In this document: in pieces, positions 1 to 60,000 of the stretch
Layout of the letters: each line of letters opens with the position of its first letter
How positions within the stretch are numbered: the stretch's first letter is position 1
NCBI RefSeq assembly: GCF_037042905.1
Contig: NC_087251.1
Location: forward strand, 22,818,001-22,878,000
DNA: 60,000 nucleotides
Reading direction: 5' to 3'
Origin: Lytechinus pictus
Lineage: Eukaryota
Notes under the pieces: model-generated
What the model was told of the DNA's origin: nothing
Databases searched by the model: none
What the model saw: only the letters and a program-made list of their open reading frames with translations
Program-made: the position numbers and the translations under genes

Positions 1-68
1 CAGCGACCTAAGGATAACAGTTTTCTTTCATCTACAGTCCTCCGCTCTACCAACTGAGCTATCGGTGG
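1..68 (-). tRNA. tRNA-Tyr(GUA) with 16-nt intron, 3' end truncated by window edge
   Basis: Reverse complement reads CCACCGA-TA-GCTCAGTTGGTAGAGC-G-GAGGA-CT-GTA-G-[atgaaagaaaactgtt]-A-TCCTT-AGGTCGCTG; anticodon at 33-35, intron 16-31 at the canonical 37/38 position. Confidence 0.93.
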
Positions 69-426
69 TTGCTTGTCAGAAGGGTGCAAGTAAAGTATAT
101 AATGGAATGATCGTTACATACGTCTATTATCGTCACGTGATCATGTTGTTATCACTAAATTTGCATAATTGAACAGTTTACACGGTCATGACGGTAATGG
201 AAGTCGACTCAAAGCAGTACAAGGGCCACAATTTCAGGGTAATGTTACCAAATATCATGATTTATATGTCCTTTAATATACTTTATCGAGGTTGAAGTAC
301 AAAAATGTTGAGTTTTAGTTGTCCTGGGAGGCTAGGACCGAGAAATGGTGCAACATCAGTTTGGGATCAGTCCCATCCATGTCAATCTATGTTAGGCGCC
401 GTTGGTACATCACTTCCACTCAAGCC

Positions 427-954
427 TAACCCAGAGAGCTCCCGCCCGCACAGCGGGCGGGAGCCCAGAAGCTTACCGTGTATTTTACCATTGTCACCGG
501 ACTAGGGTGATTTATGGTCTAAATATTTCTCCAAATGAATTGTGAAAACGGAAAGTATACAATTACCACGATTATATGGATAAAGGTCTAACGAGTGGCA
601 GATTCCTGACATCTGGGCACAGTCTGGAACCTCAAAAAACCGAAAAGTTCTCTCCTTCTACCCAGTCTCGATCGGCCATTTTGTTACGATTTTTAACAAA
701 AATGGCCGATCGAGACGGGGTAGAAGGAGAGAACTTTTCGTTTTTTTGAGGTTCCAGACTGTGCCCAGATGTCAGGAATCTGCCACTCGTTAGACCTTCA
801 TCCATATAATCATGGTAATTGTATACTTTCTGTTTTCACAATTCATTTGGAGAAATATTTAGACCATAAATCACCCTAGTCCGGTGACAATGGTAAAATA
901 CACGGTAAGCTTCTGGGCTCCCGCCCGCTACGCGGGCGGGAGCTCTCTGGGTTA
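427..954. mobile_element. 528-bp foldback/palindromic non-autonomous DNA transposon, copy 1 (AcademH- or MULE-like)
   Basis: Termini TAACCCAGAGAGC...GCTCTCTGGGTTA, arms inverted over ~260 bp, 9-bp TSD ACTCAAGCC at 418-426 and 955-963; superfamily is inference. Confidence 0.92.
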
Positions 955-1190
955 ACTCAAGCCTAGCCTCATTACATTTACATGCCGACGCGCACAGAAA
1001 AATCAAGCCATAGAAGTCGTGTGTTGTGGACACCAGAAGTAGCCAGGAGGCGGAAAGAGTTCCATATGCACCCCCCACCAAAAATAACAAAAGATTGTTG
1101 AGACTTCCACTGTTCCAGTTCGTTCACTTCTTCAGATTTTTCTATCATTTTTTTTACTGCTGCTTACCTTAGTTCACTCACACTAATACG

Positions 1191-1718
1191 TAACCCAGAG
1201 AGCTCCCGCCCGCGCAGCGGGCGGGAGCCCAGAAGCTTACCGTGTATTTTACCATTGTCACCGGACTAGGGTGATTTATGGTCTAAATATTTCTCCAAAT
1301 GAATTGTGAAAATGGAAAGTATACAATTACCACGATTATAAGGATGAAGGTCTAACGAGTGGCAGATTCCTGACATCTGGGCACAGTCTGGAACCTCAAA
1401 AAAACGAAAAGTTCTCTCCTTCTACCCAGTCTCGATCGGCCATTTTGTTACGATTTTTAACAAAAATGGCCGATCGAGACGGGGTAGAAGGAGAGAACTT
1501 TTCGTTTTTTTGAGGTTCCAGACTGTGCCCAGATGTCAGGAATCTGCCACTCGTTAGACCTTCATCCATATAATCGTGGTAATTGTATACTTTCTGTTTT
1601 CACAATTCATTTGGAGAAATATTTAGACCATAAATCACCCTAGTCCGGTGACAATGGTAAAATACACGGTAAGCTTCTGGGCTCCCGCCCGCGCAGCGGG
1701 CGGGAGCTCTCTGGGTTA
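1191..1718. mobile_element. 528-bp foldback/palindromic non-autonomous DNA transposon, copy 2
   Basis: Near-identical to 427-954, same orientation of the central spacer; 9-bp TSD ACTAATACG at 1182-1190 and 1719-1727. Confidence 0.92.
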
Positions 1719-3819
1719 ACTAATACGAGGTTAGTATATATGTATATATATATACGAACCTCGTACACCGGACCGTGTTTGACCGTAGATTTCGAAGTAG
1801 TCGGCAAACATTGCTTCATTGCTGAAGTAATATTTGCCGAAACTCCTTCTCGCTACGCACCGGGGCTCTTTCCGGTAAGTAGCAATACATAAAAAAATAA
1901 TACATATGATGTTTAACTAATTTCATTTAAAAAGAGCAAATTTCGCTTACCTCGGCCTAGCAAGTGACTTCGTTTGTCTCTTCTACGGAAATACAAGGAA
2001 GCCCGTTGGTGGCGCTAATAAATTTCACAACCTTGATTCAGCTCCTAGCTCGGTAATTTTATAACTGTGTCTAAATTCTTTGAATGCGCAATTCTTATGA
2101 TTAATTTATTAATTATGGGCACCAATAAATAAAATACCTTCAAAAAATTAATTCAAGATTACTATTGGCGATGATAACACTTTTGTTGCAGTTAATTTAA
2201 AACGATGACTAATATTTAAAAAAAAATTAAATACACATGCCTGGAACGAAACCAGCAGTTCAAGCAGTATTAACGAACGTCACGGTATACCAGAGTCTAT
2301 ACAATGAAAAGATTGGACACTTCACGGACTTCGCGTAATGCCTTGCGTCGATTTGCGTGTAAAATAGTGTAGGTTCCTAATCTTTCCCTTGTCGTGTCTT
2401 TGATATGAATATAAATCGCGCGCCCTCTTTAGGCGAAAATTGATATCTACGCTGACCAAACTTTATCTCCGTGAAATCTTCACTAAAGATCAAGAAAATA
2501 TACATATTTTTAAAAAGAAACTTCAAGGAGAAGTCACGGAAGGATCTAAATGATTCGGTAAGTGTCATAGCAGAATGTGAAATACCATCATTATTGGTGA
2601 TATTTTATGTGGGCAAAAGCCCACTATCTTTTAGACTTGACGTGTGTGTCGCGTGCATATGACTGATATTCCTTCGCACTCGAGATGATATGAACCCATG
2701 GGTGACCTTAGTTAGACTAGTTGGGACTCGAACTCACCTCAGTTGATCTGCAGTCAAGACCTTTCCCGCTATGCTAGCGAGAAGCGCTGATACCGGAAAG
2801 GGTATTTTTACGATTATCAGCCGATAGTTCGACTAGTCTGGACTCGCAGACCCTTTACTGACTAAATTAGACACTTCAGCCGGGCGGGCGATCGCGCGGA
2901 CACAGCGCTAGACGTAGATTTTTGCATTGCAGTGAATGGCGAGCGCATATCTAAAACACACAGTTCGCTCCGCTCGGCACTTTGGCCGAGCGCTGGAGTT
3001 GCATTCGGCATTGCTCGAAAAGACAGAGTCAGTTTCTTCCTTTATTCCGCTGATTTTGATTGGTCAAAAATTCCTGCGGTTGCTTCGTACATCTTCGGTA
3101 AACATCGGAAATATACAAGACGGAGTATCACTTACCTTCATGCGAGGGAAGGACCTAATATTCAGGTATTTATTTTTCTTTGCTTGAAATCACCTTCTTG
3201 TAATCATCGGATCTCTTGTAAACTCGGTCAGTAATAAAATTGTATATTTGAGAACATTTTGTTAAATTCTAATCAAATTTGGTCCGTAGAGAGCCTGCGG
3301 ATATGAGCTTCAGTTTTTTAGTGTCATGAGGTGTTTGTGAATCTGACTCGGCCGATCGAGCAGGGTTGTTTTGAGCGTATACGAACAGCTGTGAGTAACA
3401 TCATCCCCACTGCGTTGGGCCTGAGATTAGTCTTGGTATTCAGACACAGTATGTTTCAGCCGTTGTTTATTTTTTTTTAATTACGATTTGAGCTCTGTTA
3501 ATTAAGAAAATCAAATTTTTATTTTGAAAATAATTTTGTAGAATTCGTGTGAAATAAGTATTAAGAGCAAAACTGCAAGTAAACTTCAAGAATTTTGTTT
3601 GATAAGTGATTTTTTTTGTTGGAATGCGTCTGAATGTCTAGAATATGGTATTGTTAATGAAAGTCGTATTTTTGAATGGCACAGAAAGCTCCTTTCATGA
3701 ATTTAATTTAGAAATAGGTTTACATACATGAGATGTGTTTCATGAATTTGATATCTGATTTATGGACCTTTGTTAAGGTGTTAGTTATTATTTTGAAGAT
3801 ATTATGAAAAAATAAGAGA

Positions 3820-4015
3820 AGACAATAATGAGGCAACAGTGATGATGAGACATTAATAATATGAGACAATAAATATTGATACAATTATAATAATTATTAT
3901 TACAATAATAATTATGATGATTATGATTATAATGATAACAATTATAATTATAATGATAATAATTATAATTGTAATAATTATTGAGACAATGTTAATGAGA
4001 CATCAATTATCAATT
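3820..4015. repeat. degenerate (AAT/GAT)n low-complexity repeat
   Basis: Runs of aataat/gatgat/gagacaat. Confidence 0.7.
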
Positions 4016-4839
4016 ATCGTCCAGGGGTAGTTGCCCTTGAACCAAAGAAATCATATGCCAATACATGTATGTCAAATCAATCTGAGTACTTAGATTTAAA
4101 TAAAAAGCTTGTACAATTCCCCATAAGCTATGTATTATAAATGTGCCATGCCCAAAACAAAGAGAATAATAAGATTTCGCAATCTTCTTTTGTCCACAAA
4201 AAGCCCTGTTTTTTCATCACAAAGATGACAATAACTTGACTTCTAGATATCTGAATTTGAAAATTCAAACAGTTTTGTGAATCGTAGATATTGAGCCTCA
4301 TTGTGAGCCTATAAAATATGCTGGAACAGCCTTTCCTAATTTTCACCTTAAGTGCCTAACTAAATAAACCGATGTCTATGGACAATTACACGCACAAGAT
4401 CTCGCTCGAAATTTGACGGAATAAAGCCATATTTTGGTATGTATTTCCACTTCCCCATCATATATGTTCGATATTAGGGCTAGATATATTATTCTGAACC
4501 TTCTCCATGTTTTTATTTTCAATTTTAGTGGGGGGTGCATATGGAACTCTTACCCAGGAGGCTTCTAGAATGTAAAAATCATTTACTAACGTATGCTTAC
4601 TCTCAACGAAGCCAGGTATTCCTTCCCATTCATCTCCACCAGTACTCATGTCCATGTACCGCCGCGCTGAAAAACCTGAAACTTTCGCCCCCAAGATTTC
4701 TACTTTCCTTCTAGAAGATCTAGCCCTAAATCATGTATGTACATGGGATAAATCTTCATTTCCGACTTTTCTACGCTCTCGGTTTTATTTTTAAACAAGA
4801 ATTCATAAAAAAAATGAGAAAAATATTGTGAAAAGACGG

Positions 4840-5110
4840 AAGAGACTTGCCCGATGTTTACGCCGCCATCTTGTTTCTTATTGAGTATTGTACTTCCCCA
4901 ACGTTACGGACGCGTGCGTCGCGTAACGTTGGTGAAGTACCACTCACACGTATTGCGAGGTTAGTATTAGTATACTAACCTCGCACCATGAACCGCGTTT
5001 GGCAGTGGATTTCTAACTAGTGGGTCGCGCGTGCTGGGATCTTACTTCTGGTGTCCACAACACGACTTCTATGGCTTGATATTTCTGTGCGCAGCTGCAT
5101 GTAATGAACC
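4840..5110. promoter_or_regulatory. CpG-rich putative promoter-proximal region with YY1-type motif and hairpins
   Basis: CGCCGCCATCTTG at 4861-4873, local CpG enrichment, palindromes at 4890-4940 and 4954-4985, just upstream of the first coding exon. Confidence 0.45.
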
Positions 5111-5221
5111 CTTTGGTGGTGAAGTACAAAACATAATGCTGTCATTTATTAATGTGATGTGTTAAACTTTACAAACAATATATATTTCCTAATACAGATA
5201 TAAATTCCTGAAAAGCTTTTC

Positions 5222-5466
5222 ATGATGGCTACTTCTGGTCAGCATGTACCTGATTGTTCCAAGGGCTCTGGAGTTCATCCATTTGGACATGAAGTATCAG
5301 TCACACGGGATCAACTCCTCACTGCTTTCTTCAACCATCTATATCTTGGCCAATGGGAGTTAGCAAGTGCATGTGCTTCAAGCTTGGAAAACTTACAGGG
5401 AACTAAGGATCAAGTTGACATTAGAGCTGTACTCCGAGCTATCGTCAGACATCCGCACGGCATCAG
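5222..5466 (+). CDS. ZFYVE26: ZFYVE26 coding exon 1 (acceptor at 5198 implies an upstream non-coding exon)
   Basis: taatacag| at 5198, ATG 5222, HPFGHE/GQWELASAC, donor ag|gtat, phase 2. Confidence 0.9.
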
Positions 5467-8400
5467 GTATTTGGATTTCAATTGATTTAGTCTTTGTGGG
5501 CCTATTGCAGAAATGGTTGTGTTTAAAGGATACGTCCACCCCAACAAAAAGTTCATTTTAACAATAAGAGAAAGTTCCAACAAGCATAACACTGAAAAAT
5601 TCATCAAAATTGGATGTGAAATAAGAAAGTTTTAACATTATAAATTTTTTTTTAATTTCACAAAACAGTTACATGCACATCCTAGTCGGTATGCAAAAGA
5701 GGGGACTGATGAAATCTCCCACTCAATATTTATTTTGTGTTTCAATATATAAAAAATATTTTGATTTTCTCATCATGTGAAACAAAGTTTTATTCTTCCC
5801 TAAATTACCATTGTTATAAAATGTTATTCTTCAGTCACGTTTTGTCCTTATTGTGAAATCTATGAAAATTGAAATATTGTATTTAATTCAAACAATAAAA
5901 CGCAAAAGAAATAGTCAGTGAGGGACATCATTGACTCTCATTTGTATTATTTGAGTTGTGCATAAAATTATTTTGTGAAAAATAAGTGAAACTTTAAAAT
6001 GTCATAACTTTTTTTATTTAACATACAATTTTGATGAAGTTTTTTTTCATTACAATTGCTTGTTGGATTTTTCTCTATTGTTTCAAGTCAACTTTTTTTT
6101 TCTGGAGAGGACATGACCTTTAAAGGCATCTAAGTCCCATATGCGTTCATCTGAAAATCGGGTTGTATTTGATATTTTGAGTTGTATGTCATTGCAACTT
6201 TTTAGGCAGCGTTCTTTTATGCTTGGGATAATCTTGACTTTGTGATTTTATGTTGTAGTTTTGGGATAGTTTTAATAATAAAAGATGCAATGGATTTCAA
6301 CTTTGAACTTTAGAGACAGGTGTATTGTCTTATATGTACATAATCACTGAAAATAGCATCTCAGTATAATAAGAGGAATATTTACAATGGGTAATGGAAG
6401 TTTTTGTTCTATCTTAAATCTCTCTACGCAGTCTTGGTTTAGACAGTATTTCGTCTCCTCATCAACTGGCTTGGTTAGCATCACTTCATTTGAAACAAGA
6501 TAACAAAAAGGAAGAGGTAAGAAAGAGGTATTTCTTGTATTAAAGAATTGTCTAGCAATCAGTTTTCATTGGAAATTTTGACACCTGGGGGCCCCGTCTT
6601 ACAAAGGGTTACGATTGATCTGATCAGCCTCAACTATATGGAAATCCATTGATGTCGTAAATTTTTCTACAAGAAATTTGCACAATGTTCTTTGTAAACA
6701 ATGATGAGAACACTGAACTTTCAAGAAAGCGATGGATGTATGAATATACATCATATCTAGAAAATGTTTTGAACAAACAAGCATTTGGGATGTTGATGTT
6801 GCTGGCTTTCCATAGTTGTGGTTGATCGGGTCTATCGCAACTCTTTGTAAGACAGGGCCCTGTATACCCATCAACATGTATTTTCATTTATTCTGAGTGG
6901 AGGATTCATTACCAATTTATGACCAATAGATATTGTGTAGTTGTATATATATTCTTCTCCTTGCCTAAAAATATGGTTAGTCATCTCAGATTACTACCCC
7001 AGTTCCACTATCCCTGAATCAAGCAAATGAATGTCTATGATTGGATCCAATGGTAAAGTTTAATTGGTTGAGCAAATTAGAGACTTTTCATGAAGCTTGA
7101 TGTCAGCAAATGGAAGTTGACTTTGCATGAATTCTCTTTGTAGACTGACTACAACATAGACATTCAACAAATTTAAAATTCATTTTCTATTGCTAATGTG
7201 TAGCTCTAGGATACAATGTGTAGTTTGATTCATTTTTTTTAATGGTACATGTACATATAAGCAAAACTAATTATGATACCATTGAATTGTGACCAGTGAA
7301 TGATGATATGGGAAAAGCATATAATGCATTTATTCTAAGAATTGTGTGATACAAATGTGTGTAATGCAGAACTTGCTTCTGTAACACGCTGAATACAATG
7401 ATCAATAATATATTGTTTGGATTTTTTGTTGTTGCAAGTTTGATTTTTTTTTCTCATTTTGAATATATACTTTAAAAAAAATATGTTACTCAAGGTGAAG
7501 TGAGTGAAATGGTTGCTATTAAAAATCAAATAAACTACTATATTTACTTTTAATTTATAGGATTTATCTGCTGAGGATTACAGAGATGTTGAATTCAGAC
7601 TGTTACTATACCTAGCACATTCTGATAGTGACCCAGCAGTTTTGCAGGTGAGATGTTTAAGATTTTTTTTGTCTCTCTGCTATGAGTGGCATTACAGCAT
7701 TACATTGGTTAACTGTTGTTTTATCTGCTGTAATTAGAAAATAAATGCATTACCATGTAATGGTTAGCTTCAGACACCAATTCACATAAAAATTACATTT
7801 GTATTACATTTGTGTAAGTGTCCACTAAATAGCCACATATTTGTTTTTTGCTGTTTATAAAGTTGATGTATCTTTTATCAATGTACTTCATAATATTATG
7901 TTATAAGCCCAGATGTATTTGATGTTTAGTATTTATCATGATGGAAATGTCTACAATGTATGTTGTCATACCAGTGTATTCAAAGTATGGATTTCTAAAC
8001 TATTGATGAAGTTTATTATGATTAAATTTTGCTGCTTTGATTAAAAAATTGCTTAAATTATGTATTATGAATAATTAACATACTCATGAAATAAGAAAAG
8101 TGACAGGAAATAATTTTCATCAATACCTTTTGTTTACCTGCTTGATAGAATACTTCATCCTGTCATTAATTGATTATGCATAATTGCTTATTACATAAAA
8201 TTTCCAAGCATGTATTGAGCATTTTGTTTATAGGAGTGATTGCGAATAGATCTTTTTTCACTATTATTTTTGTTAATTGGTTTCTATCATAATTTTATTG
8301 CAGGAGGTATATATGTACTCAAAAGCTGTTCAGTTGCAACTCGATGCTGATCATCAAAAACTGGTTCAGAAGCAGACTTCGCTGCTGCCCCATCTTTCCA

Positions 8401-11400
8401 AAGACTGCCTCAAATTTCTGCTTTCAACTCTGAGCAAAGATGTCACACTGGGTCATACTATCATCCGGCGCCTCCTCCTCCCGACTCAAGACAAGATGGA
8501 AGAAAACAACTTAGCACTTCATCGGGTCTACGTCACTTGCCTAATGGAATGCGTGGTATCGTTAGAGTCCATAGATGACAGAGAGAGTGTTGTAGAAAAG
8601 GATCAAAAGGTGCAATCCATTTACAGTCTCTTAAATTATTTAGATCCTCCTGCGTCTCTACTACCTAGACTCCATATTGAGGAGCTGTTCACCAAGTTGC
8701 TTGGTCACCATCCAGGAATGTTGGATGAGGCTATGCTCACTGCGGTCTTTATGGGACGGGACTCAGACTTGTTGCTGCAAACCTTTCTGAAGGTTCAGTC
8801 TCGCATGAGATGGGAGTGTGTTGAGCAAGATGTGAGTAAGAGACATCCCCAGCTGAAGAGCATGTGTGCAGAGTTGAGGATCAACTATGCCATGTCAATG
8901 ATGGATGATAGAGAAGCTGCCTGGAGGAACCTCCTGTATTGGGTGTTAGAAAATGATCAACACGTTCTGAGCAAGATTGTGGTGAGTCTTATCTCTTGTC
9001 TAAATAAAATACATTCAGTGTTACGTGTGCAGAAAAACATTTTTAGAACAAAATTATGTGAAAATTAATACTTTCATAATTAAAATAAAAAATGCACCCG
9101 CTCTACAGAGAAGAACACTAAAATATAATTCAAGATATTATTCAGAGATCACGACTACAGTTTCATTGCAAGACTAGTGAATATCAGTGAACTGTTTGCA
9201 TGGGATAGCTGATAGACCATGAATTGCATGAAAGACCATTGAGAAACTGTTAAAAGATCAATGGTTTGTGAATGATCTTATAGGGGTCCTTTTACAGAGG
9301 CAAAGTTTTTATCTTGTCTTGGAGATGTCTGGGAGATCTTGCTATTTCAGGGGCTTTCATTGGTCTCTCAAAAGCCTCTGTTCTGTGGAATAGAGGCATT
9401 GAAGGACTTAATAGCAATGTTGAACACATTTGTAGCTATTCTTTGTAATCTCATAAGTTTTTTACTTATGGCAGGATACATGTTCAGGTATGGAAAATAT
9501 AAATGTTGATTCATGCAAGTACCTGTTAGACGTATTATTGTGTATTAAAACTGTGAGATTTTTTTTTGGTAATGCTTGCCTCATCTCTATAGATGTTTTT
9601 ATCATCACTGTTTGTGAGTTCGTTATATGTCATTCCTCTTCACTTTGATGTATTATCATTAGCTCTCTCAAACTCTCCCCCTTTTTTCTCTCAATCTCTC
9701 TCTCATTTTATCTATTCTTCCTTTCATATATTTTTTCAAAATTCTTCTCTCTCCTATTTCTTCACTCTGTATCTGCTTTTCTCCCACAGGAATTATCCTT
9801 GACCCTAATTCGAGAGAGGATGTATGATGAGCTTAATAGCCTTCTCCAGCCCAGTGAGTTTGCGCCCCTTAGACCCCTCATTTTACTGCTTGGATGGACT
9901 CATGTCGATGGCTGTTCAGCTGCTGAAAATCTCCTTCAGACACTATGGAAAAAAAAAGTAAGTACACAAGCCAATGACATATTTAATTTGGATTTATCAT
10001 CTTTGAATACATAATATCCAACACACGCTTCATAGATTTGTGCCACATTTGGCTACTCTTTCTGAGACCACTGATTTTAAATCATGGTTTATCTTTGTAA
10101 ACTCTTTAAAAAAAATTGTTATATTGATGATGTACAAGAGTTTTGTATAGGTAACCAATTCAGAGATTTATATCAAGATGAAAAAGTGCACAGGCAATGA
10201 ATGTTTGAAGAACAGCCTCCTTTTTAATTTTTGTATCGCCTGCATAGCAGAGCGAGACTATAAGTGCCGCTTTTCTGACAGCGGCGTCAACATTGAAATT
10301 TTAACCAAGGTTAAGTATTTGAAATGTCATCATAACTTTGAAAGTTTATGGACTTAGTTCATGAAACTTGGACATATGGGTAATGGTGTATTTAATACTG
10401 AACATCCTGCCTGAGTTTCAGGTCATGTGACCAAGGTCATAGGTCATTTAGGGTCATCGAACTTTGGACATGTTGAGGGTATTTGTTGAATTGCCATCAC
10501 AACTTTGAAATTTTATGGATCTAGTTCACTGATCGTTTTCTTCAGTCTTAGGTCACATAAACAAGGTCATTGAGAGTCAATTAACATACATGTAGTATTT
10601 TATTATCATATGAATGCTGTTTTTTGTGAATAATTATTCAATAGTTGTTTTCAAAGTCAGCACTGCTGGTATATTGAATCAAGTGATGCAAGCGAGACTG
10701 CCAGATGCATTCTACTTGTTGTTTAATACACAATGGCTGAGATGAAACATTTAATCTGTGCAAAATATGTAATGAATGTAACTTAAAAAAATATATCTAA
10801 AAATCTTGTGATTACTATCTATGGATTGTGTAATTTGAATTTTCAGCATGATGTTAAATACAGATGTAAACTAGTTTTGATAGTTAGGGTATAATGGTCT
10901 TGGATGTCAGAGAACGGAACCAGGCTAGGCAATCGTTTAAAAGAAATGAGTAACTTGTGTAACTTTTTAAAAGATAATTAACAAGATATGAATTAGTGTT
11001 TTGTATGTTTCAGGTTTCATTTACTATATTTTCTTACAGCCCATGTACAGTGAAGATGATGCATTGCAGCAGGCCTGCCATAGACTTCATCATGATGTAC
11101 AACTTATCCAGTGGTGCTTGGACAAAGTCAAGTAAGTCTGTAACTTTCATGGGGATAATAATAAACAATTATTCTTCCTGGAGAAGTACATGTAAATACA
11201 TGTATATTACTCAGTATGTTGTAGTTGTCTTCAGGTAAAATCTCTTACAAGCAAATGGTTGATATCAGGGTTTTAAACATTGAATAATAAACAATTAGCT
11301 AAGTTGTTCTTTTTTTTTAGGGGGGGGGGTGGGTGGGGATGAATAAAGCGCTGTTTTCTTGCATGTGTGGATTTTTATCAATAAATTGTGAAACTTGAAA

Positions 11401-14400
11401 CTTGTTGGATATTAGACAAAATTTAAGTTATTGTCTTGTTACCTATTTTATTACCCATTTATCTTTTCTCAACCATTGATACTTTTGTAGGCCATTGATA
11501 GCCAAGTATGATGGTGATCTTTGCCTAGAGCAGAAAGCTACAGCCATGTTTCAAGGATCAGATTCTCATTCAGTACTGACGTTGCTTTATCACTTCACAA
11601 ACCTCTCAAAGATAGATCACATGGAAGGGTTACAAATCTTGAACTCTACACCTCAGCTGGGTAAGTTTCCTCTTGTAATTTTAGATATTTTACAAGAGAA
11701 AAGATGAGATGGAGAAGAATATAGAAAGAAATGACTAGATAAAAAAGGAAGAGGAAGGGAAAGGCAAGTATAAAAGGAAAGTACAAAGAGTACACTGGTA
11801 GTATGTGCATCAATGTATTATTATCATTATGATTACACATATGACAATTATTTATTCAGAGGGGAAAAAATATATATTGGCAACAATCTGAACTGCATTT
11901 ATTATTTTATTTATAAATTTAGATTTTGAAAATGGCTATCCCATAGAATTCACCCTTAGATTTCTACAGTAGGGATTAGATACACTCTAATTTAGATTTA
12001 TTATTATTGCTGTTGTTGGTAATATTATATGTAATCTGTGTTAATGTGTATGAAAAATGTATTCTCTGTCATGACATTGCTTTTCCAGAATGGACACGGG
12101 GCAGCAATGGTGATGAAGCTAAGACTGTGAGGTTTGCTGACAGCAAGGAGCGTGTTGACCAAAAGCGAGATTGCACCATCTACAGGAGTTTCCTAGCGAT
12201 GTGGAATGTTACGTTAGCATTACTGCACAGTGCTAATCCAATGAGTAATCACAAGGACCGTGCAGCCTCTAGTCCACCTGCGATATCTGTAGTGTCTCCT
12301 GAGGACCACCATCGATCGAGAACAGGAACTCCTGGAACAGTTAGGAATGGTCATTTGGGGTCTGCAGATAATGCCTCTTTGGAAACAGCAAAGTCTGTAG
12401 ATATTGAAGATGATGATACGAGCTGGCAGACTTGTGTTGTTGGTAGGCTGAGATCAGCAAAGGAACAGATTGCAGAGATTATACCTCTGACATACAGGGT
12501 TGAAATTATAGAGAATCTCTTCTCTGTGTTGTTCGCAAGATATGAAGACATCCAAACTCTTGAGAGTGATGCCATGATGTCTGATAGCGGAGGAGAGGAG
12601 GGCCATGTGGATGAGGAGTGGAACAACATGAGCTTTAACACCAGTCTTGAAAGTGTGGAAAGCCCTCTCAAGGAAGGTTCACTCCTGACTGAGTTCACCT
12701 TCTCAACAATTCTTGAGAAAAGTTCGTCTGTTAGTGTCGACCAGCCTGTAATGAATGGCCAGATTAAAGACAGAACCCAAAATATCATTGAGGACACACT
12801 CACACCTACAATGATTGCTGACAGCAATGTGCTTAAAAATGCTGATATGCATCAGCTGAAATACGGAAAGAGGACCAGCTCTGAGACTACTAACAGTTTG
12901 CAGAGTTATCTGAATCACTTTGAGTCGTCAGTCAACAAGGTCGGTTTCATCACGAATCGAAGGTTCATGCAGGAACTCTTGACAATGCTCAAGGAATGTA
13001 TTGAGGATGTGAATACTGCCAAACTTGCCAATATTGTGTCGAAGGGACAATCCAAAGGGTCATCTGACGAGACCCTCCAATCACATCTGTTGACATCGGT
13101 ACCTCAGGCACATCTTGCCCAGCGTATTGCCCAGCTTACCAAGAGAATCAATGAAGCTCGTTGGCGTTTTCAATTGGTTTCCAGTCATCAAGCCAATGTC
13201 GATGATGAGGACAAGTTTGATGAGAAAGTAGAGGAGGAAGCAGTCATCAAATCTTTCTTTGAAGCCAGAAGCGATGAAAATGGGGAGGAAAAGAAGAAGA
13301 GAAAAAGAACTTCATCTAAACGAAATGGAAGTAGAAGCAGGAGTGCATCAGGTTTGAGATTTATTTCATATTTAACCACCAAAAATATTTTGGAGATATT
13401 TTTCTCAAAGAAATCAAAAGATCCTAAATATATTCATGGACTTACAAACAATTTGAACATATATTTGAATTTCATTATGGATATATGTGTATCTTAAGCC
13501 AGAGTATAGGATAAGCCAGGATATGGAGGGATCTATTAACTTTGGAACTCAATATTTGTGTATATATATACTAATATTATGCCCATTTAAATTGATATGC
13601 ACATTTTGTTGATGTTCACATGAAATCAGTTAAAATTATACTCTAATCAATACGCCAGCTGAAGCTTATCAAGATAGCATTCCTCTGTTGGGGCAACCAA
13701 ACATCTCTATCAAAGAGTTAGCTGCTCATGTTCAGCTTATTGAAAAGTCATGGTTGCCAGTGTCCCCTTAAATATAGTATGGTAACTTTATCTTTTTATA
13801 TTTGGAGTTCAGATTTAGACAGGACAGATTATTTCAAAGAAAAAGTGATCTCCCCCCCAAAAAATTTGAATTTCAAAGATCTTGTAACACCAGTGATTAT
13901 GTGTTATGCAGTATGATGTTCATTACTAGTTAATTAGGAATTATAAAAAATTTGCCAGCTTACTTAGATTTGTTGTGGCTAAAATAATCTTTGTATTCCA
14001 CTTGAATACATGTATTTCACTTCCAGTAATTTCTTTGCCATTACTAATTTCTTGAAGTATATTTATTCATATGTCATCAGCATGCAAACTAACAAACATT
14101 ACACATGACAGAGATGGTATATTACACTTATATTAGCCTCTGTCATAAGACAGTGCAATTAACTCTAATCAATAACCTCACCACATCTTTTTTTAAAGCA
14201 AATGAATGTTAAAATATTTTTTTTTATTTCTAACAGTATCACTTGTTCTAAATGCCTTGTCTTAAAAACCTCATACAATATTATTCTAGGTAAATTTTTA
14301 TTTAAATGAAATGACTAATAAAATGCTAATTTAATTGGCTTATTTAATGTATATAGGTCTAAATTGATTGAATTCAAATAGGGCGAATAATAATGACATT

Positions 14401-17400
14401 CACCACAAAGACTTCATCTTTATGTGAATAGGATGTTCATCTAAAATATGTTATAGATTTAATACAAGGCCATATATTACATGTATATCCTTAGATTTGA
14501 TAGTTGCATTAAAGGTCCAATCTTAAAGGCATAGACTTTGCCACGACTCATACAACAAACAAAAAACAAAACATGCTGGAAATGACTGTGATATCTTAAA
14601 AAAGAGGTATCTCAGACATGCCTAATTTGTGAAAGCAAAATAGATTAATTTGTCTCGTAAGTCATGGCAGCATATTTACCAATAATCTTGGGCCTTAATA
14701 CTGCATTCATTTTTCATATTCATATAATTTGCATCGGTTATCTCACTCATAAATGCATGCCTACAATCTTTTTTATATGCAAACATGTCTCCACCAAATT
14801 AATATTCTATTAATTTTTTTTATGTTTTGTAATGTTCATCAATTACCACAGTCATGCGTGCACATCCCACAATTTCTTTCACACACACCCCTACATGTAT
14901 ATCACCCCTATCAATAAATGGCTTCTGCAAGTTATGTCATTTAGTTGTGTTCCCATGTACTGTTGAATGGACGCTGGAGAAGATTGGTATCACATTTGTC
15001 GTACGTCTTGCCTTTAGGCTGGAGTAGTTCTGAGCCGGGAAGTGGTAACATGTCAACGCAATCCCAGACACACCTGAGTGCAGGTCCGATGTCTGCAGGT
15101 TAGCCATATGTGTCCTGTCATGTCTTGTCTTGTCTTGTAAGAAGCTTTAGTGCAGTCACTGCTTGATAGTAACAATTAATTTCAATTTGGCCAAAATTCA
15201 AAGTTGATAGATTTGCAGCACTTAAATTTTATTTTAGTCTGTAGAATTAATTGATTTATATTAATTGGAATATAGAGTTTCATTTCTGCTTATTTAGTTT
15301 TTTGGTCTTACAGAAACAATTTGTTAACTGTAAAGTATACATGTATACATTGTATGTATATCTATGCCAATGTATCAAATATTTATCTGCAAAATGCTTT
15401 GGTATTTTTTAAAGGGAACATAATTTTGATCATGAATACATCACACTCTTGACACTATAGAGCCTTGCCTCTCTTTGGTACAGTATAGTTACATTTAGCA
15501 TTCACACAAAAACAAGAAAATGTGGCAAAATAATTAATAAAGACCTGAACATTATTATGCCTTAGGTGAAGGGTGAGCTCATGATATATTTTTGTAAAGT
15601 AGTATACTTTACTAACCATGATATATACACAACAAAAAAAGTAAGTCCCCCCTTAACAAACAAACATCAATAATTTCCGAACCAATGCGATTTTTCAATA
15701 TATTTTTACATGAGCGTATAGGTAATTTTATAAGCTACCCTCTGAGTAAATGTTATGGACATATTTTACGTCATGCTTCAGTGAGCACCGTCAGAAGGCA
15801 AAAATGTCATTTTTCAAAAGTCACAAGCCAAATATCATGACTTTGATTCCATTTTATTGGAACTAATTCTACATTCTCATCATGAAAAATAGTCAGAAGG
15901 CTTGTAAAAGGTACTTCATAAAAGACGATACAACTTTTTTGGCTAAATTTCACGGTTGAATAAACAGAAGTCCAAATTTGCTATGATTGGATTTTTTACA
16001 CATTTTTATCAATAAAAATGATAGAATATGATGACAGTTATTTTGGGGAAGAGTATCTTCAACAATATTCATTGTTTCACGGTTCAATGAACATTTATTG
16101 AAAACCAAAAATACGACTTTCAAATATCATAGGCAAGTATTTTTTCATTTTGGTAACTGAAACTGATCTTTTATCAACTTTTTTGTTATGTTCATGACCA
16201 ATTAACATGCTTCAATGATTCAAAGGCGTTTAATTAAACATTCACGCTTGAATGAACATGTATAATGTGATTAACTCTTTTTTTACGTTATTGGAAAAAA
16301 TGCAATTTGTAACTATGGATATCTGTCACAAACCTCCTTGCATGGTTCATTTGATTTGATTTTTACAAAAATCCAGATGATTAATGCATCAGTGAGCACA
16401 CAATATTAGAAAATTATGCAAGTGATAAGAAAGTTCAAGGCCTTGGCCCCACTCTGTGCCGTATCGAATTGTTATTTTGGTGTGCGCACCATTTGGATAG
16501 TGTTACTCCGAAGCCATGTGCGAAGTTTTATGAAATAACTGTTGGCAGAAGTAACAAAAACCGTCCATGAAACAAACCCTCATTTGTTAAAATTTTGACT
16601 TCCTCTCTCATAGACTTGTGTACATTATGGGTGCATATGTTTAAGAATAAGTAACCCCTTATTCAATATGGTGGAACTTTTTTTCAAGGCTGTCTTTAGC
16701 AATATCATTTGGCAGTTATGTTTATCAACCTATCGGCAGAATTCTGTGCAAAAATGAAATCGATTTGTTCATTTATGGATGAGTGAGCACGCATCAAAGT
16801 GGGAAAATGGGTATTTTCAATGTCACAGACTCATTTTAAAGGGTAATAAGGTGAATATTGGGGGCAACTTCGGTTTCAAATGTGACTTTAATTTCTGTTG
16901 CTTTATCATCCATCATTTCTATCACCACACACTTTCCGAACTTTTAACATTTTCATGGTTGAGCGAGCACATTCGAATGCTTAGGAATGAATACTCTTTA
17001 TACTGCATAAATGTATTATTTTCCTAACAATTTCTCACGATCAGTTAGATTTATGTACAAATCAGTGGTGGATCCAGAATTTTAAAATGGGGGAGGGGCC
17101 TATAATAAGGGGAGCCACCAACATTTTCAAATTTTAATATGACCTAACAAGTTGTAGAGGATACTACCAAAAAACCTTATGATGATACGTCACAATACAG
17201 GGGCCGCGGAACGGTTTTCAAAGTGTGGGGGAGGGGCTGAGCCAAAAGTGGGGGAGGGGGCTGACCATGCAAAAAATTACAATTGTATGGTCATTTTTAC
17301 ATTTTTGTACATGCTTTTGGAAAAAAGTAGGGGCTGAGCCCCCCCCCCCCCCCACCCGCTTCCGCGGCCCCTGCAATATTGTGCCCACTCAACCATGAAC

Positions 17401-20400
17401 ATACGATATCAAAATTGTGTGTGGAGTGGCTAAATGATGGATAGTAAAACAGCATTAACACCATAAAATTCACCTAAAAACAACTTTTGCCCAACTTTGT
17501 ATTTGCACAATCTGAAAAACGACTCTTGTGACTTTCAAAAATTGTCATTTTTAATTCAATCTTTAATTACTCATGCATGACTCAACCGATGAATCTCATT
17601 TTCCCCCAGGAGTTGCTTAATGAGTGCAGAAAACCACCTACGAAATATCATATCTCAAAATAATTCCGTTCAAAAGTTACAGCAGTTTGATTTAGGGGGG
17701 ACTTACTTTTTTTGTTGTGTATAGATCAATCATCTCTGAGAGAAAGCAGAATATGAGAGAAGCAGAAAGGTCATATTCTGAAGTTTGAAGTAAAATGAAG
17801 TCAGAAAATCTTCGGCTGTCTGGCAGACTTGCCTCTTCTATAGTAATCATAATGCTATCCCCAAAATATTTTTTTTTTAAATGCTGAAAAAGAAACTTTG
17901 ATTAGTAAAGAGAAAGGCACTATAAGAAACATTATCTTTTTCTCTGACTTTCTCACACTTTATTGGCCAAATGTGATTCTTTCACATGTATATTTGAAAC
18001 GATTGTCAATAAAAATCCCACAAAAATTGAACTGATCATTCCCTTTTCCCATATTTTTCTGTTTCATACAAGTTCAACTAGATTACACGTAGATTCCTTT
18101 TAAGATATTGCCACTTTTAATAGTACATGTAGTTACATTCAAGTTAAAATTCAGCATTGCTTGTAGATGTAACAGTTTCATAGGAAATAGAATCCATTGC
18201 AAACATTTACCAAAGACAAGTGAATATTTTCTTTTTGTAAATGGTCTCAATTTGTTTAATTCATCATAAAAAAAGAAACAAAATGCAATAATCATCCATA
18301 CCCTCATTCGATATCATTATTGATATATTTTTCAAACTGACTGAGCAATGTAAAATAGCTATAGCTGTAGAATAGTTATAACTTGAGTTGCTGATTATTA
18401 TAAGATCCAAAATCCAAGTACATCCTCCGCCAGACTTGCCAGGACCTGTTGACATACATGTATTTTCAGTCATTGTTACTTGATGCTTGATTTCTGAATC
18501 ATTATCATGGCTTTGTTAGGTAATAGCAGCGGCACCGAAAGAAGAAAAAGAAGGAAGCATAAGAAGTGTAGCTCCCATCGAGGATCCATCAGTCCTAAAC
18601 CTTTTCTTCATCATGACAGCAGCATCGTGGCTCAGATGCTGGCCTCAGAGGATACCCTGCTTAGGATGTGCCTCAGAAGGGGAAACTTTGCACAGGCACA
18701 ACAGGTTATGATAAAGATGATCCAACATTTTAATTTCAGCAGTAATTGCAACTTTCTTAGTTCCTTATCCAGAACATTGGTTTAAACCTATAACTATAGT
18801 CTTGTAAAATATGAAGTTTACCTATGGGTAGCCATATGCGACACAGTGGTAGATGTTCATTTTATCAGTACATTTGGCCATCAAACTATTAAGAATGTTT
18901 GGGAATGAAGACTACTTGATTTTTTATCTCTGTTTTGAAATGGGAAAATAGCCCAGTAAACTTAAGAAACATACAGTTAAGATATTTCGGAACGAAATTA
19001 TACCGTGGATTATTAAGATAAGGGTTTTAGGGGATATATATCTGCTTTAAGTCCTTGAATATGTAAGATGAACGTTGTTAGTGTATATCCTTTGTTTTGT
19101 TGTAGGTCATCAAGATATTTGACATGAAGGACAAACCAGAGGTATCTGAAGTTCACTTTGCATCGCACTGGCAGCAGGCTGTTGGAAAACTCAAAATCCT
19201 GGATAAGTCCAAGAAAGGTTCCTCCTCCAGCAGCACTGTTACCTCTACACAGCAGCCTAAGACTGGAGGAATACTTGGAAGCATCGCATCAATTGCTGCT
19301 GCTGGTATTGCATCACTATCTTTGTCCGGTGTCATTGATGATCTACTGAACAGTTCAACCTTACCGATGCTACCTCAGATTGAAGACATCAGTGGAGGAG
19401 TGGTAGCAGGTGCTAGCCCTGGCTCAAGAGGTGGTAGCAGTATGCTGTGGCAACAACTCAATTCAATTAACATTTCTTCTATGATCATTTTTGATCTTGC
19501 ATGCACTGCCAGCCATTCTTGGAAAACCTGCAGCGAGCTATTGGATGTGGCTATGAGTCGTCTCAACGTGGATTCTGTTCCAGAACATGGCAGTCCTGGA
19601 CCTGAAGTGAAACTTACCAGTTCATCTCAGGTTGTGTCAAGCCCCAAATTGGATCAGTCGCAGTCTCTGCTTGGAATATCAGCATTCCTTGGACAGCTAC
19701 ATAACCTGATAAACCCAATCTCTTCCAGTTCAACCGCTTTAATTCGTCCTGAAGTCATGGAGTATTTCCAGCGATGTGCCTTGGATGCTCTCACAACTGT
19801 CTCTGCTCCCTTGGAGCCTTCAACCCTCCGTGCTCATGTTAACTTTGTTCTTGAAGTCCGTAGAGGACTAGAGCTTATGACCAAGGCCCTTCAAGCATAC
19901 CAGGCGGATGAAGAGTGTGGCCTCGCTGAACTCTCTCTCAAGTTTGGAGATAGCCCCAAGCATACCAGTAGTCCTAAACGGGGTGCTCGCCACCCCAGCC
20001 CAAAGCAGAGTCCTACCAAGACTAAGACTAAGCAGAAGGTTTCTGATATTAATCATTCAGTACACCAGCTACTCATTGCTCTTGATAAGAATGTGATGCC
20101 TAGTTTTATGATGGCCTTTCCAAAGAATCGAAGATCTGATGATCAACCAGTTAACCCAGCTAACTATCTTCTGACTCTTTATAACCATCTCAATGTCTTG
20201 GCTTCTCTTGCTCAGGATGCACAAGGTTGGCAACCAGGTAAGACAGTGTTTGGACTGCTAGGGATATATAACAATGTATTTCCAACATTCAAAATGTGCA
20301 TTCATGCCTTCAACAAAACATGAGAACCTAAGTTATTTAAACATAAAAAAAATATATTTATGGTGTCCATACTATATCAAGCCTGAAATGGCCACCTTAT

Positions 20401-23400
20401 ACAAAAAGTTAATAAATGAAATGATTACTTGTCTTAGAAGCTAAGTATAATTCATTCACTTATAAAATTGAAGTGATCAATCTAACTGTTTAACAGGTAA
20501 TATTTGCTCCTGATTCATGAGAAGTTTATTTCTGACTCTGTTATGCCTATATGACACACATAGATTGTAGACTTATTGGAGTGTTAATATATATTCTTCA
20601 TTTCAGTGATGTGTAAAATGGTTAAAGTGTTATTTTATTTTGTTAATTTTCATTAATGCGGTACATTCTCGCTCACTTTCATCAGATAAGCCTAATATAT
20701 ATATATACATTATTTATATGAAGGATTGATCAATTTCTTATACCGTCTCGGGAGACAAACCATTTATTTGTTTATCCAATATCATCCTTTATATTACAGG
20801 GAGTGAGAGGCAGTTAAAAGTGGAACGAGACCTGTGTCAAAACCCATTTAGTATCCTAGCAGAAAGTCCCAGTCTCTTACTTGGTCGGCTGATGTTTGCT
20901 AATCAGATTCCACCTGTCAGGTATGTACTTGAACTTGACCTTTTACACTTAGTTACATGTACATGTATTTCTATGTTTCTATGTGCAAAGTTAATTGAAA
21001 ATCAAAGGTGAATATTTTAAGATACCATCTTTTGGATTTGTGTTATTTAGCTGTCCATCAAAATTATGTATGACCCTTCAAATAATTTTGATGTGAAGTA
21101 GAGTTCTTCTTACTTGTAAGTAAATGTTACTCTATTTGGTTTTCTAATAATTGCAATGTAATTGTGGCAGGAATAATTGTCGCATTTGAAATATGCACTT
21201 ACAGGTTACAAAGTTATTTTGTGGGTAAGAATCTGTTTGGCTCTTCGAATTCAAATGGAAACTTAAACCTTACCTTGAAAATCATCACTAGTAGGTGTAT
21301 AAAGGGTCAGTCTTTGCTGTTAAAATATAGGATGTGAATCATATGCCATGCAATTTTGCAGGTACTTTTAATTTATTCTTGTGTGACTTTTATCCTTGTG
21401 AATATTGATTAATTAGCATGATGACATTTTCTTTATCTCCTCTCTACTCCATCCCAAACCAATTCATAGCTTATACTTCTCTATTGTTTATGTTTGGATT
21501 ACTGTGTTTTAAACAAACAATGTTTTACTCTGTTTCTCTGTATACACTTTCAGGTTAGAGAGTGTTGCTAGTGAATTGAGGTTAAACCTGATTCAAATCA
21601 TCATGCAGAGCTGCTGTCCTGCCATCCCTATGATGCCCCACTCTTCTGTCATTGATACACCTGCCCCACCCCATACAGTAGATAATGTGACTGTACTCAA
21701 TGAAGGGGGCGTGGCAGGGGAGTGGCCTCACCCTGTGAGGAGACCATGTGTGGTCGTTGAAGAGCTTCTCACCAAGATCATCTCTCTCATGATGAGTGAG
21801 TTACACATTTCTTCCAGTGTGTATTATTCATCTAAACTACCTTGAAGTGGTTTCATTCCATTCTTTTTAATTTGATTGAGTGATGGTAATAAATCTTCTA
21901 CATCTCTCTGTCCTGTCCCATATTATTATCAGTTTGGGCAACATGCTTTTGCATTCAGTGATCCCACTCATGAATAATATTCTTCTACATATGTATCACT
22001 CCACTTCTCTCGAGTCCTTCATAGTACTTACTGAAAACAAAAGTTTGTATCCTTATTTGATGTTAGCTGTTTTTAGATTAGGATTTTTATGCCTTCGCCC
22101 ATTGTAGTTAATTGTCAGAGGCATAATGAGTTATCCATTTATCTGCATGTCCATTTTCATTCACATAATAATTGAAGAACCCTGTTACAGATCTACTTCT
22201 TACTTGGCTTTTGTATCCATGGTGATCTGATTTAATTTGGGGTCATGTCAAAGGTCATGTTAAACCTGAAAATATCTTGTTGTTCTTGTTGTAATTAAAT
22301 AACCATTTGACTCATCCATAGGGATTAATGATCTTATTACATTTTTGGCCCATTATGGTTAAAATTCATTTTGTAATGAAATTATCTTAGTCTCTTGATA
22401 AGTGAAGAACATGCTGAGGATTCAACTTCAGACTTGGCTCATGTATCCACATCCGTAATCTTCACAACAACTGTATTAAACACCTCCCTTGAGAATAATC
22501 CTTCTCTTCATAATTAATTTCTGAATTCCTCTCTCTTTCTTTCAGAGCATGTATCTGGTGAGGGATCAGATGCTGCCTTTGAGCTGAGTTCTGCTGCTGG
22601 TGCATGCTCTACCCCTGAGTACTGGGACATAGTCATGTCTACAAGGGAACTCAAGCATGTAGACATGGATCTCCTACAAACCAATGAAGATAAGCTGTGT
22701 TTCTTCACCAATCTCTTCAATCTCATGCTTGCCCATGCTGCTTTGCATCATGCCACACTTCAGATGAATGAAAAGGTAGGATATGTTATCACATAACTCA
22801 TTATCATGGTTAGTAAGAAGGTATTGTTACAAGCTACTGAAGTAGGGGAATTATATTGGTTGAATATTGGTTGAGTGCACATTTGTTGTAGAATCCTATT
22901 AAATTGTATGATTCTTTATCAGGTGCCCTGTTATATAGAACTTGTTATCAATGGTTATTGTTAAGGGCTACTGAAATGGTACAATTTGATTGGTTGAGAG
23001 AGGATCATACGTTTGATTTAAAATTTAGTTTGTGTGCTTTATAGTGTGATCGAGCAGTGATATATACAGAAGCGCCATGGTGTAGCGGTTCTGACTCTCA
23101 CCTTGTATCAGAGGGTCGTGTGTTCAAATTCCGCCATGGCCTAGCATCCTTTGGCAAGGCGTTAATCCACACTTTGCCACTCTCACCCAGGTGCTAATTG
23201 GGTACCGGTAGGAAACAACCGTCATTGTGGTTGGTTTAGCAAGTGTGCGCCTAACAGGCTGCTAGAAAGCTATGAATCCAGTGACAGGGTAATGATAATT
23301 GTGAAGCGCTTTGAGCAGTCGTAGATTGATAAAGCGCTATATAAAAGCCAATTATTATTATTATACCCAGGGGTGTTGTGCTGGCCTAGCCCCCTGGATT

Positions 23401-25332
23401 CCCATTTCCATTTAGACGTAGCACTGTATATTTTGATATTTTAACATACTTATTTTTATTCACATCAACTTTTTACAGGGACCATGTGGTTCAAGTTTGC
23501 AACAGTTCAATCATCATCAATTATATGTATTATTCTTCTTATTTAATGCAGTATATTATGAGTTTTTGCCAAAAGAGTATTATTTTTTATATCTCTTATG
23601 ATTCAGGGCAATACCTTTACACTGGGTCATACGCGGCATTACTCTCTTGGGCGTGGGGCTACTAACCCTGGGTCTATCATGCTGACCTCCCCTGGTATCA
23701 ATAGTGGAATGGTCCTTGACCAACTTAGTTATCTGTCTAGCATGGCTTATAGAGTTGGTCAAATGGGGGTCATCAGGTAAGTTTCTGAAAATATGCTTAT
23801 GAATTCACCTACAAGTATGTCAAGATGTAGTTGAAAATAAATCTTGTTATGGAATAGAGTGAGGTTATTGGTGTTGACTGGGATATACCTACTTACTGCA
23901 CAAGTCTATAGATATTTCAGAATTCAGTAGACAACAGATTAAGATTATGGAATGTTAGTATTAAGATTAGTATTGACTGAACACATTTGTTTTATGCATG
24001 TTTCATCCACTTCTATTTTCATTTGAATATTCTGTGAACATCTGTATGATCTAGACATTTCCAGCAAGTAAAAAATGGGTCAATGTCTTGTTTGATTGGT
24101 TTTGCAAATTCTCTTGAACACTGTCACTTGCATGAACAGGTAGTCTGTTGGAATGTATATTGATTGTTTTACGTATTGGTTGAAAGTTTACTTTTCACAT
24201 GCTTGCCAAAAAGAATTTTAGGAGTTACATGTTCCAGTTGCATTTGTTCAGTGAAGACAACTGGTTTGTGTAATGCATGAATGATGTAGCCCTTATGGAC
24301 ATCTATTAAAATATCTATTTTCTCTGTATCTCACAGTGCATTTGATCTCCATTATGTCATTCTGCGATCATCATTACCTGTCCCTTTAGTCTTTGGAGAT
24401 ATCTTACAACATAGACTTCATGGTATGTCAATAGAAAATGTAATTGTCATGTCAATTTGAAAGTCTGCCCTGTATCTATTTCATTTAAATTTAGTAAATA
24501 GTTATATGTGCATTTTCCAAATCTTCACTTGTAAATTTGAAAAGCACCATAAATTATATGTAGCAGGGCAAAGGTCCTCTGACAAAGTAAACAAGTAAAT
24601 ACAATAAACTGAGATGAAAATAGGCAGAATATAAAAATATACAGAATGTGGTTTTGAAATGATGGTGATTTATATTTTAGTTATCCACACAAATGCTCAG
24701 ATTTTAATCTAAACCAATATGCAGAAATTCTATATCTACTTATTCTCATTGACATTCAATCGTCTTTTGACAAAATATTTGTACTAAAGTGTTATGTCGC
24801 AATTATTCATCTTCATTCAAGATGTCCAAGTGTCTGTGATGACAGCAGTTTCTAACTCATAGCAACAGCTAGTTTTTAATCCCCAGCTCCAACCCACTGC
24901 TTTGGTCATGGATTTCTTGTTTGCATGCATCGTAATGATGTATGCGATGGCATTGTCACTGAGTAATCTATTCTTTTAGCATTACTAGTTTTAATACATG
25001 TTTCTTTTCTAGTATTGGGAGAGGATGATCCATGGTTGAAGTACATCCCATCCCCTGACTCTAGAATCACCTTTGTGTTTTGCAATGGGTCTGCCTCATC
25101 ACCACGTCTCAGGGTTAGTTCATTGCATACTTTGTATTTATCCTCTTGTGATTTACTTAATATCTTACATGTGATAATGTATACCTTCCATTTATTTTAT
25201 AAGAATAGATTTTAAATGCGACTTTCCATGTTCATCAAAAATTAACAAAGTGGTTAATTTTCGTGGAGTTTGGTTTTACTATTATTGTCTCGCCTGCATA
25301 GCAGAGCGAGACTATAGGCGCCGCTTTTCCGA

Positions 25333-25363
<31 letters not shown>

Positions 25364-28300
25364 GGCGACGGCGGCGGCGGCGGCGGCGTCAACATCAAAT
25401 CTTAACCTAAGGTTAAGTTTTTGAAATGACATCATAACTTAGAAAGTATATGGACCTAGTTCATGAAAATTGGACATAAGGTTAATCAAGTATTACTGAA
25501 CATCCTGCCTGAGTTTCAGGTCACATGACCAAGGTCAAAGGTCATTTAGGGTCAATGAACTTAGACCATGTTGGGAAAATTATTTTCAAAATCTTAACCG
25601 AAGGTTAAGTTTTTGAAATGACATCATAACTTAGAAAGTATATGGACCTAGTTCATGAAACTTGGGCATAAGGTTAATCAAGTATTAGTGAACATCCTGC
25701 TCGAGTTTCAGGTCACGTAACCAAGGTCAAAGGTCATTTAGGGTCAATGAACTTTGGTCAAGTTGGGGGTATTTGTTGAATTACTATCATAACTTTGAAA
25801 ATTTATGGATCTAGTCCATGAAACTTGGACATAAGTTTAATCAAGTATTAGTGAACATCCTGCCTGAGTTTCAGGTCACATGACCAAGGTCGAATGTCAT
25901 TTAGGGTCAATGAACTTTGGCCAAGTTGGGGGTATTTGTTGAATTACCATCATAACTTTGAAAATTTATGGATTTAGTTCATGAAACTTAGACATTAGGT
26001 TAATCAAGTACCACTGAATATCCTGTGCGAGTTTCAGGTCACATGACCTGATGACCATGGTCAATGGTCATTTAAGGTCAATGAACTTTGGCCGTGTTGG
26101 GGGTATATGTTAAATTACCATCCTAACTCTGAAAGTTTATGGATCTAGTTCATAAAACTTGGACATAAGAGTAATCAAGCATCACTGAACATCCCCTGTG
26201 AGTTTCAGGTCACAAAACCAAGTCAAAGGTCAGTTAAGGTCAATAAACTTAGGCCATGTTGGGGTAATTGTTGAAGTGCCATCATAACTTTGAAAGTTTA
26301 TGGATAGAGTGAATGAAATGTGGACATGGGTGTAGTTGACAGTCTTAAGTCTCTGTTCAAATGTCATTTATGGTCAATGAACGTGGTATTATGTCATTAT
26401 ATGAATGATGTTTTTGTTAATGATTATTTTATAGTAGTTTTCAAAGTTAGCACTGCTGCTATATCAAATTGCGTAATGCAGGCGAGACTGCCAGAGGCGT
26501 TCCACTTGTTTTATAATTTGTTATATGTTATTATGTAAGATCATTAGTTTATTTTTTTTTTATTTTTTTTTTTAGAATAATAATCCTCAAAAGATTGTCA
26601 CTGTCTCTCTCTTTTTTAATCCTTCCTTATGCAGTAATTGATTGCAAATATAATCTATATTATTTGTGTATCAGGCCTTTTCTGAATAATTGATGATTTA
26701 ATTTGGAGAGTTTGTGTTTGTAAGATTAGAAATGGTTAGAATTTATTTGATGTATAGTTACTACTTTGATTATTTTCATCTCAAGACTCAAATATAAATA
26801 GAGTTCATAAATTAAATTAATTATTAAAGATTTAACTGTTGTCTCTTGATTGTATCCTTGTAGGTACTGAGAGTAGATGATTTGGATGAACAGTTGACTC
26901 TAGCAATGCAGAATCATCTTGAGGCTGGAGTAAGGGTGGATGAAAAACTGAATCAGGTATGAATTGATATTTGCCTCTTCTAAGAATTTAATGGTTCTGA
27001 TAAGGTTTTATTGTTCAAAGTAATATGAGAATTATGTTAGGATTAAGGTAGGTTTTTTTGTTTTTTTGGGGGTGGGCATTATTTGTAATTTTCCAGGGGA
27101 GCAATTCTTGCTGAACCAATGATTTGGAATCTACATGTATATGATAAAACCTGACATACACCAATGTTCATGTTGAATTAAACAGAGGAGGTAAATAACA
27201 ATGTTAAAGGATCTCAAGATCTTTTACAAGGTAATCCTGCTTTTGGAAATGAAGTAATTTTAAAGCTTCAAAGACATTTTACATTGTGATATTTCATAAT
27301 CTTGAAATGAAGGCAACATTCACTTATATATTGCTTATGAAAGTAGGCCTGCTCATGATGAATAACTTTGCAACCCCTCTAAAGTGGTGAAATAATTCAG
27401 TCTATTTTTTAGAAGTAGTAATGTTGTATGCATTTTTTTAACTGATCATTCGTGTTTGTTTGTCTGCATAGATTATCATTCCTCAATCTCTTGAATGGTT
27501 CCGCAAGGACTTCACTGGTTCCACCCTACCAGTCAATGTAGATCATGGTAATATCTACATGGGTCTACTGAGGGTAATCACTCCTCATGTGTCTCAGTAT
27601 CTAGGTGATAAGCTAGAGGATTATACCATGAAGTACCTACCAAGGCATATTGAACTTGAGAGCAAGGCAGAACTGGTCAATGGGGCTGAAGATGGAGCAG
27701 GTATTTGGCGAAGAATTTATCTAAACATTAGGTTTTCATTGTTCAGTAAGTCAGGGAAAAGTGATTTGTTTTAAGGAGCCTCAACAGGTTTAGTGTTATG
27801 TGCAGCACTTTGTAACCACAAAGGCACAAATTGTGATATAGTGGTTTTGACAGGTATGAAAATGACATTTAACCTTTTAAGATTGAGGAAAATTGTAACT
27901 GAAATTCATATAGATATTATATTATCTTGATAGATTATATATTTATGCGTTATTTATTTATTACTTTGATTGATTTCACTGTAATATTTTCTATGGTCTT
28001 TCTACTCAATATTTATTGACAGACTATCCTCCAAAAAAGAAACCTCCATTTCAGCGGTCTAACTCAATGAGGTTCAAGATAATGGTTACACCTTATGACC
28101 GAACCTTCAGGTATCGCTTCTATGGTCCATCCGATAACGCAGTACAACCTTTAACACTGAAACGTAGACTCTCTGTCCCAGATAACTTTGACTCCAGTGG
28201 ACTTGGCTGGAGTTTGATAGATGCACCTGCAGCCGAACCTCCTTTCTCAATGACAGAGCCAACCTTGAAATACCTTCACTCAAAGTCCAAACTGGTGGCA

Positions 28301-31300
28301 TCGCTGGCAGGCGTGGTCAGTGCAGGGATCGGTGAGAACACTGATGCCTTTGCCAAAGATAAATCCATTGATGAAGATATGCTGTCCTCTAGTGTTGGTA
28401 GTCCTGCAAGTCTTGTTTTTGAGGATACCTTTGGGAGTGATAGGACATACAATCCTAAGTTATCAACCATGACCAAAGTCCTCCAGCATTTGGCTGGGTA
28501 TCCCATCATGCAATACTATGTTCAGTCATTCTTCTCAGAAGTGTTGTCCATAGCGGGTAGCTCAAAAGGCAATGACTGTTTAGATGAGAAGGAGGTCAGA
28601 GCGAGTCTTCTTGCCGATACACGCTCCAAGGTAACTTTAATCTTACAATCCACACAGTCTTTTGATCTGTTTTCATGTTCAAATTTATGAAATTCACCAT
28701 TGATTTATCATTTATAAAATACTCATAGATAAGTGTAGCTTGTAGAAGCAAAGGTAAAGTAATGTGCACATGATCATTCCTATCATAGTTTATTATTTTT
28801 AGGCAAACTGGTAAATGCATTTGTTGATCCATCAATATATGGAATGTGTCTGCTTGAGGCAGCACTGCAGCAGAATATATTCAAAATTTCACTTCTTTGA
28901 TATTGTATATGAAGTATAACTTTTGATATATGCAGTCAGAAAGAAGTCTTAGAACTCTTGTATTGCTTTGTCAAACATTTGGTTCACAGATTATTGGCCC
29001 TTAAATTACATTTTCTTCTTGTTATTTTTACATGCAATATTATTGAAATCAAGTGCCCTGGGTCTAAACGGAGTTAATTCCCTGGTGTCCTTAGGCAAGG
29101 CATTATCATCTATCATGATCCTTGAAGAAAACCAGGGCCCTGTCTTACAAAGAGTTATGATTGATCCAATCAACCGTAACTCTATTGAAATCCATCAGTG
29201 TCATAATTTTTTTAAAGGAAATTTGCACAGTGTCCTTTGTAAACAAAGAGAAGCACAATGAGTTTTCAAGAAAACAATGAATGCATGAATATACATCATA
29301 GCTGGAAAATATTTTGAACAAACATGCATAATAGATGTTGACGTTGCTGGCCATCCATAGTTGTGATTGATCGGATCAATCACAACTCTTTGTAAAACGG
29401 GCCCCTGAAGCCATCAAATCTCTGGTTGCTTTGATAACAAGGCGTCATGTTTTTTTTAACATTCAGGTGATAGTTACCACCTTTGAACCTCAAAATCCTT
29501 TTCTTTTTATGACATTTTTCTGAAGGAGGTTCTAGGTGTCCTGAAAGAAGCAGTAGAGTTGCTTGTATCCAGCTGCCAGTGGGAAGCAGTCATGAAGCTT
29601 GTGGATACTATACATTGCATTGGTGGGACTGAAAGCTACACTGTCATCAGGGACTTTGCTGCATACTGTGCTGGTAACCAGGTCAAGGCAGGTCAGATGA
29701 CATCATGCTCCAAACCAACATGGCAGTGTTTGTTGACAGTCAGGAATAAGGTATGATTAAAGGTTTTGGTGGAAGTAATACTGGGATGAATTTATCATAT
29801 TGGTTGGAAGATTTGATGTATTTTCCTGAGTTATTATTGGATCATGATTGTGGTTATTAGTTCTGTTCATCCGTTTTATGATATATTGTAACCATTTCTT
29901 GATTATTGGTGTAGTGACATAAAATAATAAATTATGAAAACAAGTCTGAAGTTTGAGACTATCAAACCAAGAAGATAATTTAAGCGCATTTTTGTTCCAC
30001 AAAGAGGTAGAATTAATGTTCATTGGTCAGTACATAGAATATCTGCCTCACCAACAGGCTCTATCTATGAGTCAATCTCTGGTTGGTTAGTGACATCCAA
30101 CCCACCTACATGTATAACTATGACCCCATTGGTGAAGACATGGGGCATGTATGCAAATCAATTTCCAGGTCTACTAATTCCAAGAAGTACGATGAAGTGC
30201 CAAGCACCAATATTGCTTGCATCAGAAAGAAAGAAGAAGTTTCACTGTTGAGAAAATATTCATACTGTAAGGATAGAAAATTAAAGGAGAATGAAACCCT
30301 TGAAACCAGCTGAATCCATATTAAAGAGAAAAATCAAAGAAACATATTGTTGAAAGTTTGAGGAAGATTGAATGAATAATAAGAAAGTTATGAGCATTTG
30401 AATATTGAGATCACTAATGCCATGTAGATCCTCCCATTGGCAATGCGACCAAGATCTGTGATGTCACACACGTACAACTCCCTCATTACTTTAGTACTTA
30501 TTTCACTTATATTCTCAATTTTATAGAGTCTATCACAAGGTGAGGTGTTCTCTTTATGAGAGGACAAGTACAGAGGTTTCACAACATTATATCATTGATG
30601 AATCGTTTGTCATAAGATTAGAATGAGCAAAAAGAGATGTTTTGGGGTATATTTTCAGTGTCCAAAAGGGGAGAGTTGTTCATCTGTGACATCATAGATC
30701 TTGGTCGCATTGCCAATGGGAGGATCTCCATAGCATTAGTGATCTCGACATTCAAATGCTGATAACTCTTTTATTGCTAGTCCTATTTTACTCAAACTTT
30801 TGTTGATCTTATTCTTTGATTTTTCGGCTTTCGCAAAAGCTAACTTGCTCCAAGAGTTTCATTCTCCTTTAAAGAAAGTTGTGGAAATTAGGAGAGGTTA
30901 AACAATCGCAAACCACTCGCTCAACCACTTGTTCATTCACTCGCTCACTCACTTAATCAGTACTCTCAGCTTATGGTCCTCACTCAACTTATGATTATTT
31001 CTTACTGAATCACTTATTACCGCTCAACTTGGATATGGTGTTATTCTTATGAACGATTAATGTCACATTCCGCATTTATGTCAACAATATTTGTGAATAT
31101 ACTACGAGAGTGAAATAAACGAATGTTCATGTGTCATACAAAGGAGTGATTGATTGATTTATAACGGAGTGCGTTTCGATGTTGACTAACGTTTACCAAG
31201 TTTCTGTAGCTTAATCGTGCAAGAAGCTACAATGGGCTTTTTTACCACCAAGGAATCTTGCGATAATTGATCATCCCTACACTATTGATTTACTTTTTGA

Positions 31301-34300
31301 TATCATTACATTACTGACTCAATGTTTGAATAACCCAAGTACTGTCAATCTGTTGCTAAAAACATCTCTGTTCAGCTGTTTGCCAAGCTGCCATCAAGAT
31401 TACTTCTGCAAGGTGCATGAAATAAGGTCCAGAACCTGCCCTAGCTTGGACTATACCAAAATTCAAAACTAGTATTTTTATTATAGAACATGTATACCTA
31501 TGTTGATTGTTTTCCTATTTTTTGTCATTAGATACTGAGAGACAGGGCAGTGCTTGCTTCCTTAGATAGTCTCCCTATTGAAGATGCCCTGGAGTTGCTA
31601 GAATGTTGTGTGTTGGACAATAGGAAAGACTCTCCCTTGAACAATATCCTGCACACAAAATTTCAGCAGCTGAAGATGTACAGAAAGGTAATTAGAACTT
31701 ATTGTATTCATTAATGGCTATAATATTATTTTTTCATTCTGGTCAGTGGATTATATCAGTCTTACAAGCACACCAAGTATTCACCTTTCGCCATTTCCTG
31801 GGGGCTTTTCCTTTCTGTAATTAGATGTGGTTCCCATGATGGTGTTCAAACTATGATAATTTTTCATTATACCAGGCATCCATTCAACACTTGGGACCTG
31901 CTTCATAAACTTGTTACAAGAATAAATTTGCAATAATAGATAGCTATTGATATTGTTTGATTTTGATTGGCTGATTGTAAATTTTTAATACAAATTGTGC
32001 ATTTGTTATTAATAACAAGTCTTTTTAAGTGGGACCTGGGTGAGAAATTGGCAAATATGCAATATTTTTTAGCCAACATTGCAAGAGACAGTCTCGGGAC
32101 TTATAAAATGATAAATATAAATAATGATAAATCCATAATTTATTGTTCGAAATAGACATGAAATGAAATACTCCGAAAATTTGCTTTACCCACTTGATCG
32201 TGGGCCCGGCAGCCGCTGTGCAGCGCCAGATCGACGAGGCTCTATCCCTTTAATCGTTGAACGCCAAACAGGGTAGCAGCAACTCCCATCTTTTAACGTC
32301 TTTTGGTCTGACGTGGCCGGGGTTTGAACCCCCGACCTCCCGGTTGTGAGACGGACGCTCTACCAACTGAGCCAACACACCGGTTATCCACTGAGCCTCT
32401 TAATTTATGCTTCCTTGTGATTCTTTTAGTATTGTGTGACTACATGTTAATACATTGATTGAAAGAATTTCTAATGGGTGCGGAGGGGGAGACTGACCAA
32501 TATTCACCGGTGTGTTGGCTCAGTTGTTAGAGTGTCCATCTCACAACCGGGAGGTCGGGAGTTCTAACCCTGGCCACATCAGAACAAGACGTAAAAAGAT
32601 GGGAGTTGCTGCTGCCCTGTTTGGCATTCAACATTTAAGGGATAGAGCTTCGTCGATCTGACACTGCACAGTGCCTGCCGGGCCCATGATCAATTGAGCA
32701 AAATGAATTTGTGTAGTATTTCTATTTGAGATTTGTATTTTGAACAATAAAATATGGATTTTCGTTTCATTTTCATTGTTTTTTATTCTTTACAAAACTA
32801 AAACAATAGAATGAAAATTAATGAGTAAAGGGCTCTAAATTATACATGCTATTCTATTTTAGGGGGGGGGGGTGTAGGTTAGGTATGTTCTGTAAGGTTA
32901 ATGTTATAATGGCCCTGTAGTATTAAAGATACAATTGATTGTTCATTTAGTATTATTGTCAGTTCATGTCAATCTTATTATCAAAGAGTTACAGTTGATT
33001 GAAATATCAATTGTATTTATTTTCATGCTACAACTCAAAGATCTAGTACTTGAACTTTGTGCCAATTGGCTTGAATGTAAGGGTTGGTGTACAATTTATT
33101 ACCATAAATTTGCTTGATTTTTTTCTTATGTTATAATATGGTCACTAATTTGTTTACCCATTAGATCACATTCTATGCTATGCAATACTCTCCACCGCTC
33201 TCACTTGGAGTTCTTCAGGGAGGAAGTACTCCCTCTGACCTCTCGGAGGTCATTCGACCCCTATGTACATGGCAGGATGTCCAGGATGCTTCTAAAACCA
33301 GTCCTGATAGTGTTCTCAAGCTGCTGATGTCTGCTTCAGACTTTGATCTGGCCAAGGATTGGGCAGAGCTCCATGGAGTTATTGATGATTACCAGCAGGT
33401 ATATAGGCATTTATGCAAATAAATCCTGTATTATTAGAAGGGGTATTTTAAATTTGATCGAGAGAAACACTGAGAAATCATAAATAAGCATTGGAATTGA
33501 AATGTATTTTGAAGATGATTATTTTTGCTTTGTGATTAAGAGTGGCATAAAAAACATGATTATCGCATTGGATAAGTAATATATTTTGGGGAGGAGAAGT
33601 TTAGTATCAATTTAGAGTGATATATATAAATGATAACTTAATAATTGAGTGATTAATAGTTTTGTGATGACTTCTTGTAAAGATATTATTTCCTGTGAGA
33701 TCATGTGAAGAGGCTTGTGAGTGGATGAGTGGATGGAGCTATAAGGAAATTAGATTTTTTTTTCTTGACAACTTGTTGAGCATGTATATTAGTAAGTCAT
33801 TTTGGAATTTCTGTGTGCAAGTGTATCTTACATCATTGAATGCTTTATTTTGTATTTGCTATAAGCCTGTAATGACTTTATGTTTCATAGGTAAAGACAA
33901 ACATATATGATAGGGAAGGAAATGCAGACATATAACCCTGTCCTTTATATCATTGCCTTGGTGCAACAATGCCCTAAGTGCCAAATTTCTAGGAATCACA
34001 TGATACATTAGCACCCTTACTCAGTTTTCTAATGTGTGGAGCCTAAGGATTCTTATTTCAATGTGTCAAATTGATATGTGGTGCCAATGGCATGCTTGCT
34101 CCATCACAATGTTACCATGCTTGTCTAACATCAATGACATGTGAATTTCTCTCTCTCTGACCTCTCCTAGACTATCCTAGTCAACCAGTTGGAACATTTA
34201 TTATGCAACAGTTGTAACAACCTTCAGGTTTACCAGGTATGTTCACATTCCATCATTGGACAAGACAAAAACAGTACAGAAATATTGAAAGAATCACAAT

Positions 34301-37300
34301 TTAAAAATTACAAGATAATGAAATCATAAAGAAGATTGAAAAGTTTATTATAACAGAATGGCAGACAAATATATATTGGCAAGAAGATAGAACTGCACCA
34401 GTGGATCTCCAGAGGATGGTGATGATGGTGACATCAATTTTAGTGATGTTCCTTAATTTTGGGGAAAATAGGTATAGGTATGTTGTTCAGCTGCTGCGGT
34501 AAATGCAACCCTGGCTGTTGACATTGATAGTTTATATCATTGAGTATCAGCTATATGCCATACAGAGAATGATGAATTAATGATATTCATATAAATAGAA
34601 ATCCATTAAAAAAGTGCAGAACTGTTTACAAATATGTCTGAACCCATATACATGGTGCATTGCTTAAATTTGTTATCAAATTTATATGGCTTGAAATGTT
34701 GGTAATGTGAAGTAAAATTTGAGAAAGATGTGGGTTTAGAAGATTATAGAATTACCCAATTAGTCGCCATTTCAGAATTAAAGTACATTAATTGCATGTG
34801 GTACAGCTGTGAAAAGGTAATGCAGTCTTGACGTTGAGTTACCTCTCTTCACTTCAGCCTGCTACTAAAACCATCGCTACTCAAGCCATATTTAGCTCAT
34901 CTCATCTGGTTTACAGATCTGGTTTACAGTCCTTCTCAGGACTTCACTCACTTTCAAGAAAAGAATACCTATAATTTCTCTTTTGCATCCTTTCTCGTCT
35001 TTCCATTTCAATTTTTCTGCCTGTATTTCCTGTCCCTTCATATTACACATGGTGAACCCTAAACCTTCTCCATGTAGTCTTGATATTGTTTTTATATCTT
35101 TTAAGATACTTGAGGATGTTTGTAGCAGTGAAGAAACAATCGCCATTTGTACTCAGTTGCTTGAGTCCCAGAAGATAGCTCTACCCAGTGTAGTCTTCTT
35201 GGTCCATTATCTCCTTCATAATTGCCTTGATGAGCTATCTCTGGAGAGGGCTGGAGGACTACATGATATCAGTATAGGTGCCAAGGTTAGTCTCCGTAAT
35301 ATTGTCGTCTTCCCACACAAAGGCCGTTAGTGCAGACTGCTTGTCGCCTTCCGGCATAAGGGCCGTTAGCGCGGACTGCGTGTTGCCTTCCCGCACAAAT
35401 GCCGTTAGCGAGCACTGTTCACTGCACGCTAACAGACTTTCTGCAGGAAGGCAACGTGCAGAGTGCGCTAACAGCCTTTGTGCGGGAAGGCGACCGCTAA
35501 CGGCCTTTGTGCGGGAAGGCGATGATATGTTTCTCACCAGCATTGGAAATACAAGCATGTTGGCAAGAGGGGGAACAGAGTTTCTTAAATGTTGGCACAC
35601 TGAAAGTGGTGGGTGACCACAGAATTTCTCTCAACTCTCCAAAAAATATTATCCCTTTAAAAAAGGAAAGCACAGTGTATGAATTTTTGGCAAATGTTGT
35701 TGGGCACTCTCCCTCTGTGACCGCTGGATCTGCGTCTGTAAGTAGGAGCCAACACCAAAAAGTGAAATGGTGACTGGCTAACACAGGATTGATCTGTGCT
35801 TGTTTTTTTAATCATATGAAATTCATCTATTGCTGCTAGGGCCACGTGACCTTAAAAAGTTGATGGTGCAGAAGAGTGAAATGAGCCATGACTGTCATTT
35901 AATCCAGGGATAATCTTTTGTTGACATGACATGATGGTTTCATTCGTCAATTAATTCTACTGGAGTTCAGACATGGTGTTATCTGTCAAAAGATCTTGCT
36001 CCTTTCTTCCCAGCATGATATATGTTGTAGGGAATATCTTGTGTATACCTTGGAGGGAATGAATTTACCCCCTCACCTAAAAAAAATATCTAAATATATC
36101 TTCTTTTTTTTAGAATTGGAATGTGATGTAGCAGGTTGAGCTTGTCAAGAAAAGTGTTTAGGGGTAAATTTTGTCAGTAATTATAACTATCCTTATTTAG
36201 GTATTTATTTGTATGGTTTTATTTTGTTGATATAGGTTCTGCTTTGTTTACCTGAGAGAGTGAGGGGAGAGTATCAACATATCATGTCTAGACCAGACCT
36301 GTTGCTGGAACAGCTACTGATGAATCTCAAGGTTGGCTTTCTCTTAGGCTTCATATGTCAGTGAAACTTAAAGAATATTTGAAGACACTTAAATGCCAAG
36401 AAAATGGAGGGAGCCATCATTCTTGCTTCTTTTGATTATGTCTCATCTTGAAACTTTCACATGATTTGGAACATGAGTTGCAAAGTAATTTCTGTTTCTG
36501 GATAGGGGCTCAGTTACAGTATATTCTTATTAAATTACAAACCAATTGAAACTTAATTCAGAATCAATGAGGTTACATTTTGTTTGTTTTTCAAAGTTCA
36601 TTCATCCTGTTTTTAAGCATTTTTACACTCTTCGTTCATGATATTTTTGACATGGCTATGCGATATTTGGTGCATGTTCAGAAATTATGTGGTGCGACAC
36701 AAAGATAATTCTCCACCTCCTCCCCTCATCATCATCAGTACCACTGTTGTTGTTGCCATTGTCTTCATTATGTAAGTCATAGTCAATCATCACAGTCATC
36801 AAACCATCATCATCACCATCTTCACCACCACATTCTTTTCTTCATCACTCATCACCATCACCTTATATTCACATTCATGTTTCAAACATCCAGTTCACAA
36901 ACATTATCCTAAAAATTTGTTATTTTGTTTAGATGAACCTTGCATCCGATGTGCAGGCGACACTCCAAGAAGAGCTCCAGTCATCGCGTTTCCCTTCTGC
37001 AAGTCTATCTGAAAACTCCATCAATGCTCTCATCTCCAAGTATGCCAGAGAAGCTATCCAGATCCCAGTTGCTCTTCTCAATACTTCTTTGTCAGGTGAG
37101 TGATGCACCATGAAGCTGATCGATTCTATGACACTTGCTCCCATTAAAAATATACACATCAAGCCTCACATAAACTGAACCTCAAACCAAACTCTTACCT
37201 TAATATTTACCCTCATTTTATTAAGAGCAAGAAAAGGAATTGATTTTAACTCAAACCTAACCCCATGTCTTTCAAGAAGTTATAACATTACATATTGTTT

Positions 37301-40300
37301 TGGGAGTAAGTGTCATGTGTCTTGCGTGCTTTGCTTATCCATAGCTCAAAATTAGCCCCCAAACCAGTTATTTCAGTTCTTAGTGTGTTGAAAGTATGCT
37401 TGATATCTGTTTTTTGCTGTCAGGTTCTTACTGAATTAGCCAAAGTTTGATTTGTACAGTGTCCTATATTACTGCCATGTAATAGACCAGTTTATGAACA
37501 TATTCCAAGTCTGTGCATAATATTCAAATTATTCAAATTCTATGCATCACTAAATTTTCTGAGTGATATTCAGACTTAATATAAAATATATTGTGTGTCT
37601 CATCTTCGCCAGAAAGATGCATATACAAATTTGACTATGTTATAAACTTGGTTTATGTTATCCTGCTTGATTGTGCCACCCTGTAGTTGAGGTTTGTGTG
37701 TCCATTTGCAAAACGTCAATGAATTTTAATAAGACCAATTCCAACAGGTTTAGTTGTATTTTAAATGCTATATGGTTGTTTGATGCAAATTTGTCCCCGT
37801 ATGGAGAGATTTAGTAGGATGCTTGTAAACTCACCAAAGAAATGTATGCCAAAATAGCTTGGATTATATTTCCATTTAAATTAGATTGTTTTCATGCAAT
37901 ATTGAAAATCGATAAGTTGTGGTGCTGGTCGTATATCATATTGCTTGTTTAGTTCATAATGCAAAGTGTGCTTTCTACAATATCAAAATTATTTTATCAA
38001 TTTATGATATAAAAAAAGTTTGGTATCACTTAAAGTAGCATTTGATTATTAAGATACTAGGTATCGTATCATATTATCATATATTTTCTATACACATCAT
38101 TAGAAATATCTATTTCATGTATAAAATGACATGATTATAATCCTGATTTATTTATTATTCCATCATTATTCTCAGACTTCGTTGTAGTAAATGATTCATG
38201 TTGTGAGATGGGTGATCTGCCAGAGTCTCATTATAAAGGTATTAATATATTTTTAACAGCTACACACAGATGCCTTTATAGGGATATCAATGGTATATAA
38301 AGAAAATCACCCAAAGGATATTCTATTGGCAGGAAGGAAAGCATGTAGCCACCTCCATTATAGATATTTAAGTAACATTTAGAGGACTCTAGTTGCATGA
38401 CACTTTATCATCGATGTTAAGGTTGCCATCAGTGGTAGCTACCGTGGCAACAGGGCTTAGCAGCCAATGAAAATAAAGATTACCATGGTAGATACCATTT
38501 ATGACAAGATTATCAATATTATCATGGATATCAAGTTTATTTATTTGGAATATAGATGGGCAATTCCATAATGTAAGTACGTCTGACCCCCGATATTTGG
38601 GAAATTCCTGAAATGATTTTAAAATTATCCTGGCTTGACCTGTTCATGAATTAAAGTAAAAATTGTTGAAAATTTGGGTCTTACATGTACATACAAAAAA
38701 ATGTTGATTATTTTATGGAATTGCTCAGATGTGGTTTGCTTCATAATTTTTATTTTGTTCATCTATGAAATTCTCCCATGCATGCCTGCATTCAATATCC
38801 TCAACCCCGACACACCCACTTTCATTGCACAAAAAAATCCTTCTCTTCTGCCCACTCACCCACAACGCACGCAGACACCGACTCCGCCCTGAACCAAAGC
38901 TTCGCCCTAGCCTCGTATGCCTCGGCCCTGTCACCTCTTGGCCTGGTGTCTGCCTTGAAGGGACGTCAGTTCTTGGCATCAATGAGGGGTCGTGCCCCAT
39001 CCCCTTCCCCCTCCTCTGTCTCCTCCTCTTCTTCTATACCGGTCCCTGAGAGGAGAAGGCAAAGCACCAGGGGTGAGTTGGTTTCATGTCCTTTAATGTT
39101 TCATGTCCCAGATATCTTGGTAGTGTTTCACAGACAGTTTAGTGTGGCTTAAAGTCATGCTTAAACACCAACGTGTTCATGACATTTAAAGCTGAAACTC
39201 GTTCATTAATTTACAGTAGCAGCTATTTCCTGACTATTATCTGGAGCCCCTAACACAAAGCTAAGCAATGATCGTAGAACAAATTTTCACGATTGATTGC
39301 ATTGACTACAATGTACAATCAATCGTAAAAATCAAGCGTACGATCAATTGTCATGCTTTGTGTTACGGAGCCCTGGTCTGGTCTTATACAACTTGCAATT
39401 GGAAATTATGTGCAATTTTTAGTCACACTCAAATCTTTGTAAAACACCCCTGGTATCTTAAATATTTGGTGTCCTAGAATTTACCTGGTGAAATTTATGT
39501 GGTTTGTGTGGTAACCTTTTTTTGTTTGTTATGTGTCCTTTTAGTGTCAGTTATTACATTATGTCTGATCTCAATTTTCTGTCGTTTCAAGCTTATCACC
39601 TGTAATCTTTAGAATACTTGGACCGAATGGTGATTACTGTTGGGTTGCTATAAGATCAATGGCATCTTTTTGTAATCCTGAGCTCTGGGGTGTTCCACAA
39701 AGATGTAAATTGTGATTCAACATCTCACTTGATTTCCCATTTGCATGTGTTATATACTGCATTGCATCACTGCATTGGCCAGATCATGCACAGGAGGTTA
39801 TGTTCTACTATCTATCCATCAATGAGATTTTGAGTTAAATAACATTGTACACATCATACTTCAATCTTTGTGGAACACCACCCAGGGATATCTTTCTAAC
39901 TCTTGTCTACAGTCTTCACTATGCCATTATTGAATATTTATCAATTAATGAAAAACAAAGCAAGATGAAAAAGCTAACAATATTACCAAGTCACTGGAAG
40001 GTTGCCACAATAGTGTTTGCCATATTTTAGTGATTCCAGGTTAGATATTAGAAAGTATAATAATAATACTAATAATAATCATCAGCCAAATCGCACTTGT
40101 CCTATTGCTTCTGCACTAATCACTTTCATTATTAATGCAAATTGCCTTTTGAATCCTATTCAAACGATTCCTACAAAGTATCAAATTAACAGTGCTTCCT
40201 ATTTGGTGTTTTAAAAAGACAGTATCTAGGTTAGGTACAACTCACCTCTGAACTTTCATGAAAGGGTAGTTTGTTGGGGATAAGTGGGGATAAAAATGTC

Positions 40301-43300
40301 ATTTTGTTTTTACCTGTCCAAAGACTTAAATTGTTGATCGAACCATTCTTGTATTGTAATAACAGGAGGGTGTTTTATACAGTTATTTCAAAAGTTATGC
40401 ATGTCTTCATAAATGAAGAAAATAATTCTAAACATGGTTGAGAAACCTACAAGAATTGCCATATTCCAGGTAGCTCACATCAGAGAGTCTAATTCTATTT
40501 GACAAGAAATAATTTTCAAGTCATTCAGCTTTTCATTAACTTTGAGTGACAGCCTGTATATTACACAGGAAATACTATAGGTGAAATCTACAAAAACAGG
40601 AGTAGATTTCATGACCAGCTGGTGATATGAACACTTGTTGAATTGAGTAATGTACATTAAATCAGCTAAACTGGAACTAACTGGCAAGACTTTGTGAACA
40701 AAGAGGAATGTAATTAACCATTAGCCAGTCTCCTTAATTAGCAATCCATAAGTGAAGACTTTCCAATATCCCTGCTTATATACACACTTGTAATACTGTC
40801 ATGTTGCAATATTTGGACTGAGGCGTATATGAATTAAGGTCAGTCAAAATGCTTTAATCTACACAGGCAGTGTTTGTCATCTCACTAAAATAGAGCATCA
40901 TTCATATACATCACATTGGAAGTGATTGCAAAACAATTAAAATGATTGCGCATAATGAGTGTGTATTATTGATAATTAAAAAAGCATGTAATGTATTGCA
41001 TATATATGAGCAAGGTATGAGTTTGCTCTATATAAAATATGAAAAATAAACATCAAAGACAGGAAGCAAAATACTAATAAATTCATTGACCCCTGTTTAT
41101 ATACGATACATATGCTATCAAGAGGATTACGTCCTTTAAATAGACACACCATTTATTGCTTAATTTCTAGATAGCTTTTATACGACCAGGTTAATTGAAG
41201 CATATTTTTTCCAAATTAAATTGTTGTTATACCTTAATCTCCAAAAAGTGCATTTTCTTGCCTGTCATCAGTAAAGAGATAAAAATCATTAAAAAACACC
41301 AGGAACATTTAAAATGGTCTGTATTTAGGAATTAAGCAGAGATGAAATTATGAAAAGGTATGTGACACCTACATAGGCTTTCATATGAGAAGTATGAATT
41401 TTTATGAATAAAGTATAGAATGCATTTGATCACTTTTCTTTTAACAATGATTTCTGTCATTGCACTAAGTTGGGGTTTTCAACCACTTTTCTTCATTTTT
41501 GTCTGTATAGATTTGTTATGTATGATTTTAGAAAGATACATTATATTTCATTATTTTTTATTCTATGAATATGCATGGACTAATATAGACATTACAATAA
41601 GTGCTTATACATGGCATGGCTTTTATTTATTAATCTATTTACAGTAAGTATATGTTGTGTTTATTGTATTATTAACATTCTATGTTTTATGTTCATTACA
41701 TTTACTGTATACAGGCTGTTAAGTAATTTTATTTGGTGCATTGTCGTTTAGTTATTTTAATTGTTTGATTTATTTATTTATATATTGATTTATATATTTA
41801 CTTATATATTTGTTTGATTGTTTTATGTATAATCATTTTAATTATTCATTGAATTAATTAATATAGTCTTATATTTTTGTCATTTTTCATTTTATTTTTC
41901 TTATTTAATGATATTTTTTTAATTTCCTTGAAACTAATTTTAGTACTTGTGGAGCTCAGAAAATTAGATACGTATTTGTTTGAAATGGCTCTACTAAATA
42001 ATATACAATAAACACAGAATTCAGTGGTCGGGATGTTTCAAGGTACTCTGATGAAATACACAAGTTTCAATAGTTAAATTTATGAATAAAAATATGACAG
42101 AATAAATCAGATATTAATTTAATTTGCTTCAAAACATTCACAATTTCTTATCTATCAAAGTGATGATGATATCTTATATTCAAAGATTTATTATCTCCGT
42201 ATAGGTCAAAGTCCAGGACTAACAAGTCCTGGTTTAACCAGCCCACCATCCCGTCGGACAAGCCGAGATGGTCAGAACTCTGACCAGTTGGTATCGCCTC
42301 CTAGTTCTGCCACCAGACCCCCTCCTCTTCCAGAGGTACCAGAAAAGCCCCCGGGTGTGTCTGTAGAGGGGGGTGAGTTACCCGCTGTACCCCCTACTAG
42401 GGATCAATGGGTACCTGATGATAAGGTCTCAAACTGTATGGTGTGCCAGGATAGGTTTAGTATGGTGAGTGAATAACATGAATCACAGGTGAAAAAAAGT
42501 GAACTGGAACTTGAACTTGAATAGTAGTAAAGTTATGATTTGGTCTACTATTTATTTTAAAAATTTGTATGATTTTTTTCTTTCAAAGAAAGATTTTGTT
42601 CAAAATCAAATATGCACACAAAAAACAAAAAACTAATATTGCATTTTACAGATGTATCCTACACTCTACAAGCTCCACAAATTTATCAACCTCCCCCATC
42701 TTCAACCTCTTTCCATAATTCTGTCGTATGTATTTCTGGAACATTTGTGAATTTAAATGAAGTTTTAATAGTTTTGAGAAACAGCCCTTCGAGTAATATA
42801 TATAATATAACCTTTTTATGAAAAATTAGGAAAAAGAATTGATAAAATCAATTAATTCATACATATATAAATATTGAGTAATTATGTTAGTAAAATAATT
42901 ACTGTAAATACGTTGGCTAATATCACGGTGTTATCTTACCAAACAAAATAGATATCTATTGATTTTAAAATAGATTGTATCTATTCATATCTTGAACAGT
43001 TTAACAGAAGACATCATTGTCGACGCTGTGGACGTGTTGTATGTTGGAAGTGTTCACAGTTGCGTGCGGTGGTTGATGGATATGGAGATACGCCTGTCAG
43101 GATCTGTGATCAATGCTATGAACGTTTTATCGCTCCTAGGTAGGTCTTCCTCATCATTTATATTTAGTGTAAAAATAAAGAAAGAATCAGGAAAAAAAGA
43201 AACATTTCTTTCTTGAAAAAATTATTTTGAATGCCTTGATTAAAATCTATTTTATGTGTAACTGCACTGGAATTAGTGTGTCAGCTTGTTGGCATGTTAG

Positions 43301-46300
43301 TCTGTGCTGTGTCTTTCACAGCCCTTTTCTGCATTTCCCTTTGTTTTATATATCCCGACATGGAGAATTAGTATGGAAACGATGCTAATCAGGGCTCCTG
43401 CAGAAAAAAAATGGCTCAGACTTTGTTAGAGTCACCTTAATATGGCTCCAGCAATAATGTGATGAGTAGTAAGAATTAATGAAAGTGATTTTTACCTTGG
43501 CTATTTTCACAGAGTTATTGATATTCTGTTTTATCAAATGGGTGTCAATGTCGTATGAATGTTAGAATATTGTGTTATATATAGCAGAGTAATGAGTAAT
43601 GATTTATTTTGGGCATGGGGCTATAGAAACTCTTGTTGGAATGCTCCCCAGGGAGTGGATAAAGTGCATTCATTGTGTGCAACCAAGCCAGGATCCAATG
43701 TCCAGGGTAGTAGTATATCTGGGCTTAGAGATTTTATTTAATAAAAGCAGAATATTATTATTATTAATGATTTGAAAACTAAATAATGAAACAGAATTTA
43801 AAAAATGCTAGAAGAAGATGAAAGGCCTCTGAGAAACTGGTTGTAGATATTGTTTATTAATTTATGCTACTGATTTGATTGATTGATCTTTTTAATTAAA
43901 TTTGTAATTATATTTCATGTAATTTTAAGATCATATGGAACTCCTCAAGCACTAGAACAAAGAATGAAAGGCAAAATGTCAGGTAAGGTTCATTATCCTA
44001 TTTATTTTGCTTTAAACATACTTATAAAAGTGTGCAAGGTTATATTTCAAAAAATGTAAAGAAAAATTATTCAATGGCAAAGACTGATGAAAAATGAAAT
44101 GCACTTGATTTAGTGATCGATCCATACAATTTAATTCTTAATGCTCGTGGCATTAATGCTGTCACATGTCATTGGAAATATTTTGGTAATTAAAGGACAA
44201 GTCAACCCCAACAAAAATTTGATTTGAATAAAAAGAGAAAAATCCAACAAGCATAACACTGAAAATTTCATCAAAATCGGATGTAAAATAAAAAATTTAT
44301 GACATTTTAAAGTTTTGCTTAACATCACAAAACAATTTTATGCACATCCTGGCTGGTATGCAAATGAGAAGACTATGACATCATCCACTCACTATTTCTT
44401 TTGTATTTTATTATATGAAATTTGAAATATTCTAATTTTCTCCTCATTGTCAAGTGATACAACGATTAATTCCTCCCTGAACATGTGGAATTAGCATTGT
44501 TAAATACTATATGGTATATTCAAGTTGGTCCTTATTGTCAAATCTATAAAAAATGAAATATTGTGTAATTCAAACAATAAAAAACAGAAGAAATAGTGAG
44601 TGATGGACATCATCGACTGACTCACCTAGTTGTGCATATCACTGTTTTGTGAAAAATAAGCGAAACTTTAAAATGTCATAACTCTCTTATTTTACATCCG
44701 ATTTTGATGAAATTTTTAGCACTATGCAGTCAGACTGCAGGTCCCAAGAAAGTGGCTTCTTTCATCCAAGTGATATTCATGACTTGAGATGTTTTGCATA
44801 TTTAATGAGCTTGATGCGGACCAAAACACCTCTTTTCATTCGGTCATTGCTGCTCTAATTATGCATCGAATTTCATGAATTTGGTACCATTGTAAAGAAG
44901 AAGAATCATTCTTTCAGGTCATGTGTTTGAATTTATTCAAGGATTTTGTAATATAGGTTAAAATTTTGATCTAAAATATGCTACAAAATAAATATTTTCA
45001 CCTGACAAAAGCTGCTATTTTCACACTTTATTTTTGTTTGAGCCCAAATGATTTTTATATCATGATAAAGCTGAATATGTATGCTTTGAAATGATATAGG
45101 TTTCAAAATAAGAATTGGTTTAATCGGGTCAAGATCACACTTTTCATTTGCCAAGTACATAAAGCAGCTTGAAATCAAGTATACTGCACTCTGATTGGTC
45201 AAAAAGACCACACAATGGCAAATTCCAACGGTTCCAGTGCTTGGGTTCGTGGGAAGGTCACACTTCCCATGTGGTAATCTCCTCAAATACCCCGCGCCTG
45301 TTGTTCTGTGAACCTTATCCAGCCAATCAGAACTCTGGATTTCATGCAAGTACAAAATTTTAGAAATCTCGTCTTGTACCTTGGTGGGAAAAGTGTGATC
45401 TTGACCCGATTAAAAGGTGCCGCATATCAAGAGTGGCATTGTGAGAAAGTACAGAAGTTCAGCTTTATGGTGATATAGATATCATTGAGGCTCAAAATAA
45501 AAAGTTTTGCACAATTTGCCAAAGAAAACAGAGGAAGAAAACTCAGTTTTGAGGCACAATTTCAGGCCAGAAATTTACTTATTTAACAAAATATTGTATA
45601 CAAAATAAATGACCAATATGAAAGGGTAACTTTTACTCTATCTGATGGTGCAATAATATTTCATTTAACTTGAGGTTAAAACAGGTAAATTCTTAGAGAA
45701 AGAAAATCTCACGAATCACGAGATTTTGCAAGGAGGAGGATTCAGCCACGAGATGATTTGGATGAATCTGGCCTTTTTGCTCATTAGCATAGGGACCTGC
45801 GGTCTGACTGTATGCTAGTTTGATTTTTCTCTATTTATTCAAGTCAGCATTTTCCTGGGGTGGACTTGACCTTTAAGAAGTTACAAGTACAATTTATCAT
45901 TTGAATGCAAGAATACATATTAGATTATCTGATCTGTATTGTTTTGTTACTATTTCCATTCAATTTGTTTTATTACCTTATCCAGATATTGCATTTCAAG
46001 TTTGTAGATACCTTAATCTGTTTTAATTTTTTCTGTAATTAAAATTTTGAAATTTTTCCTTGAAATGTATGTAAAGTTTAACTGTTGAAAATTATGCTAT
46101 CCCAAAACGTGCAACTATAGGGACCCATACATGGTATGTGACAGTACTGTGTCTAACATTAAGGAGTGCGTTTTCTCATTTCTCACACTTTATTTTGTTG
46201 AAAGTTAGGAATCAAAGTTCTAGGTATACAAGTCATACACCTTTTGGTTCCTTTTTTTTTTGGGGGGGAGGGGTGTTTATAATATATGCTTGTTTTTTGT

Positions 46301-49300
46301 CAATGAAAATAAGTGAATCGTATTTCCATATCTTACTGACTGGACATGGTGGCTCAGTGGTACAGCGTCCATCTCAAGAACAGGAACTCACGGGTTCGAT
46401 CCCAGTCCAAGTCATACCACAGACTTTAAAAATGAGACCTTCTGCCGTCTTGACAGGCGCTCGACATAATGAATGTAGAAGTGAAATAATAACATTATGT
46501 TATGCAGGGCTCGCTGGGAGAACAGTTCATAAGAGCTAAAGTGCTACCCTGGGTAAATAGAATTATTATTATTACTGTAAAGATTCTTTTTTATATACAG
46601 GAGGAAGAGGATCTGGAGGATCGGGGACCATGCCATCAGTCTCACAATCCTTAACACCATCTCAGCCAACCCCTGAGCTAGGTATGGGAGGGGAGGGGTT
46701 GACAGAGTATGGTCCTGTCACTGATTGGAGATTATCATTGGATGAAGAATACTGTAGTATGGTCAGAGAAGATTTCTACTATGAACAGGTTTGCACTTTG
46801 CTTACAAACGGTTGATATTTGTAGATATGTTAGTAGAATGTATGTACTGTACACTCTGTATTATTAGAGGAATATCAAACTTGATGGACAATTTTGTACA
46901 AGGTAGGGAAGTTGGCATGGGTTTTATTTACATTTGATTCACTTTATTTAATTTATTGTTATATTTCTGTGTCACAATCTCCTTTATAATAATAATAATA
47001 ATGGAACCCATGTCCCTCAGATTGAAAGACGAAAGTCATAACCACTAGACCACTATGCCTACACGTCATATCCACATACCTCACATATAGACAACCTATT
47101 GAAGTTGAAATGTTCACAAGGATCATCTTGCAAAATTCTTAAATTAAACTACTGTCTACCATTTGATGTCGTGTTTATCATACTAATTTGGATGGGAGTA
47201 TACAGAATGAGATTAAAGTAAAAGTCTTTGTTCTTTGCAGGCTCCCAGTACATCCCTATGTCTATCCATCTTGGAGCTTCACTCTGACCCAGGGGCATGT
47301 GGTCACCTGATTCTTCTACTGTGTCAAAGGTTATCTGAGTATCTCAGACCGGTCAGACCAGGTGAACCAAACACTGAGGTGGACTATAGTCTTGTTCTCA
47401 GGTAAAGATTCTCTTCTACAAATGTTAATGTTCTGTCATTTTTTTTAAATCAAGAATATCCTGTTGAAAGAAAGGGTGGAGGTGGTGCAGAAAATGTTGT
47501 AGATAAAAGACAATTTTTGTAAAGTTATCTAAAACAGAGGGGAAAACCTTTGAACTTTATTCCAGGACAATTGAATAGTACCAAGCATTGTTGCTAAAGC
47601 ATTACTGAACAAGAAATGATTGTTTGGAGTTATGGCACTTGTTGGTCTTGATACTATAATAGTACAGTAGGTTGCACCCCAAAAGTCTGAAACCGAGCCA
47701 AAATGAGTATTTTGTAGTTTTCCAGCTTTAGAGTGGTGTAGATTTGGCTAGATTACTTTGTAGGCTTTCTATATTAAAAGTGATTTGGTTAATGCTGGTT
47801 CGGGTGAATGATGTAAAGTGTATGGATCCGTCCATGGTTTAGAATTGGTCATTATAAAGAGTTTGCCACAGAGTAGATGCTTGCACACTAAATACAGTCT
47901 TGGTTAGCTTTAATGATTTATAAATAAAAAAGTGAAAATGGCTTGTTTATGTGTACTATTCAAATAAAGAATGTCCACACTAAATGAATGGCCATTCTGG
48001 TTAGCAAAACAATTACCATAACAGTTATTATGCAGTTGTTCTGCAAGTAGTTTAGTATGATTGGGGACATAGTTACCCTGACCATATGTATGTAGGCACC
48101 TTAATTGTTTCATTTCATTTCCAGTGTAGTGCTTTACACATAGGAAAAGACTACATTCCTTCATATGACTTTGACCATGTCTGATTCTTTTTTACTCCAG
48201 CATGATGCGTACTTTATTGCTGAACAGCAAGCTGAAGTTCTTAGGTTCAGGAGACAGTGCTAGCCTAGAGCTGTGTGATACCTATCTTGGTCATGTGGAT
48301 CTTCTTAATATGTTTGTTTCAAGTAACTGCACGGATATACCAAGTATTCAACAACTCACACAGATAGATACTGCAAGGTATGAATGTGCATTTTATTGAA
48401 ATTTATTCATCATTAATCATATTGATATATTGGTTTGTTTATAAATCTATTCATACTTTTAACTTTATTGTTGTTCTTTTTTCTTTATTCCTCTTGTATT
48501 GTTTGTTTTTGTTTTGTTTTGGGGGTGGAAGGGGTAGGGGTCAATATCAATAAAGAATCTTCAATTACTACATATCCTGATTGGGTGTCAAAGTTCATCT
48601 TGAGTTTATTAGTTTTATTTAAATGGAGATGTCTGGAAATTATGGATAGATACTGCAAGGTATGAATGTGCACTTTATTGAAATTTATTCATCATTAATC
48701 ATATTGATATATTGGTTTATGCGGATCATATTTCAATTTTTCATTGATGTCACCCCCCAGACGTATCCGAGACAAGCTTGTCCTGTCAGAGCGTTTGTCC
48801 CTTGCCATGGAGGTCTCCACCAAGTGTGGGCTGGATCCTGGAGCTGTGTGGGCAGCCTGGGGACTCAGCTGCCTCCAGGCTGGAGATTATGAAGGAGCCA
48901 GGGAGAAACTCAGTAAAATACTGAAGGTAAAATATTCTGAGGCAAGGAATTTTTCAAATTTATGATGCACTTAATCAGTGGGAGGTAAATTATAGCCTGG
49001 TATCACTTGAATGTAGTATTTGTAAAGCTATTTGGATATCACTTTAATATGTAGTAAGTGCTGTATTAAATTGGATTAATTTATATCACTATCCTTATCT
49101 TCATCATAATTGTCATCATCATCACCATCATCATCATCATTACCATCAACATCATTGTCATCGTCATCATCATCATAATCATTATTATCATCATCATCAT
49201 CATCATCTGCTTACTTCTCATCATCATTACCACCATCATAAACATAGTCATTAAAATGATTTAAAATATGATATATGGTACCAAACAGAAGATACTCATA

Positions 49301-51938
49301 TCGTTTTTCATACTCTGTTATCATACCAATTACAGTACTTATGTTCTGATAACATCCTGCACTTTTTAAAAGGTTCAATGTATTTGATTAATAACATTGA
49401 AATTCATATATCCACTAAAAAAATAACAACAAATGCATATGTCATGAAAAACTCATGTTGAGCATAATGTCATTATGATTCCCCAGTAATAATCACTGAC
49501 TATTAAATGTAACACAACAAGTTATCAGTTATCCCCAAATTATGTATTTAGAGTATACCTTGCCAATTTGAGATGTGTAATTATTATTTTTTTCAAATTT
49601 ACTTTGTGTTGTGTTATTAGACCCCTACAGATAGGAACCAAACTCAGGGACCCAATAAACTGTTACAGGAAATCATCAAGATTTTGGAATCCTCAGCTGG
49701 TCAAACGATTAAGGTAATCCATTGCTCAGTTTATGGAATATTGTAAGTGTAGTTCTTGTATTCATTTCAATACCTAAATCAATTTGGATGTAGTTTTTGA
49801 CAGGTGATTGGAAGGTATGAGTCAATAATTTTTCATTATGAAACTTGATAGCAAAAAGAGTAAGCAAATATTTGTATCTTTTCCAGATTGTATGATTTTT
49901 TATTTCAAAGAAATCCTCCCAACTAAAAGTATTCTAGCAGTCTTTTTTCTTTTTTTTTCACTCTGCCTTGAATTTCAAATGTGTATCATGTTACCCTTAT
50001 TTGTGTTTTGTAGGTTCAAGACATCTTGACACTGTCTGCTAGTTCTATAAAGGACTTTATCTCACAGCCGTACAAGGTAATGATCCCGAACTGTATACTT
50101 TCCAAATGAAAATCAGAGAACATACATTATTTCTCCATTGCTTCAATGTATTAACATTTGTAAAATCCTAATATGCCTTCTCCCATAAGTGAGATGATAC
50201 TACAAATATAATCAACTATGTCTTCAAGTAACTCTTAAGGAATCCTTGGCAAAAATTGTTATAGAGCTCTTCATATAACTGGCCACAACTCACTCTGATC
50301 TGTCTAGTTATATTTTATTGCAGTCAATTCAAAAGATTTTGTGCAATTTATTTGCCAGTGCATGAAATATGGAACCAGAATGTGTATATTTCCTTTACTA
50401 CATTCTGAACAAGCAGGGTGTAACTTACATTTTTTTATATCGGTACACATAATGTATGGTTCCAAGAACATCTTTGGTGGAATATATTAAATATTCTTAG
50501 TAGATTTCTACTTGATTTAGTGGTCAAACATTGCATTTTTTTGCTCCTTTTCCTTTCCTTTTTACAGATTGTACCAGAGTCAGATAAGTTGACAGAGAAT
50601 CGTGCTCTTAAAGAATGTGTATACTACATTGAGACATACAGTTCACACCTAACGGCTATTCAGTTCTATAAGAGACATGGGATGTTCCCAAAGGCTGTTA
50701 TCTATATTCTCCAAGAGGTATCAAAATCATATAACTCCTTCTTTCAATATATGAATAGTGTGAGATGTTAGCATTGAAGTTTAAAGATCGTTAGGCATCA
50801 TTCTTCGTGGAGAGTATGATACATGCAGTGTCTTTATCTATTTACAGATGTCCTTAATTCAGTGGAATTAAGTTTCACAACCAATAAATGTTGTGCAATT
50901 TTTTCTGGATAATTTTTGCTCTCCTCGCCTGAAAAAGTCATCATTTCCCCATCTCTTGACTGAAATTTGCCAAATCCAGGAAGGGGATATTTGAACAATT
51001 CAAATGTGAAGTATTATAGTTAAAATTTGGTATTTTCAAGTATTTGGGTATTTATGGTAGTGTAGAGATATAGATCCAGCAGATGAACTTCATACATGTA
51101 TATCTAGTGCCCTAGTTGGTGTTTGTTTTACACCAATACAACACCTAATTTGAAATCAAGGATTGTTATTACATTAGGGCCTTTCCATATACAGGGTTAT
51201 AGTTGGGTTGATTCAAATCAATCTCAAATTATTTTTTTTTAATGTATGTTGGTAATGTGTGATATGAATTGCATCTCTTTGTGAGATAATACTGTTAAGA
51301 TTTGTCCTCTCCTTCAGAATTAAAACAAGAAATGAGCGGATGGGGGGGGGGGGATGTTTCAAGTTACATGTGTCTCAATATCAAGTTAGTATTATATTAA
51401 GAGTTGGGAGCAGGATGTAACACATCGTTGGATTTGCCAGATCTTGTTCATGGGAGGCACACTGCTGGGTCATCTCTAAATTAGATTATATTTCAAATAT
51501 GTAAGCACATTTATATTGCTTTGTAGCATTCAGAATACAATGAATCTTGTATATATCCTTTCAGCAATGTTCTAATGAGGTATTCCTAGAGGGTTTGTTG
51601 GTGCCAAGCATAAAAGAAGGACAGTTTGGGCAACTGCAGGAAGGCATGCTGAGAGTAGATCCCTCGTTAGTTAAATGGCACCCTTACCTGACAGCATCCT
51701 GTCGTCATGTCAACCGTCTAGGCTGGAGCCACATCCTCTATCAGATGCAGCTCTTCATGAAGGCAAGTAACTAGATAGCTTGAATTAAGATTGTCTTAAT
51801 GGAAGACTTATAAAGGCAAACATAAGTTCATGTCTGAGTAATTACTAGCTTACTAGTTCTGCTGCTGCTAATGGTGATGATCAATAATGAAGGGAATGTT
51901 GGGAATGATGATGATGGTGATGCTGGTGATGATGATGG

Positions 51939-51969
<31 letters not shown>

Positions 51970-54900
51970 GGTGATGATGGTGGTGATGATGGTGGTGATG
52001 ATGGTGATGATGATGATGATGATGATGGTGATGAAGAAGATGGTGATGAAGATGATGGTGATGACGATGATGATGAGGGTGATGGTAATGGTGGTGATGA
52101 CGATGCAGGGGTGTGAGTGGTCACAAATAAAAAGATCTGAAAAAAGCTGAAACTTGTAGAAAAGGTCTGAAATAGAAAGAGCTCCCATACTTTTTGTACA
52201 GAGGAAAGCCAAAAATAAGCTGAAATTAAGCTGAAAATCAAAACGAAAAAAATCTGAAATCAGATAAAAATCTGAACTCTCACACCCCTGAGTCGATGAT
52301 GATTATGATTATTATGATCATTATTTCCAAAGTAAGCACTGCTGCTACATTGAATCCCATAATGCAGGTGAGACTGGCAGAGGCGTTCAACTTTGTATAG
52401 TATGGGCTCTCCAGTACATTTTTATATACATGTAGCACTTTTAAATAAAAATAATTTTTTCCTCTGTTGTTAATCCACACCCTTAGGACTTTGTACGAGC
52501 AGCCATGACATGTATCAAGTTCTTCCAGACCAGAGCTACCTCATATTCGGACCTCTTTGAGCGTCTTCATCATGTGAACAGGGCTAAAGATCACATGACT
52601 GCTGTGATGGATGATAAACAGTGGGGAAGCGTGCCCCGCCCTTCCCCTGGTAGCCCATCATCAAGAGGGTGGGGTGGAGCCACAGCAGAGACTAATATCA
52701 GACTCACTCTTACTCCGTCAGAACTTACTAAGTAAGGGTTGATAATTCAAATTCACTTTGTAATTAACTATGTGTTTTTGTTGGTCTCTTCATACCTGAA
52801 GGCATTTTAGAGATTGGTCTGTTTAATGTATTTATTCATTTTGGTTATTTATTTATCATTATTTAATTTGTTACCAATATTAGATTATGAAATCATACTC
52901 TCACTCTGTTAGGTTTTGTATTTTTAAAACAGAAAATGGCATCACTTATATAGACATTTACCGGTACATGTATTTAAGAATAAAAAACTATAGGCTTCTA
53001 CTAAATGGGTGTGTCATGGTCTTGTGGTTCTGACTCTCGCCTTTCAAACAGAGGGTTGTGGGTTCGAATCCAAGCCATGGTGTGTTTTCCTTCAGCAAGA
53101 AATTTATTCACACTGTGCTGCACTCAACCCAGGTGATGTGAATGGGAACCCAGCAAGATAAATTCCTTGAATGCACTGTGCGCCGGTAATGGTAGCTCGA
53201 GCTAAAGCCTGGATAATAATAGCAAGCGCTTTGTATCCTCAGACAAAACACTCTATATAAATCCAGCTATTATTATTATTATTAAATGTGGCCAGTGAAG
53301 GTGATGAATAATAAAAGGTGAAAGAAAATTTTAAAAATTATTATGAATAAGCATTACATGATGATGATGAGCATATGTGTGATCGTGGGTTTTTTGTCTT
53401 TGCCATTCTTTGTATAAAACGTGAAGTATATGTCTTTATTTCCACAGGCATCTAAATACGATCAGCCTGCAGATAGAAGTCACTACATTCCTCCATCGTC
53501 ATCTTGGAAAGAACAGTCTGGTTCCACCCATATCTCCCACTCAGACCTCCTCAACTCAACAAGCTGGTCTGACTAGAAAGCAGTCAGTGGTTGGGGGTGG
53601 GGTGCAGTTATCAGGGCTACCCACACTGTTTGGCAACAGCATGGAGAAAGCAGATGTCGTTCACAAGGTAAGATATAAACACGACTTCATTTCTTAAAGG
53701 TTTTTATCACTTTTTAGTTGTCATTGGCCGTCGTTTAAGTGCTTATCTGCCAATCAGAACCAATTACTTAATTGATGTTTGAAAACTTCAGAAGTTGGTG
53801 TGTAGTATTCTTTGTCTGGCAATGGTGTAGACATAATTTCAACTGTGTGCATTTTAGAAACCATTTTAGTTATTCATCTGTTCTCCATTTGCTTTCTATC
53901 TTTGCTCGTGTAAGAAACATCATGTTATTTAATTTTCAGGTTCTGTTAGCTGGTACAACAATACAAGAAGGGTTCCAACTGGCGTTTAAAATCATTCAGG
54001 TACAGTCTTCTTTCCTATGTTGATTTTATGTAAATTTATGCTAAGTATGTGACAAATTTGATTCGTCTTTAGGTGATTCTATTATTTTCATCCAGTTGTA
54101 TGCTAGGTATCCTGTACAATTATTAAAAGTATAATTGTATTATACTGAAGTTCCTATTAATCAGGAGACATAAAGGTTAGAGAGTTTTGAGAGGTCAGGG
54201 AACTAGTAAATTTCTTTGTAAAATAAATAATCTTTTTTTTTTAAACATAAATTGTTATCCTGCAGATATAGGAATCTAGCTCAGGTTATCCCTGCTTTGC
54301 TCGATGCAAATATTGACAAATTATACATATTTACTTTTTCTGCTTGGAAATGTCAAAGAAAATTTCTTTCTTCAATAGGACTTCCGACTTGCCGAGACTA
54401 AGATCTACAGTCGGGCAGGACGTCGTCTCAGTCTCCTCAAGAAGTTCAACGAGGTCAAATTGCTTCTCAAGTGTCATAAGGACACTGGATTGGCTAGCAA
54501 GGAGTCATGTGATGAGATCCTTGATGCCAGTGTGAGGGCGCTCGTTGGAGACAAGACGCAGGTCAAAGGTGCAGAGGAGTTGATCAAGCTAATGCAAGGG
54601 GATACAAGCAAGGTGAGTTGTAATGCTAATTTCAGGGGAATTCTCTTCATAAAGTTGTTCATATTTGATTTTAGAAAAGCCTAAGTATTTTGTGCTAAGT
54701 GAGAATCTATTTGTATGAGAATGTATTTCCCATGATCTGAATGGAATTGTTCATTTTTTGGGGTAGCATTACTATTTATAATAAAATGATGTACATACAT
54801 GTAGATCACCATTTAGTTTTAGCCAATATCATAAAGCATGAATGAAAAATTGCATTTGAATTGTGCAATTTAAAATATCCTGAAGTCTTTTAGAACTATA

Positions 54901-55263
54901 TGAAATTCTTATGAAACAATTTTTACTGTATATGTTTGCAGACTAGCTGAACAGTGAAAATTGTTTCAAGATATGAGATAGTTATTCAGAATAGAATATG
55001 CAATTCATTCACTACTCTTATGTTTGTGACAGATCAATGCATACATTTTGATTGGACGACTGAGGCAGGCCTACTTATTGGCAGTGAAGGGAGAGAGGGA
55101 GGATGATGTCAGACGCATCGCCATGGCAGCAGAACAAGCCGAGGCATCAGGGGTTAAACTGAAAGCTATTTGTGACCAGTGGCTGAGGGATTACGAGGCT
55201 AAGAGGAGAAACGCTGAACAAACCAAGGAGGTGCTAGCAAGGAGTAGGGCAACCAGGTATTGA
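5222..55263 (+). CDS. ZFYVE26: Zinc finger FYVE domain-containing protein 26 (spastizin, SPG15), 45 coding exons, ~3361 aa
   Basis: N-term HPFGHE...GQWELASAC; LEQLLMNLK; FYVE WVPDD..C..C..FNRRHHCRRCGRVVC..C..RICDQC; FYYEQAPSTSLC; QLFMKDFVRAAMTCIKFF; LPTLFGN: all match spastizin motifs. Exons join in frame with consistent phases. Confidence 0.95.
5527..6119. mobile_element. Kolobok-like MITE (TTAA target, AGG...CCT ends), family A
   Basis: TTAA|AGGATACGTCCACCCC...GAGGACATGACCT|TTAA, long imperfect TIRs; related to 44194-45872. Confidence 0.8.
6432..6516 (+). CDS. ZFYVE26: ZFYVE26 exon 2
   Basis: cgcag|..LGLDSISSPHQLAWLASLHLK..gag|gtaaga, phase 2-0. Confidence 0.88.
6588..6860. mobile_element. 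~270-bp MITE (PIF/Harbinger-like), copy 1
   Basis: TIR GGGCCCCGTCTTACAAAG / CTTTGTAAGACAGGGCCC, CTG flanks; second copy at 29135-29405. Confidence 0.8.
7561..7647 (+). CDS. ZFYVE26: ZFYVE26 exon 3
   Basis: ttatag|DLSAEDYRDVEFRLLLYL..cag|gtgaga, phase 0-0. Confidence 0.88.
8304..8981 (+). CDS. ZFYVE26: ZFYVE26 exon 4
   Basis: Within ORF 8277-9068; ttgcag|..gtg|gtgagt, phase 0-0. Confidence 0.9.
9790..9957 (+). CDS. ZFYVE26: ZFYVE26 exon 5
   Basis: ccacag|ELSLTLIR..EFAPLRPLILLLGWTH..aaa|gtaagt, phase 0-0. Confidence 0.9.
10230..10720 (+). mobile_element. Helentron-associated non-autonomous element (HINE/DINE-1-like), shorter copy
   Basis: 5' gtatcgcctgcat..gcgagac, 3' atgcaagcgagac..cttgtt, T-rich flanks, about 1.5 central repeat units; same family as 25282-26510. 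Confidence 0.78.
11040..11131 (+). CDS. ZFYVE26: ZFYVE26 exon 6
   Basis: ttacag|PMYSEDDALQQACHRL..IQWCL..aa|gtaagt, phase 0-2. Confidence 0.88.
11491..11660 (+). CDS. ZFYVE26: ZFYVE26 exon 7
   Basis: ttgtag|..DSHSVLTLLYHFTNL..g|gtaagt, phase 2-1. Confidence 0.9.
12089..13351 (+). CDS. ZFYVE26: ZFYVE26 exon 8
   Basis: Within ORF 12007-13497; YRVEIIENLFSVLF, INEARWRFQLV; ttccag|..cag|gtttga, phase 1-1. Confidence 0.92.
15018..15098 (+). CDS. ZFYVE26: ZFYVE26 candidate cassette exon 9 (81 nt)
   Basis: cctttag|..WSSSEPGSGNMSTQSQTHLSAGPMSA..cag|gttagc; open frame, phase 1-1, GC-rich island in an AT-rich intron. Confidence 0.65.
15628..17719. mobile_element. 2.1-kb non-autonomous Tc1/mariner-like DNA transposon
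   Basis: Perfect 26-bp TIR CACAACAAAAAAAGTAAGTCCCCCCT, TA flanks at 15626-15627 and 17720-17721, no transposase ORF. Confidence 0.85.
17198..17373. mobile_element. Nested GC-rich MITE with 5-bp TSD (hAT5-like)
   Basis: TIR CAGGGGCCGCGGAA / TTCCGCGGCCCCTG, TSD CAATA at 17193-17197 and 17374-17378. Confidence 0.8.
18520..18704 (+). CDS. ZFYVE26: ZFYVE26 exon 10
   Basis: tgttag|..MLASEDTLLRMCLRRGNFAQAQQ|gttatg, phase 1-0. Confidence 0.9.
19106..20237 (+). CDS. ZFYVE26: ZFYVE26 exon 11
   Basis: ttgtag|VIKIFDMKD.., IFDLACTAS, NYLLTLYNHL; cag|gtaaga, phase 0-1. Confidence 0.92.
20800..20920 (+). CDS. ZFYVE26: ZFYVE26 exon 12
   Basis: ttacag|..NPFSILAESPSLLLGRLMF..IPP..ag|gtatgt, phase 1-2. Confidence 0.9.
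21554..21795 (+). CDS. ZFYVE26: ZFYVE26 exon 13
   Basis: tttcag|RLESVASELRLNLIQIIMQSCCP..a|gtgagt, phase 2-1. Confidence 0.88.
22546..22775 (+). CDS. ZFYVE26: ZFYVE26 exon 14 (start of DUF547-like domain)
   Basis: tttcag|..ELKHVDMDLLQTNEDKLCFFTNLFNLMLAHAAL..aag|gtagga, phase 1-0. Confidence 0.88.
23069..23363 (+). mobile_element. tRNA-derived SINE (Deu-domain/SURF-1-like) with (ATT)n tail
   Basis: A box tggtgtagcgg, B box gttcaaatt, cacccaggtg..tgggtacc core, aagcgctatataaa-(att)n tail. Confidence 0.75.
23607..23776 (+). CDS. ZFYVE26: ZFYVE26 exon 15
   Basis: attcag|GNTF..YLSSMAYRVGQMGVI..ag|gtaagt, phase 0-2. Confidence 0.85.
24337..24422 (+). CDS. ZFYVE26: ZFYVE26 exon 16
   Basis: tcacag|SAFDLHYVILRSSLP..g|gtatgt, phase 2-1. 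Confidence 0.85.
25013..25113 (+). CDS. ZFYVE26: ZFYVE26 exon 17
   Basis: ttctag|..PDSRITFVFCNGSASSPRLR|gttagt, phase 1-0. Confidence 0.87.
25282..26510 (+). mobile_element. Helentron-associated non-autonomous element (HINE/DINE-1-like) with (GGC)n and internal tandem array
   Basis: 13-bp subTIR GTCTCGCCTGCAT (25287-25299) / ATGCAGGCGAGAC (26476-26488), partial IR gcgagac at 25306, (GGC)n 25333-25388, ~5.5 units of 163-191 bp, T-rich flanks. Confidence 0.85.
26864..26956 (+). CDS. ZFYVE26: ZFYVE26 exon 18
   Basis: ttgtag|VLRVDDLDEQLTLAMQNHLEAGVRVD..cag|gtatga, phase 0-0. Confidence 0.87.
27472..27700 (+). CDS. ZFYVE26: ZFYVE26 exon 19
   Basis: gcatag|IIIPQSLEWFRKDF..cag|gtattt, phase 0-1. 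Confidence 0.87.
28023..28630 (+). CDS. ZFYVE26: ZFYVE26 exon 20
   Basis: Within ORF 28016-28690; gacag|..aag|gtaact, phase 1-0. Confidence 0.9.
29135..29405. mobile_element. ~270-bp MITE (PIF/Harbinger-like), copy 2
   Basis: Same TIRs and body as 6588-6860. Confidence 0.8.
29526..29750 (+). CDS. ZFYVE26: ZFYVE26 exon 21
   Basis: ctgaag|EVLGVLKEAVELL..aag|gtatga, phase 0-0. Confidence 0.85.
30285..30868. mobile_element. Kolobok-like MITE, family B
   Basis: TTAA|AGGAGAATGAAAC...GTTTCATTCTCCT|TTAA with ~75-bp internal inverted arms (30392-30467 vs 30686-30760). Confidence 0.85.
31532..31687 (+). CDS. ZFYVE26: ZFYVE26 exon 22
   Basis: cattag|ILRDRAVLASLDSLP..KFQQLKMYRK|gtaatt, phase 0-0. Confidence 0.88.
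32120..32384 (-). mobile_element. tRNA-derived SINE (MetaSINE-like)
   Basis: Revcomp ACCGGTGTGTTGGCTCAGTTGGTAGAGCG..GGTTCAAACCCC then GTCAGACCAAAAGACG..GTTGCTGCTACCCTGTTTGGCGTTCAAC core. Confidence 0.85.
32506..32777 (+). mobile_element. tRNA-derived SINE (MetaSINE-like), inverted partner of 32120-32384
   Basis: accggtgtgttggctcagttgttagag.. same body, (tttca)n tail. Confidence 0.82.
33165..33398 (+). CDS. ZFYVE26: ZFYVE26 exon 23
   Basis: cattag|ITFY..TWQDVQDASKTSPDSVL..DFDLAKDWAELH..cag|gtatat, phase 0-0. Confidence 0.88.
34171..34236 (+). CDS. ZFYVE26: ZFYVE26 exon 24
   Basis: tcctag|TILVNQLEHLLCNSCNNLQVYQ|gtatgt, phase 0-0. Confidence 0.82.
35106..35285 (+). CDS. ZFYVE26: ZFYVE26 exon 25
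   Basis: tttaag|ILEDVC..ISIGAK|gttagt, phase 0-0. Confidence 0.87.
35302..35525. mobile_element. TA-flanked palindromic MITE built from ~40-bp subrepeats
   Basis: Motif gccttcccgcacaaaggccgttagcg three times forward and about three times reversed; ends inverted. Confidence 0.7.
36236..36331 (+). CDS. ZFYVE26: ZFYVE26 exon 26
   Basis: atatag|VLLCLPE..RPDLLLEQLLMNLK|gttggc, phase 0-0. Confidence 0.9.
36725..36862. repeat. degenerate (CAT)n microsatellite
   Basis: catcatcat/caccat runs. Confidence 0.65.
36933..37095 (+). CDS. ZFYVE26: ZFYVE26 exon 27
   Basis: gtttag|MNLASDV..INALISKYAREAI..g|gtgagt, phase 0-1. Confidence 0.87.
38176..38238 (+). CDS. ZFYVE26: ZFYVE26 candidate cassette exon 28 (63 nt)
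   Basis: tctcag|DFVVVNDSCCEMGDLPESHYK..g|gtatta, open frame, phase 1-1. Confidence 0.6.
38875..39072 (+). CDS. ZFYVE26: ZFYVE26 candidate exon 29 (198 nt, Ser/Pro-rich)
   Basis: acgcag|DTDSALNQSF..APSPSPSSVSSSSS..RRRQSTR.g|gtgagt, phase 1-1. Confidence 0.7.
39244..39372. mobile_element. small palindromic MITE
   Basis: gagcccctaacacaaagc...gctttgtgttacggagcc, CTG flanks, central attgactacaatgtacaatcaat palindrome. Confidence 0.65.
39685..39885. mobile_element. degenerate MITE
   Basis: ctggggtgttccacaaagat ... atctttgtggaacaccacccag inverted ends. Confidence 0.6.
42205..42464 (+). CDS. ZFYVE26: ZFYVE26 exon 30 (start of FYVE domain)
   Basis: gtatag|..VPPTRDQWVPDDKVSNCMVCQDRFSM|gtgagt, phase 1-0. 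Confidence 0.92.
43000..43139 (+). CDS. ZFYVE26: ZFYVE26 exon 31 (FYVE core)
   Basis: gaacag|FNRRHHCRRCGRVVCWKCS..PVRICDQCY..ag|gtaggt, phase 0-2. Confidence 0.95.
43930..43982 (+). CDS. ZFYVE26: ZFYVE26 exon 32 (53 nt)
   Basis: tttaag|..SYGTPQALEQRMKGKMS.g|gtaagg; supplies the required phase 2-to-1 change. Confidence 0.8.
44194..45872. mobile_element. Kolobok-like MITE family A, interrupted by a nested element
   Basis: TTAA|AGGACAAGTCAACCCCA...TGGGGTGGACTTGACCT|TTAA; homologous to 5527-6119. Confidence 0.85.
44727..45810. mobile_element. 1084-bp nested non-autonomous DNA transposon with 4-bp TSD
   Basis: TIR CAGTCAGAC(T/C)GCAGGTCCC (18/19), TSD TATG at 44723-44726 and 45811-45814, internal IR tttaatcgggtcaagatcacacttttc. 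Confidence 0.85.
46338..46575 (+). mobile_element. tRNA-derived SINE (MetaSINE-like), diverged
   Basis: ggtggctcagtggta A box, gggttcgatccc B box, gtcataccacagactttaaaaatg core, (att)n tail. Confidence 0.7.
46601..46788 (+). CDS. ZFYVE26: ZFYVE26 exon 33
   Basis: atacag|..DWRLSLDEEYCSMVREDFYYEQ|gtttgc, phase 1-0. Confidence 0.9.
47241..47401 (+). CDS. ZFYVE26: ZFYVE26 exon 34
   Basis: ttgcag|APSTSLCLSILELHSD..NTEVDYSLVL..ag|gtaaag, phase 0-2. Confidence 0.92.
48201..48377 (+). CDS. ZFYVE26: ZFYVE26 exon 35
   Basis: ctccag|..LELCDTYLGHVDLLNMFV..ag|gtatga, phase 2-2. Confidence 0.92.
48761..48926 (+). CDS. ZFYVE26: ZFYVE26 exon 36
   Basis: ccccag|RRIRDKL..LAMEVSTKCGLDPGAVWAAWGLSCL..aag|gtaaaa, phase 2-0. 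Confidence 0.92.
49100..49250. repeat. (CAT)n microsatellite
   Basis: catcatcat array. Confidence 0.8.
49621..49713 (+). CDS. ZFYVE26: ZFYVE26 exon 37
   Basis: tattag|TPTDRNQTQGPNKLLQEIIKILES..aag|gtaatc, phase 0-0. Confidence 0.88.
50014..50076 (+). CDS. ZFYVE26: ZFYVE26 exon 38
   Basis: ttgtag|VQDILTLSASSIKDFISQPYK|gtaatg, phase 0-0. Confidence 0.8.
50568..50717 (+). CDS. ZFYVE26: ZFYVE26 exon 39
   Basis: ttacag|..KECVYYIETYSSHLTAIQFYKRH..gag|gtatca, phase 0-0. Confidence 0.9.
51565..51762 (+). CDS. ZFYVE26: ZFYVE26 exon 40 (followed by GC-AG intron)
   Basis: tttcag|QCSNEVFLEG..HILYQMQLFMK|gcaagt, phase 0-0. Confidence 0.9.
51871..52105. repeat. (GAT/GGT)n microsatellite
   Basis: gatgatggtgat array; source of spurious poly-D/M/S/I ORFs. 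Confidence 0.9.
52106..52290. mobile_element. hAT-like MITE
   Basis: 12-bp TIR CAGGGGTGTGAG / CTCACACCCCTG, degenerate 8-bp TSD tgacgatg/agtcgatg, internal ctgaa subrepeats. Confidence 0.72.
52320..52394 (+). mobile_element. 3' fragment of the HINE family
   Basis: aaagtaagcactgctgcta..atgcaggtgagactggcagaggcgttc matches 26440-26505. Confidence 0.7.
52487..52731 (+). CDS. ZFYVE26: ZFYVE26 exon 41
   Basis: ccttag|DFVRAAMTCIKFF..aa|gtaagg, phase 0-2. Confidence 0.92.
53007..53284 (+). mobile_element. tRNA-derived SINE (Deu-domain-like) with (ATT)n tail
   Basis: Same head as 23069 (ggttctgactctc..gggttcgaatcc), cactcaacccaggtg core, tatataaat-(att)n tail. Confidence 0.75.
53448..53667 (+). CDS. 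ZFYVE26: ZFYVE26 exon 42
   Basis: ccacag|..HLNTISLQIEVTTFLH..LPTLFGN..aag|gtaaga, phase 2-0. Confidence 0.92.
53940..53999 (+). CDS. ZFYVE26: ZFYVE26 exon 43
   Basis: tttcag|VLLAGTTIQEGFQLAFKIIQ|gtacag, phase 0-0. Confidence 0.88.
54379..54612 (+). CDS. ZFYVE26: ZFYVE26 exon 44
   Basis: caatag|DFRLAETKIYSRAG..aag|gtgagt, phase 0-0. Confidence 0.9.
55033..55263 (+). CDS. ZFYVE26: ZFYVE26 terminal coding exon 45
   Basis: tgacag|INAYILIGRLRQAYLLAVK..ICDQWL..TGA at 55261-55263. Confidence 0.92.
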   Translation: MNAYILIGRLRQAYLLAVKGEREDDVRRIAMAAEQAEASGVKLKAICDQWLRDYEAKRRNAEQTKEVLARSRATRY

Positions 55264-58119
55264 GGGAGAGTATCAGGATGCACCGTTGAAAACTCAAAGT
55301 TTGTGATCAATTTTTACTCAGGTGTTTCATGCAAAGCTTCAGAAGTCCCAAAGAGGAGTACCATTAGAGCTCACTATTCTTAACGTATATGCTTACTATC
55401 ATCAAGCTGTGTGCTATTCAATCTAATGAAACAAATACGCAGGTCATGGGGGAAGTACATGTAACAAGGCAAGTGTGTATGTACAACTCGTCGTTGGCTG
55501 AGTTAAGGGATAGCTATATACCTCAACATCTCTTTATGTATTGGCATTAGTGGGTCGGTACAGTCTTATCCAGTCTCAATACTTTCCTACCAACACATTC
55601 CAAAAAAATCAGTAAACGTGACCAGAGTGGCTTAGTTGTAGGATGCCTGCCTCATTTAAGCCCGGCTCACACTATGCGATTCATTGCAATCCGATTTTCA
55701 AAGAAATCATAATAACATTTGACATGAACTTTCCACCAATAAAATCTTAGCGATCCGTGGTCAGAATAGTCGTAGGACTACTGAAATCAAAATTTAATGT
55801 AGTTCGAGCCTCAATGTAGGAATAAAAGCAAATTCAATTTCAAATCGTAATGACGTCATCATCAGCTGCGACTTGAAGCCAATTTGAAACTTTTAGGGCA
55901 TTTTGAAATTTCTAGCTTTGTGTCCTCATCGAATAAATGTCAAATGGAAATGGGAAAAATTCTAAAATTTGAATTTTCAAGATTCGGAAAAGTTCTTTTT
56001 TACTCGTATTCCGATCTCATAACTTTGGATTTCATTCATTTTGAAAAACTGTGTTAACTATCCGGGTCTACCTCTTACCTCCAAACATGTTCAGAAAGGA
56101 TTGAGAATAACATATTCAACAGTTGAGAATCATACACCACCCCCAAAAGAAATAAATGTTTTAAAATGATAGAACCCATCTATCCTACATTTTGAGCCAT
56201 TTCAATTAAGTTTCAGTGGGCGCCAATTCTGAGGCTGTTGAAACAAGTTTAGACTGAATATGTGCTTAAATCCAAATATGGAAACGATCTTATTGATTTT
56301 CTTGAAAACTCCTGACGATCATAATTACATGACATTATAATTCAAAACTTTCTGATATTTTCACTTTATTTTTAAAAGATTTTCCTCTTTATTATCGTTT
56401 GTTCTCCATCTATAAAATGCTTGTATTTGGCTTGTATTGTGCACATTGAGTATTACCCATTTACATGTACATCTAGTCATATCTTTTCCTTTCCATTTGA
56501 TGTAAACATGGAAAGAACACTATTATGTAAGTTTTCTCTTCAAATTACTGTCGGTATAACCTGGATTTTTAAATGCCTACACAACTCAAAAATACATGTC
56601 AAGTGTTTCTGATCAGGTTTATCCATGTGGTACAGTGTATATACATGTATAGCCTTGTGGTATTCTCAGCTGTGTATTTACGATTGAATAGAATACAAAG
56701 AACTAAATAGGATTCTGATATTTTTTTATTCAGAGGTTTAGAAAGAATGATCACTTGAGCAAATCTGACATTCTCCATATAACATGCATTTCATGGGGGA
56801 TTTATACTTCATGCATAAAATCTTGCCAAATCAAACTCTCAAGAACAGTAATTTTATATTGATAGATCATGACCACCTTGGGGCATTGACTGCGCAAGTA
56901 CCAGCACGTGTTTCATGGGATCATAAATTAAACACGACTAGGCCAGTATGCATACACTGTGTTTGTATGGCCTCATATGCAATTGAAAATACTACTAGTA
57001 TCTTACCGTTTCCTTGTATGTTCATGGAATTGAAAGAGTTGTTGGAACTTAACATTCCCAGTACTAAAACTGACATTCTTGTCATATTTTCAAACTATTG
57101 TGAATGTATATTGTGAAGCTGAATATAGCAGCCGAGGAGTAAGAGGGCATTAATATCAGTTCTAATGAATTGAAATTATGTAACATATGTTAAAGTATTT
57201 AAATAATGAAAAAAAAAATCAACTCAAAGTGTTGACCTTGTGGAAATACACCAAACTAGGAGGGTGATGTGCCTTAGATTTTGTAATATTTGTAGCATTG
57301 ATTTAGAATTTGATTTTATCGCTACCCAAGAAGTAAAATGCAATATCATCATGTATGCAATATTTGTATAATGTATGTCCAATGTATTGAGGGTAATGTG
57401 AAAATGTATGTGTATGTAGTTTTATTAGATGGCTTATTGCTCCCACTTATTGATGAAATTAATTGCCATATCATACAGCTGAAAACCCTGTTTCACAATT
57501 AGATTCTTAGTACATGTAACAAGTGCCATGCAAACTTATATACTCAGTATATGTTTGTTTTGTTCCAAAGTACGTAGTTTCTAACCATTAACAAATTAAA
57601 ACTGGCATCAGAAGAATTGCTGTCACTTGGGCATTACGGAATATTATTACAAGATATTTGGCTGTGAAATGAAAATTGATAACAATGCATACTACTTTAA
57701 GTTTCAAACTTGAATGGACATTATTTGCCATATTGCCCCTTCCTTCTTTGTGTTATGACCATCTATGAAATAAGGCGGCGATGCTCTACCATATACCATC
57801 CTTTCTGTTCATGTTCTTGTGTAATAATATTGACCAAGATCTGTACATTTATTATTGACAATGGAGTATAACCTTTGTAATACAGTTTTGGTCACTATTT
57901 GTGATACCTATTAAGTTTAGCCTGAATATTCTATACATAATCATTTGTTGTAACTGCTTTAGAAATGCTGAATACTGAATCTGTAGAGAAAAGGTGCCAT
58001 TTACTCAAATTATTTTTTTAAAGAAAAATTCAATGATAAGAAGTCAAGTAATATTCTTGCCCCCAAATGATATTATGGATATTATTGCAATTTGGGCTTA
58101 TGTTATGTTTGTATGTTGA

Positions 58120-58382
58120 AATGAAAATGAAAATCCATATTTTATTATGAAAAATAGATATGAAATGAAATACTCCGAAGATTTGCTTTTCCCTATTGTG
58201 GGCCTGGCAGCCGCTGTGCAGCGCCAGATCGACGAGGCTCTATCCCTTTAATCGTTGAACGCCAAACAGGGTAGCAGCAATTTCCATCTTTTAACGTCTT
58301 TTGGTCTGACGCGGCCTGGGTTTAAACTCCCAACCTCCTGGTTGTGAGACGGACGCTCTGCCAAGTAAGCCAACACGCCGGT
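58120..58382 (-). mobile_element. tRNA-derived SINE (MetaSINE-like), third copy
   Basis: Near-identical to 32120-32384. Confidence 0.85.
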
Positions 58383-59847
58383 TATGTTACTGTATGTTTG
58401 TAAGATAACAAGGAAATCCACAATTATGTTATCCATTTTATACATAATTCATGATAAATCTGAAAAAGATTTGAATCATTGAAAATCAATATAGTCAATG
58501 TCACATGCATCGTATATAATAGGATGTTTGAAATATATCTGGCATGTCATCTAGACAAATTTGACTTAATATATGGGTCAAATAACACAACAGAACAGAA
58601 TACCGGCTTCAAGTCATGTGATTTGAAAAAGCAATGGTTTTAGATATCAGGTGACCTTTAAAACTGAATTTATTTTAGAGATATTCAGTTGATAACTTCA
58701 GTGTATGATTTCGTCGATGATTGACTTTATTTTAAAGGTTTTAGCATAAAAAAATGACCAAAATATACTATCCTACCAAGGAGGCTCGTGTGATAATACT
58801 CAGCAAGGCATATACGGACCATGCGTAAGCTATTGTTGAAATTATTGTTGTGATTTTGAGACAAAATTTGGGATTATCATTAGTACGGGAAGCTAAAGAA
58901 CATCAGCCGGGCCAGGCCGGGTACCAGCGGACTGAGGTGCTGCTGACATGGCTGGGCTCGAATCATGAGAATAGGAGACTATTTATTTCAAATGTCACAT
59001 GTTCTTTCATTTTGCCAATAATGCCCAAATAATAAGGTGACGGTTTTGACTGTCCCAATTAATTCAGGGTTAAAGGGGTAGGGGTGCCTTGCCTTTTCTT
59101 AGCAAGCTATCAATATTTACTCGTTTCATGTCTAAATACCAAAATGTAAAAATGGTCATTCATAATCTTTGCATCATGGATGATTTAAGTACAGATACAT
59201 GTAGCAGCCAAAACTAAAGTGAGCTTTAATTCAGGTTTTTATTGATTCATTAATCCAGAATGACTGCTTCTTGAAATGTTCTCTGGACCATTTTCTAACA
59301 TGAAATAATCCATTGAATTGCAGCAACATTCACATAATTTTTCACATCTAACATATTTATTGTCTCTTGTTAACTGCACCATTTTAAATGCTGATAGTGT
59401 GTAATGGAGATATGATGTAATGTTTCCCGACTTTTTCAAATCGACAAGTCCATCTATAAACTGATTAGACATGTACTGTAGAACAGTCATATGTTGTGAT
59501 ATAGCCCATTGATTTTCAGTCATGTCGGATTTACAAGGCTATTCTGTGCAAATGCATCCAAAAGGTAATCAATAATTAAACTTATCAAATACTGGAATAA
59601 ATCAGTATTATGAAGTATCATTTTGGATGTGTTATTTCCATTTGATTTCTTTCAAAGAATGTCTGGAATATGTCTTTCTTTTATTTGATTTATAAAGATA
59701 TTTTACTTTTATATATTTATATAATGGCAAATTGTATATGAGAAAACATAGATATACAAGTATTATACAATAAATTTTTTTTATTAACATCTTATCACTT
59801 TTGTGACTAGCCCGTTTATATTTAATATTTTGTTTACCTACATTTTC

Positions 59848-59918
59848 ATCTATCCATCCATCCGTCCTCCATCCATCCACCTATCTATCTATCTGTCTGT
59901 CTGTCCGTCTGTCTATCT
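59848..59918. repeat. compound (TCCA)(TCTA)(TCTG) tetranucleotide repeat
   Basis: tccatcca..tctatcta..tctgtctg. Confidence 0.75.
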
Positions 59919-60000
59919 ATTACAGAAACTTTAAAGTGCCATTGACTTGTAGAGATGGCGAGATAACTTATCTTGCCAAGTCAACATAATTATGTCAACA

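What the first reader, a model, noticed from the sequence alone, without database searches (positions are those of the whole stretch)
22546..28130. Spastizin carrying an embedded DUF547-like domain with an altered Cys motif
Seen: exons 14-20 splice in frame inside ZFYVE26 and encode, in order, VDMDLLQTNEDKLCFFTNLFNLMLAHAAL, AYRVGQMGVISAFDLHYVILR, DSRITFVFCNGSASSPRLR, LDEQLTLAMQNHL, IPQSLEWFRKDF and VTPYDRTFRY. Knowledge: this follows the DUF547 (PF04784) motif series eklAFwiNlYNal.iH / y.igg..sl.diEh.iLR / DpRiHFAlvCgs.ScP / ld.qL / l.Wy..DF / pYdW. Human spastizin is 2539 aa and I know of no such domain in it; this protein is ~3361 aa. Here the usual second Cys (S-C-P) is Ser and the His of RIHF is Thr. 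Inference: an invertebrate spastizin has an extra, possibly catalytically degenerate module that vertebrates lost, linking an uncharacterised domain to the AP-5/SPG11/SPG15 lysosome-reformation machinery.
Basis: partly seen in the sequence, partly recalled or inferred. Interest (0 to 1): 0.75.

Follow-up and report, generated by a model that had tools for sequence, protein, structure and literature searches.

The report
Spastizin's lost DUF547 module
This invertebrate's version of the human paraplegia protein spastizin carries an extra domain of unknown function, about 300 residues long, that many invertebrate groups share but vertebrates, beetles and mosquitoes lack; it has lost the family's conserved cysteines and likely acts as a non-catalytic binding module on the lysosome-reshaping coat.

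Summary
Real. The DUF547 motifs lie on GT-AG exons that splice in frame inside one ZFYVE26/spastizin gene; transcript contigs join a spastizin exon to the first DUF547 exon. Two exons hit Pfam PF04784 independently. The same module sits at the same site in spastizins of echinoderms, a hemichordate, amphioxus, molluscs, an annelid, a priapulid, a spider, a crustacean, crickets and a wasp; sharks, bichir, frog, human, beetles and mosquitoes lack it. It is therefore likely ancestral in bilaterians and lost at least twice; non-bilaterians were not sampled. The amphioxus module folds confidently (pLDDT 89.5) with no PDB match. Both canonical Cys are lost, not one (His 0/28, Cys1 1/28, Cys2 0/28, against 61/61 each in bacteria). 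And the His-to-Thr and S-C-P-to-S-S-P changes also occur in plant MIP1-type DUF547, so they are not spastizin-specific. The module does not track AP-5. Databases already auto-annotate PF04784 on these orthologues; no paper found discusses it, and this scan had not noted it before. Function inferred only. Interest 0.45.

The parts
5204..55263 (+). ZFYVE26/spastizin (SPG15) gene, coding span (ends approximate; not every small exon was defined)
   Evidence: ORF list; tblastn colinearity with five annotated orthologues 5258-55257; human 8yad_C hit
19106..20237 (+). large solenoid exon upstream of the module
   Evidence: on the same transcript contig as the first DUF547 exon (X1 record 2)
20800..20920 (+). 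solenoid exon, first half of the upstream anchor (human about 1190-1210)
21554..21795 (+). exon with the upstream anchor (human about 1206-1237) and the first helix of the module (from about 21747)
   Evidence: junction 21795/22546 contiguous in contig X1 record 2
22546..22775 (+). module exon with the F-x-x-N-x-x-N-x4-H helix; Pfam PF04784 positions 5-29
   Evidence: Atlas: 29 of 30 hits in DUF547 clusters
23607..23776 (+). module exon: variable loop and the Y-x-V-G-Q-x-G hairpin
24337..24422 (+). module exon corresponding to the canonical S-L-N-D-I-E...ILR stretch, acidic residues partly lost
25013..25113 (+). module exon with the altered H-F-A-x-x-C-x-x-x-S-C-P motif (Thr 25069, Cys 25081 at position -1, Asn 25084 at Cys1, Ser at Cys2); Pfam positions 81-106
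26864..26956 (+). module exon: L-D-E-Q-L helix
27472..27700 (+). module exon: I-P-x-x-L-x-W-F-x-x-D-F and C-terminal helices
   Evidence: junction to 28023 contiguous in X1 record 3
28023..28630 (+). exon with the last strand of the module (ends about 28120) and the downstream solenoid anchor
   Evidence: (records 3 and 4)
29526..29750 (+). next solenoid exon
   Evidence: in frame; junction 28630/29526 not shown directly by reads
42123..43140 (+). FYVE domain, split over two exons
   Evidence: PF01363 18.7 and 54.2 bits
48750..48926 (+). conserved C-terminal solenoid exon used as the orthologue query

Best explanation
The window encodes a spastizin in which a DUF547-family module of about 300 residues is inserted in frame into the alpha-solenoid; the module is likely ancestral to bilaterians and lost in vertebrates and in beetles and mosquitoes, and it likely works as a folded, non-catalytic binding module rather than as a cysteine enzyme. 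Shown: splicing, family assignment, insertion site, distribution in the sampled proteins, loss of the His/Cys/Cys motif. Predicted: a compact autonomous fold. Inferred: spastizin is docked with SPG11 on late endosomes and lysosomes through FYVE and PI3P (established for the human complex); the module would loop out of the solenoid just after the residue matching human 1237 and offer an extra, dispensable protein-binding surface that tunes recruitment or assembly of the coat independently of AP-5. Its partner is unknown.
For: Splicing and expression. Family: Pfam on exons and on orthologues, 18 of 35 proteins scanned, 21.5-65 bits; profile-profile 97.8%, E 7e-13, 186 columns. Distribution: 40 of 79 proteins of 1100 aa or more score 90-376 bits, 39 score under 0 or nothing (16 of the 40 built the profile, many rows are isoforms, several negatives are fragments). 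Site: 323-410 aa between two anchors in 6 module-bearing proteins, 57-83 in 5 vertebrate-clade proteins, 17-25 in 2 beetles and 1 mosquito; Priapulus against human leaves 517 versus 227 residues between matched stretches. One origin: 21 modules form one clade (100/99) whose groups follow animal phyla. Constraint: 29% mean identity against 25% for the flanking solenoid in 12 orthologues. Fold: pLDDT 89.5, pTM 0.90, same order of elements as the bacterial model. Non-catalytic: His 0/28, Cys1 1/28, Cys2 0/28 against 61/61 each. Protein rather than lipid ligand: net acidic in 7 of 7. Context: other eukaryotic DUF547 domains ride on membrane-associated proteins (plant UCHIGAWA at the plasma membrane; DEP-bearing class IV glutaredoxins; an Entamoeba PTEN).
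Against: No partner, localisation or phenotype was tested; the binding role rests on elimination and analogy. Repeated loss shows that the module is dispensable, which also fits a near-neutral spacer. No structural neighbour gives a function (best Z 5.7, rmsd 5.0, 119 aligned; Foldseek none at E<=0.001). The fold was predicted for the amphioxus orthologue (37% identical to the window's module), not for the window's own protein. No cnidarian, sponge, tunicate or choanoflagellate full-length protein was identified in the sample, so the age of the fusion is a minimum. Asn, Asn, His and Tyr stay invariant or nearly so and could form a different functional site. RNA depth is low (about 1-6 reads), and the junctions 22775/23607, 23776/24337, 24422/25013, 25113/26864, 26956/27472 and 28630/29526 were not displayed read by read.
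Confidence: 0.6

Rival explanations
1. The module is a structural passenger: an old insertion kept only because it must fold so as not to disturb the solenoid, with no ligand of its own.
For: Lost at least twice without losing the gene. Most invariant positions are Phe, Gly, Pro or helix-capping types. Long branches in arthropods. The six internal exons total 909 nt and could be skipped in frame.
Against: Kept across at least seven phyla at slightly higher identity than the flanking solenoid (29 versus 25%); a passenger that is this easy to delete would be expected to be lost or to decay more often.
Confidence: 0.2
2. The module keeps a small-molecule-binding or catalytic site built from residues other than the bacterial Cys pair (the N-x-x-N-x4-H helix and the Tyr hairpin), shared with plant MIP1-type DUF547.
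For: Asn 25/25, Asn 23/25, His 25/25 and Tyr 25/25 in the rows that cover them; the same helix motif is present in plant proteins and in the genome's stand-alone paralogues.
Against: The other polar invariants of the bacterial family (Tyr of N-x-Y-N, Glu, Arg, His of the R-I-H motif) are replaced. No enzyme fold match. Whether these residues face a pocket could not be read, as the tool returns no coordinates.
Confidence: 0.13
3. The module is a thiol/redox or metalloid sensor like the cysteine-pair DUF547 proteins of bacteria and class IV glutaredoxins.
For: Bacterial members keep both Cys (61/61); of five loci picked by eye, three have an arsenosugar-type glycosyltransferase gene next door (two over cut-off, one truncated ORF just under) and one an FAD disulfide oxidoreductase. 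Six of 28 modules have a Cys one position after Cys1, and the window one position before.
Against: Cys2 0/28 and Cys1 1/28; several orthologues have no Cys in the motif. 56 of 59 bacterial proteins have an N-terminal hydrophobic stretch, so their pair may be an exported structural disulfide that is irrelevant in the cytosol.
Confidence: 0.04
4. The DUF547 exons are a separate nested gene or a gene-model artefact.
For: Only some junctions were displayed in the RNA data.
Against: One contig runs from 19360 through 21795/22546 at the exact predicted cDNA positions; no frame break; independent annotations in many species show the same fusion at the same site.
Confidence: 0.02

Closest known systems
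Human spastizin / SPG15 / ZFYVE26 (PDB 8yad chain C; bioRxiv 10.1101/2024.06.14.598999)
   Same: Solenoid-FYVE-solenoid layout; colinear orthologue; C-terminal exon matches residues 2036-2091.
   Different: The human protein (2539 aa) lacks the module; vertebrate-clade proteins have 57-83 aa at the site.
Annotated invertebrate ZFYVE26-like proteins (e.g. Antedon XP_071963696.1, Branchiostoma XP_019625924.1, Glandiceps XP_077991490.1, Haliotis XP_046355808.2, Anabrus XP_066995944.2)
   Same: Same architecture DUF547-FYVE-TPR_ZFYVE26, same insertion site, same loss of the Cys pair. The window is one more member.
   Different: Nothing essential; module identity to the window is 19-40%.
Plant MIP1-type DUF547 proteins (Lzipper-MIP1 PF14389 + PF04784; e.g. 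Arabidopsis AT2G23700 UCHIGAWA)
   Same: Thr for His, S-S-P or S-D-P for S-C-P, and a C-terminal P-Y-x-x-x-F-R-Y strand; 13 of 60 fetched loci also have the Cys shifted one place earlier, as in the window. Sister group in the best tree (98/93).
   Different: Stand-alone proteins with a leucine zipper; 43 of 60 loci keep Cys1. The sister relation is not secure: both stems are long and the alternative is not rejected (p-AU 0.054).
Canonical DUF547 (PF04784): exported bacterial proteins, class IV glutaredoxin-DEP-DUF547, and two stand-alone paralogues in this genome (G000 C13, C6)
   Same: Same profile and same predicted order of helices and strands.
   Different: These keep H-F-A-x-x-C-x-x-x-S-C-P (61/61 bacterial rows; both paralogues); the spastizin module has lost it and has longer loops.

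Membership tests
ZFYVE26/spastizin | FYVE domain (PF01363) between two solenoids | tested here: met
   54.2 and 18.7 bits on two exons; colinear with orthologues
ZFYVE26/spastizin | Conserved C-terminal solenoid homologous to human SPG15 | tested here: met
   E 1.6e-11 to 8yad_C; long top hits are named ZFYVE26 and carry PF25569
ZFYVE26/spastizin | Binds SPG11 and PI3P on late endosomes/lysosomes | not testable with these tools
   Known for the human complex; not tested for this organism
DUF547 (PF04784) | Pfam score above the gathering cut-off of 27 bits | tested here: inconclusive
   The window could be scanned only exon by exon: 20.3 and 19.3 bits. 14 of the 18 orthologues with a hit pass the cut-off
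DUF547 (PF04784) | Profile homology over the whole domain, motifs in order | tested here: met
   hhalign 97.8%, E 7e-13, 186 columns; 16.6 bits against 2.1 for the best shuffle; Atlas 29 of 30 hits
DUF547 (PF04784) | Same predicted fold as a canonical member | tested here: inconclusive
   Both models are confident and share the order of elements; no direct superposition was available
Canonical Cys-pair DUF547 (bacterial, glutaredoxin-DEP type) | H-F-A-x-x-C-x-x-x-S-C-P with both Cys | tested here: not met
   Window T/N/S at the His/Cys1/Cys2 positions; orthologues 0/28, 1/28, 0/28
Plant MIP1-type DUF547 | T/H-F-A-L-x-x-G-x-x-S-S/D-P motif and C-terminal P-Y-x-x-x-F-R-Y strand | tested here: met
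Plant MIP1-type DUF547 | Lzipper-MIP1 (PF14389) N-terminal domain | tested here: not met
   Present in L115 and L131; no hit at E<=0.01 in any spastizin scanned
Plant MIP1-type DUF547 | One clade with the plant proteins to the exclusion of animal stand-alone DUF547 | tested here: inconclusive
   98/93 support, but p-AU 0.054 for joining the modules with the C6 paralogue; thin eukaryotic sample

The most novel reading that the evidence does not exclude
The ancestral animal SPG11-SPG15 coat had a third functional arm: a cysteine-less DUF547 module of an unsolved fold that binds a conserved membrane-side partner, the same kind of partner that brings plant MIP1-DUF547 proteins to membranes. Every model organism in which spastizin has been studied happens to have lost it, leaving a 60-80-residue remnant after human residue 1237. 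Finding the partner would give the first function for DUF547 and expose a forgotten input into lysosome reformation.
Probability: 0.25. Interest if true: 0.72.

Novelty: new variant of a known kind. Interest (0 to 1): 0.45.

Why it matters
The textbook solenoid-FYVE-solenoid picture of spastizin comes from vertebrates, which turn out to carry the reduced form; most sampled invertebrate phyla have an extra domain at a defined site of a protein mutated in hereditary spastic paraplegia. It gives DUF547, a family with no solved relative found and no function in the papers searched, a concrete cell-biological setting and tractable hosts (echinoderms, amphioxus, crickets). The limits: it is already visible in automatic Pfam annotation, it is dispensable, and it does not alter the human mechanism unless a partner is found.

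Tried and rejected
Word-based homologue searches with single exons found nothing, because only proteins up to 2000 aa were searched; the word-free search gave the orthologues (348 hits, best 150 listed, only those of 1100 aa or more analysed). No indexed run was on record as RNA (no RNA holder listed); the laid runs were informative, but intronic repeats filled the joint table. Sequence searches of the PDB with the flanking exons or the bacterial profile gave no hit below E 0.96. Foldseek found no match for either model, and the wide search gave only helical-bundle noise for the amphioxus module; this does not show a new fold, and the wide search of the bacterial model was not obtained. A second Atlas look-up with a whole module was not obtained. 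The own-genome Pfam search missed the window's exons and found two stand-alone paralogues instead. NCBIfam has no model for these domains. A shared intron position with plant genes was considered and rejected: by eye, the plant intron falls two codons earlier in the S-S-P segment. Coupling to AP-5 was rejected. No complex prediction was run, as no candidate partner exists.
Full report
Observation. The quoted peptides are in the window on the + strand, five within single exons and one across a junction. Nine exons from 21554 to 29750 have AG/GT ends and join into 661 codons without a stop. The surrounding gene is spastizin (ZFYVE26/SPG15): FYVE lies at 42123-43140, a C-terminal exon matches human 8yad_C 2036-2091 at E 1.6e-11, and five annotated orthologues align in order from 5258 to 55257, module exons included. 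The nearest relatives are echinoderm proteins: a starfish protein is the top hit for the C-terminal exon (74%) and a crinoid is nearest for the module.

Is it DUF547? Of 14 exon or ORF translations scanned, two hit PF04784, at profile positions 5-29 and 81-106, with 20.3 and 19.3 bits; each is under the 27-bit cut-off. A profile of 62 bacterial members scores the spliced region 16.6 bits; the best of 1000 shuffles scored 2.1. The Atlas placed the first module exon with DUF547 clusters in 29 of 30 hits, with a recognition value below its threshold, so this is weak alone. A profile of 61 bacterial domains aligns with the 28-row spastizin alignment at 97.8% probability, E 7e-13, over 186 columns. 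The domain assignment is secure.

Is it spliced into spastizin? In four runs laid on 18300-33500, strand-specific reads of two runs cover the exon bins at about 1-6-fold on the gene's strand and are absent from an intron-only bin. One 1820-nt contig covers 19360-20234, 21550-21795 and 22546-22773; its positions 1241 and 1242 match the predicted cDNA exactly, and its length ends inside exon 25013-25113 if the three following exons are included (those three are inferred from length and depth, not displayed). Another contig joins 27700 to 28023. That run is only guessed to be RNA, but its contigs skip introns. The junctions 25113/26864, 26956/27472 and 28630/29526 were not displayed; they rest on frame and on orthologues.

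Distribution. The word-free search gave 348 hits, of which 150 were listed. Pfam finds PF04784 in 13 of 18 and 5 of 17 long proteins and in four further spastizins; 14 of the first 18 pass the cut-off. Named carriers are a crinoid, a starfish, a hemichordate, amphioxus, bivalves, gastropods, a cephalopod, the annelid Owenia, Priapulus, a spider, a mantis shrimp, a cricket, a locust and a wasp; named non-carriers are sharks, bichir, a frog, two beetles, two mosquito genera and the euglenid Entosiphon. A profile of 16 modules splits 79 proteins of 1100 aa or more cleanly: 40 score 90-376 bits and 39 score under 0 or nothing; the window, left out of the profile, scores 270. These counts include isoforms, several fragments that start past the site and one repeat protein that is not a spastizin. 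Between two conserved anchors there are 323-410 aa in six carriers, 57-83 in five vertebrate-clade proteins and 17-25 in two beetles and a mosquito. For human, the upstream anchor is 1190-1237, the frog protein aligns to human over its whole length, and Priapulus has 290 residues more than human between matched stretches. The 21 modules in the tree form one clade (100/99) that groups by phylum. On a quick tree of the C-terminal half the minimum is three changes, which fits one gain, a vertebrate loss and a loss in beetles plus mosquitoes; the count itself cannot tell gain from loss. No non-bilaterian animal or tunicate was identified in the sample, and Drosophila was not tested.

The motif. 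In 61 bacterial rows His, Cys1 and Cys2 of H-F-A-x-x-C-x-x-x-S-C-P are invariant, and both stand-alone paralogues of this genome keep them. In 28 spastizin rows (some near-duplicates) the counts are 0, 1 and 0. In register the window has Thr, Asn and Ser at these places, and its Cys lies one position early, so both Cys are lost. The Glu and Arg of the N-D-I-E...R stretch are mostly replaced as well. The change is not peculiar to spastizin. A pattern scan of metagenome contigs gave 115 stretches, of which 80 were fetched and 60 encode DUF547-like exons of plant type; two full ORFs carry Lzipper-MIP1 and PF04784 at 138 bits. Of the 60, 57 have Thr for His, 43 keep Cys1 and 13 have the Cys shifted as in the window. 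The pattern was partly recalled and excluded Cys2 by design, so this shows existence, not frequency. In the best tree the modules are sister to the plant proteins (98/93), but both stems are long and joining them with the C6 paralogue is not rejected (p-AU 0.054).

Structure. AlphaFold2 folds a bacterial domain (pLDDT 93.1) and the amphioxus module (301 aa, pLDDT 89.5, pTM 0.90) with the same order of helices and short strands. Neither has a Foldseek match in the PDB; the wide search gives at best Z 5.7, rmsd 5.0 over 119 residues, within the noise for helical proteins. In 12 orthologues the module is as conserved as the solenoid around it (29% against 25% on both sides; 40% after FYVE), and it is net acidic in 7 of 7 counted.

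How it most likely works. Human SPG15 coils with SPG11 into an arch that binds PI3P through FYVE and remodels endolysosomal membranes, with AP-5 bound to the N-terminus of SPG11 (10.1101/2024.06.14.598999; abstract, sections 5 and 10 and passages seen; PMC3744948, passages). The module is a folded insertion in that solenoid. It has lost the residues that could do thiol chemistry, is acidic rather than basic, and is conserved but dispensable. I read it as a non-catalytic protein-binding appendage that tunes recruitment or assembly (inferred; about 0.6 overall, about 0.9 for the architecture and history alone). It does not track AP-5: insects are reported to lack AP-5 (10.1101/2020.03.08.982389, passages), yet crickets and a wasp keep the module, and vertebrates have AP-5 without it. 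Other eukaryotic DUF547 domains also sit on membrane-associated proteins: Arabidopsis UCHIGAWA at the inner-lateral plasma membrane (10.64898/2026.08.17.745151, passages), DEP-bearing class IV glutaredoxins (PMC13621322, passages) and an Entamoeba PTEN (10.1101/2021.11.29.470399, section 5; its legend says DUF547, its text DUF457). This is analogy, not a test. Bacterial members mostly look exported (56 of 59), and some lie beside arsenosugar-type or disulfide-reductase genes (five loci picked by eye), but the module has lost the Cys pair that such a role would need.

What is known. The architecture is already in automatic annotation: 8 of 9 hits carry a precomputed PF04784. I found no paper that discusses it: 'DUF547' gives 28 papers (26 listed, none on spastizin by title or abstract start), 'PF04784' three plant papers, 'unknown function 547' two, and the 30 listed of 227 papers with two of five terms hold no DUF547 or PF04784. 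These are listings, not whole texts; most subscription journals and all supplements were unseen, and a domain figure there could show it. This scan's index holds no finding with all three words.

Verdict. Real and transcribed; a new variant of a known protein, unremarked in the papers searched but routine in databases; function inferred. Interest 0.45.

Noticed in passing
window 410-1725: Upstream of the gene, two long hairpins (arms of 256-263 nt, 96-98% complementary, 16-nt loops) repeated at 764-nt spacing; looks like a tandem foldback element.
   Followed up: partly
window 23050-23330, 25280-26540, 28947-29453, 29961-30974, 31989-32495: Intronic interspersed repeats that attract hundreds to thousands of RNA reads at 90-95% identity, so from other copies; the one at 25280-26540 is strongly strand-biased and begins with a GGC run.
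   Followed up: no
window 51838-52147: Long GAT-type microsatellite in an intron, giving spurious poly-Asp, poly-His and poly-Met frames.
   Followed up: no
L001:51-347 and L001:1516-1899 (G000 C13): The stand-alone DUF547 paralogue on C13 has the first ten codons of one exon twice, about 1.4 kb apart; the upstream copy then diverges: a partial exon duplication or an alternative exon.
   Followed up: no
L003, L067, L069 (G000 C6): A second stand-alone DUF547 gene with the canonical Cys pair split by an intron between the two Cys.
   Followed up: partly
L005, L009, L011, L051, L052: Bacterial DUF547 genes directly beside a TIGR04283 arsenosugar-type glycosyltransferase, TrsS/Tes-like or other radical SAM genes, or an FAD disulfide oxidoreductase.
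   Followed up: partly
P0143, P0106, P0093, P0103 (vertebrate-clade spastizins, between the anchors): The 57-83-residue vertebrate linker holds a helix-like segment at the place of the module's first helix; it may be a remnant, but the module profile does not score it.
   Followed up: partly
P0141/P0164/P0165, P0001, P0071, P0194: Several public gene models split spastizin near or inside the module, which hides the full architecture.
   Followed up: no
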